A stretch of 61,497 bases of DNA, counting the filler, from Dimorphilus gyrociliatus (taxonomy: Eukaryota > Animalia > Annelida): the NCBI GenBank assembly GCA_904063045.1. It is 3 parts of 3 records of this genome, joined end to end, with 100 filler letters (N's around TTAATTAATTAA, not from the genome) between each part and the next. Parts side by side here need not be neighbours in the genome. Positions count along the whole stretch, not along the records: positions 1 to 18,829 come from CAJFCJ010000202.1; 2 more parts are not named here. The stretch is one strand, 5' to 3'. Each line of letters opens with the position of its first letter. Position 1 is the first letter of the stretch. Shown here in pieces: positions 1 through 61,497 of the stretch. Under the pieces are notes generated by a model. It was not told the DNA's origin, made no database searches, and saw only the letters and a list, made by a program, of their open reading frames with translations. The position numbers were made by a program, and so were the translations under genes.

Positions 1-3000
1 TATTGTTTGTAAAAAATCAAAAAGGAAAGGTATCTATAGTAAACTGGTATTGGAATTTTTTCTCCAATTTTGTTTATTTTCTTCAATCAGCTAATATTTG
101 CCTTGAAAGTAATTCATTTATGTTTGAAAATACTTGCTATAGACTTTTTGGTATTAAAGAAGCAAAAATTATAAATAATTTTGAAGCATTTTGTCAAAAA
201 AGAAATTTATCATTAATTGATTTTCCAACAAATAAAAACATATTTTTGACATTTTATTTACAAATGTTTGGTTTTTATGTTAGTAAAAAGACTTTAAAAA
301 ATTTTAAAGAAAGTTTACAAAATAAGATTGTCTTTTCTAGTAAGAAATTCAATTGATGATCTTTTTTTTTCTTTCTTTCTATCCTCTACTTCTTAATTTA
401 GAATTGAAACAGGCCTATTATAGAAAAAGATTAGTTACATTGACAACTAGCAACTATGATTATTCATTTATATCAAAAGTTGATAAATTTCTTTACAAAC
501 ATTATAAAATGTTTGAGCAATTTGGATGGTCAAACCGTTTTAAAAAGTTAATTACATATCCAATGACTGATGAATGTTTTACTTTGTCAGTTGCGTTAAG
601 AAGGTTAGCTACCAGTTTTTATAATTTGAAATTTTTTATTACTTATTGTCTTTTATATTTTTTAGTCAAGTGTCCGGCAATATATTTTTTAAAACTAGTC
701 CTTGCAAATACAGGACAAACGTTATTGTTTGTCAAAAGCAGTATAATTTAGGTTTTAAATAAAAATATGAATAGCAAAAAGAATTATAACAAAATTTAAT
801 TTTCAGGTGAAAATCATCTTCTTTCTTCATTTCCGGTTAAGAATGAAAATGTATCTTGTTCTACAAATTTCTATTATTGTAAAAATGATAAAATCTGTGT
901 TAATTATATATACATTTGTGATGGAGTATACGACTGTCCATCACGTGATGATGAATTAGATTGCGAAGATAAAGAACCTTTGAGATATCAGTGTTTAGAG
1001 AGTGGAGAAAGAATTAGTTATACTTTACTATGCGATTTTATTATAGATTGTTCAGATGGATCGGACGAAAAATTATGTGGTAAGATAATCTGTAAATCAG
1101 CTAATCTGCTAATCCATTAATCTGCTGATGAAAAATTTTAGCTCATAAACCTTGTAATGGCTCTAAATGCCACAATCAGCAATGTATATCTTCGACTATG
1201 GTCTGCGATAATGAAATAAACTGCTTTGATTCAAGCGATGAACTTTGCAGACATGAAGAAGCAATCGATGAAAATTATAAAAAAAGTTAGATTTCTTGAA
1301 CATCGTTAATTCAAACAATGTTTTTTTTTACATTTGTTCTAAATATAGATTGTAATGAGAATTATCAAATCGCTTGCGGTCAGCTATGCTTAACTCGAGA
1401 GAAATTATGCGATTTTCAAATTGATTGCGATAGTGCTAAAGATGAAAATGGATGTTCAAAAGTTTTACAGAATACAGAGAGATATCAGTCAACAATGTCT
1501 AATAAATGTTTACTTAAGTATGATACAAGTAATAATCTATTAACAAAGATCCGTTTTCCATTTTCATTGTTGAAAAATTGCCAAAAGCATAAATGTACAA
1601 AATCTCAATATAAGTGCTATTATTCTGGATTTTGCATTAATGTTGATAGAGTTTGCGACGGAATTAACAATTGTTTGAATAATGATGATGAATTATTTTG
1701 TGGTTTAAAATTTTTGAATGATTTAAATATACTTAACAAATAGTCTCTTTTTCTCCCAAATAGACAATTTTTTACTACCAGGTTTCTTTAAATGTAGAAA
1801 TCAAAATACTTTTCTATCCGAAGATCAAATCTGCAATGGAAAGTTGGATTGCCAACTAGGCAGTGATGAGATATTTTGCACATTTCCAAAGCAGATTTAT
1901 CAAGATATTTGTAAATATCCAAATTATTTTTCAATTGATTGCAAAAATGTAGAGAATAAGAATGGAAGAGAAATAATTGAAATAGATGAAAATTTCAAAT
2001 CAATCTCCTTGTATGGAAATTTTTTAAAAGATACTTTAAATGCTACTCAAAAATTTCAAAATGTTTTTATATTAAATATTTCCTATAACAATTTAATTGA
2101 TGAATGGAATAATGTTGAATTTTCAAATCTTATCTTTTTAAATATTGTTCATACAAATTCAAGTGAATTGAATTTTATTCAGAATTCAAAATTTTCAATG
2201 TTACAAACTCTAAATCTATCGAATAATCCTATTTATAGTGTTGATATAATGACTAAAACACCAATGAATAGTTTAATTATATTGGATTTATCAACAACAA
2301 AAATTGATAGAATTGACAGGAATTTGTTAAAAAATGTAAAAAATTTAAAATTATTTAAAATTGAAAGTTGTAATTTGAATGTAATTGAAAAACTATCGTT
2401 TGAATTCGTAAAAAATCTTGAATATTTATTAATGAAAAACACCAAATTTCCAACAAATTCCATAAAATATTTTATAAATTACATGAATAAATTAAAAATA
2501 ATTGAAAATGAACATTTTCAATTGTGTTGTCTAGCTTGGAAAGTTTTGGATAAACGGATTAAATGTAATCCTCATCCAACCCATTTTCTTACCTGTATGA
2601 ATATCATTCCATCAAAAATTTTAAGAGTACTTTTCTGGATAATTGGAATTATTGGTGTTCTTGGAAATTTAATAGTAATCTTTCTAACCTGCATTTCTAA
2701 GGTTAAATCAAAAACATTTGGATTTTGCCTAGTTTTAGGAGATTTATTAACTGGAGGTTACGTAATTTCAATCGCTGTAGCAGACAGCTATTTTTCGGGA
2801 ACGACTTATTTAGAAAATGAAGAAAATTGGAGATTTAGTAATAGTTGTTCAAGTTTGGGTACAATATTAACATTTTCATTGTTATTATCAATATTTTCAA
2901 TTCTATGTTTGGCAATTGAACGTTACGAAGCAATAAGCAATCCGTTAAAAAAGCCCCGTATCGTAATATACAGGAAATTAACATTAATCACTGGAATATC

Positions 3001-4151
3001 GCTCTCTCTCTTCATTTCAATGGTTCCTCTGATCTTCCATCAAGTTGACAATATAATTTTTTTTTCAAATAGTTAAAAAATTTTCAATTGCAGAATTTTT
3101 ATTCAAAATCGACAATTTGTTTCAACATTCAAATACGAAGTGATAAAAGTCAAGGTTGGATATTTTCATTTGTTGTATTTGGAATATTATTCTGTACAAT
3201 TAGTACTATTATTGCTGTATTATATATAAAATTAATTCTACAAGTAAAAAAAACTGCAATGATTAAATATAAATCATTATCAAAGAGTATTTATGTTTTA
3301 ACAATGTCAAATGTTTTATGTTGGTTTCCAATATCAATTATGTGTGAGTAGTGTCAATAATCCATATTAAATCAATCAGTTATAATCAACATTTCTTTAA
3401 TTTAGCAATTTTATCTCATATTTTAAATTTGGACCTAAAGAATGATATCTATATTATTGTTGTCATAGCAATAATTCCATCTAATTCATTACTAAATCCC
3501 TATATATTTGGAATAAATCAATGTATTTATTTATATAGAAATCATTTGTTAAAAACTGTCAAAAAAAAGTAAAAACAAATTATTTTTTCATTTACACAAA
3601 GTTTGTCAACTTTTTGTTTTTTATTTTTGTTCAGACAAATTTACTTAAGAACTGTTACAAATGCAATTACCAGAAAATGTTTGTACTTTCTCTCTCATTC
3701 TCTGTATCTCTTTGATCTAAAATCTTCATCTGCAGATGTGACTTTCTTCAACAAAGAAATAAAAATAATTTCTAATTGTATAAATTCTCAACAACCAATG
3801 AAAAAACTCTGTATACATCCAGAGTTTTTTAAAAAATTGAGATATTTCAAGTGTTCACAGCAACTTCTTAACTTTATTGCAAATTCTCACAAAAACTCTT
3901 TGAGTTTTGTCACTGAAAATTTTGAAAATATTATTTATTATTCTGTAAGTCAATTATTCATGATACCATATTTTCATATTATCATATGTTTTTTCCCTAC
4001 CTTGTAGGAACCAGACTATTATGTTGTATGTTATAATTTTGCTATTCAAACAGATGAAACAATGAGTAATGATGTATTGAAATTTGGAAATTTTGTTAGA
4101 AAAATCCTACAGAGAAGAAGAGCCTATCTTTCAAATATGGACACTGTTTAG
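1..4151 (+). CDS. GRL101/RXFP-like LDLa-LRR-7TM receptor, paralog 1 (5' partial, multi-exon), with CTL-like domain and kinase-like C-tail
   Basis: CTL-like start (ICLESNSFMFENTCYRLF) and end (FKTSPCKYRTNVIVCQK). Six LDLa repeats, e.g. CVNYIYICDGVYDCPSRDDELDC. LRRs (LQTLNLSNNPI, LIILDLSTTKI), hinge LCCLAWK...LTCMNII, 7TM with ERY and NPYIF. GT-AG introns keep the frame through exons 3635-3678, 3736-3944 and 4008-4151. Confidence 0.88.
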
Positions 4152-4379
4152 AATTGTTCATTAATTTTGCTTTTTAGTAGATTTTTGTTCATGTAAAAAC
4201 TCTATAAGTTTTTTGGTAATCGACAAAAACAGCAGAACACCACAAATTATGATAAGCTGAACATTAAAAATCATTTTTTTTGTTATTTGTTAGCTGTTAA
4301 ATATTAGGTGCAACCATTTACTTACTCTTCGCCCATCCCATTATATAATAATCTCTTCCCACAATTCACCCTCGGAAAT

Positions 4380-4790
4380 TGTGAACTGTCCTAGACCAAT
4401 TTTTTTGTGTTAGGTGTCACTTGTTCTCAATACGACTGAAGTTGGGGACCTTTGATGGCTTATCAATAGGATTGATGTCATTCATCCTAAAGGCACTTTT
4501 GGTACTTTTTTCAGTGTGGCACCTGCACTATCTTGTTGAAAGATGTACTCCCTATTCTTTTTAACTGATATTTCTTCCATAACGGGAGGAACATCTTGCA
4601 CAATAAAACAGCTATGGGCCTCAGCATTTAACTGTTCATTAATCCTCCAATACTTCAAATCTGAAATTATGAGTACCCAAAACCATGACTTCACGGCGGC
4701 CCATATATTTTGTAACCCTAAAATGGTTTCCATATTTTTGAGGAAGTTTCCCATGGCCCCCGAGATCAACTCTTTGTCTTACTCTTTATA
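4380..4790 (-). pseudogene. Tc1/mariner transposase relic
   Basis: IWAAV...SDL..., REYIFQQDSA (cf. FQQDNA), then after a frameshift NDINPIDKPSKVPNFSRIEN (cf. WPSxSPDLNPIEN). Stops and frameshifts present. Confidence 0.7.
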
Positions 4791-5259
4791 GAAAATAGAT
4801 ATATTTTGTCTTTTCAGCTCCAACTAACTGCCTTTGAACAATCCGTATTCTCTTGTTCCAGTGATTTTTATTAATTAAAATTTTGCTAGTTGAAGATTAT
4901 ACCATCCACAAAGCTATTGCCATTAACTTTACTTTTCCTAGTTGGCTATATTTCTAGATCACGAGATCCGTTTCATCTTAACTCTAAACCTTAATGAAAA
5001 TGAGTAAAAACTTTTTCCCAATAACAATTACTAATACGCTGATTTTCTCTAATTTTTATACCTATTTATAGCATATTTTTTAAAATAAATTTACCCCATT
5101 AACCAATCGAAATAGCTATGTTTTATATATGAAAAAACTGGAAATTTATTACAGTTTCATTATGCAACGTTGAAAAATATGAAGGATTAAATGATTAATG
5201 TAAGGACTGGATAATTTCCAGATCTGGTACTTTAATTCAGAGAGGAAAAACCTCAGGAT

Positions 5260-5530
5260 TAAAACCCCAATGCAGGAAGATGGATTAACGGTCTGGCTAG
5301 CCTTACTTGCTGATAGTAGACTGTTTACATCAAGAATACCAAAGATATGTACCAAAGTATGATATCTCCATTAACTGAAAAAGAAGGCTCTACCCTTCTT
5401 TGATGAGAAAATGCCAAGTGGTTTTATTTTCAAGCAGGATAATGAAATGCACCCTGCACAAAATGGATAGAATTTTCTCTACTATTGTTTTAGTGTTGGA
5501 GAAAAATACCAAAAAATGGGTATTTTCTCC
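5260..5530 (+). pseudogene. second Tc1/mariner transposase relic
   Basis: GLTVWLAL... and ALPFFDEKMPSGFIFKQDNEMHP resemble the Tc1 VWG...FQQDNAPxH motifs; disrupted. Confidence 0.55.
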
Positions 5531-6211
5531 CATACCATAATATAAATAAATAAAAAAGTTTATGGACATAAAACGAAACATTTTGTCTTTTTGACATTTC
5601 AATTTTCACGCAATATATAGGCCAAAAGAATCACTTAATCCTATACTCTTTTTTAACCAATTTTCAGTGTCTCATATTGAAACAGTTACGGATTTTCAAT
5701 GTTTTCATACGCAAAACATAGCTGTTTTGATTAGTTATGGGAGTCAATCTAAAAATACATTTTAATCGTATAGAACATATGGATCAAAGGTAAAAATAAC
5801 AATATATTCAATATTGAAAATTTATATCCTGACAACTCCAAGTCTGATTATTCTCTCAATTAATGTTCATTATATTTGTTTGCACAATTTGATTCATGAG
5901 TCACATCAGCTATCCAACATTATTGATTCTTTCATTCTTTTTCTCTATTTTCTGATATATTGGAAAAAACAGAGAAACATACCAGCACTATTCATTGACC
6001 ATGTTAAATAAAATGAACAAAGACATTATCTATGTTTCGATTATTCTATCAATTTTCATTATATATATAAATATATATATATATTTATACTTAAGACGAT
6101 CATCTTTATAATTCAGTTCCCTTCCTACTCTCTTCGTCTCTTCTTCGTCTCTTCTTTTATCTTGCATTTCAGCTAGGAATCTTCTTGTTCTGAACAAAAT
6201 TCAACAAGATA

Positions 6212-6684
6212 ATGAGAAGATTAGAATTATGCTGTTGTATAATGAGTTTTTGGTGTACTGGGTACATTTGCAGCCAAATTGGCAAGTATTTCTGGATTTT
6301 ATTTGTTCATGAATGAGATAAAAGAAAGTTAAATGAGTAGTTTGAAATTATTTTTTGGCAGTTTGCCAGTATAGTTATGTAAGAACTACAAATTTGTTCG
6401 CAAAGTTCGATCGGATTCATGTAGATGAATGGGGCCACTACACCAAAGTCATGACAGTCGACCAGTGTAAAGAATATTGCAATAGCAACGATAAATGCCT
6501 GTTTGTATTGTTTGGTTTTGTGTGACAAATTCACCAAACTATTCAATTTCTCTTTCATCAACAGTTCATTCGATTATAAAAAGAATAAAGACGAATGTTA
6601 TCCGAATAACACCACTATGTCCACAGCCTCAAACCTTGTTTCAAGTAGCCAATTTGATTTCTACCTTAAAAATAAGCATTGCAG
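6212..6684 (+). CDS. secreted PAN/apple-domain protein (3' end uncertain, possibly a pseudogene)
   Basis: Exons 6212-6281 (MRRLELCCCIMSFWCTGYICSQI, signal-like), 6362-~6500 and ~6565-6684 splice to VCQYSYVRT...TVDQCKEYCNSNDKCLSFDYKKNKDECYPNNTTMSTASNLVSSSQFDFYLK, a PAN-type Cys pattern with CxSFDY...CY. The first intron needs a GC donor. Confidence 0.6.
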
Positions 6685-8182
6685 TAAATATTCGCTTTAG
6701 TTTTTTTTACACTCTATCATTATCATCATTATACCATTTCAAATTATTGGGTATATCTAAATAGGGAAAAAACTTTTCCTACAAGAAATAGAAGGTATAT
6801 TACTTCTTCAACTGACAAAATATTAGAAGCTAGCCTCATTGAAGAGAAGATGAATCTAGCGTTATTTTTCTAGCTCTTCATTACACCATCTTAAATATAA
6901 TTAAATTGGTAGAATTTCTCAGAACAAAAAAGTGTATAATATTTCTAGAAATAGAGTTTGCAGTTGAAATATTTATTATTACAGTCTAGACGCAATGTAA
7001 ATACAGATTAAAATTGATCTGCACATAATTCTTAATTCTTTACAACTGACAAAAGAAAATATCGTATTTTCCAATGTTTTATGGCCAAATAATAAAATGG
7101 CTGAATCTGCAAAATATAAATATATATATACATATATATAAATATGTAGTCAACGGACACATCGACTAGTCTTGGACACGTGCCAAGTTTATTTCTTATA
7201 AGACTTACATTACTATACAGTCAACATAATAAGTAATTAGTACAAAGAAAAAAGGTTTTATAAGGTGATTATTTGGTGTTATATAATTTTGATTTGCCTT
7301 ATCATCATATTAAGTCTGTACGTGAAGTCTTGGTTGAAAAACTTTAAAAGTTAGTTAGTTTGCTTCCTGTTTAGAGTTTGATTTTAGAAGGGCCTATTTT
7401 TCAACTCTTCCATTTCAACTTGTATTTGCATAAAACCTTTTTGACATCAGACAATGATATCTGTATAGGCACAGTACAGTTTTGTAAAATTTCTTGTGCT
7501 TTCTAGTTTGGTTTAAATCTTCATTTTATTGTAATCTAAAATTCCAAGGATCTAATATAATAAATTCTAGGATTCAAGAAAGATTTTCGGAATCGAACGC
7601 TTAGAATAGAGCAGAGAATCATGCAATGAAAACGGAGATGACGATACAAATGGGGCATATCATATTGATACTCATATCGGAAATTGCTTTTCTATGCTTA
7701 ACTATTTCTCTAAGTATAGGAAGGTATCAAAGAAAACTGGTAATAGCATTTGGTAAAAAGGTACTATACAATCGAAAGTAGCTCTAACTAGAAGTATAGA
7801 TATTAGAAATATCGCAGCGAGAAGAGGAAGTAGTATTATTTTTTTCACGATTAATAAAGTTGTACTATTATGATACAGTGATGTTATTAGACCCTTACGT
7901 GACACGTGACTTCTACAACAAAAATCAATTGTTAATATATTAAAGTGCTGTAAAAAGAAAATGTTCTATTAAAAACATCACTAATCCAAAATATAATCCG
8001 GTCATTCAACTATCTTTCCGTCCTCCCCTTTCTAATTGCTTTACGCCTATGTATAAGTATTCACTATCACTAAATCATTAGCTAATTAAAAATGATTAAG
8101 ATTAAAAAATTAATAATTATTTATGAATATAAAAACAAAATTAGAACATTTAAAGAATTGTCAGTCAGACATACAATTCAAA

Positions 8183-10634
8183 ATGAGAATATTTGAATTT
8201 TTGATAATTTTCAATAGTTTCTTATTCAGTAAAAAACTTTTGAATGCAGAAAAATTTTCAGGTAATGAAGTAATAAATTGTTCATTTCAAATATGTTCTG
8301 TCTTTTTGTTATACTAATCAACAGGTGGATATCTTATTGATGTTGCAAGTCAAAGTAACGGAGCAAGTTGTAACGCTTCCGGTGCTTTACCAGATTTTGA
8401 ATATTATACTTACCATTGTGAAAATGCATTGGAACCTTTCTGGAAAAATATTAATGGTTGGGTAACTCCATGTTCAAATTCATACTGTACCACCGAATGG
8501 ATTGATATTACCTTTAAACAACAATATCACGTGATAGAACTTTGTGTTTATCAAGGAATTGGTAATTTAGAGAGAAGAGTTGGAAAAATTTCCATAGTGA
8601 TGAACGCAAAAAGTACAATAATTCAACTAAACAATACCATCACGTGCTTTTTATTAGAAGAGCATTTTGGTTTGAACAGTTCAAGTTTAAAGATAAATAT
8701 TCACGAGATAAAGGTTGCAGCATCAAACATTGCTTTAGGCCAAATTTCAGCTTTTGCAATTGAATATGGTTAATAATTTCTTCTTTAGTTTTAGGTTTTT
8801 AAGCTTAATTTATTTATAGCCCCTATTTTATTAGCCTATGGATATATATACATATATTGTTATATAGGTGGTTCATTAAACGAATACGTTGAATACGATA
8901 ACATTGCTCAACTCGAATTTGGAGCCACTTGTAATCAATCATCCTACCAAACGGGAATGGATTGCTCTAACGCAATTGATTGGACTTTTTACCCAAATTG
9001 GATAGCCGACTGTTCAAATGTTCTATTATGCATTGATCAATACATCTCGATAAATTTTGCAATAGCTGCACGGCCAAAATACTTTTGTTTGGCGAATAGG
9101 TATAATCATAGGCCTATTTACTTAATTTTTTTATGACAAGGGTTAAATGAGGAAAAACTTAGTAAACAGATAGTAGACTTTGGGAATAGGTTAAAAGTTT
9201 TCCAAAGGTCAAGGGTCATTTGGAGGTGGAGGGGAGGGTTTGTATTTTATTTCTTTTAACTGTTTTCTTTTTTTTTATTCAAGAATGGGAGGTTCAAATT
9301 TTATAAAATTAATTGAAACGAAATGGTACTCTGGACATACTCAACTAATAAATTTACATGATAATGGCATTCGATATTGCTTTAATTATACAAATGAACC
9401 TAATATCGAATCTGGATTAACATTTACAATTAAAGATTTTTATACCGGAAGTAATCTAGGATTGAGAAGTGTTCATGTTTTTTCAAAAAGTATTCAAAAC
9501 ATTACTATTTTTTTTGTTCTATTATATTCTGTTTTTCTTTTAAAGGAACATTTGGACGAGTTTATTCTATTCAATCAGAAAATTACGTCATCTATTATGT
9601 AGCGGAAAAATTTCAAAAACAATTCAAATCATTAAAATTCAAAATTCTAGGCAAAGAAACGAATCAATCCAATGACTGCTCATCATTTATAATCAGTTTT
9701 AAAGATGAACTTTCTATACAATTTTCAATAAAAATTGATATAAAGGAAAACAGTACAAAAGACAATTTGATAATTGAATTATTTAAGCCTACTTTAATTG
9801 ACAAGATATTCAAGTTTCAAATGAAATTAATTAGTTGTGAATTTTGGACTGAATACTGGATTCAAATTTTAAATGGCGAATTACAATTTGGTTCCGGAAG
9901 AGCTTATGGTGTGAATATTTTAGCTAAAGTAACGGGAAACATTTCATTAAATTTAAAGGAAATTTTATTGAGAAACAACCAAGCTGACATCATAAATCAT
10001 TTTCAAATAACTGATATAGGTTTTTTAATTTAACCCTAACCCTAACCCTTTTTTAGCACAGCAATTCTTTCTAAACCAGATTCAATTCAATATTATTATC
10101 TAATCCCGACCCCCAACCTAATCCACTCTCTTTGCCCTTTACCCTATCCTAATGATATTATAATAATTTCTATTCTCCTCCTCTTTTTCTTCTACAGAGG
10201 GCCAAAAGATTTCTGTACCGCATATGAATCAATGCCAAATGACCCATTTCTATTCTACAATCGACAAATCATTTGACACCTGCTCAAGAATTCAAACTGA
10301 AATTTTAATAATTAATTTTGAATTTCTGAACAATAGAAATGATAATGGAATTGACAATTTTTTTATTATCGTTTCCTTTAAGAAGCTCCATGAAAATATT
10401 GAAAAGTTTCTAGTAAATGCTCTCATTCCCTACGAAAATGACGCGAATAACAGGATCATGTTGAAGTTATGCCAATTAAAAATTATAATTTATAAACCAG
10501 TATTCATATTTTATAAATTTAAATGCATTGTTAAAAATGTTCAAAATATTAAAATGAACAAATTTTTTATTCATATCAATGTCAACTCAAATGATTTGAA
10601 TAATATTTCAATTTGTGAAATTTTATTCAAATAA
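8183..10634 (+). CDS. secreted multi-domain protein: 2x discoidin/F5-8C-like, FAMeT (Methyltransf_FA)-like, C-terminal beta-sandwich
   Basis: Signal exon MRIFEFLIIFNSFLFSKKLLNA. Repeats DVASQSNGASCNASG...CENA...W...EWIDITF and NIAQLEFGATCNQSS...CSNAID...W. LISCEFWTEYWIQILNGELQFGSG is FAMeT-like. Ends in ISICEILF. In-frame GT-AG splicing was checked for most junctions. Confidence 0.7.
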
Positions 10635-10727
10635 AAAGTTTCTTTGTCTAAAAGGGTAAGGTCAAGGTCAAGGTCAAAGCTAGGGTCAAGATTTTATTAA
10701 AATTTAAAAACAAGATTATTTTTTCAA

Positions 10728-13700
10728 TTAATTTTTATTAAATAAAACTTTTGTCATTAAAATTTTACGAGTAAAATTTCCAATTTTTAAAATATCATTT
10801 TTTTCATTCTTTAAATTCGTTTTGGTAAAATATTCATAAATAATATAATATTGTAAATTATTATCAACCTTTGAGTAATTTATAATATACCGGAAGTAAG
10901 TATAAATTGTTACTAAATATAGAAATTTTTATTTATACCTTAACATAGATGCAGTCTATGAACTCAATGCAAATTGGTGAAAGTCGATTAACGTGTGCAA
11001 TTGAAATACCTTTACATATTGCTTTAAGGCATTTAATATAATTGAAATTTTCATATAATAGGCCTATACGATAGTTTAATTTAGTTAATAATTGTCTATG
11101 TTCCAATCTTAGGAAGTATTTGGTATGTTCTTCATTAAAGAATGTTAAAACTGGTAGAAGGGAATGAATATTTTAATGAAATTTTAAAAAAAACTTGTAA
11201 TTATAAGATTTTACTTTCAGTAAAAATCAAATCTTTTGCACAATTAATAATTTTTTCTCTAAAGAAAAAAAAGAAAATTTTTGACCTTGACCTCTTTTGA
11301 AGTTGAAAAAAAAACTTAACTGTCTTTCTCTTTGTTTTTGTTTTCTTAATTGACAAATATGAATGAATTCCCGAGTTGAAAATATAAATGGATTTAAAAG
11401 ACAATTTAATGGAATAATAAAAATAAAAATGGCGACATAGTGATCATTTTTCAAATGAATATTCATAATTTCCGATAGGAAAGCTTTTAAAAAAAGGGAG
11501 AAAAAATATTTATAATATTCTCTTTCTCACACCAAAACATCTTACATAGAGTTGATATTGGAAACCAACATAACAGATTAGATATAATAATTAGATAAAT
11601 ACTCTTTGAAATTCTTTTCTTCCTATTTGTCTTTGACATAGAAATAGTGAAAAAAGATTGTTTAATCAACTTAATAATTTTAACATATAGAATTGAAATT
11701 ATTAAATTATTCATCAATAATATAATACCAAAAGTTGTAAATGAATATTGCCAACCATCCGATTTATCTGTTCTAATCGGTATGTTAAAACATATTGTTG
11801 ATTTTTTATAATATTTCTTAAAATAGAATAAAAAAGTTTTTTTTTTAAAAAACAAAAATGTTCAAGCTTTTTTTCTTTTTAATTTTTTTTTTACTTGAAA
11901 TATGATTAGAGGTAGAATTGAAAATGTTAAACAAGATATTAGTAGGGTAATCAGTGCCGTGTATCTATATTTTATCATAAACGGAAGTGTTAAAGGACTC
12001 GATATCGATTCGAAGCGTTCAATCGTTATGAACAGTAGCATAAATGTTGAAAATAGTAGTGAAAATGATAAGATTGTTCCTAAAATTGAGCAGAAAGTAC
12101 TCTCTCTCCAAGATTCTTCTTCGAAAATGTACCTTTCACCTGAAAAGTGTACATCTATTACGGCTGTTATCAATACGTACACTGCTGTTAGACAATCTCC
12201 AACGTTCAAGCTTAATCTATACAGTTTTGCAGCTGCCTTTGTCCTCATTATTAATACGAATGACGTAGCATTAGCTAAAATACCGCAAATTCCAAATATC
12301 CAAAAAATAATTTTTAAGAAATTATATGGAATAATATTATGACAAGTTACGAAAACTGGTAGTTTTGGTTTACAAGTGATTGTTTGTCTCAACATTTTCC
12401 AAGCCAGACAACACAATTGATAACTTCCACTTTCAATTTCACTTAAATTTATCATATTACTGATAATATCATTTAAATAGTTTACTGAAATATGAGTACT
12501 TGTAGCTATAAAATGATGTACATTTCTTAAAGAATTGAATGCATTTCGTTCAATAAAATTTAAAAAACATTTTTGAAACTTTAAAATTTTTAACGATTTA
12601 AAAAATTGAAAATTTTTCTTTTCTAAATTCTGAATTTTTGTTAATGAAAAATCTAATAATAAAATATTTCGAATTTCAAATTTATTCAAAATATTCAATG
12701 TCGTAAGGGGATTTTTTGAAATGTCTAAAAATTGTAGTAAAGACAACCTTGACCTTGAAATGAAATTCATATTTGTGATATTGTTATTCGAAAAATTGAT
12801 AAGAATAATATTTGGTATTGAAATACGATTATCTGAATTTGTAAGTAAAAAATTCTTATGAATATTTAAAATATGTAAATTAAGGTGTAATTTTGATATT
12901 TGAAATTTAAAATTTCCAACTAAAACGGCTTTTTTAACGGTTTCTTCAATTTGAAAATGAGTATTTTTTTGTCTAAAAGTACATTGAATTTCGTAAAGAG
13001 AAGTTTCATGAATACAAGAAAGATTATTATTATTGTTCTTGAATTGAGTTTTTAGAATTGAACAAAAAATTTCGTCACTTCCGTCTTGACAATCAACTTT
13101 GCTATTACATAACTGCTCGTTTGATAGGAATATCTTCTCAATTCTACACTTAAAAAACCCTTTTGGAACAGTGTGAAAATCTTCTATTTTGAGGGAAGTA
13201 TAAAAATTTTATTTTGCAGTTGTTTCCAGTTTTGTAACGGAAAATATATATATATATATATATACCGCAATTCATTTCATCATCTCCGTACAGGCACTGA
13301 TTTAAACCGTCACAGATAAGATTAATTGGAATGCAGTAGCCTTCGTAGTAACATTTATATTCAGATTTTGCGCATGTTTTATTTGCGCATGCGTACAATT
13401 CGGAAAATGGATATTGAATTTTTGTTAAAAAATTATTCATTGTATCATAGTTTATAGTACAGTAATTACTATTCAAATGGTTTTCATACCAGTTATTATT
13501 GTAATAGTTATTACAATGAGTTTCGTCCGTTTTGTCTTTGCAGTCGACATTAAAATCGCATCGTTTTTCGTTAGTTATACACATATCATTGCAGCTCCAT
13601 TGTGTTTTTTCATTGCAGTCTATAATTTTAAATGTACAGTAAATTGTAGAGTATTGTAGTTAGGGTTAACTTAACCCCAACGCCTAAATTGTTTTCCCTA

Positions 13701-16700
13701 CTGTCTTGGAATCTTTCGTCAATAGCATTGCCGTTCAGGCAAAGTTCGTCTGTGTAATCTATACAATTTCTTTCATTATCGCATACTTTATTTTCGGGTA
13801 TACATTGTTTATTAAGGCATTCTCTACTAATGGAAAAATAATAGGCTTTGAAATTTGATATGTAGAAAGGTAATTTCAATACCTGGAATTCAGGTTACAG
13901 TCTTCAAAAGCTTTAATTGATATATGAAAATATTATATTCTCTAACCCCTCTCCCTCTCTCTATCTCTTTCATCTCTAAATATGGGATTTAAGAGAAAAA
14001 AACATCCATAAAAATGACAATAATTAAATGAAGTATATCTTATCTAATCTGGATAGAAAAATGAATGTTTCCTTCTCAAAAATATCCCAAGTTATCTTTT
14101 ACTTACAGCAATAAATTTCGTCAGAATGATCTTGGCAGTCAGGAAAATGATCACAAATTAAGGAATAGCTAATTCTTTCCTTTGAAGTTAGACATTCAAA
14201 CATTTCTCTTTTATGAAGTTTATTATCGTAGGATTTGTCGACTGTACCGCAATTTATTTCGTCATCACCAGATTTACAGTCGAATATTCCATCGCATAGA
14301 TAAACGGAATTAATACAATAACCGTCTTGTTTACATTCGAAGTCTCTTTTTGAACAGTTAATATTTTGAATGGGAAGATAAAGTGAAGAGTATTTACTGA
14401 TGGATTGAATTTTCTTTTCTATAGATTGAGAGAAGAAAGAGTGAAAAAGAATGAGAGAGAGAGAGAGAAAACAACCTAAAAGTCTTTGACATATAAACAC
14501 ACTACTCTTCCTCTTACAAGATATAATTTCAACATAAATATGAATTATTCTAGAAAAATATTTAAATTTAAATAAGAAATTACGTTAGTTTGTCAAATTT
14601 AAATTAATACGGTTTTCTTTTTACGTAAGTTAAAAAACAATCATTTTCAACCTTGTTCGGTAATATTTGTAAAAATTCAGATTTGTCTAATAAAATATCA
14701 ATAATAGATTCTTCATAAATATATCGAGAAGGTGATAAGAAATGCTCCGCAAAAGGAATAAATTCTCTATTCTGATTGCCAGTGGTTACTGATATTTTTC
14801 TATTTTTATACTTTTTCTCAATAAATCCTTTATAAAAAACAACCATGATAGAAAACAGCCATTTTGTTGGTGTTTGTTTTGTTTTTAAGCATTTTCTATT
14901 TTTACTAGTTCAAATATATTATATTTACTGGAAAAGACGTTGAATCGATATCTTTTTCCTTGATTAATTTCACCAGTCATTAATTGTAGATATTCAACTA
15001 TAAAATGTTTTTTAAATGTTGAAAATGCTAATGACGTCATATTATTCATTCTGCAAATATCTTCTTGTTGCCAAATTTCTCTTTGTTGTTTAACAGTGAA
15101 AATCTTATAACATAAATTTTCAAAATTAATCATATTTTCACCAATACAATCAAGCTTTTCACTAGTTTTATAACATTTTATTGTTAATTTTCCAAATGTA
15201 CTCAAAATATTTCTGTACGTAAAATAATTTCAAATTTTTAAAAAACAAACATTTCAAATTTTTTTTTTGACAGACTTTCTATTAATTTGACAATTGAGAA
15301 CATTTGTTTCGCCGTTTGAACAGTTCAAGTTGGATATAAATGTATAATAATAGTTAAATCTTACTTTTGGATCATAGATAAATGTTAAACGTTTCGAAAT
15401 GAATATTTCACCAGTTGTAAAACCGAAATATTTACATAATAGAGTAATGTCAATTGAATCGAAAGTTCGAATTAGATAATGAATTTTTTGTAATACAACT
15501 CTAACATATCCAATATAAAATGTATAGTTATGACTCTGACCGTAAAGTAGATTTTGGTGTGTATTTATCAAATAGAATTTTGATTCTGATTGTCACGTGA
15601 CCGATTATAACCAATTCCTACAGTTTGTAAATATACTTACCTGGCATGTAGCTGTAATCAACGCAGGTAGGTTTGTAATAATTATAAAATTCTTTATCAT
15701 TACGAGTTGTATTAATCAATTGGAGATAGCATCCAAAAAATACATCATTTTCTCTAGATGAACATCCTCTTAGAGCTATTGGCATAATCTGAGGAAGAGA
15801 AGTAAAAAAGGGAAAATAATTATCACCAGATGGAATCTATGATTTTGAAAAATATACCTTTCTTGTTGAAAATTGCTGTTTAACTTGAACTTTTGGTCCA
15901 ATTGTTTTACCAAGATATTTTTGACAAAAAAAGAAATTTGCATATGTATATGGTATGGTTCTATGAAACACCAATTGTCTATAACCGTATAATTTTGAAT
16001 GAATTAAAAACTCAAGCCTAAAGAACGTGTATGTTAAATCGCGAGAAGAATATTCCTTTTTAGTTTTTATTTTTACTTCTGAATGATGATTGGACAATAT
16101 AAATTTATACTTGAAATTCAAAATTAGAAACGGACCGTCTATTTCAAAATAGGAGCATATTATAATTTTGGTGAAATTTCTCCATTGTTGAGTAGTGTCA
16201 TTTAACGTAACGAAACCGTTTTTGTTTAATTTTAAGTATTTATTCGAATATCTATTTAATTTTAATTTAAAATTAATAGCTAATTCGTTCTTTCTACACA
16301 ACGTTTTCCTTTCTTCTTCCATTGAAAATGTTTTAAACAATTGGTTATTTTCGTATAAAATTAACAAATAGGTTGATGGTTTCATTTTCATTGCTAAGAA
16401 AACTAATAAATGATGTACTTTAAAGTAATGACAGTATTATTTGAAAATATTATAAACTCTTACAGGTTGAATCATTTTTAAAACATTTTAAAAAAACACC
16501 AATCGATGTCACATGACCAGTTTTCCTGCTGAAGAAACAGAAATAAAATTTAAGGACAATAGGAGAAAGTAATCAATGAAATTGGTGTTTTTCATATTAC
16601 ACTTACAATTGGCAACAAGGAAATTTGCTGAGTAGTCTCAATGAAAGATTTTTAGAATTAATGCTCAAATATTCAATATGTGAAAAATTTGAATAATTAA

Positions 16701-16926
16701 TTAATAATCTCTTGCAAAAGAAAGATTTTAAATATTCAAATTTAACAGTTAATGTTTTACTAAAGAATAATCTTTGGTAGACTGTTCCATTAAAAATTCC
16801 ATGAATAGAATATTTTTTTAAAATATTATTATCATTTATGATTTTAAAATTTAAATTATTGAAATTGTTGATTAAACAATTGTTGAAATAAGGTAAGAAT
16901 AGAATAAAGATGATTTTCAACACCAT
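10728..16926 (-). CDS. GRL101/RXFP-like receptor, paralog 2: SP, SRCR-like, CTL-like, 6x LDLa, LRR, 7TM, kinase-like tail
   Basis: Signal MVLKIIFILFLPYFNNC. SRCR-like LLCKYFGFTTG...LNCSNGETNVLNCQ. CTL-like CIGENMINFENLCYKIF. Six LDLa, LRRs, hinge LCCLAWK, ERF and NPFIF. Tail exons 11258-11215, 11150-10939 and 10868-10728. Confidence 0.85.
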
Positions 16927-17485
16927 TTTCAAAAGTAAAACTAACTGATATTTTATTTCGAGTTGACATTAAGTGATTAATTTGAGAGAAAAAAAAGGAA
17001 TGCGTTACCTAATTACGCAATATAGAGTTATAAATAGCTCATTTAAAGGGAAATGAAATATTGTGTTGTTAAATACACCCAAGATTGGATAAATCATGTT
17101 TGAAGAAAAAATTCTACATTATTTTGTTCAGATTTTTCATATGTTATTTCAGTTTTGTGGTTGTACCCCGACCCAACTCTAGACCTTGTTTTAAACACTT
17201 CATTGTTCCTAACCCTAATTACAAATGTTTCAAACATTGATATTTTAAAGAGGCTGTATTAAATACAAAGCTAAATCTATGTTAAAGTTACAACAATACC
17301 ATAATTTAATGTGTATTACATCAGTGTTATATTTAGATTTAAAATATATAGCAGTGTTTGAATAACAATAAAGGTATATGATAAAGCCATTTCTCCAGTG
17401 ATATACCTCTGAATAGAGAAAAAAAAACACAACAATTTGTAACCATAGACAACAAGACTATTTAGATATTTGTACAATAACTGTA

Positions 17486-18502
17486 TTATGTAACAGTAGA
17501 GTGATAGCTAACAATGCTATTTTTATTAAAAAGATGTCTAAATGTTAAAAAATTGATGACAGTAAGAATTTGGTTTCTAAAAGAAGGAAAGATAGAGATG
17601 TAAATTACAGTGTTAAAAAAGCTATTGAAATTTGCTAGCCAAGTTAGAAAATATCTTTGAGTTTGTGTTTTTTGTTTAAAATTCTTACTAAACAAACTAC
17701 CAACAGCTAAAATACTATAAGGCATCCATAATGTATAAAATACTATAATTGATAAAATTAATAGTTTAAATATCCTCAAATTTCTTTTTGAAAGTGTTTT
17801 TATTGCCTGATTCATTGGACTTATTCTGGATTTTTTACTTTTCAAAAAGGTTATAATCTTTAATCCAGAAAATAGTAGAATTGCAGATGTTAAAAATGGT
17901 CCAGCAAAGAGGTAACAGCTTGTATTAAAACTAATCTTATAATCTGGAGCGCATATAATCTCAGATACCAAAAAGCTGTAATCTTCCAATTCAAATATCT
18001 TTAACTCAGGTAAACAGCTAAAAGTATACAGGAAAATCCATAAAAGTATCAGTATGATGAGAATCTTCCTTTGTGTCATGATAGTTGTATACCTGAAGTA
18101 AACATGAAATATAAAATTAAGCCTATAAATGCATTTAGAAAACACATGCTTATCATAATAATTTACAGCTAAATATCTATCAAAAGCTATTATTGCAATT
18201 GTCCAAAGAGACAGCATACCACTTGTTGTTAGAATTATACCAGAAATTTGACAAACTACATATCCATATTGATATTTACCGGAAACTGATGATGTAAATG
18301 ACACCATTAATGATACAACACTTATTTTAAAATCAGCAATAGATGTATTTATTAAGAGAATTTTTGTCATTTTTGGTATTTTTTTAACAATTGGTAAAGT
18401 TAATAGAGCAGCTATTGTTGAGAAAAATGATAGAAATACAGGAATTCCAACTATAATACTCCTTAAAGGATTTGAAATTGGATGTTCCAATGCAGAATTC
18501 AT
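17486..18502 (-). CDS. orphan class A (rhodopsin-like) GPCR, not an opsin
   Basis: Seven hydrophobic helices, TM2 SIADF, TM3 Cys and DRY, ECL2 Cys, TM6 WMPY, TM7 NSFFNTVIY. Asn sits at the opsin Lys296-equivalent position. Probable in-frame ~57-nt intron after DRYLAVNYYDK. Confidence 0.85.
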   Translation of the reverse strand: MNSALEHPISNPLRSIIVGIPVFLSFFSTIAALLTLPIVKKIPKMTKILLINTSIADFKISVVSLMVSFTSSVSGKYQYGYVVCQISGIILTTSGMLSLWTIAIIAFDRYLAVNYYDKHVFSKCIYRLNFIFHVYFRYTTIMTQRKILIILILLWIFLYTFSCLPELKIFELEDYSFLVSEIICAPDYKISFNTSCYLFAGPFLTSAILLFSGLKIITFLKSKKSRISPMNQAIKTLSKRNLRIFKLLILSIIVFYTLWMPYSILAVGSLFSKNFKQKTQTQRYFLTWLANFNSFFNTVIYISIFPSFRNQILTVINFLTFRHLFNKNSIVSYHSTVT

Positions 18503-18829
18503 GTTGATGAATATATTTTATCATACTGACAATAAATAAATATATCAACATTATATAATATATCAAAAAACATTGATCATCTACCCGTTTCCATAGAAAA
18601 GAATAAAATACTGCAATAAAACTTCGTATAGACAAATGCTATTTTCATTAAATCGCAGTTTTATTATTTATAGATATCATCAAGTAAGGTTGATTAACTG
18701 AATAATTGACTTTTGCTGTATTTTAGACATGTTTTTTGTATGAGTTGATAACTCTTGTCATTTAACTGTTTTAGTTAAAAGCAGACATTTTGAATAATTT
18801 TAAATTCTTCGTTCAGTTTGCTATGTAAA

Positions 18830-18929
18830 NNNNNNNNNNNNNNNNNNNNNNNNNNNNNNNNNNNNNNNNNNNNTTAATTAATTAANNNNNNNNNNNNNNN
18901 NNNNNNNNNNNNNNNNNNNNNNNNNNNNN
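18830..18929. other. assembly gap with artificial six-frame-stop linker
   Basis: 44 N + TTAATTAATTAA + 44 N, identical in design to 49937-50036. Confidence 0.95.
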
Positions 18930-21900
18930 CAATACATAGAATTAGAAGATGGAATAACTATCAAAGTGAAAAGAACAAAAGAAAAATCCAGTTAACTCCT
19001 GAAATAGAAGAATTACAGTTGGAAAGTATTGAATTTGAACATTTGTCTAATCAAAATGTACACAATATTAATTCAAATACACTAGAAATTGACAATTATT
19101 TACATGTGTCCAAAAATAATCTTGACAAGAACAGAGAAGAATTAAAAGAAATGATAAAGAATTATGAAGATATTATTGCTACAAATCAGAATGACATTGG
19201 TTCACCAGATGTTCCACCAATGGCAATTGAATTATTGGAAGATATAAAGCCTTTCAAACAAAGACCATACAGATTGCCACCCAACAAACAGCAGGAATGC
19301 AGGGATCAATTAAATGGATTATTGGAAAATGGTCTAATTAGAGCAAGCAAAAGCCAATGGGCTTCACCCATTGTTTTTGTGAAAAAGAAAGAAGGAACAT
19401 TAAGAATGTGTGTGGATTACAGAAAACTTAACAAGCAATCAAAAAAGAATTGTTATCCAATCCCACATCAGGAAGATTTATTTGATAAGCTTGGAGGAGG
19501 CCACAAATATTTTTCTATATTGGATTTAACAAGTGCATTTCATCATATTCCAATTAAAGAAGAAGATAAGGAGAAAACTGCTTTTATTACACCATTTGGT
19601 TTATTTGAATTCAACCGCATGCCATTTGGTTTGGCAAATGCACCTTCACACTTCAGCTATATCATGGCAAATTTTGTTATTAATGGATTGGAAAACTTCT
19701 GCATTAATTATATGGATGATATTATAGTTTTTACCAAAACATTGGAAGAACACTTTGTAGCTCTACAGAAACTTATGGAAAGAATCAAGGAAAAAGACTT
19801 CAGAATTAAACTGAGCAAATGTGCATTCTTACAAGAATCAGTTCAATTCCTTGGTCATAGAATTACACAGAATGGTATTGAAACTGATCCTGAAAAGATT
19901 CAAAAATAAAAGATGCCAAATTACCTATGTTTGCAAATACTCTGTTGAGTTTTGTGGCATTTTGTGGTTATTATAGAAGATTTGTTAAAGATTTTGCAAA
20001 AATCACAAAACCTTTGAGAGAATTATTAAAAGTACACCAAAAGACAGAAAAACTGAAATGGACAAAAAAAGCAGAGGAAGCTTATGAAACACTAAGGAAT
20101 GCAATGACAGAGCCCCAATCCTTCAACTGCCAGACTTTACTAAATCATTCTATTTAACAACAGATGCTTCTAATTATGCAGTTGGTGCAGTTCTAGAACA
20201 AGAATGGGAAGAAGATGGAAAGAAAATAAGAAAACCAATTTCTTTTGCTTCCAAGCTCCTAATCAATACACAACTAAGATATGCAGCTTATCAAAAAGAG
20301 GCTTTTGCAGTATATTGGGCAGTACAAAAATTCTCCCATTATCTACAGTATAAGAAATTTTTTCTCTACACTGATCACCAAAATTTGGTACAAACATTTG
20401 TACAAAACAAACTGAATACAAGTACTGTTAAATGGGTGATGGCACTTATGGATATGGATTTTGAAATAATATACATACCAGGAAGAACTAATAGAGCAGA
20501 CTGGATATCAAGAATTGGTGAAACTGATGAAGTAATTGATTTTCGTAATTTACTTAAGGAAAGATTAAATGAAGAAAAACAAAATGGCAATACAGTTCCC
20601 CAATTAGCAGAAAGAAAGGATATGCTTAAATGCTTTTATATTGATACAGAGGACTTAGAAGAATTAGATGATTGTTTAGATGACAATCTAGACAATGATT
20701 ATGATGAAGACATAACTGAAATCCAAGCCCAGATTATGAAACTAAAAATCACACCAGTTGAAATAAACTTCTATAGAGAACAAGTATTAGATACTCCACT
20801 AATGAAAGTTGTAGACAAATTGGAAGGAGAAAACATTGATAATGGGTCTTTGAATGAATATGGAAACTTTATTGAATCTATGTTTGTAAAAGAAGACCTT
20901 GTATGGTATCTAAATGGCTGTCAACCACTACTTGTAATTCCACTATCAACTCTAACCAACTTACTTGGACAAATTCATCAACATCAACTATTTGAGCACT
21001 ATGGTGTAGACATAACAATTCACACTTTGGAGCAAGCTTTCTGGCACCCAAAGCTAAAGAAAACAATTAAAGATCACATAAAGAGTTGTGAATTTTGTGA
21101 GCAATTAAGAGCACCAGGCAACAAACATCTGTTGGTTGAAACACTCACCCAACTTTACCAATGCAAAGAATAGCTATGGACATAATGGGACCTCTGACTG
21201 GACATGATTCTTACAAGTATATACTTGTCATTATAGACCACATGTCCAGATTTACCAACATATTCCCTCTAAAAACTCAAACAGCTGAGGAAATTTCTAA
21301 ACATTTGTTTTTCAACTATTTCCCAATATTTGGTATCCCAGAAGAAATTCTCACAGATCAAGGAAGGAATTTTCTTGGGGAAATCTTTACAGAAATGGTG
21401 ACATCAATGGGAATACGAAAAATTAAAACAACAGCATTCCATAGCCAAAGTAATGGAATGGTAGAAAGAAAGAATTTGGAAATTCGTAGAGCACTACATA
21501 AACATGTAGTTATGGAACAATTAACAGATTGGACAAGACAGTTACCATTAATTCAGACATGTTTAAATCAAATTCCAGTTGGAAGCACTGGCAAAACCCC
21601 ACATGAAATATTATTTGGATTGAAGAATAGAAATGTTTTAGACCTGTTAATGGAAGTTCCAAGATTAGAACCAACAACAAAATTCTTATTTGATAGAAAA
21701 CATGAACTTGAAGAAATTAGAGCAACAGCACTTTGCAAATCTGTTCTAAAAAAGAAGGAATATAGAGATAGAGTTAATAAAGCTATTACAAGAAAACCTC
21801 CAACTTACAAAATTGGTGATTGGGTACACATAAGAAATGAAAACATTGGTCAAGGAATGAACAGAATAAATACAAGCAAATGGAGTGGACCATATCTTGT

Positions 21901-24470
21901 AACTGCTACAGATACTACAAAATGTTTGTATGAATTACAAATATTGGCAGATAAAAGAAAATTCTATCATGCTAGTAGACTAAGACTAGCTAACAAACAA
22001 CCTATAACAGTTAACACAGTGACAGTAGGGAAACACCAAACAAATGGTGGAATGCTTCCTATCAGAGGATCAATAATTTATACACTGTTAGCAATATGCT
22101 GTTTAAACTTGGTCCAAGCAAATGTATCCATAACAAAAGCAAACATAACTGTAAGAATGCTACCATCAGTACAGTTTTGTCAAGGACAACAAGTACACCA
22201 ATCATTTGATTTAGCAGATGAACCAGTATGTACCTTTGAAACTAAACAAATGATCAAAATTGTAGCTAACATCTATGAAATTAAAGCTGACAATTTGGCA
22301 ATTCAAGCTGTCAAGTGTTTAGTGAAAAGAAGAATCAATTTCTACACTCATTACTTTTTTGGAGCCAAGAAACACAGAATTGAAAAACAAACACTTGCCT
22401 TAAGTGAAAAACAATGCAGAACAATGCTATACACACACAAAACCTTAAATGGACAAAACCTAATTGAAAAAGGCAAACTTCTTATGTATAATGAAAACAA
22501 AGGAATTTGGCCAAGAACCACAGTGGTGGAAGAATTTACAAACAATCCTTCAAATTGGCAAGGCTTATTGGAATCCAAGTCAAGATAAAATAACCACAAA
22601 TTTGGAATATTTAGAAGACTGTTCTATTAAACAAAAATTTTGTAGAACTTTGGATTCAATCATTATATTTAATCCAGAAAAAGGCCAAAGTCTTCTAGGC
22701 CATGTTTCACCATGGAAAATAGTTTCCCATAATGTGGAATGTGTAAAACTTGGAGGATATTTTTCCTGCCCCAACTATGCAATAATGGATTTACCTTACC
22801 AAGACAGATATATCAAAGGATATGGTGGTCCTGGTACCAGAGTATTGGTACCCCAGAAAGAATATGACTTACTTAGAACTGATCTTACAAATTCTAATTA
22901 TGCTGACAATAAAATAATAGAGGATACAAAATACAAGATCATTTCAAAAAAGAAGTTAATAGATTGGAGAAATATATTGGAAAGAAATCATCACTAAGAA
23001 AGGCCAATGTCACAGAAATACAAGATATTTTAACATATAATGATTGGTATAGAGATGGTGACAAAACCTACCATATGCTGATAAAAAATCATGCAACACC
23101 ATTAGTGAGGACTTGGTTTGTCAAAGAAATTATTTCTCCAGACATCTGGGATATTCACAACAAATACATACTAAAAATGCTGAAAACAACAAAGCTAAAA
23201 CCTGCCAGACAGTAAGATCACAAGATTTTGAATTGGACAAAAAACCAGTTACTTTCAACCCACTCCCAAACATGAACATTTGGTATCAAAGCCCAAAAGA
23301 TACACAATTTCAAATTCATACAGAAAATGGCAAATATACACTTTTACAAAGAAAACCAATAAATCACAAATGGAAGAGGAAACAATTAGAAAACATAGAG
23401 ATTCCAGAATCCCACCAAATAAATATAAAAGATGCTATAAGAACAGCTGCACTACTAAACAATATTGACAAAAATTTTCAAAATTTACAAACAGTTTTTA
23501 AACAAGTTTCACAACTTTTATGCAAAGAATTTATCATGAGAAACAAGATGATAGCCCTACTTACACCACTATCACCTCAACTACCAACAATACTTGGATC
23601 TAAACATGGAACCCATAGTACATGGTTAGGAGATCTAACAACCCTCAATACATGTACAGAATTAAAAACTGTTCAAGTAGTTTGTGACACAACAATTATA
23701 ACAAAAATGGATTATGTTCAAAAGAATTTCTGATCAAATATAAAGATCTCCTATTCTCAATTGATCCAATACTTCATCATGCTTACCACATCACAAAAGA
23801 AGACATAAGATATGGTACATGTGACCAAACTCAGCATCTCTTCAAGATCAAGAAAAATCCTTTGGATGCAGAACAAAATCAATATGCCATACATTCTGGC
23901 AAGAAGACATTTATCTATTATACAAGGAAAGGATGCAGGTTCCAAACAGCAGCAGCACAATCAATCAGAATGAAAATCAACAGTCAAATTGAAGAACCAA
24001 AACTAGAAGTTGTCAGACTCACAGAATTATTACAACTAGGTATAAAAGAAGATGTGGGCAAGAAACATTATCAGATACAACAAGTTTTGGAATACATACA
24101 GGATACTTTGACTAAGCATAGAGAGCATATTAACTTTGCAAATGATTTAGGAATTGATGCAGCCTTGTCACCAACACAACATCTATTTTCTTCATGGATA
24201 AGAAAACCTTTCAAAATACTAATAGACACACTTCTGCCAATTATACTCTTGATTGGAATTGGATTCTTCATCTACTTTATTTGGAAGAAAAAACTGAAAA
24301 GAGTTCAATTTACCAGACTGTCTAAACTACTGACAAAAACAAAAAGATTACCTTCAGCTCCAACAGCTGAATCAGAAGAAATAGAACTGCAAAATTATCC
24401 TATGTTCAGAAAAAGTGGTGATAACATAATTGTCACAAGTCCTAGACCTTTCGTGGAAGCAAGGTCTTAA
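18930..24470 (+). pseudogene. pol: pol-env polyprotein of copy 1, broken by several small indels
   Basis: RT CVDYRKLN...YMDD, RNase H, integrase. Frameshifts relative to copy 2 near 19905, 20115, 21145, 22500-22545, 22950, 23210 and 23705, several in homopolymer runs. Confidence 0.85.
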
Positions 24471-24480
24471 AGGAGTGGGA
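24469..24480 (+). promoter_or_regulatory. polypurine tract (PPT)
   Basis: AAAGGAGTGGGA (one T) immediately before the TG start of the LTR; mirrored at 44686-44697. Confidence 0.8.
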
Positions 24481-25423
24481 TGTTTGTACACATACATTCG
24501 TCAGCTATATTCTACAATAGAGAAGTAGTATTGAACCAGTATTGTACTATGCAGATAGCACTGATAAAGATAGGCAGTAGTGACCTAGTTTCGCATAGGG
24601 CAGTGCATACACATTATGCAGTAATAAAACCTATTGAATTATATAAAGAATATTTGCTATTTGCAACCTAGCATTAATATTACAATTTATTAATCCATAA
24701 ATTTATGATTTCGAACTAAAACTAGTTCAATTAATTATCAATTATGCTTAAATTCTAAGGTTAGATTATATTCACTATTCAACAGTATTGTATACACAAT
24801 ACTGTTCTTTTTAACATGCATTAATCAGATATACTTCCTCCTTATATGCTGATGCTAAATTTACTAACTCAATCAATTGAATATCATTATTAAGGTAGAA
24901 TATAAAAACGGTCAAATATACAATCTACATGTTTTCTTGATTGTTGGACTTGTCCTACTAAAATTGTTACATCTTATGCAACTCTCCAACCTTCGAAATT
25001 CAACTATTATTTAGAAGAGGAAAACAATAAAAACATGACCATATTTAGAACTTTTCTTTGTCTTCAAATGTTACTTTTGTTTTTGTGAACATTGAAATTT
25101 GTGAACTATCAACCCTTAAAAGAGTATATAAACCCTACGAAATTAACAGTTGATAGTTCAGTTTTCTAACCGTCAGCTAGTTGTTTAAACTAGCTTGTTT
25201 AGAACTAGAAGCTCATTTTACTCAATACATATTCTTTGGACGAAATACTGGTGTTTTGTTAATCAATTTCTACCGAAATTGCCTTTGTTAGACTATTTGT
25301 GGACGAACTTTAAAGGTTCTATTTGGACCAGTACTTTGGCAAGTTGGTAAATGATTGGAAAGGACGATTACAGTTGTGACGAACCAGAAATTCCTACAAT
25401 TACAATACAACAAAGTACAATCA
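24481..25423 (+). repeat. 3' LTR of copy 1 (943 bp)
   Basis: Starts TGTTTGTAC after the PPT and ends GTACAATCA (imperfect terminal inverted repeat, TG...CA). Homology to 43743-44685 stops exactly here. Confidence 0.9.
25125..25163 (+). promoter_or_regulatory. putative LTR core promoter (TATA + Inr)
   Basis: TATATAAA at 25125-25132 followed about 30 nt later by TCAGTT (25158-25163); conserved in the other LTR. Confidence 0.55.
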
Positions 25424-25439
25424 AGTATTTGAAAAAAGC

Positions 25440-26935
25440 ATGTGTGATGAAATTGAGCCATTCAAAATTCTTGAAAAGGCAAGTGCTAAAGGGAAAAATG
25501 TGTTGATACATAATGGATATTGGTATACATTAAAGTGTAATCGTGGTGAAACAACATACTGGACTTGTGGTGTAAGAACAAAGAAGCAAAAGTGCAAAGC
25601 TGCAATTACTGAATTGAATTACTCCTATACATTATCTAAAGCTGAGCACTTTCACAGTCCTGTTAAAGACATTGAAAATAAACTTATTTTGAAAAAGAAT
25701 GTCAGGGAGAAAGGCAAAGTTAATGTTCATCAAAATGGGAGAAGCATTGCAGAGGAAACTCTAATTGAATTCAACAAAAATGAATCTTTACCATCAATAA
25801 AATCTTGCATTGAAGTTGTTAACTATCACAAAAGAAAAAATAGACCAAAAGAGCCTACTGGTTTAAGATTTATTATAAAGCAAATGTTCTTACCAGAAAA
25901 CTTCTTGAAAGTGGATATTTTTGAAAAGCAAACAAGAGTAGTAATATTTGCAACAGACCATCAACTTAATCTTTTACAATCAACAAATATTTGGTTCCTT
26001 GATGGAACATTCAAACCTGCAAATGATCCATTCAAGCAATTATACTCCATTCATGGATTTCTAAAAAAAGATTCAGAATTGAAACAAGTCCCTCTCTTAT
26101 TTGCATTCTGCTCATCCAAGAAAAAATCAGCTTATAAAATTATATTCAAGGTAAATAAGATAAATTCAAAATGTATTTCTTTAAATACTGTTAATATTTT
26201 ATAGGCTGTTTTTAAACTGACTAATGGATTTCAACCAAAAACTGCCATGCTAGATTTTGAAGAGAGTGCATGGAGAGCTATGAGTGAATTAGCACCTGAT
26301 GTTAACATAATTGGATGTCTTTTTCACTGGTGTCAAGCAATTTACAGAAAGATTGGGGTAATGTATAAATAAAAAGTTTTTTATAACTTTTTAATAGTTT
26401 TTATTCAATCATTTATTAATAATAGGAGCTTGGACATCAATCACAATATAAAAATCGCACAGGAGAATGGTTTGCAATGAGACTACTCCTCTCTCTACCA
26501 TTTCTACCATCAGATCACATCAAACATCAATTTGAAAGTATAAAAGATTATCTGCAAGAATGTAATGAGTTATCTCAACTGATTTCTTACATTCAAAATA
26601 CATGGATTGATAGTACAATTTGGCCTCCATCAGCTTGGTCATGTTTCAAAAGAGCAATTCGCACAAACAATGATCTGGAAGGCTTCCATCAAAAATTTAA
26701 CTCATCTTTTGGGAATAGAACATCATTCTACATAATTGTTCAAAAGTTGAAACATGAAGCAGATCTAATCAATGTCTTTGAAAAGCTTCTATCTGAAAAG
26801 AAAATCTGCAGAAATCAGAGAAAAACTTATAAGCATCTACAAAAAAAAATCTTTGAAGCTTGGGAAAGTTTTGAAAGATCTGAAATGAATGTTTCTCAAC
26901 TACTGCAACTTTGTTGTTCAATTTATCATCCATAA
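25440..26935 (+). CDS. FLYWCH-type MULE (Mutator-like) transposase, apparently intact, 3 exons (~457 aa)
   Basis: Exons 25440-26150, 26205-26357 and 26426-26935 splice in phase 0. FLYWCH (LIHNGYWY...YWTC...C...H), DGTF, LDFE, CLFH, RTNNDLEGFH. Confidence 0.9.
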
Positions 26936-27155
26936 TGTGTGATTTTTGAAGTTTAAAATGTTAGTTTCTAGCACTGTTTACTTTACTTTTCTTGTAATGT
27001 AACATTTTACAATTAGTTGCTAAATACATTTTCATAAGTTTGATAAGTTCTGGTGTACATAAAAATTTATCAATAACTTTATTTAAATATTCATTTATAA
27101 TATACATTTACCTAAGAATTACACTTTTTCTCTTTTAAAGATATTTGTAGTGGTT

Positions 27156-27273
27156 GTGGACATTTTCCATATATTTGTGGACATTTTCCATATTGTCTGT
27201 GGACATTTTCCATAAATTTGTGGACGTTTTCCATTGTGGACATTTTCCATTGTGGACGTTTTCCATGACATCC
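27156..27273 (+). repeat. right terminal repeat of the MULE element
   Basis: Six GTGGAC(A/G)TTTTCCA units ending in CCATGACATCC, just downstream of the transposase. Confidence 0.75.
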
Positions 27274-28957
27274 TAATTTAATGTATCAAATGTCTTTATA
27301 AATGTTTGTATTATTTTCTAACAATGATTTTGGTCAAAATTTCATCAAAATCGGCCCAGTAGGTGCTGAGATATGGATTATAAGGAACATTATATATAAA
27401 CTCTGTTAAAAGTCTATATAAACAATAATATTCGACGTTCAAAAAAACTAAATTTCTTATTATTAAAGTTACAGCTCTGAAATTTTGTACATATACTAAT
27501 ATTGATATACCGATTATAAATCTTTTTACAGAATTCAATTATCTTTTATAGTTTGGGAGCTACGTTATATTAAAGTTTGCATTACAAGACTTTTTTTTTA
27601 AAAAAAAAGAAAAAAAAATTTTTTCATCTTGAGTTATGTGTTAAAAAAAAAGAATGGCAGTGCTGTCTGTTAATTAGTTTCAATATTACGAACTCAATAT
27701 TATTTGGTCAGTCTGCCTACACCCCTACACATCATAATGTAAGTAAAATTAATTAATAACCCAGATTAATATCTGCTTTTGTAATTAATTTTTGTTGTAT
27801 TTTATCTATTAAAATATGTAGAATGTTGTCTGTTGCTTTTTAATTATTTTATTCAAATACTTTACTTTAAATCCCATTAATTTCCGCCAAAAGACATAAG
27901 TTACTTTTGAACACTACATTAAATGTCAGCCTATCATATTTTTGTCACAAAATTTTAACTCTGTTAGTAATTAAGTTAGAGCTTTGAAATTCGGTACATA
28001 GATTGTTATTATTACGGCGATATCAAATCTTTTTACAGAACTCAATTATCTTTTATGGTTCAAAAGATATGGCGCCATTAAATTTTAGTAACTATTCTTT
28101 ATATGAGCTTATATGAAATATTCGTCAGGGTTAAACTAACTCTGTTATTAATAATCATAAAGCTTTCAAAGTTGGTACATAGACTAATATTAATGCTCCG
28201 ATCCTAAATCCTTTTACAGAATTCAATTATCTTGTATGGTTCAAAAGTTATGGCGCTGTTAAATTCTGTTGCTATTTCTTCTCCATAGGTCTATATAAAA
28301 TATTCATTAGGGTCGATAAAATTTAGTTAATATGTACAATAGAGCTTTGAAATTCAGTTCATATAGTAATATTGGTACGCCGATTTCAAATCTGTTTACA
28401 GAATTCAATTATCTCTTTTGGTTCAAAAGTTATGGCAACTTTATTTTTTCGTCAATACTTTGTATTTAGGCCTTAAAAAATATTCGTCATCTGAAAACTA
28501 ACTTTCTTATTAGTTAGCTTAGAGCTTTGAAACTTGGTATATAGACTAATTTTGGTATGCTGATCTCAAATCTGCTTACAGAATCCAAATATCAGTTACC
28601 GTTTTTGAGCTATTTACAATTAAAGTGTTTTACAGTTTGCTGTTATAAATATTTTTATTGTTATGATATTGTTGTGTTCAAAAGTTAATTGTTATGAATG
28701 TAAGAGTGTTTGAATTGTATATTGGAGTTTTAGTGTGCTTTTTAATAATTTGATTGTAATTATCTGTTTTTAATTAAGATAAAGCTTTGTTGTTTGGTAG
28801 ATAGATTAATACTTTGATTATAAATTTCTGTAGTAACTACATTGATTTATTCAACTCCAACAGTTCTAAAATTTAAGTAACACTTGGAACAAAAGTGAGT
28901 TAATTTAGTATTAATCTATTGAATTGTGTTTGAAAGATTTTTTCTTCTTTTCTAGAG

Positions 28958-30358
28958 ATGCATAGTTGGTTGAGCTACCAAAAGGAAAAGCAAATCAGCC
29001 CAACATTTATTAATTTCAGTAAAGCAAACCTGATGCTACAGTTAAAATATATTTTTAGAGTATATAAAAATCATGTAAACAACAATTTTGCTAAAACTTT
29101 TGTACCTTTTCTGATGAATCACTTTTTAACAATGTCTTTACTTAGTGATGAAAAGCTGGAAGAAAAAAAAGAATTATTAGATGGATTCAATTTAATTGTA
29201 CAGAATTTTCAAGAAGAATTAACAAAGTTATTAAAGAGATATTATGAAAAGAAAATGAACTTGAAACATTATTTTTATTTGAAACCATTGCTTCAAGCAA
29301 TGGAAAATTGGCAAGAAATAGAAAAGTTACTACATTTTTTTAAAATTAAAATTTTTGGGCCTGAATCAACTGAAATAATAGCTGATGAGCTTTGTGGAGA
29401 AATAAAAAATATTTTTTATGACAATGAGCAGGAAGATCAGGAAGAACAAAATTCTGTGTTAATTAGCCAAGAGCAAGAAGAGGAACACCATCCTGAGAAA
29501 CAAGTGTCAGTAGAACAAGACTCTTCTCAGCAACAGCATCCTGAGGAACAAGTGGCAGTAGAACAAGAGTCTTCTCAGCAACAGCATCCTGAGGAACAAG
29601 TGGCAGTAGAACAAGAGTCTTCTCAGGAACCAGAAGAAATACAACAAGATCATGCTGAAGAACATGAGGAAGATGAAGAACCTGTTGAGGAAGAAGAGGA
29701 TGAACAAGAAGATGTAGAAGAATTTTACTATCATGAGCAGAGGATGGAAGTAGAAAGAGAGGAAATTGATAAGAGTGAACCACAAAATAATGTACAACAA
29801 AGTGATACAAACAATGAAATGTACAAAGTGATGAAAGAGAGAAATGAAGAATTTTTTTTACTAAAAAACATGTGTTATCTCACAAAAATGTACAATTATT
29901 ATATCAATGGGGGAAATGCAGAATCACAAAAACTCATTTTAAAATCTCTAATACCTGATCTTCAAGCAACTGCTAAAATTATTTTTGTTAGCAATTATTT
30001 TATAAATTTAACCAAAAAAGAATTTGATATCATTTTAAAGAATTTGGAGGTAAAGGATATGCAATTTATTCTTTTTAAAAAGTTATCTTTGAAAAGAATA
30101 GAAAATATTTTAATCAACTGGCACCTGGAAAACAAAGTTATTATTTTTGTTGTGAAAAAATATCCAAAAAATCTGGGATTCATACCTTGTGAATTTTTGA
30201 AAAATATTCAAAGAAATACCAACAAGGTTAAAATGGAAAGCCTTTTTAAAATTGCTGGATTCAATTTTATAGATTTCACCTTTAAAAATTATAAAAAAGA
30301 GCAAACTTGTCTCTTAAAATTCATGAAAAAATTTTTAAAACAATTGTATAGACAATAA
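28958..30358 (+). CDS. orphan intronless 466-aa protein with central E/Q-rich region
   Basis: 1.4-kb open frame in very AT-rich DNA, preceded by a polypyrimidine-AG. No recognisable domain. Confidence 0.6.
   Translation: MHSWLSYQKEKQISPTFINFSKANLMLQLKYIFRVYKNHVNNNFAKTFVPFLMNHFLTMSLLSDEKLEEKKELLDGFNLIVQNFQEELTKLLKRYYEKKMNLKHYFYLKPLLQAMENWQEIEKLLHFFKIKIFGPESTEIIADELCGEIKNIFYDNEQEDQEEQNSVLISQEQEEEHHPEKQVSVEQDSSQQQHPEEQVAVEQESSQQQHPEEQVAVEQESSQEPEEIQQDHAEEHEEDEEPVEEEEDEQEDVEEFYYHEQRMEVEREEIDKSEPQNNVQQSDTNNEMYKVMKERNEEFFLLKNMCYLTKMYNYYINGGNAESQKLILKSLIPDLQATAKIIFVSNYFINLTKKEFDIILKNLEVKDMQFILFKKLSLKRIENILINWHLENKVIIFVVKKYPKNLGFIPCEFLKNIQRNTNKVKMESLFKIAGFNFIDFTFKNYKKEQTCLLKFMKKFLKQLYRQ
29489..29627 (+). 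repeat. 48-bp (16-aa) coding tandem repeat, about 3 copies
   Basis: HPEKQVSVEQDSSQQQ / HPEEQVAVEQESSQQQ / HPEEQVAVEQESSQ starting at 29489, 29537 and 29585. Confidence 0.9.
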
Positions 30359-33300
30359 CTTTATTCATTTCTCTTACTTTTATATGTTTTTAATACTAGA
30401 TTATAGAGATTTCTTTTTTTTTTCCAATTTATATTACTTTTTTCTTTTTAATACAAATTGATTTTAAAACAAAAATTACCCAGCCTTTAATTCATTTTTT
30501 CATTTTAATTTACAATACTTTAATATATTCTTATTCTGCCAATAATTTTGCTTCAAATTTGATCAAAATCGGTGCAGTAGTTGCTGAGCTATGATTTTCT
30601 TTCCACATTGTAATTTAACACTTTTTTTGGTATATATATACAACAAAAATATTTGTCAAAAAAAAGTCAAATTTGTTAATATTTAAGTTAGAGCTTTCAA
30701 ATTTGGTGCATATACTAATATCACTACGCCAATCTCAAATCTTTTTACAGAATTCAGTTATCTCTTACGGTTCCAGAGTTATGGCGCCTTCAAAATTTGT
30801 TTATTATTTCTTACATATAAGCAGCCAATAGAAAATATTTGTCAGGGATGAATTAAATCTCTTAGGAATTAACATACATCTTTGTTATTCTGTACATAGA
30901 ATAATATTACTACACTGTTCATAAATCTTTTTACAGAATTCAAGTATCTCTTATAGTTTGAGAGCTACATTTAGTTAATATTTAATGCATATTCCTTATA
31001 TAATTCATTATAATAATTAATGTTTTTTAAATGACAAATACTTAATTAATGTACCGAATGTCTTTCTAATTGTACATATTTTTTTCTGACAATAATTATG
31101 GTTCAAATTTGATCAAAATCGGCCCAGTAGTTGCTGAGATATGCATTCTTTTGAATGTTGTACTTTAACACTGTTACAGGCTAATATAGATAAAAAAATA
31201 TTCGTCATAAAAAAATTAAATTTGTTAATATTTAAGATAGAGCTTTCAAATTTGGTACATAAGCTAATATTCTTACGCCAATCTCAAATCTTTTCCCAGA
31301 ATTCAATTATCTCTTATGGTTTCCTAGCTAGGTTACCTTGAAGTTTAGTAGCATCTTCCTTATATAATTCATTATATAAATTTTTTTTTTAAATGGAAAA
31401 TATTGTGCTTATGTAACTAATATATTTCTAATTATCCATGTCTTCTTCTGCCAATAATTTTACTTCAAATTTCGTCAAAATCAGCCAGGTAGTTGCTGAG
31501 ATATGGATCTTTTTTAATGTTATGTTTAAACTCAGTTGTATGACATAAAAATAAAACATTCGCCAAAAAAAACTAGATTTGTTATTAATTATGATAGAGC
31601 TTTGAAATTTTGTACATATACTAATATAGGTATTCTAATCTCAAATCTTTTCACAGAATTTTGTTATCTCTTATAGTTTTTGAGCTATGTTGCCTTGAAG
31701 TTTAGTGCATCTCTTTTATGTAATTCATTAAATAATTTATTTTTTTTATATAAGTTACTTTTGAACAGTACATTAAATGTCAGCCTATAATCATATTTTC
31801 GTCACAAAATTTTTATTCTGTTATTAATTAAGTTAAAGCTTTCAAATTCTGTACATAGATTGATATTATTACGCCTATATCAAATCTTTTTACAGAACTC
31901 AATTATCTTTTATGGTTCAAAAGATATGGCGCTGTCAAGTTTTATTCATTATTCTTTATTTGTGAGCTTTATGAAATATTCGTCAGGGTTAAACTAACTC
32001 TGTTATTAATAATCATAAAGCTTTCAAAGTTGGTACATAGATTAATATTAGTGGGCCTATTATAAATCCTTTTACAGAATCCAAATATCTCTTTTAGCTC
32101 AAAAGTTATGGCAACTTTATATTTTAATTGATACTTTGTATATAGACCTACAAAAAACATTTGTCATCTGAAATCTAACTTTGTTATTACTTAACTTAGA
32201 GCTTTGAAACTTGGTATATTGACTATTTTCGGTTTGCCAATCTCAAATCTGCTTACAGAATCCAAATATCAGTTACTATTAGAAGTTAAGGTGTTTTACA
32301 GTTTGCTATTATAAGGAAATTAGAAACAATTCCAACAGAGTGTTTATGTAGAAAAATTTTCTACCTACCAGAATGGAAAGTACATTTAAAATAGCCAAAC
32401 TGCAGTTTATTGACTAACCCTGTTGTTAATTAAGATAGAGCTTTGAAATTCAGTACATACACTAATACTATAATGCTGATATCAAGTTACAACAAACTCT
32501 TATCTCTCTTTAACATGTTTGTAGAACTTTCTCACACTCAGATTTAATTTGATTATCAGTGATTTTAAAGTTTACTAACTAACTTCATGTTTCCACATTG
32601 GTGTTATATAATTTTATCTAGGCCAGATTAGCTTATGGCATGTTCCCACAAGATTTTCCATGTGTCTTATATATATTATAAATGTTTTTTTCACAGAAAT
32701 CATTTATAGTTTGAAGATTAAGGAGTCAACATCACCTTAAAAATAGCTGGTCTTATGAACAACTTCTACAATTCCTTTCAAAATATACATCCTTCAATGA
32801 TAGAATGGTATGTAGATATGTCATTGAACAGGAAAGTGTGTTATATATATTTTGAATGTTTTATTCACATGGTTCATATTTAGTTTGAAGAATAAGGAGT
32901 CAAAATCACATTTAAAATACCCAGTTAAATGAACATCCCCTACAATTGCTGATGATTTTAAAATGGTATGTACAAATTCTGATATACAGTATCATAATAC
33001 ATAGCACTTTCAATATGATAAATATTAAAAAAAAACCTGAAGAAGTGAATTCCCTATTGGAATCCTTCAATCCTTCATCCTTCAATTTGATCAAAATCGG
33101 TCCACTAGTTTCTGAGATATGCATTCTTATGAATGTTATATTAAAACTCTACATGTAACACTAAAACATTCGTCACAAAAACATTAAATTTCTTATTAAT
33201 AATTACAGAGCTTTCAAATTTTGTACATAGACTAATATCGATATGCCAATTTCAAATCTTTATAAAGATTTTAATTATCTCTTATAGCTTTTGAATTGTG

Positions 33301-35489
33301 GTGCATTAAAAAGTAATACATTTTGCATATATAATTCATTATAATAATTAATATTTTTTAAATGACAAAAAATTAATGTATGAAATTGTTTTAAAGCTTG
33401 ATTTTGGTGTGTTTTTTCTTTTACAGCTAACTTTCTACCACCTAGAGTTGAAAGTACATTTAGGATTGTAAAATTCCAAATCATTGACTTCATATTCAAA
33501 CAATAAAAAAGGAGCAAAGTTGTTTATTGAAATTAATGAAGCAATTTTTGAAACAATTATACAGACAATAACTTTATCTTTTTTTTATTTTATGTTTTCA
33601 ATTCTAGATTATAGAGATTTCTTTTTTTGTCACTTTATATCACTTTTTTTCTTTTTAATAAAAACAACTTTATAAAACAAAAATTGCTTTGCATTCAATT
33701 AAATTTACAATTTTGATTCATTAGAATTTAATATAGGCTCATTCTAACAATAATTTTGCTTCAAATTTGATCAAAAACGGTGAAGTAGTTGTTGAGATAT
33801 GCATTCCTATGAACATTATATACAAACTCTATAGTAAATCTTAAAATATTCGTCAGAAAAAAACTAAATTTGTTATTAATTATTATAGAGTTTTGAAATT
33901 TTGTACATATACTAATATTAGTATCCTAATCTCAAATCTTTTTACAGAATTTAATTATCTCTTATAGTTTTTGAGCTATGTTGTCTTGAAGTTCAGTGCA
34001 TCTTCCTTATATAATTCATTATATAAACTTTTATTTATGAAATAGAATATATTGAATTAATATAACAAATATATTTCTAATCAGTAATAATTTTTCTAAC
34101 AAGAATTTTACTTCAAATTTGATCAAAATGGGTGCAGTAGTTGCTGAGCCATGATTTTGTTTGAACATTGTATTTTAACTGTGTTATTGATGTATATACA
34201 AAAAAATATTTGTCAAATAAAGTCTTTTTTTCTTATTATTTAAATACTAAATTTCTTATAGAGCTTTAAAACTTGGTGCATATACCAATATGAGTGTGCA
34301 AATCTCAAATCTTTTACAAAATTCAGTTATCTATTACAGTTCTGGAGTTATGGAGCCATTAAGTTATTTTTGTTATTTTTTACATATAAGCCTATAGAAA
34401 ATATTTGTTAGGGCTGGACTAGCTCTGCTATTAATTAGGATATATCCTTGTTATTCTGTATATATAATAATATCACTATACAGATCATAAATCTTTTTAC
34501 AGAATTCAATTATCTTTTGTAGTTCAAAAGTTAATTTTATTCAAGCCCATATATTCTTCCTTCTATATACCTTGTTATTTTATAAGCTTTAAACTATTAG
34601 GTATTTTGTATTCTTTATTTTTTTATCTATAATTTTTACCCCACAAGAATCTTTATCAACAAACAAATAAATCAAAATCTGGAGAGAAGCTTTTAATTAA
34701 GATTCTCAAACCTCTCATTCATTCCTTTATATTAGACCCTGAAGAGTCCCAGATATACAAATTTAATAGAGAGGGGGACGAAACCACGGTAGGTCAAGTA
34801 GGTAGGAAAAAAATTTAAGAAAAAAATTTTTGAAAATTTTTTGAAAAATTTTTTCTGTTGGAAATTGTTTTAAACATCGATTTTGGTGTATTTTTTCTTT
34901 GACTGCTTCCCAAAATCAACTGGGACTCTTGAAGTGTGAGAATTCTGTTTCTCTTTTTTGATTTAGTCAAAAAAAACCTTTTGCAAACCCTAACCCTGTA
35001 AATTTTTGTTTTTAACAGTCACAGAATTTTTACATCAAAGTGGAAAAAATTTTCTTGAATTTGGTTCAAATCAGAGAATTTATCATCAATTAAATATTAA
35101 TTATGATTTTTTTGAAAATTCAAAATATTACCATTGTGTAAAGAACATTATAAAAATTATACAATTTGTTCATTTTTATGGAATGGCATTTTAAGACAAA
35201 TTGACTATATTAGCATAAAGCTGCTGCTTTTAGGTTTCCAAACCAAACATGAAATGTTCAACTCATCTATTTATCTAAAAAAAAAATTCAATCCATGACG
35301 TCATCCAAAAGCTTTTTATAGAAGAAAATTTCCAAATTTTCAAATTGCATTGAATTACAATTGGAATTTTCATGAATGCCATTTTTCAAATCTGAAATAA
35401 ATATATATCACATTTCAATTTAGTTAATGTTGAAAAGTTTTCAGTTGATTATAAAAATCAAACTAACAGATTTAGAAAGAAACACAACT

Positions 35490-36806
35490 ATGAATTATTT
35501 TCTAACCAACTGGACAAAATTTTTCTGGATTTTCTCACTGGCAAAAAATTGTTTGTTATTTTCTACCAATTTCAATAATTCTACTTTCAAAATTGAAAAT
35601 TTCAAAGATGAGAATAAAATTGCAGTTGAAGGATATTTAATTGTCAAAAACAGCAATATTGATTTTTATACAAAATTTACTAGGTTAAGATTTTCTGAAA
35701 ATTTGAAATTATGTAAAGATATGAATTACGATTTTCTACACTCTTATTCGTATCCATGTAAATTAAAGAATGGTACAAATGAATGCATTATTGCGCAATT
35801 GCAATTTAAACCAAATCTCCAATACAAAATGTAAACAAATATTTGAAATTTTTTCAATTCATTCAAAAATCTGCAATATAAAAAATGTTCTAATTTTAGA
35901 TTAAAAGTTAACACTGCAACAACAACTGGAGTAGGTTTATGTATAAAATGCTTTAGAACAACAATTCCATGTAAGTTGCTTACATTTAACCAGTCAGTCA
36001 CTTGATTTAGAATGTTTTTATTTCCTAGACATTTTTGCCAGAAATTCTACAAATGAAAAATCCTTTAATATCCTCCTAAGACACAAAGAAATCAGTTACT
36101 GGATATTTCAATCTTCCAGTGTGGAAATTTGCAAACAACTGCAATTTATTGGAAATTGCGGAATAATTGATTGTAATATCAATGAAGAAAAGTTTATAAA
36201 ATTAATTTATTCAGGACAAACAATAAAAAAGATTGAAAAAGTAGAAAAAATTAAAAAGTCTAAACTAATTTGCACTATTCAAGAATATTTCTGTAAATTT
36301 TTCATATTTTTTCTCTCTTCGTCTCTTTCTTTCTCTCTCTCTATCCCTATCTCTCTGTCTCATCTCTGCGTCATCTCTCTTTCTCTTTATCTCTATCTCT
36401 CTCTTTCTCTCTCTATCTCTTTCTCTCTCTCTCCCTCTCTCTCTATCTCTCTCTCTCTCTCTCGCTCTATCTCCCCCCTTTGTTTCTCCCTCTTTCTCTC
36501 TCTGTCCTCCCCCCTCTCTTTCTATATATATATATCTCTCTCTCTATCTCTCTGCCTCTCTCTGTCTCATCTCTCCCTCATCTCTCTTTCTCTCCCTATT
36601 TCTCTCCCTATCTATCTCCATCTCTCTCTCTCTCTCTCTTTCTCTCTATCTCCCCCCTGTCTTTCTCTCTCTATCTCTCTCTATCTTCCCCTCCTCTCTC
36701 TCTCTTTCTCTCCCTATTTCTCTCCCTATCTATCTCCATCTCTCTATCTCTCTCTTTCTCTCTATCTCCCCCTGTCTTTCTCTCTCTATCTCTCTATCTT
36801 CCCCTC

Positions 36807-36838
<32 letters not shown>

Positions 36839-39800
36839 ATCTCCCCCGTCTCTTTCTCTCTCTATCTCTCTCTATCTTCCCCCCTCTCTCTCTCTATCTC
36901 TCTCTATCTTCCCCTCCTCTCTCTCTCTCTCTTTTCCTCTCTTTCTCTCTCTATCTCTCTTTATCTTTCCCCCCTCATTTAAGCAAAAACAAATTTTTTT
37001 TCAGATTTAGAATATGAATATATAGGAAAAAATCAGAATAGAACATTTGCATTCTTACACATGTTTAATAATATTAAAACTGAATATTTCATATTTTCAA
37101 AAATATTTGGAGTTTTTCCATTAGTTTTCAAGCAACTTGACCATTTGGAATATTATTGTAAAAGATTTTGCACAACTACTAACCACATCTACTATTTCAA
37201 TGCTTGCTATTATAAAACAATAGAAATAGGTGTATGTATAATAAAAGAAGGCAAAATTAACTGTAGCTATAGCAACCAATTTTAATAGCAACCAATATGG
37301 TTCTGCGTAACAACTGCTATAGAGATATACAATTGTGAATATATTGAAGGAGGTATAGGCCGAAATTTTTCAATGTTGGAACTTTCCTGTGTAAAAGGTG
37401 AACAAAAACGGAATGATTAACTAACATAAAATAACATTTTCATAATTTCTTTTCCTCTTTGAAGAGAAAAGCTTTCAATTGAAAACAAAAACATTTTCAA
37501 TGTTACCATGGAAACCACATTCATTAACAAATGTTTCCGGAGATTTTCAATTATATTGGAAAGGTTCTTGGAAAACTATCGTATTCATTCACAGACACGA
37601 ACACGAAATCATTTGTAAAAATTTTGGCTTCAACTATGCAAAAGTTTTAGGTTTGAAGAATGAGAAATTGTCAATTGGATACGGAGACCTTGAAATTATT
37701 TGTGGTAGAGAGGCTAAAAATCTGTCAGATTGTCAAATTGTAGAGAGAAGGTTAGAAAATGAATAATAGAGTAGTTTCTCCCCTTTTCAACACATTTTCT
37801 GTGTAGAAAGGAGAGTAAATAGTTTTTACTTAATTAATTCTTTTTCTCAACTCAGAGGCTATCGAGTTCAAAAATTAGAATTAATTTGTACAAAATTAGA
37901 AGAAAAGTCTTTTCTTTGTCCTGAGAAAAATTCTTACAAATACAATTTAAAGTGCTATTCGTTTTTCCACGAAAGTAACAAGAAGTCTCTCTCTATTTCA
38001 GAGATGGATGAAAAGTGTCAATCATTAAATATGACATTGGCTGATTTTCCAACAATTCATCCTGAGAAATTAATGTTTTTTTTTCAATCCTATTCCACTT
38101 ATAAATTGCTAAAAAGTGGAGAATATATGAACACATTTAACATTTACAATGGTAAAAACCACCTAACACTAACACTGACATTAACACTAATATTACCATA
38201 AACATTAAGATAAACATTACCATAACTACTAACATTAACATTAACATTAACACTAACAATAACATTAACATTAGGATTATTACTAACCCTAACACTAACA
38301 ATAACATTAACCCTAAATCTAACATAAACATTAGGATTATTACTACTTAATCTGACTAACCCTAAAACTAACACTAACACAAACACTAACAATAACACTA
38401 ACCCTAACACTAACACTAACAATAACCATTTAACTCTTCATTTTTCTCCTTTTTACAGTTTTGAGAAACATTGAATTTAAGCGGAAGAAAATTTATGTGA
38501 CGTCATCAAACATTTCCTATCTACTGATTCCATTATATATTCCATCAAACTTGCAAGTACCTTTTATAGATAACTGATTGGGTTACTATGGCTACCAAAT
38601 TTTTTATTTTATTAGATAAAAATGCAGAAAAAACTTTCAGAGAAGTATATAGATGTAGAGAAGGAGAAGCATTTGAAAGGGTCAATATATAGGCGCCATC
38701 TTTGGGAAACGATCCTTAATTTGCATACTAATCACGGAGATTGCGTGGAGTTTTCATTGGTAAAAATTTAAATAATAACTGATTTTATTGCAAAGGAAGA
38801 AGAAACGTTCAGTGATTGATTGATTTATTTAATTATTACACATTTCCTTCTAGGTTTTAGATGAAGATATATCGAGCAAAGTTTGGAAATACGACTACGG
38901 TACGAGTAGGACAATTGGAGTATCTTTCTCTCTCTCTCTCTCTCTCTCTACAGTTAATAATAGACGTTTATCTATTGTTCCAATATTTAGCTTGGAAGAA
39001 CAAAAGGGTTAGTTGTGAGCTAAAGGAAAAATATTACATTTGTCAAAAGTCAATTGGTATGAAAAAAAAAACAAAAAAATTATTTTTTTCTTCTTCTCTT
39101 CCAAAAATGATAAAAAAAAATTAACTGTTGGGTTTTGTTTTTTGTCTTTAAAAGATTTGGAGAAAATTTGGAATAATTTAAAGAATCATTTCAAAATTGC
39201 TCTATATCAAAATCAAACTGTTACAGATCAACAAAACAACAGTTATTTTTGCGAGTTGAGTGAAATATATATTAATATTGTTTATCTATGCGATGGCTTA
39301 TGGGATTGTAGGTTGGGAGAAGATGAAGAGAATTGCTCCTCCTCCGATCAGTTACCAAATCAATTTATTTGCTTTAATTCAACAACTGTTGAAATTAGTT
39401 ATACTTTACTTTGTGATTTTCACAATGATTGCCCCGATGGATCTGATGAAAAATTTTGCGGTGCGGTAGATAATTCTCTTTCTTTGTTGATTTCTTCCAT
39501 TAGACTTTCTCTTCTCTCCCTCATTTTTCAGCTAGAGATAGTTGTAAACATAGTTACGAAATGTATGAATAACAAGTTTGTTAACTAAATCCAGGTCAGT
39601 GTATTCCGTTCGTCTGTCTGTCTTTTAGACAATGCGCAAATAAACAATGCATCTACAAGAATGAAACGTGTGACGAGGTCATCAATTGTTTCGATGAAAG
39701 TGACGAAGAGTGCTTCTCTCCAGCTGCCATTTATCCCAGTTATATCAATAGTAGAACAGCAAATCACTTTCAAACATTTATAGATACAATCAACAAGATT

Positions 39801-42800
39801 TGCAATTTGCAGATTGTAGACTTGACTATCAATTGGAATGTAGAGGGAAATGCGTTCCATTATACGAAGAGTGCGATTATAAGCTCGACTGTGAAAGGGG
39901 AGAGGATGAAAGTCTAAATGTATGTCCCTACGAAATGGAAGAAGAGAACAAAGAGTGCTATTGGACTTATACAAGTCTTGGTAAAACTGACATAAGGCCT
40001 TCGTTTCCCTCCTACCACTTGCGGCATTGCAACAAGGAGGAAATATTTTGTTTTGATGGAGAATTTCATTGTAGGGAACCGAATTATTGCATTTCATTGG
40101 ATTTGGTTTGCGACGGAGTAAACCACTGTTACAACAACGAAGACGAATTATTTTGCGGTAGAGAAAAATAAAACCTCCTGTTTTCAATCAATCATTTCCT
40201 TTCGTTGATTTTTATAGAGGAGAAAATTCAGAGATTTTTATTCAAGTGTCGTCTAACTAGACAATTCCTACCATTAGATATGGTATGCAATGGAAGAATA
40301 GATTGTAAACTTGGTAGCGATGAACTATTCTGTTCCAATCATCTTTTCCCGCCCAACAATTGGTGTAAAAGTCAAATAGTTTACGAATACATTTGTAATT
40401 CTCCTCCAACGGAAAATTCTGAAAGTTTCTCCCACCCGATTATCACTTTGCACCTTTGGGATTATTCATTAAAAAAACTATCGATTTATGGACAATTATT
40501 CCATTTGAAAATTAAACTTTTCAACCCTAATTTAATTTCACTTCTTATCGCGAAGAATAGAAATTTTCGTATTCAATCATTAAAATTCATCCCAAATCTC
40601 CTCTCTCTCTCCTTAACAAACTGTAATATAAAGGAGGTAAAAGGATTAGCATTGAATTTATTACTACTGCAATATCTGGATATTTCCAATAATCATATAA
40701 ATCATATCATTGGATTAGCCGAATGGAAATGTTTCACTTTAATCTATTTAGATATTTCTAACAATCCTTTCGACTTCTTTCCTAACAATATGTCACTTTT
40801 TTCGCGATTAAAATCTCTCAAAATTTCAAACTGCAATTTAAAAAAAATTGGTGAAAATTCATTTAGTAAATTTTCCAGATTACTCCATTTGCATTTGAAT
40901 GGAACAAACTTTCCAGTTTTTAAAAGTCACCAAATTGTGAAGAATTTAATAAATATAAAGAAAGTTTACAATGACAAACTTCTATTGTGCTGTTTAATAT
41001 GGAAATTCATTCATTTGAATGTTACGTGTTTATCCACAAAATCAATTTTCAGCACTTGTTCCAATCTTTTAAGCTCAGCTTATATTAAAGCAATCTTTTG
41101 GTGTTTTGGCTTGTTTGGATTAATAGGAAATATTTCTACTTTGGCAACAATCATTAAATTAAAAGAGTTTTTTAAGGGTTATAGAGTATCATTAGTTTTA
41201 GGAGATTTATTAACTTCCTTCTATATGTTTAGTATTGCAATTGTTGATTTATATTATAAAAATAATTATATTGAAAATGATAAAAATTGGCGGGAAAGTG
41301 GATTTTGTCAATTTCTAGGATCAATGCTAACATTTTCAGTATTAATCTCCTTTTCTAGTCTTTTTCTAATGACTTTAGAAAGGCACCAAGCAATTGTCTA
41401 TACAAACAGTCATTCCATAGTGAAACAATACAACCACCTGTTAAAGCTTGTACTATTTCTAATCTGTTTTTCCTTATCATTTATTCAAACATTGTGGTTT
41501 AAGGTTTGTTTGTTTCTCTGTCTGTCTGTTTATTTATTTGTTTGTTTGTTTGTCTGTTTGTTTGTTTCTCTGTCTGTCTGTCTGTTTGTTTGTTTGTTGG
41601 TCTGTTTGTTTGTTTTTTTTTTTTGTTTCTTTGTCAATTTGTTTGTTTCTCTGTCTGTCTGTCTGTTTGTTTCTTTGTTTGTTTGTTTGTATGTTTTTTT
41701 CTTTTTTGTTTCTTTGTTTCTCTGTCTATCTGATTGTTTGTTTGTTTGTTTCTCTGTCTGGCTGTCTGTTTGTTTGTTTCTTTGTTTGTCTGTCCATCTG
41801 ATTGTTTCTTTGTTTCTTTGTTTGTCTGTCTGTCTGTCTGTTTATTTCTTTATTTGTTTGTTTTTTTTTTAATCCAATTACCATTTAACATGTTTTGCAT
41901 ATTTTTCTTTGCCTTTTTCTTCCAGAATTCATTCCAAAAGACTCCTATCTGCTTTTCCCTTTATATAAGAAGTGAAACAACTGATGGATGGATATTTTCC
42001 TTTCTAACATTCGGCTTGACATTATTAGCACTTAGCGTCATGATTTCTCTTTTGTACATAAAAATAACAATAGCCATTTGTCAATCTTTTCAAAAATTTA
42101 AAAATAACCTTATAGTGAAAAAGAATGCTAAAAAAGTGTTTAAAGTCATTTTCATACTAGTCATTTCTAATGTTATGTGTTCTTTACCTATTTCCATCCT
42201 TGGAATTTTGGCATTTTTTGTCCAAATTCATTTTTCCAATGACATTTATGCTCTTGTTGTTGCTGTATTATTCCCATTCACTTCCTGGTTAAATCCAATA
42301 TTGTATTCTTTAAATGATGTTTTAGATATTTCAAGATATAGACGGAATAAGAAGAGAATAAAAAAGTATATATATAACAGTTGGTCATTGAGATTAAATG
42401 TCCTTGACCTTTCACTATTGATCTTAACTAATTTATCATTTTTCATTAGTATTGAATTGATAGATTTGGTGAAATATAGAACAATAGATCAAGGTAATCT
42501 GTGACGCTTCCCTCATTCAAAACATAAAAATGAGGCAGCAAATTTTCTCATCTTTTCCTTTTTTTTTTGCAGTTTTGACAGTTCTTGAAAATAGTCATTT
42601 CATTATGTTGAATACGTTCTCCAATGAATTTTGCCAACAAATTGAACAAAAGTCGAATGATTTTTATGAAAAATGGGAATTTCAAAAAATGATAAAAGAT
42701 ATTGTAGAAGGAATTTCTCATTTCCATAAAGTTTCAATAACTTTTAAAAGTGATATTTCTTTTGAAAATATCTACTACAAGGTTAATATAACACAATACT

Positions 42801-42984
42801 TCATTTATTCATTCCTCCCTCCCTTTTTTTCTATTCTTAGACAAAGAAAAAAAGATATTTTTTTAAATTGAGAGAATTGATTTATTTAAAAAATGGCAAA
42901 GATAAAGAAGATATTTACTCTATAGGAAAAATTACAAGGAAATGTTTACAAAAATTTACAAGATATTGTGTTATTAAAAATTAA
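35490..42984 (+). CDS. GRL101/RXFP-like receptor, paralog 3: SP, SRCR-like, CTL-like, 6x LDLa, LRR, 7TM, kinase-like tail
   Basis: Signal MNYFLTNWTKFFWIFSLAKNC. SRCR-like GDFQLYWKGSWKTI...IICKNFGF...ICGREAKNLSDC. CTL-like CPEKNSYKYNLKCY...WKNKRVSCELKEKYYICQK. Six LDLa, LRRs, LCCLIWK, ERH, NPILY. Tail exons 42450-42493, 42573-42781 and 42841-42984. Confidence 0.85.
36309..36975. repeat. intronic CT-rich low-complexity microsatellite
   Basis: (CT)n/CTAT/CCCT mosaic between exons of paralog 3. Confidence 0.95.
38160..38425. repeat. intronic (TAACAC/TAACAT/TAACCC)n hexamer microsatellite
   Basis: Degenerate hexamer run inside an intron of paralog 3. Confidence 0.95.
41504..41870. repeat. intronic (TTTG/TCTG)n tetramer microsatellite
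   Basis: Begins at the GT donor after TLWFK and lies upstream of the acceptor near 41925. Confidence 0.95.
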
Positions 42985-43225
42985 TAAGAAATAAACAAAT
43001 AAACAAATAAACAATTTTAAATAAATTAGGGTTACAGGGGGGTTCCTTTTTAGTTGAGTATGCCAACTTGTATATATATGCCTAACTAATAATTTACTAA
43101 AGTCTTTTCATCTGCTGGCATCTGTAGGCTGAGATATTGGAGAAAGAAAATTAACGATTAAAAATTTTTTTCTGTTTTTTTGAATTTTTTTTTTTTTAAA
43201 TTGAACAATTTGAAGGTGTACTGTA

Positions 43226-43815
43226 CTTGCATCCCAAATTTCATTTTCATTTGCCATGGAGGGTAAACTTTCAATAACATCTCTGGCTCTTCCAGTAGTG
43301 TATTTTCTCAGCATTCGAACTCTTTTCTCTTCTGTATCCCAAAGGTTTAATTCACAAGCTGTTTGAAAGTTCCTCTTAAAGGCCCAAGTATCTTTGCTAC
43401 CAGAATAGGGTCTCAGCAAAGTAGTATTAGGTTTCTCATTAGCATCAATTAGAAGACTTGCAATTGTCTTTTCCAAAGCATTATCTTGAATGCCATTATA
43501 ACTGAATTCTGGTTGAGTAGGATCAGGATTAACCATACCTTCAGGAATTGTAGCTGCCCCAGTCATCAAATGGTACTTTAAAAAGCTATTACCATCCACT
43601 TTGGCTCCACTACTTTTAATTCTCAACATTAATTCATTAATTTTTGAAAGATACTCATCTACTTCCTTGGCTCTGGCTTTGTCATTCTCATAAACCAAAA
43701 TAACATTCATTGAAGTAGCATTGTGGGCTGTCGACTGCGCCATATTTGTACTTTGTTGTATTGTAATTGTAGGAAGTCCTAGCTCGTCACTATCAAATTC
43801 GTCCTCTCCAATCAT
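43226..43815 (-). pseudogene. gag: truncated gag (capsid N-terminal part) of a tandem element sharing the 43743-44685 LTR
   Basis: LRPYSGSKDTWAFKRNFQTACELNLWDTEEKRVRMLRKYTTGRARDVIESL is a typical retrotransposon CA motif. It follows LTR and PBS and breaks off near 43226. Confidence 0.8.
43728..43742 (-). promoter_or_regulatory. primer-binding site, tRNA-Ser-like
   Basis: TGGCGCAGTCGACAG directly after the LTR end; close to the complement of a eukaryotic tRNA-Ser 3' end (TGGCGTAGTCGGCAG). Confidence 0.75.
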
Positions 43816-44685
43816 TTACCAATGTGCCAAAGTACTGGTCCAAATAGAACCTTTCAAGTTCGTCCACAAGTAGTCTTAATAAATGTAATTCCAGTAAAAA
43901 TTAACCAACAAACACCAGTATTTCATTCAAAGAATATGTATTTGAGTAAATGAGCTTCTAGTTCTAAACAAGCTAGTTTAAACAACTAGCTGACGGTTAG
44001 AAAACTGAACTATCAACTGTTAATTTCGTAGGGTTTATATACTCTTTTAAGGGTTGATAGTTCACAAATTTCAATGTTCACAAAAACAAAAGTAACATTT
44101 AAAGACAAAGAAAAGTTCTAAATATGGTCATGTTTTTATTGTTTTCCTCTTCTAAATAATAGTTGAATTTCGAAGGTTGGAGAGTTGCATAAGATGTAAC
44201 AATTTTAGTAGGACAAGTCCAACAATCAAGAAAACATGTAGATTGTATATTTGACCGTTTTTATATTCTACCTTAATAATGATATTCAATTGATTGAGTT
44301 AGTAAATTTAGCATCAGCATATAAGGAGGAAGTATATCTGATTAATGCATGTTAAAAAGAACAGTATTGTGTATACAATACTGTTGAATAGTGAATATAA
44401 TCTAAACTTAGAATTTAAGCATAATTGACAATTAATTGAACTAGTTTTAGTTCGAAATCATAAATTTATGGATTAATAAATTGTAATATTAATGCTAGGT
44501 TGCAAATAGCAAATATTCTTTATATAATTCAATAGGTTTTATTACTGCATAATGTGTATGCACTGCCCTATGCGAAACTAGGTCACTACTGCTTATCTTT
44601 ATCAGTGCTATCTGCATAGTACAATACTGGTTCAATACTACTTCTCTATTGTAGAATATAGCTGACGAATGTATGTGTACAAACA
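43743..44685 (-). repeat. LTR (943 bp): 3' LTR of copy 2 and 5' LTR of the downstream truncated element
   Basis: TGTTTGTAC...GTACAAATA on the minus strand, preceded by the PPT and followed by the PBS. Confidence 0.9.
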
Positions 44686-44695
44686 TCCCACTCCT

Positions 44696-47600
44696 TTAAG
44701 ACCTTGCTTCCACGAAAGGTCTAGGACTTGTGACAATTATGTTATCACCACTTTTTCTGAACATAGGATAATTTTGCAGTTCTATTTCTTCTGATTCAGC
44801 TGTTGGAGCTGAAGGTAATCTTTTTGTTTTTGTCAGTAGTTTAGACAGTCTGGTAAATTGAACTCTTTTCAGTTTTTTCTTCCAAATAAAGTAGATGAAG
44901 AATCCAATTCCAATCAAGAGTATAATTGGCAGAAGTGTGTCTATTAGTATTTTGAAAGGTTTTCTTATCCATGAAGAAAATAGATGTTGTGTTGGTGACA
45001 AGGCTGCATCAATTCCTAAATCATTTGCAAAGTTAATATGCTCTCTATGCTTAGTCAAAGTATCCTGTATGTATTCCAAAACTTGTTGTATCTGATAATG
45101 TTTCTTGCCCACATCTTCTTTTATACCTAGTTGTAATAATTCTGTGAGTCTGACAACTTCTAGTTTTGGTTCTTCAATTTGACTGTTGATTTTCATTCTG
45201 ATTGATTGTGCTGCTGCTGTTTGGAACCTGCATCCTTTCCTTGTATAATAGATAAATGTCTTCTTGCCAGAATGTATGGCATATTGATTTTGTTCTGCAT
45301 CCAAAGGATTTTTCTTGATCTTGAAGAGATGCTGAGTTTGGTCACATGTACCATATCTTATGTCTTCTTTTGTGATGTGGTAAGCATGATGAAGTATTGG
45401 ATCAATTGAGAATAGGAGATCTTTATATTTGATCAGAAATTCTTTTGAACATAATCCATTTTTTGTTATAATTGTTGTGTCACAAACTACTTGAACAGTT
45501 TTTAATTCTGTACATGTATTGAGGGTTGTTAGATCTCCTAACCATGTACTATGGGTTCCATGTTTAGATCCAAGTATTGTTGGTAGTTGAGGTGATAGTG
45601 GTGTAAGTAGGGCTATCATCTTGTTTCTCATGATAAATTCTTTGCATAAAAGTTGTGAAACTTGTTTAAAAACTGTTTGTAAATTTTGAAAATTTTTGTC
45701 AATATTGTTTAGTAGTGCAGCTGTTCTTATAGCATCTTTTATATTTATTTGGTGTGATTCTGGAATCTCTATGTTTTCTAATTGTTTCCTCTTCCATTTG
45801 TGATTTATTGGTTTTCTTTGTAAAAGTGTATATTTGCCATTTTCTGTATGAATTTGAAATTGTGTATCTTTTGGGCTTTGATACCAAATGTTCATGTTTG
45901 GGAGTGGGTTGAAAGTAACTGGTTTTTTGTCCAATTCAAAATCTTGTGATCTTACTAGTCTGGCAGGTTTTAGCTTTGTTGTTTTCAGCATTTTTAGTAT
46001 GTACTTGTTGTGAATATCCCAGATGTCTGGAGAAATAATTTCTTTGACAAACCAAGTCCTCACTAATGGTGTTGCATGATTTTTTATCAGCATATGGTAG
46101 GTTTTGTCACCATCTCTATACCAATCATTATATGTTAAAATATCTTGTATTTCTGTGACATTGGCCTTTCTTAGTGATGATTTCTTTCCAATATATTTCT
46201 CCAATCTATTAACTTCTTTATTTGAAATGATCTTGTATTTTGTATCCTCTATTATTTTATTGTCAGCATAATTAGAATTTGTAAGATCAGTTCTAAGTAA
46301 GTCATATTCTTTCTGGGGTACCAATACTCTGGTACCAGGACCACCATATCCTTTGATATATCTGTCTTGGTAAGGTAAATCCATTATTGCATAGTTGGGG
46401 CAGGAAAAATATCCTCCAAGTTTTACACATTCCACATTATGGGAAACTATTTTCCATGGTGAAACATGGCCTAGAAGACTTTGGCCTTTTTCTGGATTAA
46501 ATATAATGATTGAATCCAAAGTTCTACAAAATTTTTGTTTAATAGAACAGTCTTCTAAATATTCCAAATTTGTGGTTATTTTATCTTGACTTGGATTCCA
46601 ATAAGCCTTGCCAATTTGAAGGATTGTTGTAAATTCTTCCACCACTGTGGTTCTTGGCCATTTGTAATTTGGTGCTTTGTTTTCATTATACATAAGAAGT
46701 TTGCCTTTTTCAATTAGGTTTTGTCCATTTAAGGTTTTGTGTGTGTATAGCATTGTTCTGCATTGTTTTTCACTTAAGGCAAGTGTTTGTTTTTCAATTC
46801 TGTGTTTCTTTGCTCCAAAAAAGTAATGAGTGTAGAAATTGATTCTTCTTTTCACTAAACACTTGACAGCTTGAATTGCCAAATTGTCAGCTTTAATTTC
46901 ATAGATGTTAGCTACAATTTTGATCATTTGTTTAGTTTCAAAGGTACATACTGGTTCATCTGCTAAATCAAATGATTGGTGTACTTGTTGTCCTTGACAA
47001 AACTGTACTGATGGTAGCATTCTTACAGTTATGTTTGCTTTTGTTATGGATACATTTGCTTGGACCAAGTTTAAACAGCATATTGCTAACAGTGTATAAA
47101 TTATTGATCCTCTGATAGGAAGCATTCCACCATTTGTTTGGTGTTTCCTTACTGTCACTGTGTTAACTGTTATAGGTTGTTTGTTAGCTAGTCTTAGTCT
47201 ACTAGCATGATAGAATTTTCTTTTATCTGCCAATATTTGTAATTCATACAAACATTTTGTAGTATCTGTAGCAGTTACAAGATATGGTCCACTCCATTTG
47301 CTTGTATTTATTCTGTTCATTCCTTGACCAATGTTTTCATTTCTTATGTGTACCCAATCACCAATTTTGTAAGTTGGAGGTTTTCTTGTAATAGCTTTAT
47401 TAACTCTATCTCTATATTCCTTCTTTTTTAGAACAGATTTGCAAAGTGCTGTTGCTCTAATTTCTTCAAGTTCATGTTTTCTATCAAATAAGAATTTTGT
47501 TGTTGGTTCTAATCTTGGAACTTCCATTAACAGGTCTAAAACATTTCTATTCTTCAATCCAAATAATATTTCATGTGGGGTTTTGCCAGTGCTTCCAACT

Positions 47601-49801
47601 GGAATTTGATTTAAACATGTCTGAATTAATGGTAACTGTCTTGTCCAATCTGTTAATTGTTCCATAACTACATGTTTATGTAGTGCTCTACGAATTTCCA
47701 AATTCTTTCTTTCTACCATTCCATTACTTTGGCTATGGAATGCTGTTGTTTTAATTTTTCGTATTCCCATTGATGTCACCATTTCTGTAAAGATTTCCCC
47801 AAGAAAATTCCTTCCTTGATCTGTGAGAATTTCTTCTGGGATACCAAATATTGGGAAATAGTTGAAAAACAAATGTTTAGAAATTTCCTCAGCTGTTTGA
47901 GTTTTTAGAGGGAATATGTTGGTAAATCTGGACATGTGGTCTATAATGACAAGTATATACTTGTAAGAATCATGTCCAGTCAGAGGTCCCATTATGTCCA
48001 TAGCTATTCTTTGCATTGGTAAAGTTGGGTGAGGTGTTTCAACCAACAGATGTTTGTTGCCTGGTGCTCTTAATTGCTCACAAAATTCACAACTCTTTAT
48101 GTGATCTTTAATTGTTTTCTTTAGCTTTGGGTGCCAGAAAGCTTGCTCCAAAGTGTGAATTGTTATGTCTACACCATAGTGCTCAAATAGTTGATGTTGA
48201 TGAATTTGTCCAAGTAAGTTGGTTAGAGTTGATAGTGGAATTACAAGTAGTGGTTGACAGCCATTTAGATACCATACAAGGTCTTCTTTTACAAACATAG
48301 ATTCAATAAAGTTTCCATATTCATTCAAAGACCCATTATCAATGTTTTCTCCTTCCAATTTGTCTACAACTTTCATTAGTGGAGTATCTAATACTTGTTC
48401 TCTATAGAAGTTTATTTCAACTGGTGTGATTTTTAGTTTCATAATCTGGGCTTGGATTTCAGCTATGTCTTCATCATAATCATTGTCTAGATTGTCATCT
48501 AAACAATCATCTAATTCTTCTAAGTCCTCTGTATCAATATAAAAGCATTTAAGCATATCCTTTCTTTCTGCTAATTGGGGAACTGTATTGCCATTTTGTT
48601 TTTCTTCATTTAATCTTTCCTTAAGTAAATTACGAAAATCAATTACTTCATCAGTTTCACCAATTCTTGATATCCAGTCTGCTCTATTAGTTCTTCCTGG
48701 TATGTATATTATTTCAAAATCCATATCCATAAGTGCCATCACCCATTTAACAGTACTTGTATTCAGTTTGTTTTGTACAAATGTTTGTACCAAATTTTGG
48801 TGATCAGTGTAGAGAAAAAATTTCTTATACTGTAGATAATGGGAGAATTTTTGTACTGCCCAATATACTGCAAAAGCCTCTTTTTGATAAGCTGCATATC
48901 TTAGTTGTGTATTGATTAGGAGCTTGGAAGCAAAAGAAATTGGTTTTCTTATTTTCTTTCCATCTTCTTCCCATTCTTGTTCTAGAACTGCACCAACTGC
49001 ATAATTAGAAGCATCTGTTGTTAAATAGAATGATTTAGTAAAGTCTGGCAGTTGAAGGATTGGGGGCTCTGTCATTGCATTCCTTAGTGTTTCATAAGCT
49101 TCCTCTGCTTTTTTTGTCCATTTCAGTTTTTCTGTCTTTTGGTGTACTTTTAATAATTCTCTCAAAGGTTTTGTGATTTTTGCAAAATCTTTAACAAATC
49201 TTCTATAATAACCACAAAATGCCACAAAACTCAACAGAGTATTTGCAAACATAGGTAATTTGGCATCTTTTATTTTTTGAATCTTTTCAGGATCAGTTTC
49301 AATACCATTCTGTGTAATTCTATGACCAAGGAATTGAACTGATTCTTGTAAGAATGCACATTTGCTCAGTTTAATTCTGAAGTCTTTTTCCTTGATTCTT
49401 TCCATAAGTTTCTGTAGAGCTACAAAGTGTTCTTCCAATGTTTTGGTAAAAACTATAATATCATCCATATAATTAATGCAGAAGTTTTCCAATCCATTAA
49501 TAACAAAATTTGCCATGATATAGCTGAAGTGTGAAGGTGCATTTGCCAAACCAAATGGCATGCGGTTGAATTCAAATAAACCAAATGGTGTAATAAAAGC
49601 AGTTTTCTCCTTATCTTCTTCTTTAATTGGAATATGATGAAATGCACTTGTTAAATCCAATATAGAAAAATATTTGTGGCCTCCTCCAAGCTTATCAAAT
49701 AAATCTTCCTGATGTGGGATTGGATAACAATTCTTTTTTGATTGCTTGTTAAGTTTTCTGTAATCCACACACATTCTTAATGTTCCTTCTTTCTTTTTCA
49801 C
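44696..49801 (-). CDS. pol: RT-RNaseH-integrase-env polyprotein (N-terminally incomplete)
   Basis: RT YMDD; RNase H TDAS...AYQKE...TDH; integrase HHCC, MDIMG / TDQG / MVER and GPY. Then an internal signal peptide (MLPIRGSIIYTLLAICCLNLVQA, Met at 47125), ~810-codon env, TM LLPIILLIGIGFFIYFIW and a cytoplasmic tail. Confidence 0.93.
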   Translation of the reverse strand: MKKKEGTLRMCVDYRKLNKQSKKNCYPIPHQEDLFDKLGGGHKYFSILDLTSAFHHIPIKEEDKEKTAFITPFGLFEFNRMPFGLANAPSHFSYIMANFVINGLENFCINYMDDIIVFTKTLEEHFVALQKLMERIKEKDFRIKLSKCAFLQESVQFLGHRITQNGIETDPEKIQKIKDAKLPMFANTLLSFVAFCGYYRRFVKDFAKITKPLRELLKVHQKTEKLKWTKKAEEAYETLRNAMTEPPILQLPDFTKSFYLTTDASNYAVGAVLEQEWEEDGKKIRKPISFASKLLINTQLRYAAYQKEAFAVYWAVQKFSHYLQYKKFFLYTDHQNLVQTFVQNKLNTSTVKWVMALMDMDFEIIYIPGRTNRADWISRIGETDEVIDFRNLLKERLNEEKQNGNTVPQLAERKDMLKCFYIDTEDLEELDDCLDDNLDNDYDEDIAEIQAQIMKLKITPVEINFYREQVLDTPLMKVVDKLEGENIDNGSLNEYGNFIESMFVKEDLVWYLNGCQPLLVIPLSTLTNLLGQIHQHQLFEHYGVDITIHTLEQAFWHPKLKKTIKDHIKSCEFCEQLRAPGNKHLLVETPHPTLPMQRIAMDIMGPLTGHDSYKYILVIIDHMSRFTNIFPLKTQTAEEISKHLFFNYFPIFGIPEEILTDQGRNFLGEIFTEMVTSMGIRKIKTTAFHSQSNGMVERKNLEIRRALHKHVVMEQLTDWTRQLPLIQTCLNQIPVGSTGKTPHEILFGLKNRNVLDLLMEVPRLEPTTKFLFDRKHELEEIRATALCKSVLKKKEYRDRVNKAITRKPPTYKIGDWVHIRNENIGQGMNRINTSKWSGPYLVTATDTTKCLYELQILADKRKFYHASRLRLANKQPITVNTVTVRKHQTNGGMLPIRGSIIYTLLAICCLNLVQANVSITKANITVRMLPSVQFCQGQQVHQSFDLADEPVCTFETKQMIKIVANIYEIKADNLAIQAVKCLVKRRINFYTHYFFGAKKHRIEKQTLALSEKQCRTMLYTHKTLNGQNLIEKGKLLMYNENKAPNYKWPRTTVVEEFTTILQIGKAYWNPSQDKITTNLEYLEDCSIKQKFCRTLDSIIIFNPEKGQSLLGHVSPWKIVSHNVECVKLGGYFSCPNYAIMDLPYQDRYIKGYGGPGTRVLVPQKEYDLLRTDLTNSNYADNKIIEDTKYKIISNKEVNRLEKYIGKKSSLRKANVTEIQDILTYNDWYRDGDKTYHMLIKNHATPLVRTWFVKEIISPDIWDIHNKYILKMLKTTKLKPARLVRSQDFELDKKPVTFNPLPNMNIWYQSPKDTQFQIHTENGKYTLLQRKPINHKWKRKQLENIEIPESHQINIKDAIRTAALLNNIDKNFQNLQTVFKQVSQLLCKEFIMRNKMIALLTPLSPQLPTILGSKHGTHSTWLGDLTTLNTCTELKTVQVVCDTTIITKNGLCSKEFLIKYKDLLFSIDPILHHAYHITKEDIRYGTCDQTQHLFKIKKNPLDAEQNQYAIHSGKKTFIYYTRKGCRFQTAAAQSIRMKINSQIEEPKLEVVRLTELLQLGIKEDVGKKHYQIQQVLEYIQDTLTKHREHINFANDLGIDAALSPTQHLFSSWIRKPFKILIDTLLPIILLIGIGFFIYFIWKKKLKRVQFTRLSKLLTKTKRLPSAPTAESEEIELQNYPMFRKSGDNIIVTSPRPFVEARS

Positions 49802-49936
49802 AAAAACAATGGGTGAAGCCCATTGGTTTTGCTTGCTCTAATTAGACCATTTTCCAATAATCCATTTAATTGATCCCTGCATTCCTGCTGTTTGTTGGGT
49901 GGCAATCTGTATGGTCTTTGTTTGAAAGGCTTTATA

Positions 49937-50036
49937 NNNNNNNNNNNNNNNNNNNNNNNNNNNNNNNNNNNNNNNNNNNNTTAATTAATTAANNNNNNNN
50001 NNNNNNNNNNNNNNNNNNNNNNNNNNNNNNNNNNNN
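49937..50036. other. assembly gap with artificial six-frame-stop linker
   Basis: 44 N + TTAATTAATTAA + 44 N. Confidence 0.95.
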
Positions 50037-52218
50037 ATTTTCAAAAGGATCAGAAGAAGGATCATGTATAGAGCGGTCTTTTATATAGCATGAACTACTT
50101 ACTGCAATATAATCAATAGACCTGAAAATATGAATATTTTTTTAACTTATGGGTAAGATTTTTAAAGACGATTTCACAACTTACTTGCAATTGATATTAT
50201 TAATACATTCCTCTTTACATTGATTCAAGGTTTTCTGGGTTAATGTTACTATATGGCCTTCCCTGATTGAAGTATTTCTATGAACTTCATTAAAACAAAC
50301 TGCAGAAATGAGAAATAAACAGAAAAAAGTGAAATTTTGATAATTATTTTAGATAAAAGAAATTGAAATATAAGTCAATACCATCTGGACGTGAGGCTCC
50401 TTCTTTCAAACCAATAAAAAGTATAAAAAACTGTAAGTAAATGTGAAAATACTGCATTTTCGAAAGCATACAATAGAAATTTTATATTTCCTAGTCTTTC
50501 ATTATAGTTTCAGTACTTTATAAGTTTTAACATTATTTTGAAATATTCATGCAAAATAACAAAAAAGTTCATTCACAGTCTTCCTTTTCTTCACACTAAT
50601 GCAAAATTAATTTCAAATGGGCAAAAGTACATAAAATGCTTTCTTCCTACATTGTGAATAATTTTTTAAGTTGTTTGTTCTATGAACTAAAAGCAGTAGT
50701 CATATATTGCCTTGTTTAATTTTACAATGGTTTTGATCAATATGACAAAAAATAATTTATTGAAGTTTTATGCAGAAATATTATAGTATAGACAAGCAAA
50801 TTAACTAACTGACATTGTACTTTGTTCATCTCAATATGTCTTGAACAGCTAATTATACATAGTAAATGCTATATATCTATTAAATGAAGTTTGAAAGTGA
50901 TCAAGTTTTTAACTTCATTCTGTCTGAGTTATTTTTTAATTATGCATTTTGTGAAATAAAATATTTAAAATTATCAAATACAATCTAAAAGTAGTTTTAT
51001 TTCATTTTCTGATTTCTACAAGATCATTTTCTCTGACAACAGCTTTTCATAAAGAGCAAGAACCTTTCATTCATAATTTACCTTCAAAAATGAATCATAA
51101 ATATCGATACTTTGTTAACAGTAACTCTTTAATCTAGGATGCCAGGACTCTCATCATTGTTGGTCTTGATTGTGACTTGATAGATGGGCAAATTCTATAT
51201 TATATGAACATTATGTTTTATCTAATTAAGAGATTTTGCATAATTGATTACTCAGTTGGCAATCTGAAATTCAGTTTAATCAATTTAGTTTAGTTGACAA
51301 AATGTAAATTAATTTAATCAATCCCATTGAATTTTTGTGTGAATTTTGTGAATTTTTTTCATAGGTATGGCTATGAACATTTTCTAGATTATTCAATCAT
51401 TCTTATTAAGTACTCTGTCATTTGCTGGTACTGTTCATATTTACAATATAGAGAATGATAATTCAGTTGAAAAATCTCAATGTTTAACAGGTGATTGTTG
51501 GACAAAAAAAAGGAAACATGGCGAATTCATTTCATTTGAAAGAGGTTGTTTAAATTCACATACGCACTCCAGAATTTCAAAAAACTGAAGTATTAAAAAT
51601 TGATTGAAAGAGAAAATTTGCAAACAACATTATAGAGGAAAATTTTTAAAAACTGGAAATTGAAAACAATATCTGGAAAAGACAAAATCACTTCTTCTAT
51701 TTATAATTTTATGTATTTTTCAACTTTCTTAGTCTACTTTATTATATGAAAATTTTCTGAACTTCTTGCTTTTTGTTAGATTAGAGTGCTCACACAAATA
51801 TAGCCTATTATTTTACTGCAGGTGTGGAATTACGTAATGATCATCTATAGGAAAATATATTGATATATTTAGGTTCATTTTTTTAGTTCCATTAGAATTT
51901 TGATAAAATATTACAGCAAATTATTAATATATAATGAAGATAACAAAGACTAAGCATTAGATCTGCTTCAATAGCTATCAATTGTTCATTATCAACCCTT
52001 CTGTCTTTCTTTGTGTGTGCAGCTGTTTTCCCAATAGCATTGTATAGTTTCTCGACAATATATATTTTAAAATATATGATCTTAAGGAAACTAAAAATCA
52101 ATATAAATATTTTATATTCAGTTGAATAGTAACAGTGGAAATTATATGACAACTGCTTTTAGTTCAAGGAACAAAGAGCCTAAAAAATTATTCATAATGT
52201 AGGAAGAAAGCATTTTTT

Positions 52219-52425
52219 GGATGTGGTAGAAAACAGCCATAAATCTATGGTTTTACCCTAACCCTAACCCAGCCCTTGTTTTTGCCTAACCTTTTTGAAT
52301 ACCCCTAACCCTTAGATGGGACCCTCCTAAGAATATATCAACAGTTATCTTATTCCTCCTGGACATTTCCCAGGCTGAAATCTAACTTTCAAATATTTCA
52401 TTTATGGCCGTTTTCGACCGGTCCC
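52219..52425. mobile_element. MULE-related MITE with internal CCCTAA runs
   Basis: TIRs GGATGTGGTAGAAAACAGCCATAAAT / ATTTATGGCCGTTTTCGACCGGTCCC; interior homologous to 55822-56022. Confidence 0.7.
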
Positions 52426-52994
52426 GCATTTTTTGTACTTTTGCCTATTTGAAATTCATTTTGCATTGGGTAAAGGACAGTTGACCCTTATGATTTTTAA
52501 TCCCTAAACAGTAAGTGATTAGGAAAGTTTAAAGGGTCAACTTGATAATATTATTGTGTTATTCAATGAAAACTATCTTTTGATATTGCTTTACTGCCAA
52601 AGTAGATAAGTAATATGATAAAATATCATATCTAAATTCCCTATCTGTACTTAATTTGAAAACTATATACAGAATGAATACATTGAAAAACAAAAAACAT
52701 GGTTTATTTCATATATTCTGCCACAAATTTCTAAAAGTGTTGATGAAATATGTATCAGAATATTTTTGTTTTATAAATTATAAAGAAGAGAACAGTATTA
52801 CTTCAAATTAATTCCTTAAAACCATCAAAAACAACCAGAATGACTTACCTCAAATTGAGTGATAACAGAAAAGAAAGTACATCTTTCCTCCTTCTCCACT
52901 GAAGATTTCTTATCCATTCTCTGAAATGGAGGAAAATTCCAGGTTTCAAATTCTCTTTTTATCCTAATCAATGAAATCAACTCTTAATAAAAGG

Positions 52995-53300
52995 CTACAA
53001 ATCAATTTCCAGAGTTAAATATAGCTTGAATATAATTTTTGTACCATTTAAATGAAAACAACATCCATTTTTATAATATGGGTCAACTGTCCAGATCCTG
53101 TGTAAGCCCACACAATCTTTCAGTAAATTTCCAAACACTACACATTGTTCTTCATTTAATTCACAGTCACATATATCAGGGTTTTTTAGAGTATTTAATG
53201 ACATTTGAAGTCCTTCACAAATATTTAAAAATCCAATTCCCATATTTTTATTATCACTTAGATAAATTGTTTCCAGTATGGAACAATGATTCAGCAAATT
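52995..53300 (-). pseudogene. decayed RI-type LRR fragment paralogous to the NLR gene
   Basis: LLNHCSILETIYLSDNKNMGIGFLNICEGLQMSLNTLK...CELNEEQCVVFGNLLKDC matches the repeat unit of 58004-59550; upstream stop and downstream frameshift. Confidence 0.8.
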
Positions 53301-53739
53301 TCCAAACCCATAAAAATATTAGGTGTGTTTAATTTTATTATTTAGAATAAAATAATGGAATCTACGAAAATAAAAACAATTTTGATAAATATAATGACTT
53401 TCACTTTGGAAAGAATTTACTTTGAAATTCAAGCTATTTTAGATATTTATATTTGAGCAAAAATTATCATTTTAGGTTTAACAGAGGTAATTTCATGTGC
53501 ATTGTAATCTAGATTAATGTTATATTCATATTTTCAATACATGTTTTTTAATTTTGTGAAAAAATTCAATTTATTTGAAAAATATATTTCAGCCATTTTG
53601 AATAATTGTAAGTATACCTTTCCAATACTGATTTAAAATCAAAATATTATTCTTCTTTTACAGATGTGTTCAATAATATTATTTTTTTTATTTACTAATT
53701 ATAGTTAATATTTTCAGTCTGGTATAAAAAATCATTCAT

Positions 53740-54830
53740 AAAATATGAGAGTCAAATGTAAGAATTGCAAGCTTTTTGTATATGAAAGACAGAAGAAAAG
53801 TCTTGTGTACTTTGCAATGAAATTATTTATCAGAAATGCATCATAACTATGATTTTATATTTTATATGGCTTTAATAAATATTCAGCTATTTCAATGAGA
53901 TTTTAAGGTGTCAGTTTGTCTGGATTATGAAAGAAAAAGATTCCTTCTTCAGATGAAGAGACCAGAAGATGAAATTGTAGAAACTGGTGATGTGTATGGA
54001 AAATTACAAAATTCAAATAATCTTCAAAATGAAGATGGAGAAAGTCACCAAGTTTCAAATGAGCCAGAGTTCTGTGATGATGGCAATTTTGATAACTGTG
54101 AGATTAATGGAAATGAAATGGATGAAAATTTAAATGAGGATGTGACTGTAGATGGAAATGAAGGTATGATGGATGCAAATGTGAATGACAATGGAATATT
54201 GAACAATGGAAATATTAAACACTTATCTATACACAGCTATGTCAAAAAAGATGGTGAAATGAAACATGTTCCATTGGCATTTATTTTTATGACATTAAGA
54301 AAAGAAAAACTTATAAAAAAGCATTTAAGATATTATTTTGAGAAATTCATTCTTTTACTATTTTTAGATGAATGTTTCATTCTTCAGAGTGTCAGAAACC
54401 TAACTGGCATGTCACAGCCTGAGAAGATAACAATTGACTTTGAGATGTGTCTGTGGAGAGCTGTATCCAAAATATATCCAGAATCACAAATTCATGGATG
54501 TGTATTCCATTTACTCAAGCAATATATAGGAAAATACAGGTAAAACATTCATTTTTAATTTAACCTTTAAGGTTTGCCTGTACAATTAATGATTCTTCAA
54601 GTCTTTTGGATACTCTGGAAAGTATATGGAGAAAGGAGAGGACTGGAGAGACATGAAAAAGCTGATGGCTTTATATTTTCTGCCTGCAGATATCATTGCT
54701 CCAACATTTTACAGATTGAAATCTGAACTTATAGAAAAAGAAAAATTTACTGATTTGTTGGAATATTTTGAAGCAATTTGGATTATGAACTCCATATGGA
54801 AACCAGAGAATTGGTCTATATATTGAATAT
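53740..54830 (+). pseudogene. MULE transposase relic (PHD-like remnant, acidic linker, C-terminal DDE region)
   Basis: HSYVKKDGEMKHVPLAF, TIDFEMCLWRAV...GCVFH, LMALYFLP...LLEYFEAIWI...WSIY. Lacks the DGTF segment and is frameshifted. Confidence 0.8.
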
Positions 54831-55042
54831 CCTTATAATTTGGGAAAATTATAGACTTGGAGGGCCTTTGGCAGATGAGTTATTAGTTCAAACATCTGAT
54901 ATTTATGCTCCATAATATTCTTTTTTTTAAATGTTTTTTTTTTTACTTTTTCCATTCTTTTATCTTTCAAAGTTATGTGTTAATCTATTATCATTTTCTT
55001 AGTATTATATATACTTTTCTTTAGTATTAATAAAAAAAAGGT

Positions 55043-55480
55043 CTAGAATTTCATGGGTATGGTTTCACCCAAAATAGCTATGATTTGACTCAGGTACAGT
55101 TTCACCCCTATTTGAATGTCTTTCCCTTTCTTCCTTCCTCCCCTTATAATTTCAAAGGATTGATGGTAATTTTTGTTGGTGTCAAGGTCCCCTGTGGCAT
55201 CAAATGAATCTTCATTTAAATCTTGAGGTTGCAATTGTAATGTTTTTCCAATAGCATCAATTCTTGTCAGGACAATTGTCATTGTGTTTTAGTGATAGCT
55301 GAACAAATATCACATTTGAAAACAATCACATCTGCTGTTCAAATATAATTAATAAAAATTATTAAGAATTTCATTCTCTTCCCAATTGTAGTTGTCTGCA
55401 CTGCACATTTAATATGACACCAAAATGTTGATCCAGATAGAACCTCAAGTTCTTCTGCAAGTATTACCAAATGAATGATA
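55043..55480 (-). pseudogene. N-terminal relic of a PHD/FLYWCH-MULE-like gene
   Basis: WCHIKCA (PHD-like) and SFEIIRGGRKKGKD (FLYWCH-start-like) in broken frames. Confidence 0.4.
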
Positions 55481-55821
55481 TTTGCCAATAAATTTTGAAA
55501 GACTTTGAAATTTATCTTAATCTATATTGTAATTAGAAACAAATTTTTTATTCAAAATCAACAAAATTTACATTGAGCACATTATACTTTTATGAAACAT
55601 TTTCAAAAGATTCAAATTGCAAAGTCTTAAAACTTTTCTATTCTTGTCATTTTTTACAAAGAATCAACTTTTCTTTGGATAGATTTTGTCAAGAACATTT
55701 TGATGATTTTTGTACCAGTTTACAATCATTATCTTCATAATTATCGTCAATTAAACTTTGATTAATTTTCTTTGATGAGAATGATTTATATTGTTTAGTT
55801 GAATTATTAGAAAAAGAATAC

Positions 55822-56022
55822 CACAGAAAACGTCCACAAATGAGTGCTTTTACCCTAACCCTAACCCAGCCCTTAGCAGTACCTAACCTTTTCCATTACC
55901 CCTAACCCTTAGAGGAGACCTTCCTAAGTACAAATCAGTTGCTGTTTTCTTCTGCCTAACCATTTCTCAATCCAAATTTTTGTCTTGAAATTTCTCATTT
56001 GTGGACGTTTTCTGTTGACCCC
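55822..56022. mobile_element. MULE-related MITE with internal CCCTAA runs
   Basis: 22-bp perfect TIR ACAGAAAACGTCCACAAATGAG / CTCATTTGTGGACGTTTTCTGT; shares GTGGACGTTTTC with the MULE end at 27156-27273. Confidence 0.8.
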
Positions 56023-56109
56023 TTAAAAAATGCTCCATACAAAGCTTATTTATTATTTTTTCAACGGTCTCATTTATATAAGTCTTGCAATTGTCAAGAC
56101 ATCTTTGAA

Positions 56110-56260
56110 GCGGGGCAAAAGTTTGGAAGATGTGAGACATTTTTTAAGTAAGTGCACAGCCTTAAGGGAATTTGATATGGATAGCAGTCAATATTTCAGC
56201 TCAATTGATGCACTTTGCAATGGTTCTGCTCCAGAGTCTAAAATAGTAATTATAGTAATT
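56110..56260 (+). pseudogene. possible LRR relic
   Basis: KSLEDVRHFLSKCTALREFDMDSSQYFSSIDALCNG weakly resembles the NLR repeat unit. Confidence 0.35.
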
Positions 56261-58003
56261 AGCCTCCAACATCACAAGTTCAAACTCTCAAACAGAGTGG
56301 AAGAATCTGGACTGCAGCAATGCTACTTCTCACCTTCTATAAAAACTCACAATATTTTGGGTATGTTAACCCTTTTTGAAGTCATTTTCATAGATAACTA
56401 AAAAGATTAACTAATCTTAAAAACAGTGTTTAATTGTTAAAAATTTTGAAGCATCCTTCAATTATTTCATTCTGGCTAGTTGTTAATTTTTCAGATAAGA
56501 ATTTTTAGGAAGATGTATATCTTGGTAGTGTTGAAAGTAATTCTTTTATTTTCTTTGACTCTAACATTAACCAATGCAGGTATTTTCTCTTATACATCAA
56601 TGTAAATCTGTATTCATTCACTCATCCATTCACTTTTTTCTTTTAGCATGTACTTATAATGTAATAATTGAAAAACAAGTAAATATAAATGCATTTGTAG
56701 TATTTTATGGTAATGATTTGGACTTGTGCAAATATGTTTGTGACCATCTAATTCAATGTTATTAAGTACTCATATAACATATTTTAAAGTATTTCAAGAG
56801 CAGTTCAAAAAGGTTATTGAAGTCACAACATATCTTATAGAATTTATCTTAACTAGCCAAAATTTTCATAGTTGATAACAATCTTCAAAGTATATCTTGT
56901 TTTTTATATTAAAGGGCTTTTGGTAAACGCTACACTTACTATAATTTTAGAAAATCACAGTCACCAATCAAAGACTCGCCTAGTAATGCCTATTCTGATT
57001 GTTACAAGAAGAGTTCTTGTTGTAATGTATATCCAAATTGTTAATATTCTTAAATTAGACTGTTCCAATTTTTACATTAAACTTTCCTTTACTGTTTAAT
57101 CCATTCAGGAGGCATTCCACCATTTCAGAGTAATATATAATAAAATATACTTAAATTAGGTAAACACTATTCCAAAATATCACAAAGAGCATTTAGTAGT
57201 ACTTTTTATGGAAGATTTCATGGCGATTGTTCTCTCATATGTAGCAGCATTCCAGTTTGCAAGTAATATGTCCATTTGATCATTTTGTGTCCTAAAATTG
57301 TTTATACAATCATTACAGATCATATGTTAAACAAGGAAGATTTTGTAATCTTTACACAAATATGCCTTCAGATCTAAGTAACCTTACTAATCGAAAGAGA
57401 TAAAGACTATTACTATGAGTCAGAGTAAATTTTAACAACTCAATTAATTACAACAATTCCAACTGAACAACCAAGTAAACAGACACTAAATTGCGTTTCT
57501 GATATAGGTCATACAAAAAGAATTTTAATAAATTTGAGGACATTCCTCTCAAGAATGCAATGAGAATGGTTGATAGATAGCACCAATTACAAAAGAAACT
57601 ACTGGCTTACCAATCAGTTCTCCAGCAGAGAGAAATCCTGTAAAGACAAAAGGAGAAGCAAAATTGAATATCTAGTTCAATGAAAGAATTATGAAAAAAG
57701 GATTTTTCATTATGAAAAAACTGGATATGGCTAATAATACTTAGATGTAATTTCTTAGAAAGTGTTGGAGCTCTTATTGACTTTGCAACAAAAACAAGTT
57801 TTCTTTCCATTCTTTCTAAAAAGAGAAACTAGCTAAAAAGTTTCTGCAATAAAATCAAAGTCAACAGACAAAATTTGAATAGTACATTAACCATATTTTT
57901 TATTCAATTTCAGGAGTAACAATTTGAAAAGAAAGTAAATGAAAAATGTTCCTTGATTGATTGATTGGCTGAGTGTTTTCTTTTCATTGTTGTATTACCA
58001 TGA

Positions 58004-61000
58004 TCAATAGTACTCAATATCAAAATCTTTATCATATATAACTTTGCAATCTTGAAACTTGTTCCTAATCAAATTGAATTCTTCCTCCTCTCCCTCTTTT
58101 GCCTCTTCTTGTTTTCCTTGTGTTTGTAGAAAACAATCCATAACATAAATTTTTTTCAAAGTTCCATTTGAAGATTGAAGAGCATCGCAAATCATTTCAA
58201 TATCATATTTATTGAAGACATTGCTTGATAAATCAATACTTATTAATGAAGTACAGTGTTGCAAGACATTTTCTAAATGTTTCAGTTGATCCTTTTTTAA
58301 ATAACATTCAGAAATTGAAAATATTTGTAGAGTGCTGGCAGACTGTTTAAGACCATTGCAAATTGCTTCAAATCCACAACTTTCCATTTGTGGATTATTT
58401 GTTAAATCAATATTCTCCAAAAGAGTGCATTCTTGTAGTAAATTTCCAAGTTGAATTGCCTGATCTTTTTGTATATTGCAACTATCAATATTAATAATTT
58501 TAAAACTATTAACATTAGATTTCAATCCTTGAAAAATTGCTTGAAATCCATCTTTTTCTATTTTTGGATTACTAGACATATCAAGTTTGTTTAGTAAAGA
58601 AGAATTTTGAAATATATTCCCCAAATACTTGCCATCATCATCCATTAAATTACAATTGTAAATGTTAATTTGTTGTAAAGTTTTAGCAGAAGATAAGAGC
58701 CCTTGGCAAATTATTTGAAATCCCTTTCCCATATTGGTATTTCCATTTAAATTGATATATTCTAATGAAGAACATTTCTGAAATGTATCTCCTAAAGAAA
58801 TTGCTTGTTCTTCGTGTAAATCGCAATGGCTGAAATTAATTTCTTTAAGTGTATTAGCAGAAGATTCAAGTCCATCACAAATTGTTTGAAATTCATCTTT
58901 TCCTATTCTTGAATTATTTGACAAATCAAGTTTAACTATTGAAGGACACTGTTGTAGTGTATTACCCAGAATTTTAGCATCATCACTTGCTAATTTACAG
59001 CTAGAAATATTGATTTGTTGCAAAGTTTTAGAAAATGATCTGCACGTTCCACAAATAAATCCAACTGCAAGTTCCATTTTGTGATTTGAAGATATATCAA
59101 TATTTACAACAGAACAGAATTCTCTTAATGTTCTTCCTAAGTATATTCCTTGAAACATATCCAAATTACAATGACTAACTTTGAATTGTTTCAAAGTATT
59201 AGCAGACAACAAGAGTCCATTTAGAATCAGTCTAAAACCATAACCCATTTGCCAATTGTATGACAAATCTATATCCTCTATATACTTGCACTTTTTCAAT
59301 AGCTTTCCCAAATATTTCCCTTCATTTTCTGTTAAATTACAATCACTAACATTGATGCATTTTAAACATTTAGCCAAAAATCCAAGCCCATCAAAAATAA
59401 ATTTGAATCCACTGCCCAATTTTCTATTCATTGATAAATCAATACTCTCTAGTGAAGAGCATTCTTTCAACATAGTACCCAAACATTTTACCTGATCATC
59501 TTTCAAGTTGCTATCACTAAGGTTGATTTGTTTTAAAAAATTTTTATTCAGAGATTGAAATTGATTAAAAATTACAAAAAATCCAATTTTTGTCTTGGTA
59601 TGTTGTTCTGAATTTACCCAACATTTCATAAGTGTATTTTTCCAAAATCTTTTCAATAGTCCATCTTTAACATTATGTTGAAATTGAGATAAATCAATAG
59701 TTTCAATTCTAACAGAATTGTTTCTTTTCATCCAGTTGAATAGCATTGTTAAATCTCCATCATTTGAATGAGTACATTCTGGATGTTTGTAAAACCATAA
59801 TCTCCTCTTCTCATCATTAAGACAAATAAATACAATTTCCTTTTCCCGAAATTTTATACAAAAACTATTGTGTTTGAGTTCTTCAACTGAAATGTGTTGC
59901 TTGTAATTTTTTAACATTTCCATATCTATATCAATAATTTTGCAGTTTTCAATCTTCAATTTTTTAAAAATCTTTCCTTCTTTTTTGATTTTAATCATTT
60001 GAAAAAATTCATTTCTTCCTCTTTTCCCAAAAATTTTATTTCCAATAAATAAATTTTCCAATAGAAATAAATTTTCAAAGAATTGAATTCTATTCTTGTG
60101 AAAATAGTTTTCTTTGATGTATGATTCATCAATAAATTCAGTGACGTAATTCCAGTTAAAAGTTGCATGTAGAGAATAATTTGTCGCTTGCAAATCACTG
60201 GATAAATTAATGATAAAATTGTAATGATTGGCATCAGTTTCACCAGATTTATTCCTTTTTATGTTTAATGTTTTCTGTCCAAATGTAATTTTTTCTATAT
60301 TTGTTGATATAATCAGATTTATCATGCTTTCTAAAGAAAACAATTCACCATTAAAAATTTCTTTAGATGATGTAATTTGGTGATTTTTTATTGAAAATTT
60401 TGTCAGAGTTTTACAATATGAAGAAAAGTATTCCATAAATGATGATGTTAAATTTATAGATATATTATCAAAGATGATATTCTCTAATCTTTGTCCTCTT
60501 TTCTCTAAGAGAGTAGCTAAGACATTTTCATCTAGCTTTTCATTTTCTAAAATTAGTACTTTATCATTTTTTAAACCTTGTTCTAGTAGATTTTTTAAAT
60601 TGTCTGTAAGATTAAACATTTGTCCTACAGTGCTAGAATTTAGCAGCAAATCTTTGAAAAGAGTTGAAGAACTGTGTTTTACAAATTCCAGAGTATTGTA
60701 GAAAATTAGATTGATTCTCCCCTTTAACAATTCATAAACATTATAAGAATTCATTGTAGATGAACAGAGGCCATTTTGAATTTCGAGTTGTTTAATAAGG
60801 AATTGAGAAGCGAAAAACTCTTGGAATGATGAATGATAAAAATGTAATTCCAGAAAACTTGATGATGTTGATGATGAAGTTGGAATAATATAAGCTAGAC
60901 CTTTAAGATTTTTCTCAGTAAACTCTTTTATCAAATCCAAATCTTTCTCCAAAATGATTTTACTTTTTCCAAGATTATCAAAGCATAATTTATGAAATTC

Positions 61001-61497
61001 TTCATTATTTTCACTGTATTTCTCTTGATCTTTGCTAAATTGATTCTTTTTGTAAACAATATCAATTAAACTTTGATATATTTGAGAAAGTGATTTATTA
61101 GAAATATCTCCATTTTGTGTCCATATATGGTAAAGAATTAATGCTATTAATGGAATTTCACATAACATTTTTATCCTTATATTCCTCTTGACAACGCCCT
61201 CTATAAATTTTATATTCCTGTTGTTATCTTCATTGGAAACAGCTAATTGGAAAAAAGATTCCATTCGATTAATATTCCATCCAGTTAATTCAAAAGTAAT
61301 GTCAAAGTTATTCTTAATATTTCTACTTTTCAGTTTCCTTGACCATATTGAGGTTGGAATATTGTAATGAGCCTGACCATTAATTATATCACTAAATTGC
61401 TGATTACCATGGTGAATTTCATGAGCTCCATCAAGAAAGAGAATGATATCATTTCTTTTCTCAAAGAAAAATGATTGAACAATATCCTGAGTAATAT
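58004..61497 (-). CDS. intronless NACHT-LRR (NLR-like) protein, 5' partial
   Basis: The frame stays open to the window edge. Walker B IILFLDGAHE, sensor-1-like IWSR, FELTGW, LCEIPL, winged-helix FYHSSFQEFFASQFL, then about 7 double (28/29-aa) RI-type LRR units. Confidence 0.9.
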   Translation of the reverse strand, partial: ITQDIVQSFFFEKRNDIILFLDGAHEIHHGNQQFSDIINGQAHYNIPTSIWSRKLKSRNIKNNFDITFELTGWNINRMESFFQLAVSNEDNNRNIKFIEGVVKRNIRIKMLCEIPLIALILYHIWTQNGDISNKSLSQIYQSLIDIVYKKNQFSKDQEKYSENNEEFHKLCFDNLGKSKIILEKDLDLIKEFTEKNLKGLAYIIPTSSSTSSSFLELHFYHSSFQEFFASQFLIKQLEIQNGLCSSTMNSYNVYELLKGRINLIFYNTLEFVKHSSSTLFKDLLLNSSTVGQMFNLTDNLKNLLEQGLKNDKVLILENEKLDENVLATLLEKRGQRLENIIFDNISINLTSSFMEYFSSYCKTLTKFSIKNHQITSSKEIFNGELFSLESMINLIISTNIEKITFGQKTLNIKRNKSGETDANHYNFIINLSSDLQATNYSLHATFNWNYVTEFIDESYIKENYFHKNRIQFFENLFLLENLFIGNKIFGKRGRNEFFQMIKIKKEGKIFKKLKIENCKIIDIDMEMLKNYKQHISVEELKHNSFCIKFREKEIVFICLNDEKRRLWFYKHPECTHSNDGDLTMLFNWMKRNNSVRIETIDLSQFQHNVKDGLLKRFWKNTLMKCWVNSEQHTKTKIGFFVIFNQFQSLNKNFLKQINLSDSNLKDDQVKCLGTMLKECSSLESIDLSMNRKLGSGFKFIFDGLGFLAKCLKCINVSDCNLTENEGKYLGKLLKKCKYIEDIDLSYNWQMGYGFRLILNGLLLSANTLKQFKVSHCNLDMFQGIYLGRTLREFCSVVNIDISSNHKMELAVGFICGTCRSFSKTLQQINISSCKLASDDAKILGNTLQQCPSIVKLDLSNNSRIGKDEFQTICDGLESSANTLKEINFSHCDLHEEQAISLGDTFQKCSSLEYINLNGNTNMGKGFQIICQGLLSSAKTLQQINIYNCNLMDDDGKYLGNIFQNSSLLNKLDMSSNPKIEKDGFQAIFQGLKSNVNSFKIINIDSCNIQKDQAIQLGNLLQECTLLENIDLTNNPQMESCGFEAICNGLKQSASTLQIFSISECYLKKDQLKHLENVLQHCTSLISIDLSSNVFNKYDIEMICDALQSSNGTLKKIYVMDCFLQTQGKQEEAKEGEEEEFNLIRNKFQDCKVIYDKDFDIEYY

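Follow-up and report, generated by a model that had tools for sequence, protein, structure and literature searches.

Paralog 1 of the window, i.e., of the whole stretch of DNA that we analyzed (61,497 nucleotides, filler included), is most probably an intact GRL101-like receptor (type C2 LGR) with a folded, non-catalytic kinase-derived core behind helix 8, which would serve as a docking or regulatory surface. We assign this reading a probability of about 0.7. Three tail exons would be spliced into the main mRNA and would encode a minimal core consisting of αD, αE, a dead catalytic loop, the β7–β8 hairpin, and αF. The core may fold beside helix 8 and act without catalysis as a tethered surface, with partner binding, receptor pairing, and control of G-protein or arrestin access as possible uses; this role is proposed in analogy to the pseudokinases of other receptors. 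Its putative origin is an old fusion of a kinase onto a GRL101-like receptor, which would have been retained through a lineage-specific receptor expansion in small annelids.

Predicted splicing past an apparent stop codon

Read without splicing, the frame of paralog 1 runs into KKK and then TAA shortly after TM7. As proposed in the original prediction, this stop appears to lie in an intron with its donor GT at 3569 (AA/GTAAAA, phase 2). The three exons predicted downstream, i.e., a micro-exon (phases 2/1), a 209-nt exon (phases 1/0), and a terminal exon of 144 nt including the stop, were translated separately, with the phase taken from the preceding exon, and all three were open in the frame set upstream (Table 1). 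Exon-by-exon translation would add about 131 aa past KKK, in line with the predicted ~130 aa. The tail introns measure 66, 57, and 63 nt and are bounded by GT-AG in all cases, and the exons upstream of the tail are open with matching phases. The two off-frames of the 209-nt exon contain 7 and 5 stops. By nucleotide shuffling, the chance of an open frame was 0.26, 0.0025, and 0.0105 for the three tail exons in order (joint ~7e-6).

Retention of the first tail intron would yield a tailless receptor and splicing a tailed one, so that the ratio of both isoforms would act as a switch. In the window and in loci L002 and L005, retention would end the frame within one codon; the others would be left with a short tail. 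However, any phase-2 GTAA donor creates an in-frame TAA by itself, the position of the stop is not conserved among copies, and neither AATAAA nor ATTAAA occurs in the intron at 3569–3634, leaving it without a poly(A) hexamer. We regard such an isoform switch as quite improbable.

Table 1. Features of the two LDLa-LRR receptor paralogs, with positions counted along the window.
Feature	Position	Strand	Support
Paralog 1 exon, C-type-lectin-like cysteine pattern; gene start cut by window edge	91–339	+	AG/GT bounds, open frame; likeness by eye and match to paralog 2 exon 14885–15205
Paralog 1 second exon; counterpart is paralog 2 exon near 14604–14846	402–589	+	AG/GT bounds, open frame
Paralog 1, three LDLa exons (807–1079, 1142–1285, 1349–1702), all phase 1	807–1702	+	Ldl_recept_a E 6e-13, 1e-6, 6e-7
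Large exon of paralog 1 with the last LDLa, the LRRs, the hinge, and TM1–TM4 (ERY intact)	1764–3043	+	7tm_1 E 1.4e-10, LRR_8 E 7e-6, LDLa E 4e-4
Paralog 1 ECL2-TM5-TM6 exon (CWFP), phase-1 donor	3094–3343	+	7tm_1 E 0.009
Paralog 1 exon encoding TM7 (NPYIF) and helix 8	3406–3568	+	Phase-2 donor 74 nt past NP codon start
GT-AG intron with apparent stop, 66 nt	3569–3634	+	Retention would give tailless receptor
Micro-exon, 44 nt, 14 codons, putative tail linker with no kinase element assigned	3635–3678	+	44 nt in 10/11 copies; 14 codons in fused copy
209-nt exon: possible αC vestige, putative αD, αE (invariant His51), degenerate catalytic loop, β7	3736–3944	+	Family profiles match only kinases; link to database tails E 1.8e-4
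Terminal exon: putative β8, short link replacing activation segment, αF (DxxxxG D and G kept), stop	4008–4151	+	Shuffle p 0.0005 vs. database-tail profile; family profile link E 3.6e-4
Last tail exon of paralog 2, 141 nt	10728–10868	−	tblastn E 1e-6 within window
Second tail exon of paralog 2, 212 nt	10939–11150	−	tblastn E 4e-4 within window
Paralog 2 micro-exon, 44 nt	11215–11258	−	Same phases as paralog 1
Paralog 2 LDLa-LRR-7TM body, several exons, approximate outer bounds	11321–14422	−	7tm_1 E 1e-6; LDLa E 1.5e-13, 4.5e-13
Probable paralog 2 N-terminal exons: signal-peptide-like start, SRCR-like, lectin-like; approximate bounds, joining inferred	14604–16932	−	SRCR E 0.034; lectin-fold A33R E 0.002

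Recurrence and conservation of the tail

The tail had been claimed to recur in "both other paralogs" with the same exon sizes and phases. We found only one other LDLa-LRR paralog in the same piece, located on the minus strand, and a search of this piece for a third gave none. The phases of paralog 2 are identical to those of paralog 1, but two of its exon sizes (44/212/141 nt) are one codon off. Recurrence as such was borne out by nine further copies in other loci. The 11 copies read comprise two in the window, five in L001–L009, two in L013, and two in L014. All 11 show the phase-2 donor 74 nt past the TM7 NP codon (62 nt in one). The micro-exon is 44 nt long in 10 of them, and exon 2 (206–215 nt) is open solely in the expected frame, with 2–12 stops in each other frame. 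For seven copies, shuffling gave a joint open-frame chance of ~1e-31, a value that is overstated, given the relatedness of the copies and the choice of exons by eye. The strongest evidence for a coding tail is the minus-strand copy in L014 (L014:3134-3533), which lost the last two introns and carries the tail as a single ORF of 14 + 1 + 69 + 48 codons, in the order, lengths, and frame of the splice model. Common phases, open frames, and this single-ORF copy argue that the tail is selected coding sequence, as originally suggested. In L005 (L005:8135-8265), the reading frame likewise seems to continue across the site of the third intron.

In Dimorphilus gyrociliatus L013, both copies carry the tail, and the annotation ends at TM4 or earlier. 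The two GRL101-like paralogs of this locus (L013:6001-11200) are convergent with stops ~100 nt apart; DgyrCDS9719 is truncated at TM4 in the annotation, and the other paralog is kept as an LDLa fragment alone. L014 contains a tail-to-tail pair of the same kind. Apart from one Dimorphilus gyrociliatus gene, all relatives of the large exon came from unannotated genomic contigs. The best protein match reached 44%, and the nearest named matches were GRL101-like.

Even if spliced and kinase-derived, the tail could be a relic in decay that persists only because it aids folding or trafficking, a role that any stable cytoplasmic domain could fill, with no specific signaling. Identity among exon-2 copies is 15–28% (15–35% for copies overall, which are saturated), the last exon of the L009 copy is cut short by an early stop, which indicates that the tail can decay, and many GRL101-like receptors are tailless, with seven changes of tail state on the tree described below when "no tail" is scored from annotation, which missed the tail in Dimorphilus. 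On the other hand, segment lengths, His51, and the αF motif are held in 11 copies and across phyla, and the last helix is closely similar between the window and Dimorphilus copies. Conservation across tails is focused on the αE His and αF, as expected of a structural core. We consider a mere relic unlikely.

Probable kinase ancestry and loss of catalytic motifs

The window tail was searched exon by exon, with database proteins and the natural single-ORF L014 copy (L014:3137-3532, minus strand) as proxies. Pfam returned no kinase match for the window tail exons or for the Dimorphilus and L014 pieces, and the single-ORF L014 copy had no phmmer match in the PDB. For the 209-nt exon alone, AlphaFold gave a pLDDT of 50.5 and no fold match, and ESM Atlas no confident model. 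The terminal-exon profile matched no kinases in the PDB, only ferritins by chance. On their own, the window exons are too diverged to reveal a kinase origin. Exon-2 profiles matched nothing but kinases in the PDB (E-values of 0.011–1.1 for the family's own exons), and the L002 exon matched Pkinase (E 0.027). Kinase matches of the tails were spread across CAMK, CLK, VRK, and TK and point to no single kinase subfamily.

The original prediction had advised searching lophotrochozoan GRL101-like proteins for C-terminal kinase matches, and annotated receptors with kinase-like tails were found. Their likeness to kinases is apparent from Pfam (E 3e-6 to 0.09), PDB profiles (E 8.5e-6), and predicted structure. 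For the scallop tail, the predicted structure shows an αE–catalytic loop–β7–β8–αF core, which profile links extend to the window family. The structural match to kinases comprises ~100 aligned residues with a target TM of about 0.25, and the fold matches include JAK pseudokinases. The single-ORF L014 copy aligned to the database tails from αE through αF (E 8.8e-5), and hhalign probabilities for links between the window family and database tails were 37–60%. In this alignment of the single-ORF copy and database tails, the placement of αE, the catalytic loop, β8, and the DVWSFG-like motif agrees with the one first proposed. Exon profiles that match only kinases at αE and the catalytic loop, together with homologous tails of kinase fold by profile and predicted structure, point to a kinase-derived tail.

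Alternatively, the annelid tail could be coding but non-kinase, or stem from a fusion independent of the scallop, nemertean, and tick tails, its likeness to kinases being a chance match of helices and strands. Such a reading would fit the weak E-values of the family exons, the p-value of 0.19 for window exon 2 alone, and the long branch of the family. It is at odds with two separate exons that match, in the correct order, the two halves of one and the same database profile (combined p 8e-5 and 2.6e-5), with the exclusive kinase matches of the exon-2 profiles in the PDB, with the same receptor type, the same place of attachment, and matching intron phases, and with a tree that is compatible with one short-tail clade. 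Scallop and nemertean genes have two introns in common, one in phase 1 and one in phase 0 where β7 ends; the phase-0 intron of the annelid tail is 3–4 codons off the scallop position. We consider a non-kinase or independent tail very improbable.

To our knowledge, a fragment of ~130 aa is unable to form an ATP cleft. HRD is absent in 15 of the 15 tails tabulated, and its position in the window reads FVT or VTE, with a register uncertain by one residue. The window tail contains no DFG, its gap between β8 and αF is only ~10 residues, and no glycine loop or β3 lysine is placeable; D and G of the αF motif are mostly retained. The tail is thus no active kinase, as it lacks the HRD Asp, the DFG Asp, and space for an N-lobe or activation segment, nor is it a canonical two-lobed pseudokinase, as αG–αI and most of the N-lobe are missing. 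That some enzymatic or nucleotide-binding activity is left is hardly credible for the window copy, which lacks HRD, DFG, the glycine loop, the β3 lysine, and most of the N-lobe and is too short for an ATP cleft, although in one alignment register L002 still has D, K, and N in the catalytic loop and hemichordate versions retain much of both lobes.

Distribution and history

Tails were identified on annotated but as yet undescribed GRL101-like proteins of Mizuhopecten (OWF45852), Tubulanus (XP_074645996), Lineus (XP_064641999), and Dermacentor (XP_054927509), and of the hemichordates Ptychodera (XP_070532232, XP_070573185, and XP_070533608), Glandiceps, and Saccoglossus. The tail is not local to one genome; it occurs in Lophotrochozoa as well as in a tick and in hemichordates, together at least five bilaterian phyla. 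Three hemichordate proteins, the only such cases, retain a near-complete pseudokinase, with automated Pkinase matches on two to three. Acorn worm GRL101 orthologs (P0099, P0160, and P0161; three species) carry it at their end; it is absent in crinoid and annelid orthologs.

We calculated a tree from the hinge–TM4 region (one exon, ~180 columns, quick method). The window receptors grouped with Dimorphilus DgyrCDS9719 in a long-branch clade apart from the single-copy GRL101 clade (Antedon, Owenia, and hemichordate GRL101), and are GRL101-like only, not orthologs. A single clade of all tailed receptors was rejected (p-AU 0.006) because the three near-complete hemichordate proteins nest among tailless true GRL101 orthologs. 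A single clade of short-tailed receptors was compatible (p-AU 0.27; group picked after the first tree, two long rows excluded). These results imply either an ancestral fusion that was lost many times or at least two fusions, and the near-complete hemichordate tails may represent a separate event.

Relation to known receptors

Non-catalytic kinase folds tethered to receptors near the membrane are known from the kinase-homology domain of receptor guanylyl cyclases, JAK JH2, and ROR/RYK/PTK7. These are full two-lobed domains of single-pass receptors or cytosolic kinases, whereas the tail described here would be a far more reduced one-lobe fragment on a 7TM receptor. Annotated GRL101-like tailed proteins share the architecture of the window receptor, and their short type has the same αD–αF extent and a similar intron pattern; their tails are less eroded than the window tail and included in gene models. 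With GRL101 and type C2 LGRs in general (Lymnaea GRL101, arthropod LGR5), the window receptors share several LDLa, LRRs, the hinge, and 7tm_1, but add lectin/SRCR-like exons, NPxxF for NPxxY, and the kinase-derived tail, and belong to a diverged, lineage-specific clade.

GRL101 is an orphan that was proposed as a receptor for IGF/insulin-like peptides (PMC8286064) or as chemosensory (PMC6267866), and the cytoplasmic tail has been left out of consideration as poorly conserved (PMC4079206). Kinase-derived domains on the cytoplasmic C-terminus of a 7TM protein are found in GPCR-TKL, GPCR-TKL/K, and GPCR-TK fusions, known from oomycetes and amoebozoa (PMC5784254) and from choanoflagellates and sponges; a 2025 survey detected GPCR-TKs in no further metazoans and states that none is characterized (PMC12716839). 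One kinome survey reports a few GPCR-type kinases from sea urchins and cats that fall within the tyrosine kinases and leaves the receptors unnamed (PMC10463195). The fusions of protists and sponges carry a recognizable full kinase on other 7TM types, whereas the window holds a bilaterian LDLa-LRR rhodopsin-class GPCR with a putative dead core of ~100–130 aa; its LGR/rhodopsin-class 7TM places it outside GPCR-TKL/K and GPCR-TK. The literature searched, with most subscription journals outside its scope, contained no report of a kinase tail on GRL101 or LGR receptors; GPCR–kinase fusions are known in other families. The design is thus known; it was not found described for the GRL101-like family or in truncated form. 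The fusion was overlooked because the kinase is eroded, reduced to one lobe, and often omitted from gene models.

More tentatively, these receptors could represent an old, overlooked bilaterian GPCR-pseudokinase class. Its one-lobe module, present in annelids, molluscs, and nemerteans and also in chelicerates and hemichordates, would provide an output or control route independent of the usual G-protein switch, and the window subclade has in addition lost the TM7 Tyr. The 7TM-kinase design, held to belong to protists, choanoflagellates, and sponges (PMC12716839, PMC5784254), here appears to extend to GRL101-like relatives of relaxin receptors in bilaterians. The graded series from the near-complete acorn worm pseudokinase to the 130-aa annelid core could probe the role of the smallest stable kinase remnant, and the tail would offer a concrete handle on the signaling of an orphan family proposed to bind IGF-like peptides.

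Receptor bodies and neighboring genes

At least five LDLa matches across four exons were found in the ectodomain of paralog 1, followed by LRRs, the hinge, and a rhodopsin-class 7TM. Pfam gave no match for its lectin-like exon (91–339). The exons assembled at the N-terminus of paralog 2, some of them unassigned, probably extend this gene to a signal peptide, which would give a long immune-receptor-like ectodomain. The nemertean tailed receptor carries CUB and lectin domains. A frameshift suspected in the last exon of paralog 2 was absent on checking.

ERY and CWxP are present in the window receptor, and NPxxY of TM7 (3495–3509) is changed to NPxxF. The two window paralogs and the copies in L001, L002, L005, L008, and L009 have F, L, or N in place of this Tyr; the tailed receptors from the databases, the two L014 copies, and Dimorphilus L013 (+) retain it. 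Loss of the Tyr in the window subclade may alter G-protein activation.

Regarding other genes of the window, short ORFs at 6150–6760 (+) show a PAN/apple-like cysteine pattern, and a one-ORF rhodopsin-class GPCR that is not an LGR, perhaps with a small in-frame intron, is located at 17486–18502 (−; 7tm_1 E 2e-25). Discoidin/F5-8 type C-like exons occur in a multi-exon gene at 8182–10634. In L002, an F5_F8_type_C gene directly follows the receptor, a possible conserved neighborhood.

Follow-up and report, generated by a model that had tools for sequence, protein, structure and literature searches.

The window analysed here, a 61,497-nucleotide stretch of Dimorphilus gyrociliatus DNA, contains two paralogous receptor genes, and a first-pass annotation had proposed that the second of these (paralog 2) ends in a kinase-like tail of three small exons that is absent from the ORF track. 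This raises the question of whether these exons belong to the receptor at all and, if so, whether the domain they encode is a kinase. The tail is missing from the ORF track because the listing used a 60-aa cut-off, which leaves only a 57-aa fragment of tail exon 2 and nothing of exon 3.

As judged from its sequence, the host gene of paralog 2 is predicted to encode a receptor with LDLa modules, leucine-rich repeats (LRRs) and seven transmembrane helices (7TM), that is, an LGR-type (relaxin-receptor-like) class A GPCR. Matches to Ldl_recept_a over the Pfam cut-off (E 3e-13 to 5e-13) were found in exons 13150-13584 and 14099-14500, and an LRR ectodomain lies immediately ahead of TM1, where the LRR_8 matches of both paralogs fall under the cut-off (E 0.017 for paralog 2 and 6.9e-6 for paralog 1). 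With the 7tm_1 model, the TM4-TM6 exon scored 31.1 bits, narrowly above the Pfam cut-off of 30.5 bits, and the TM1-TM3 exon 28.6 bits (E 1.2e-6), narrowly below it; an E/DRY-like IERF motif and an NPFIF motif are readable in the 7TM region. The borders of the TM4-TM6 exon were placed using the sequences AG/AAATAT and TAT/GTAAGA together with the reading frame. A phmmer search of the PDB identified RXFP1 as the best solved relative (E 1.7e-16), with an alignment extending from the LRRs to TM3, followed by LHCGR, FSHR and TSHR. A word search with the 448-aa LGR frame returned four Logan matches at 31-39% identity, while the same kind of search with an intron-less GPCR at 17486-18502 gave no match at E 1e-10. 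Cnidarian, ctenophore and sponge clusters make up most of the language-model neighbours of this intron-less GPCR, which is at most a hint. The complete receptor gene would span the minus strand from approximately 16.9 kb to position 10728, with the tail exons as its last coding exons (Table 1).

Table 1. Receptor and tail features of paralog 2, in gene order, followed by the tail exons of paralog 1. A slash marks an exon border.
Feature	Position	Strand	Details
Large exon	11895..13208	minus	open frame; LDLa module, LRRs, TM1-TM3; ends ...IIFQ, then GTAAAA donor; Pfam 7tm_1, LRR_8
TM4-TM6 exon	11546..11816	minus	putative borders; matches Pfam 7tm_1 (E 2.2e-7) over profile positions 131-242
TM7 (NPFIF) and helix 8 exon	11321..11483	minus	putative; three-frame read; phase-2 end CA/GTTAAG
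Intron, TM7 exon to tail exon 1	11259..11320	minus	putative; 62 nt, GT..AG
Tail exon 1	11215..11258	minus	44 nt; contains EKIINCAKDLIFTE; predicted to open the domain as a helix in a kinase alphaC-like position
Intron, tail exon 1 to exon 2	11151..11214	minus	64 nt, GTAAAA...ACCAG
Tail exon 2	10939..11150	minus	212 nt; resembles kinase beta4/beta5, hinge, alphaD, alphaE, degenerate catalytic loop
Intron, tail exon 2 to exon 3	10869..10938	minus	70 nt, phase 0, GTATAA...CAAAG
Tail exon 3	10728..10868	minus	141 nt incl. TAA; resembles P+1/APE relic (YYIIYE), alphaF (D-x4-G: NDILKIG), basic RKIL.. end
Paralog 1 tail exon 1	3635..3678	plus	44 nt; AG/ACAAAT ... AAAAT/GTTTGT; phases as in paralog 2
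Paralog 1 tail exon 2	3736..3944	plus	209 nt; family profile E 3e-19
Paralog 1 tail exon 3	4008..4151	plus	144 nt incl. TAG stop; family profile E 6.5e-17

Direct reading of the minus strand places ...TTTAG before and GTAAAA after tail exon 1, ...ACCAG before and GTATAA after exon 2, and ...CAAAG before exon 3, whose TAA stop (10730-10728) is closely preceded by an AATAAA. The phases are compatible throughout (1+42+1 nt in exon 1, 2+210 nt in exon 2, and 47 codons including the stop in exon 3), and the translations proposed earlier were reproduced. The tails of paralogs 1 and 2 have the same layout and the common motif ND[IV]LK[IF]GNF.RKIL, bearing out the proposal that they are homologous, and splice phases are consistent from the TM7 exon to the stop codon in both paralogs. 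The junctions themselves are predicted from border sequences, phases and paralog comparison. For the junction that would connect the TM7/helix-8 exon to tail exon 1, the donor at exon end 11321 was chosen because its phase fits tail exon 1 and because the corresponding donor of paralog 1 (3568/GTAAAA) is likewise phase 2; the resulting 62-nt intron has the size of the gene's other introns (62-78 nt).

We considered whether the three exons might instead lie outside the receptor mRNA, as a small gene of their own or an alternative 3' end of optional use, merely co-duplicated with the receptor. If donor 11321 is skipped, the TM7 frame does run to an in-frame stop of its own (11227-11229), and GTTAAG is not the commonest donor type here. 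However, no conserved start codon was found in the tail, and tail exon 1 starts mid-codon in both window paralogs. In one paralog (L076:2387-2896:-) an uninterrupted frame extends from TM7 into exon 2, and the order, strand and spacing of the tail after TM7 are preserved in paralogs as little as 30% identical. Splice phases would not persist through tandem duplication alone. We therefore regard a separate gene or optional 3' end as quite improbable, and assignment of the tail to the receptor of paralog 2, as first proposed, holds.

The same arrangement recurs across the genome. Searched with a profile of the tail, the 78 Mb assembly yielded at least 144 copies, almost all free of internal stops, and translated searches of the same genome gave 150 matches for TM7, 16 for exon 2 and 41 for exon 3. 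At every locus checked, including the 27 of the 40 best LGR loci at which a downstream tail was detectable, the tail shares the strand of the TM7 match and lies 300-600 nt 3' of it. The phase-0 intron between exons 2 and 3 keeps its position in approximately 30 paralogs, mostly with a length of about 50-100 nt and in two of about 230-300 nt. Five natural copies (L075, L061, P0001, P0002 and P0032) lack this intron and join exons 2 and 3 directly, which confirms the exon joins; exon 1 of paralog 2 is also collinear without gaps with one of them (L075:2223-2711:-). Pairwise dN/dS was 0.15-0.5, with dS saturated; exons 2 and 3 were combined, at the level of codon columns, for a single dN/dS statistic only. 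Together with open frames in well over 100 copies and the conserved position and phase of the intron, this agrees with the purifying selection that had been suggested from frame conservation, and the tail is a real coding domain, far beyond chance. A HMMER search with the family profile (A1) against 1.84 billion proteins returned only 33 short ORF fragments, none of them an annotated receptor of full length or a true kinase; the five that were looked up are Logan-only singletons.

Resemblance to protein kinases is detectable at the sequence level in the family. No Pfam match was obtained with the tail exons of paralog 2 alone. Among 31 tail members, Pkinase was the sole Pfam family matched by more than one. 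Over two scans, four sequences matched it weakly in collinear segments (E 8.7e-5, 0.002, 0.012 and 0.017). Exon 2 aligns to profile positions 70-129, from the hinge to the catalytic loop (L047, E 8.7e-5; L064, E 0.002), and exon 3 to positions 158-199, from APE to alphaF (P0026 and P0005). The best score was 22.5 bits versus a gathering score of 31.7, and no member reached the threshold. Profile searches of the PDB placed CLK4 (E 0.087) and NEK1 (E 0.01) at the top, with alignments falling at alphaE and the catalytic loop and at APE-alphaF, where SDIWALG of NEK1 lies opposite the alphaF of exon 3. At least 90% of family rows have the His and the Gly, and Asp-x4-Gly is retained, while the spacing from the Glu of APE to the Asp of alphaF is 13 residues in the tail versus 12 in NEK1. 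All language-model neighbours of the tail that have a family assigned belong to Pkinase. The sequence signals favour the ordinary Pkinase model over the RIO families.

On a point of motif assignment, ND[IV]LK.G resembles the D-x4-G signature of alphaF and not DFG; a reading of ND[IV]LK.GNF as a DFG relic was dropped because both its D-x4-G spacing and the alignments with Pfam and NEK1 favour alphaF.

AlphaFold models of the tail were obtained from two natural intron-less paralogs, not from paralog 2 itself. The first had a pLDDT of 83.3 and a pTM of 0.73, with four of the five models of that run at low confidence, and the second a pLDDT of 88.7 and a pTM of 0.79, each of its five models exceeding 81; the exon 3 part of both input alignments comprised few rows. 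The region of tail exon 1 is modelled as a helix (residues 2-19), and both models have a long final helix. All Foldseek matches listed (about 45 per model) were kinases, with probabilities up to 1.00 and E values of 0.04-0.2. In an all-against-all structural search of 48,161 representative chains the best 50 matches of both models were all of the kinase fold, at Z 7.1-10.5, values that only moderately exceed the typical best Z of unmatched models (7-8 being common there) and with a kinase share inflated among weak matches by the abundance of kinases in the PDB. The top matches were Rad53 (Z 10.5) and the RNase L pseudokinase (Z 10.2 and 9.6), and BPK1 matched at Z 8.7 with 2.0 A over 91 residues. 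For exon 3 the alignments disagree, the models placing it at beta8 and the HMM alignments at APE.

These values leave some room for a different origin, in which the tail is a real, conserved receptor domain with a lineage-specific alpha/beta fold and no kinase ancestry, its likeness to kinases arising from convergence, database abundance and AlphaFold bias. Such an origin would be compatible with Pkinase matches that all lie under the curated cut-off, with PDB E values of 0.01-0.09 and Foldseek E values above 0.01, with Z scores of 7-8 being common for unmatched models, and with the lack of a true kinase in the search of 1.84 billion proteins. However, four independent sequences match one Pfam model in two collinear segments while no other family recurs; the conserved His, the Asp-x4-Gly and the 13-residue Glu-to-Asp spacing suit kinase subdomains VIa, VIII and IX; kinase folds take all 50 of the top structural matches for two different sequences; and the language-model neighbours point to the same family. 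We consider an origin without kinase ancestry unlikely.

Under the kinase-derived reading, the conserved C-terminal domain of approximately 130 residues would be a stripped-down protein-kinase core, and a remnant only. It has no N-lobe strands, glycine-rich loop or beta3 (VAIK) lysine: about 130 residues follow helix 8, the Pkinase match starts at about position 70, and the models open with the alphaC-like helix. Exon 2 keeps a nearly invariant alphaE His and has LSPIC where kinases have HRDLKPxN (family alignment A1). The family consensus H...LS..G......IY has no conserved HRD Asp, with mostly Gly in its place, and no DFG, and Pkinase profile positions 130-157 have no counterpart in the family. 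The first-pass claim that the tail is kinase-like is supported, as Pkinase, CLK4 and NEK1 all align at the proposed alphaE pattern (I..G...H) and the top 50 structural matches of each model are kinase folds, with the qualification that the tail would be a truncated relic without catalytic motifs or N-lobe strands and no kinase domain in the full sense.

Catalysis by the tail appears very unlikely because the N-lobe strands, the HRD aspartate, DFG and the activation loop are absent. We also weighed whether the tail could be a half-kinase that still binds nucleotides or catalyses, with another protein or the tail of another receptor supplying what is missing. The tail resembles kinases in fold, and its sequence is compatible with completion in a dimer, but the family is without a glycine loop, VAIK lysine, conserved HRD aspartate (mostly Gly) or DFG, and the longer exon 2-exon 3 gaps, in C80, C60, C5 and C34, proved to be plain introns with no DFG-type or other additional exon. 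We give a working half-kinase very little credence.

Instead, we consider it likely that the three exons are the last exons of an LGR-type receptor gene and add to the receptor a kinase-derived, non-catalytic core domain. The tail would place a folded domain straight after TM7 and helix 8, one that would descend from a eukaryotic protein kinase of which only the central structural core was retained: an alphaC-like helix, beta4-beta5, alphaD, alphaE, the position of the catalytic loop, a P+1/APE relic and alphaF. Lost would be beta1-beta3, including the glycine loop and the lysine, as well as beta8, the HRD aspartate, DFG, the activation loop and whatever follows alphaF. The best-kept residues, the alphaE His and the alphaF Asp-x4-Gly, would be those that bind the kinase C-lobe together and not those that perform chemistry, and as these are structural rather than catalytic the tail is most likely a non-catalytic module at the cytoplasmic face of the receptor. 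It may serve this very large receptor family, which diverges fast, by docking a common intracellular partner or by mediating the pairing of receptors. With a slight preference, we lean towards viewing this family as a class A LGR expansion of more than 140 genes with a new minimal kinase-derived domain, a relic of an ancestral LGR-kinase fusion that now acts as a non-catalytic signalling or docking module. No intermediate form linking the tail to a once-complete receptor-kinase fusion was seen: no complete kinase domain was found beside an LGR among the 142 PF07714 candidates scored of 514, and none of 153 PF07714 matches, almost all on the large contigs, lies 3' of an LGR.

The closest known systems to an LGR with this tail are GPCR-kinase fusions. 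GPCR-TKL/K and GPCR-TK fusions have been described in choanoflagellates and sponges (PMC12716839), and GPCR-bigrams, including GPCR-PIPK/RpkA, in oomycetes and amoebozoans (PMC6033456, PMC5784254, PMC3206951). GPCR-kinase fusions have been catalogued recently, with no functional characterisation of the protein-kinase ones (PMC12716839, PMC6033456, PMC5784254, PMC3206951). Like these fusions and bigrams, the present family would combine a seven-helix receptor with a C-terminal kinase-type domain in one polypeptide, here by comparative splice evidence and with a fragment as the kinase part, and like them it forms a large lineage-specific family. In contrast, the known proteins have complete, Pfam-recognisable kinase or lipid-kinase domains, and their 7TM regions do not cluster with rhodopsin/LGR receptors, whereas the 7TM region here is of LGR type with an LDLa and LRR ectodomain. 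The family shares the LDLa module, LRR ectodomain and rhodopsin-type 7TM with type C LGRs (RXFP1/RXFP2 and Drosophila Lgr3/4). LGRs are otherwise known with short C-terminal tails that are unstructured, and in few copies per genome; unlike type C LGRs, the present family has several LDLa modules, the kinase-like tail, well over 100 copies, and weak C-type-lectin-like and SRCR-like exons upstream.

The tail also resembles regulatory pseudokinases (RNase L, PAN3, PEAK3, IRAK3, NFR5 and the kinase-homology domain of receptor guanylyl cyclases), in which the fold is kept for structure or binding while catalytic residues degenerate, and several of these rank among the best structural matches of the tail models. 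Regulatory pseudokinases, however, retain both lobes, the N-lobe included, and in most cases a nucleotide pocket, whereas the tail lacks beta1-beta3 and stops after alphaF. The minimal kinases Rio1/Rio2 and Bud32 (KEOPS), likewise among the structural matches, combine a kinase fold that lacks the classical activation loop with a shortened C-lobe, but unlike the tail they are active ATPases or kinases with complete N-lobes and catalytic residues.

Literature searches turned up neither a large LGR expansion nor an LGR with a kinase-like tail, and the present family would be the first case known to us on an LGR/rhodopsin-type receptor. If our reading is true, a kinase was reduced to its alphaE-alphaF core and then held under selection in more than 100 paralogs, class A GPCRs are linked to the recently reported GPCR-kinase fusions, and the tail would be the smallest self-folding kinase piece known in nature. 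It makes testable how small a stable unit of the kinase fold can be, and what a receptor gains from a dead C-terminal kinase core, be it docking, dimerisation or trafficking. At the level of annotation, gene models of this family that end at the in-frame stop past helix 8 would omit approximately 130 residues.

The piece from contig C202 (assembly of 77.9 Mb in 349 contigs) is eukaryotic, with a GC content of 22-33% and short introns of about 60-80 nt, and carries two paralogous, convergent genes for LGR-type receptors built from LDLa, LRR and 7TM parts. Pfam searches placed Ldl_recept_a over its cut-off in these genes, with weaker LRR_8 matches. In paralog 1 the TM1-3 exon passed the 30.5-bit cut-off of 7tm_1 at 41.6 bits; in paralog 2 the TM4-6 exon passed it at 31.1 bits and the TM1-3 exon fell slightly short at 28.6 bits. 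Among solved structures, the LRR-TM1-3 exon came closest to RXFP1 (E 1.7e-16), followed by LHCGR, FSHR and TSHR. Ectodomain exons further upstream in paralog 2 (14885-15571, minus strand) weakly matched a C-type-lectin-like family (Chordopox_A33R, E 0.002) and SRCR (E 0.034), and, judging from sequence, this ectodomain may be more composite than that of a canonical type C LGR.

The first-pass annotation had described three minus-strand exons forming a kinase-like tail on paralog 2, and direct reading of the strand reproduced all three exactly. Each has GT..AG borders in an unbroken phase chain, and a 62-nt intron with a phase-2 donor at 11321 (exon ending CA, intron beginning GTTAAG) joins the TM7/helix-8 exon to the first of them. 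Paralog 1 follows the same plan, its first tail exon also being 44 nt.

Coordinates of the two receptor genes and their tail exons
Feature	Position	Strand	Remarks
Paralog 1	start past contig's left end, end 4151	+	LGR-type receptor
Paralog 1, TM7 exon	end 3568	+	
Paralog 1, tail exons	3635-3678, 3736-3944, 4008-4151	+	after TM7 exon
Paralog 2	about 16.9 kb to 10728	-	LGR-type receptor
Paralog 2, tail exon 1	11258-11215	-	44 nt
Paralog 2, tail exon 2	11150-10939	-	212 nt
Paralog 2, tail exon 3	10868-10728	-	141 nt, TAA stop 10730-10728

The tail recurs throughout a large receptor family. For the LRR-TM1-3 exon the genome contains at least 130 scored relatives, from 440 candidates, and translated searches matched tail exon 2 at 16 and tail exon 3 at 41 places. 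With a limit of E <= 0.001, a tail profile matched 144 sites in the genome, almost every one free of internal stops. Of the 40 best LGR loci, 27 had a detectable tail, and wherever coordinates were compared it lay on the strand of the TM7 match and 300-600 nt past it. A phase-0 GT..AG intron separates exons 2 and 3 at an identical site in about 30 paralogs, mostly 50-100 nt long (about 230-300 nt in two paralogs). Five natural sequences (L075:2223-2711:-, L061:2368-2859:-, P0001, P0002 and P0032) lack this intron and read straight through the junction; L075 reads through the exon 1-exon 2 junction too, and in another paralog (L076) TM7 reads into tail exon 2. Purifying selection, proposed earlier from the conserved frame, was borne out by pairwise dN/dS of 0.15-0.5 among the five closest copies, at saturated dS. 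Given the family-wide copies, the kept intron site, the intron-less copies and these ratios, sequence argues that the tail is selected coding sequence belonging to the receptor gene, and almost certainly its C-terminal extension.

Pfam, PDB profile searches, predicted structures and language-model neighbours agree that the tail is kinase-like. When family members were scanned one by one, Pkinase was the sole Pfam family matched by more than one of 31. Across two scans, four sequences matched it in two collinear blocks, none reaching the gathering score: tail exon 2 aligns from the hinge to the catalytic loop, at positions 70-129 of the profile (E 8.7e-5 and 0.002), and exon 3 from P+1/APE to alphaF, at positions 158-199 (E 0.012 and 0.017). 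Profile searches of PDB sequences ranked CLK4 first (E 0.087); once the alignment had been improved, NEK1 led instead (E 0.01). They paired the family His with the alphaE His and D-x4-G with the alphaF DIWALG. The family alignments, those behind the structure predictions included, were shallow in their exon 3 portion. Two different intron-less natural sequences stood in for the paralog 2 tail in AlphaFold, and their models reached pLDDT 83.3 and pTM 0.73, and pLDDT 88.7 and pTM 0.79 (5/5 models >81 for the second). Among the Foldseek matches listed there were only kinases, with probability up to 1.00, yet E of 0.04-0.2. When each model was compared exhaustively with 48,161 representative chains, its 50 best matches were all kinase folds, with examples in Rad53 (Z 10.5), the RNase L pseudokinase (Z 10.2 and 9.6) and BPK1 (Z 8.7, 2.0 A over 91 residues). 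Every language-model neighbour with an assigned family was Pkinase (scores 0.89-0.91), which we treat as a lead only. Together these comparisons of sequences and models suggest that the tail probably descends from a kinase.

Much of a kinase is missing. The tail begins with a single helix directly after helix 8, leaving no room for beta1-beta3; the HRD aspartate is not conserved in the tail family, which has L/F-S-x-x-G at that place; profile positions 130-157 (beta8, DFG and activation loop) have no counterpart; and the protein ends about 15 residues past the alphaF glycine. No extra exon was found in the longer introns of some paralogs, and none of the scored PF07714 matches was a real kinase adjoining an LGR. 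The retained residues, His in alphaE and Asp and Gly in alphaF, have a structural role. As an enzyme the tail therefore falls outside the kinase family, and kinase-derived remnant, or mini-pseudokinase, is the most fitting name for it. The predicted models show a conserved folded C-terminal module, which would be non-catalytic. It could offer all members of the expanded receptor family a shared surface for docking or pairing, with docking itself about an even bet, and its ancestor was probably a once-complete receptor-kinase fusion.

C-terminal kinase domains fused to GPCRs are known from oomycetes and amoebozoans (PMC6033456, PMC5784254, PMC3206951) and, more recently, from acanthoecid choanoflagellates and sponges (PMC12716839); according to the latter study, no protein-kinase fusion has been characterised so far. 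Those fusions join complete kinase domains to non-LGR 7TM domains, whereas here an LGR-type receptor carries a kinase cut to its core. Searching 1.84 billion proteins with the tail profile retrieved no annotated protein, just 33 short ORF fragments, of which the five looked up came solely from raw-read (Logan) assemblies.

LDLa+LRR+7TM receptors are hugely expanded in this genome, mostly on small contigs (roughly C34 and above) and often as tandem or inverted pairs; ordinary kinases lie almost wholly on large contigs. One locus (L055, G000:C120:68000-77999) holds, at about 3660-7120, a perfect palindromic duplication with a decayed receptor fragment, in whose tail copy the exon 2-exon 3 intron is in frame and read through, giving a 186-aa ORF per arm; at its centre lies a 140-aa ORF (5020-5442, minus) with no family assigned. 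In L019 (G000:C80) the same intron measures about 300 nt versus about 65 nt and contains an insert of markedly higher GC, possibly a small repeat element.

Within the C202 piece, long open frames of 113-192 aa at 8318-10631 (+), between the receptor genes, had no Pfam match and may represent an unrelated multi-exon gene of unassigned family. Just beyond the end of paralog 1, at 4200-5400, GC rises to about 33% and ORFs overlap on both strands; an ..IFQQDSA.. stretch in one frame resembles Tc1/mariner transposases, a likeness for which Pfam gave no support. A separate intron-less rhodopsin-type GPCR of 338 aa lies at 17486-18502 (-; Pfam 7tm_1, E 2e-25); a word search of 5.8 billion proteins found no relatives at E 1e-10, and its language-model neighbours were mostly cnidarian, ctenophore and sponge GPCR clusters.

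Follow-up and report, generated by a model that had tools for sequence, protein, structure and literature searches.

A putative protein kinase remnant at the C-terminus of an LGR-type receptor in the annelid Dimorphilus gyrociliatus

An LGR-type receptor gene of Dimorphilus gyrociliatus is predicted to end in a conserved C-terminal module of 131 residues that is best explained overall as kinase-derived, catalytically dead and truncated, a reading to which we assign a probability of roughly 0.68. The gene lies in a window of 61,497 nucleotides, by which we mean the whole stretch of DNA analysed, filler included. Its last three exons would encode an intracellular module, placed in frame at the C-terminus of a receptor with LDLa modules, an LRR region and a rhodopsin-type 7TM domain, and the ancestor of this module was most likely a eukaryotic protein kinase domain. 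Descent from a protein kinase with loss of catalysis appears very probable from sequence comparisons, and the evidence for it is statistical and sub-threshold. The parts that remain may correspond to approximately beta4/beta5, the hinge, alphaD, alphaE, a degenerate catalytic loop, beta7/beta8 and alphaF. Those lost would be beta1-beta3, alphaC, DFG, ~25 residues of the activation segment together with APE, and alphaG-alphaI.

The features of the gene, with positions counted along the window, are the following.

39223..39459, + strand: part of an LDLa exon with two ectodomain modules (Pfam Ldl_recept_a, E 1.8e-12, two stretches)
39824..40156, + strand: second LDLa exon, two further modules (Pfam Ldl_recept_a, E 3e-9, two stretches)
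40218..41503, + strand: large exon with one LDLa module, LRR region and TM1-TM4 (ERH motif)
41504..41925, + strand: intron with a (GTTT/GTCT)n microsatellite, ~370 nt, spliced out in contig 13 of run X2
41926..42365, + strand: TM5-TM7 exon (NPILY) and basic helix-8 region (Pfam 7tm_1, E 2.8e-8, positions 134-260)
42450-42493, + strand: tail exon 1, 44 nt (IELIDLVKYRTIDQ), linker or perhaps the region of beta4
42573-42781, + strand: tail exon 2, 209 nt, with putative kinase-like beta5, alphaD, alphaE and degenerate catalytic loop (KSDISFENI)
42841-42984, + strand: tail exon 3, 144 nt including the stop codon (TAA, 42982-42984)
42990..43013, + strand: three AATAAA motifs directly past the stop, found in the sequence

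The exon at 40218..41503 matches Pfam LRR_4/LRR_8, Ldl_recept_a and 7tm_1 (positions 14-120) and is 35-36% identical to P0001 and P0014. The TM5-TM7 exon, which ends at 42365 with a GT donor, shares 39-46% identity with L001, L004 and L006. The gene thus combines the marks of LGR type C / GRL101-like receptors, namely LDLa modules, LRR ectodomain and rhodopsin-type 7TM domain, and its exons are joined in X2 contigs. These contigs contain the joints 39459/60>39531, 39750>39824 and 40156>40218, and contig 9 covers the exon at 39824..40156. Contig 13 joins 41503>41926, 42365>42450 and 42493>42573, and keeps the reading frame from TM3/4 to within the 209-nt exon, and contig 18 of run X4 extends up to 42365 and continues for 10 letters into the 44-nt exon. 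X2 and X4 are runs of guessed or unrecorded kind, none recorded as RNA, and both hold spliced contigs. By these contigs, the gene is expressed and spliced.

Tail exons of 44, 209 and 144 nt had been proposed in a sequence-only reading of this region, and the same exons are recovered here, with a translation that yields the peptides quoted at the time, MIKDIVEGISHFHKVSITFKSDISFENIYYK and then KEDIYSIGKITRKCL. The tail introns are all of the GT..AG type (84, 79 and 59 nt). The junction 42781>42841 is absent from all listed contigs, X2 and X4 included, and we accept it because five other genes of the family likewise have the GT/AG sites, the phase (0) and a last exon that is open. The AATAAA motifs past the stop are likely polyadenylation signals.

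The proposed resemblance to a kinase core holds for approximately beta4/beta5, alphaD, alphaE, the catalytic loop and alphaF, which occur in the right order and register. In tail exon 2, the invariant His is that of a 'YLH' motif within the alphaE-like part, and tail exon 3 consists of a short beta7/beta8-like stretch and an alphaF-like DIYSIG helix, after which the protein ends. The same reading described the tail as catalytically dead and truncated, with the Gly-rich loop, the VAIK Lys and DFG missing, and our results agree: none of the motifs G.G..G, [HY]RD, D[FLY]G or [AS]PE occurs in any of six spliced tails, and nothing follows alphaF. Only ~30 residues precede the beta5-like stretch, and beta1-beta3 (Gly-rich loop GxGxxG, VAIK lysine) are absent. 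The position of the HRD catalytic loop is occupied by KSDISFEN in the window, and no [HY]RD is found in the paralogs. The catalytic loop is separated from alphaF by ~33 residues, as against ~55 in kinases, and DFG, activation segment and APE are all absent. Where the DxWSxG motif of alphaF would be expected, three members have DIYSIG, DIYSYG and DIFNFG, and three others have NIENFG, NILTLG and DILSAG. Given that the Gly-rich loop, VAIK Lys, HRD, DFG, APE and all elements past alphaF are absent, the tail cannot be a working kinase, and by its motif content normal ATP binding and phosphorylation are impossible for it.

Two points of the earlier description hold in part. KSDISFENI does lie in the register of the catalytic loop, but the claim that its Asp and Asn are retained is weak, because D and N shift by 1-2 columns from one paralog to another and these AT-rich proteins contain more N than any other residue. 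The term C-lobe is correct as regards truncation, but the tail is not a pure C-lobe, as its first part corresponds to the N-lobe strands beta4/beta5 and ~25 residues of the activation segment are missing.

Pfam and ESM Atlas were applied exon by exon and AlphaFold2 to the 209-nt exon, and the spliced tails were compared by hhalign and hmmsearch. Among 24,736 Pfam families, Pkinase (PF00069) is the best match of tail exon 2 (E 0.0016, profile positions 70-130, in register). Three of eight paralogs also match Pkinase, no other Pfam family recurs, and no match to it at E<0.05 was obtained with 60 composition-matched decoys. In PDB profile searches with tail exon 2, kinases account for 57 of 60, 42 of 42 and 60 of 60 among the matches listed, and these align at alphaD/alphaE/catalytic loop. 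A three-sequence profile of the last exon gave 17 PDB matches, 15 of them kinase folds aligned at alphaF, and the kinase-homology domain (KHD) of guanylyl cyclase C (GC-C) was first, which fits the analogy to receptor guanylyl cyclases drawn in the sequence-only reading. The GC-C KHD chain 8fx4_D is matched colinearly by both exon profiles. In ESM Atlas, kinase clusters are 29 of the 30 nearest named clusters for the window's tail exon 2 (top score 0.95), and the same fraction is seen for the L013 paralog (top score 0.94), at 14% identity.

Comparison of the six spliced tails with an independent alignment of 11 kinases by hhalign gave two best matches, at alphaE/catalytic loop (21.7) and at alphaF (21.8), which are colinear and in register. 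Both exceed all 221 controls, which reached at most 19.9 with 200 column shuffles, 9.8 in the reversed control and 13.9 with 20 unrelated family blocks. The colinear chain scores 40.2 against a complete eukaryotic kinase, compared with at most 31.1 for 150 unrelated proteins. With hmmsearch, the window tail reaches 12.0 bits and its own 300 shuffles at most 3.8, and five of the six spliced tails outscore all 300 of their own shuffles. The question posed earlier, whether the tail scores better than shuffled sequence against kinase HMMs, is answered positively, with scores above shuffled, reversed and decoy controls.

All scores fall short of curated thresholds. The 209-nt exon scores 18.4 bits against a Pfam gathering cut-off of 31.7, and the best PDB E-value is 0.011, with no gain from added paralogs (0.066, then 0.016). 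E-values are ~10-fold optimistic for such N/K/I/F-rich peptides, and one-off spurious matches of decoys go down to E 0.0014. E. coli YegI, a kinase taken for comparison, yielded no signal, and some bacterial kinases align ungapped in such a way that DIYSIG of the tail falls on the activation-loop region, not on alphaF.

The sub-threshold scores and inflated E-values of decoys are in favour of another explanation, a lineage-specific cytoplasmic domain that is helical for the most part and has no kinship to kinases, in which 'GIxFxH ... NI' and 'DIYSxG' are chance or convergent likenesses in AT-rich, low-diversity sequence. Also consistent with such a domain are the concentration of the similarity in two short motifs and the scores of typical single kinases, which are just 0-5 bits against the tail profiles. 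AlphaFold2 models the 209-nt exon in isolation as one long helix (residues 16-51, pLDDT 68) with no alphaD/alphaE hairpin, and the last exon alone has no kinase signal in Pfam, a six-sequence profile or ESM Atlas. Intron read-through in L001 had furthermore mimicked a kinase beta5 strand, an Abl-like candidate ruled out by the conserved 44-nt exon. Nevertheless, we consider an unrelated domain unlikely, since kinases rank top by Pfam, PDB profile search, language-model features and hhalign/hmmsearch with our own model, and the signal recurs in paralogs at 13-23% identity. Both motifs are colinear and in register, and the scores exceed those of shuffled columns and residues, of reversed sequences and of real but unrelated alignments.

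The same tail is found behind the 7TM domain in all eight family genes inspected (the window gene, L001, L003, L004/5, L006, L007, L010 and L013). The 44-nt exon occurs at the equivalent place in L001, L003, L005, L006, L007 and L013, and its boundary is ill-defined in L010. Tail exon 2 has 209 nt in the window, L003, L007 and L013, 212 nt in L001, and 206 nt in L006 and L010, and the last exon has 126-150 nt in the paralogs where one was located. The truncated form is old. Exon layout and phases are common to every examined member of this lineage-specific family. The last exon of L006 is apparently lost or truncated, so the module would not be indispensable everywhere. Across six members, the region from alphaE to the C-terminus is free of indels over ~75 residues at ~23% identity, which favours a folded, constrained module over a disordered tail.

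These observations bear on the possibility that the tail is a decaying, functionless kinase relic, kept for its stop codon and polyadenylation site or for a trafficking signal. Decay would be in keeping with the mean identity among paralogs, which is lower in the tail (23%) than in the receptor core (25-36%), with the drift of catalytic-loop residues, with the loss of all catalytic motifs and with the apparent truncation in L006. However, a neutral relic at such divergence would have gathered frameshifts and length changes, and the genes examined have retained their open frames and splice sites as well as exon layout and phases. The indel-free block argues against a relic as well, as do the His, Gly and hydrophobic core positions that are invariant among the aligned tails. 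X2 likewise shows no differences from the sequence across 141 nt of tail exon 2; in the TM5-TM7 exon there are 12 in 442 nt. We therefore regard a relic as quite unlikely. A split enzyme, of which the tail would be one half and whose ATP site would be rebuilt in trans with an N-lobe-like protein or another receptor's tail, is highly improbable: a catalytic-loop-like D-x-K-x-x-N is present in some paralogs (KDYKLKNN in L007), and L007 and the window retain Asp and Asn at canonical spacing, but there is no DFG or metal-binding Asp and no activation segment, the catalytic Asp column is not conserved across paralogs, and no partner is known.

For the truncated kinase-derived module, we tentatively propose, by analogy, use as a scaffold or regulatory element. 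On the cytoplasmic side of the receptor, it could provide structure or a docking site without catalysis, and there it might recruit partners, mediate receptor-receptor contacts or tune coupling to G proteins or arrestin. These roles are suggested because kinase-homology domains and pseudokinases act in this way elsewhere.

GPCR-kinase fusions ('GPCR-bigrams'; GPCR-TKL/K, GPCR-TK) are found in oomycetes, amoebozoans, acanthoecid choanoflagellates and sponges (PMC6033456, PMC5784254, PMC12716839). Such fusions, which evolved repeatedly, have been catalogued in protists and sponges only of late, and no member has yet been characterised functionally (PMC12716839). As in these proteins, the receptor described here would carry a protein-kinase-derived module at the cytoplasmic C-terminus of a 7TM domain. 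GPCR-bigrams, however, have complete kinase domains that are found by standard domain searches, and their 7TM domains are not of the LGR type, whereas here about half a domain, sub-threshold and without catalytic motifs, is located on a metazoan-type LDLa+LRR rhodopsin-family receptor. The KHD of receptor guanylyl cyclases (GC-C, PDB 8fx4) is also an inactive kinase-like module, placed between a membrane receptor and its output in the cytoplasm. It is complete and bilobal, shows allosteric ATP binding and is followed by a cyclase domain, unlike the 131-residue tail, which is without beta1-3, alphaC, DFG and alphaG-I and forms the end of the protein. LGR type C receptors (RXFP1/RXFP2, GRL101-like) have the same combination of LDLa modules, LRR ectodomain and rhodopsin-type 7TM domain; the present receptor differs in its several LDLa modules and its extra three-exon tail, and the tails of known members are without kinase-like signal. 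TKL-group pseudokinases (IRAK3, RIPK-type and RAF-type cores) are among the better PDB matches and exemplify non-catalytic or scaffold use of the kinase fold, although their domains are full-length, unlike the tail. We know of no pseudokinase that is truncated after alphaF with its activation segment deleted.

A kinase remnant on the tail of a hormone-receptor-like GPCR would be a combination undescribed for this receptor type, and a variant of the known GPCR-kinase fusion theme. It suggests that the combination of GPCR and kinase also arose, and then degenerated to a non-catalytic module, within the relaxin/GRL101-like lineage. Its interest lies in the presence of a kinase-derived remnant on an animal LGR-type receptor, the form of which would have been kept through a very large family expansion. 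The tail could serve as a minimal kinase core provided by nature, with alphaE, catalytic loop and alphaF, for probing the capabilities of pseudokinase fragments, and could offer a handle on the signalling of these expanded orphan receptors.

It is doubtful that the family derives from a true LGR-kinase fusion of which a complete, possibly active kinase persists in some members or sister families; if so, metazoan GPCR signalling by direct phosphorylation would become experimentally accessible. A fuller kinase domain was found in none of the eight family genes. The kinase-like tail is absent from the distant full-length LGRs checked (Amphiura, Ylistrum and ENA proteins), and a metagenome scan recovered distant LGRs only, all without the tail. 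The receptor family is large, with >100 clusters at 50% identity, and the closest named relatives of the receptor are animal LGR-like proteins. A protein homologue search with the TM5-TM7 exon gave no match, and searches with the LRR-TM1-4 exon and with P0001 returned four in-clade ORFs and nothing else. One related locus was found in a Tara Pacific coral metagenome.

The piece from 18930 to 49936 (~30% G+C) carries one receptor gene, on the + strand, with the following parts.

39040-39470, + strand: LDLa modules (Pfam)
39800-40171, + strand: LDLa modules (Pfam)
40205-41503, + strand: LDLa modules at the start, then leucine-rich repeats and 7tm_1 positions 14-120 (Pfam)
41926-42363, + strand: 7tm_1 positions 134-260, with NPILY (Pfam)
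42450-42493, + strand: tail exon 1, 44 nt (sequence)
42573-42781, + strand: tail exon 2, 209 nt (sequence)
42841-42984, + strand: tail exon 3, 144 nt including TAA (sequence)

The three small exons that the sequence-only reading placed behind the 7TM exon are present; once spliced, they give the receptor 131 extra residues. The tail introns (84, 79 and 59 nt) are all GT..AG, and three AATAAA motifs lie downstream of the stop codon. A long (GTTT/GTCT)n microsatellite (41506-41875) takes up the intron that separates the TM4 exon from the TM5 exon, and upstream of the gene is a CT-rich tract (36400-37000, GC skew -0.68); Logan contigs end at both. At 42462-42463, in the 44-nt exon, the window has AG and runs X1 (the likely source) and X2 have CA (Asp to Asn), an allele or assembly difference.

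None of the sequencing runs is labelled RNA, yet contigs of two, X2 and X4, are spliced, so the receptor is expressed and its first two tail junctions are shown. Contig 13 of X2 joins TM3/4 to 41926, then 42365 to 42450 and 42493 to 42573, in frame up to 42711; the tail is thus expressed in frame with the receptor. Contig 18 of X4 runs to 42365 and from there ten letters into the 44-nt exon. The upstream LDLa exons are also joined in spliced contigs. The putative junction 42781 to 42841, found in no spliced contig, is drawn from comparison with relatives. The X2 contig differs from the window by ~2% (another strain or a close species). Its tail exon 2 has 0 differences over 141 nt and its TM5-7 exon 12 over 442 nt, counts that are consistent with constraint on tail exon 2 and alone are not significant.

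Exon-sized ORFs related to the LRR and TM1-4 exon occur in Logan assemblies of a relative (23-26% G+C), and an exhaustive profile search lists >100 representatives of 50%-identity clusters, all from a few such assemblies. LDLa-LRR-7TM receptors would thus have undergone a very large lineage-specific expansion in an organism that is AT-rich and gene-dense. A Tara Pacific coral metagenome supplies one related locus. The genes adjoining relatives' receptor loci (zinc ADH, PALP enzyme, F5/8 type C) are each a single long ORF. All seven relative genes fetched for comparison have a homologous tail behind the 7TM. Six have the 44-nt exon; in L010 its boundary is ambiguous. L003, L007 and L013 share the window's 209-nt second tail exon, L001 has one of 212 nt, and in L006 and L010 it measures 206 nt. 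Five of the seven have a readable last exon, 126-150 nt long with identical phases; the L004/L005 contigs stop within the second tail exon, and L006 seems truncated. In L006, the relative from the coral metagenome, stops follow every candidate acceptor at 2918-3100 and a DVNYF-stop remnant lies downstream; its last tail exon seems to have been lost or shortened. Pairwise identity among paralogous tails is 17-32% (mean 23%). Six complete tails nevertheless align with zero indels over the stretch that begins at the alphaE-like helix and reaches the C-terminus. The invariant positions comprise a His, a Gly and several hydrophobic residues.

Among 24,736 Pfam families, Pkinase is the top match of tail exon 2 (E 0.0016, 18.4 bits, profile 70-130, from beta5 to the catalytic loop), and it is the only family to recur in the paralogous tail exons (three of eight). 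None of 60 decoys, composition-matched 68-residue pieces from unrelated parts of in-clade proteins, matched Pkinase at E<0.05. Isolated spurious Pfam matches reached E 0.0014 among these decoys; E-values are therefore about ten-fold optimistic for N/K/I/F-rich peptides, and a single Pkinase match is weak alone. Exon-2 profiles of 3, 5 and 8 sequences retrieved kinases from the PDB as 57 of 60 listed, 42 of 42 and 60 of 60 listed matches, all at alphaD/alphaE/catalytic loop (best E 0.011-0.066). When three last-exon sequences made up the profile, 15 of 17 matches were kinase folds, at alphaF, led by the kinase-homology domain (KHD) of guanylyl cyclase C, a chain that the exon-2 profile matches colinearly; with 6 sequences the kinase signal is gone. 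By language model, 29 of the 30 named Atlas clusters nearest to the window's tail exon 2 are kinase (top score 0.95, which shuffled proteins reach ~1 in 100 times according to the tool). A search with the L013 paralog (14% identical) agrees (0.94), and the last exon alone has no kinase signal in the Atlas.

Comparators independent of the tails came from an 11-kinase alignment, its sources being two eukaryote-type kinases from a metagenome scan (L024, L025) and ten usable bacterial Hanks kinases from a genome scan; an alignment of six spliced tails was set against it. L024 (2831-3760) and L025 (3647-4228) are complete LRR-kinase genes (ROCO/TKL-like and RLK-like) on contigs fetched for their LRRs. 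The top two hhalign alignments, in register and colinear, place tail 49-89 on alphaE, the HRD loop and beta7 (score 21.7, P 0.017) and tail 103-114 on alphaF (21.8, P 0.016). Controls scored at most 19.9 (mean 10.7) for 200 column shuffles, 9.8 for the reversed alignment and 8.1-13.9 for 20 blocks of an unrelated receptor alignment. The colinear chain against one complete eukaryotic kinase scores 40.2, compared with a maximum of 31.1 (99th percentile 21.8) for 150 unrelated real proteins. A comparison of kinase HMM scores with shuffled sequence, proposed in the sequence-only reading, came out in its favour: with the 11-kinase HMM the window tail reaches 12.0 bits and its 300 residue shuffles at most 3.8. 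Five of the six tails exceed all their own shuffles, and reversed tails score -2 to -3.

We put the probability that the tail descends from a kinase at about 0.8. The similarity rests on two short blocks, no tail score reaches a curated threshold, and adding paralogs makes the PDB E-value no sharper; single kinases typically give 0-5 bits against the tail, and YegI no signal. AlphaFold2 folds tail exon 2 by itself into one long helix. A helical domain outside the kinase fold is, set beside the colinear matches and their controls, an unlikely reading of the tail.

In the HMM alignments the tail begins near beta4/beta5, followed by the hinge, alphaD and alphaE, in which the invariant His aligns with the His closing the kinase 'YLH' motif. 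The loop that comes next is degenerate (the window reads KSDISFENI), and its D/N position drifts among paralogs, so that retention of Asp and Asn does not hold as a family feature. The assignment of DIYSIG to alphaF stands in hhalign and in the 3-sequence PDB profile; it is not borne out by the 6-sequence profile or by some bacterial kinases, whose ungapped alignment puts it on the activation-loop region. Because ~33 residues separate the loop from the alphaF motif instead of the ~55 of kinases, the DFG and activation segment are missing, and the protein ends ~20 residues past that motif. A motif search found G.G..G, [HY]RD, D[FLY]G and [AS]PE in none of the tails, and it follows from the sequence that catalysis is lost. 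The earlier description of a catalytically dead domain that lacks the Gly-rich loop and DFG and stops after alphaF agrees with these results.

Through the large expansion, tail length and architecture are conserved, structural-core positions being kept and catalytic ones lost. A functionless relic is a still less probable reading of the tail than a helical domain unrelated to kinases. As a kinase descendant, the tail may be a folded, non-catalytic remnant whose surface serves for docking or regulation on the receptor's cytoplasmic side, by analogy with the non-catalytic surfaces of KHDs and pseudokinases elsewhere. GPCR-kinase fusions are known from oomycetes and amoebozoans (PMC6033456, PMC5784254) and newly reported in acanthoecid choanoflagellates and sponges, with none characterised (PMC12716839). 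In these fusions the kinase domain is complete, and the 7TM part is unrelated to that of the receptor described here. The distant full-length LGRs checked have no comparable tail, and a literature search for an LGR combined with a pseudokinase gave no relevant report. The receptor is thus a variation on known GPCR-kinase fusions; its tail is not a kinase family member by curated criteria, nor is the receptor a GPCR-TK/TKL as defined.

The receptor gene and its neighbours are flanked by two inverted Ty3/Gypsy-like retroelement copies (19243-25420, + strand; 43746-49936, - strand), 99.1% identical over 6.2 kb. The left copy is split into several ORFs. The right one has an intact 1701-aa ORF with RVT_1, RNase H, integrase and a ~900-aa extension whose terminal hydrophobic stretch suggests an env-like part. 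Immediately upstream of this pol ORF, in element orientation, a 235-aa ORF (43108-43815, - strand) with no Pfam match is possibly the element's gag. ORFs of 254 and 152 aa at 25440-26935 (+ strand) resemble a gene derived from a transposase; the 254-aa ORF has a FLYWCH zinc finger (E 3e-9). A 466-aa ORF at 28958-30358 (+ strand), without a convincing family, has an acidic region with repeats of ...QQHPEEQVAVEQESS....
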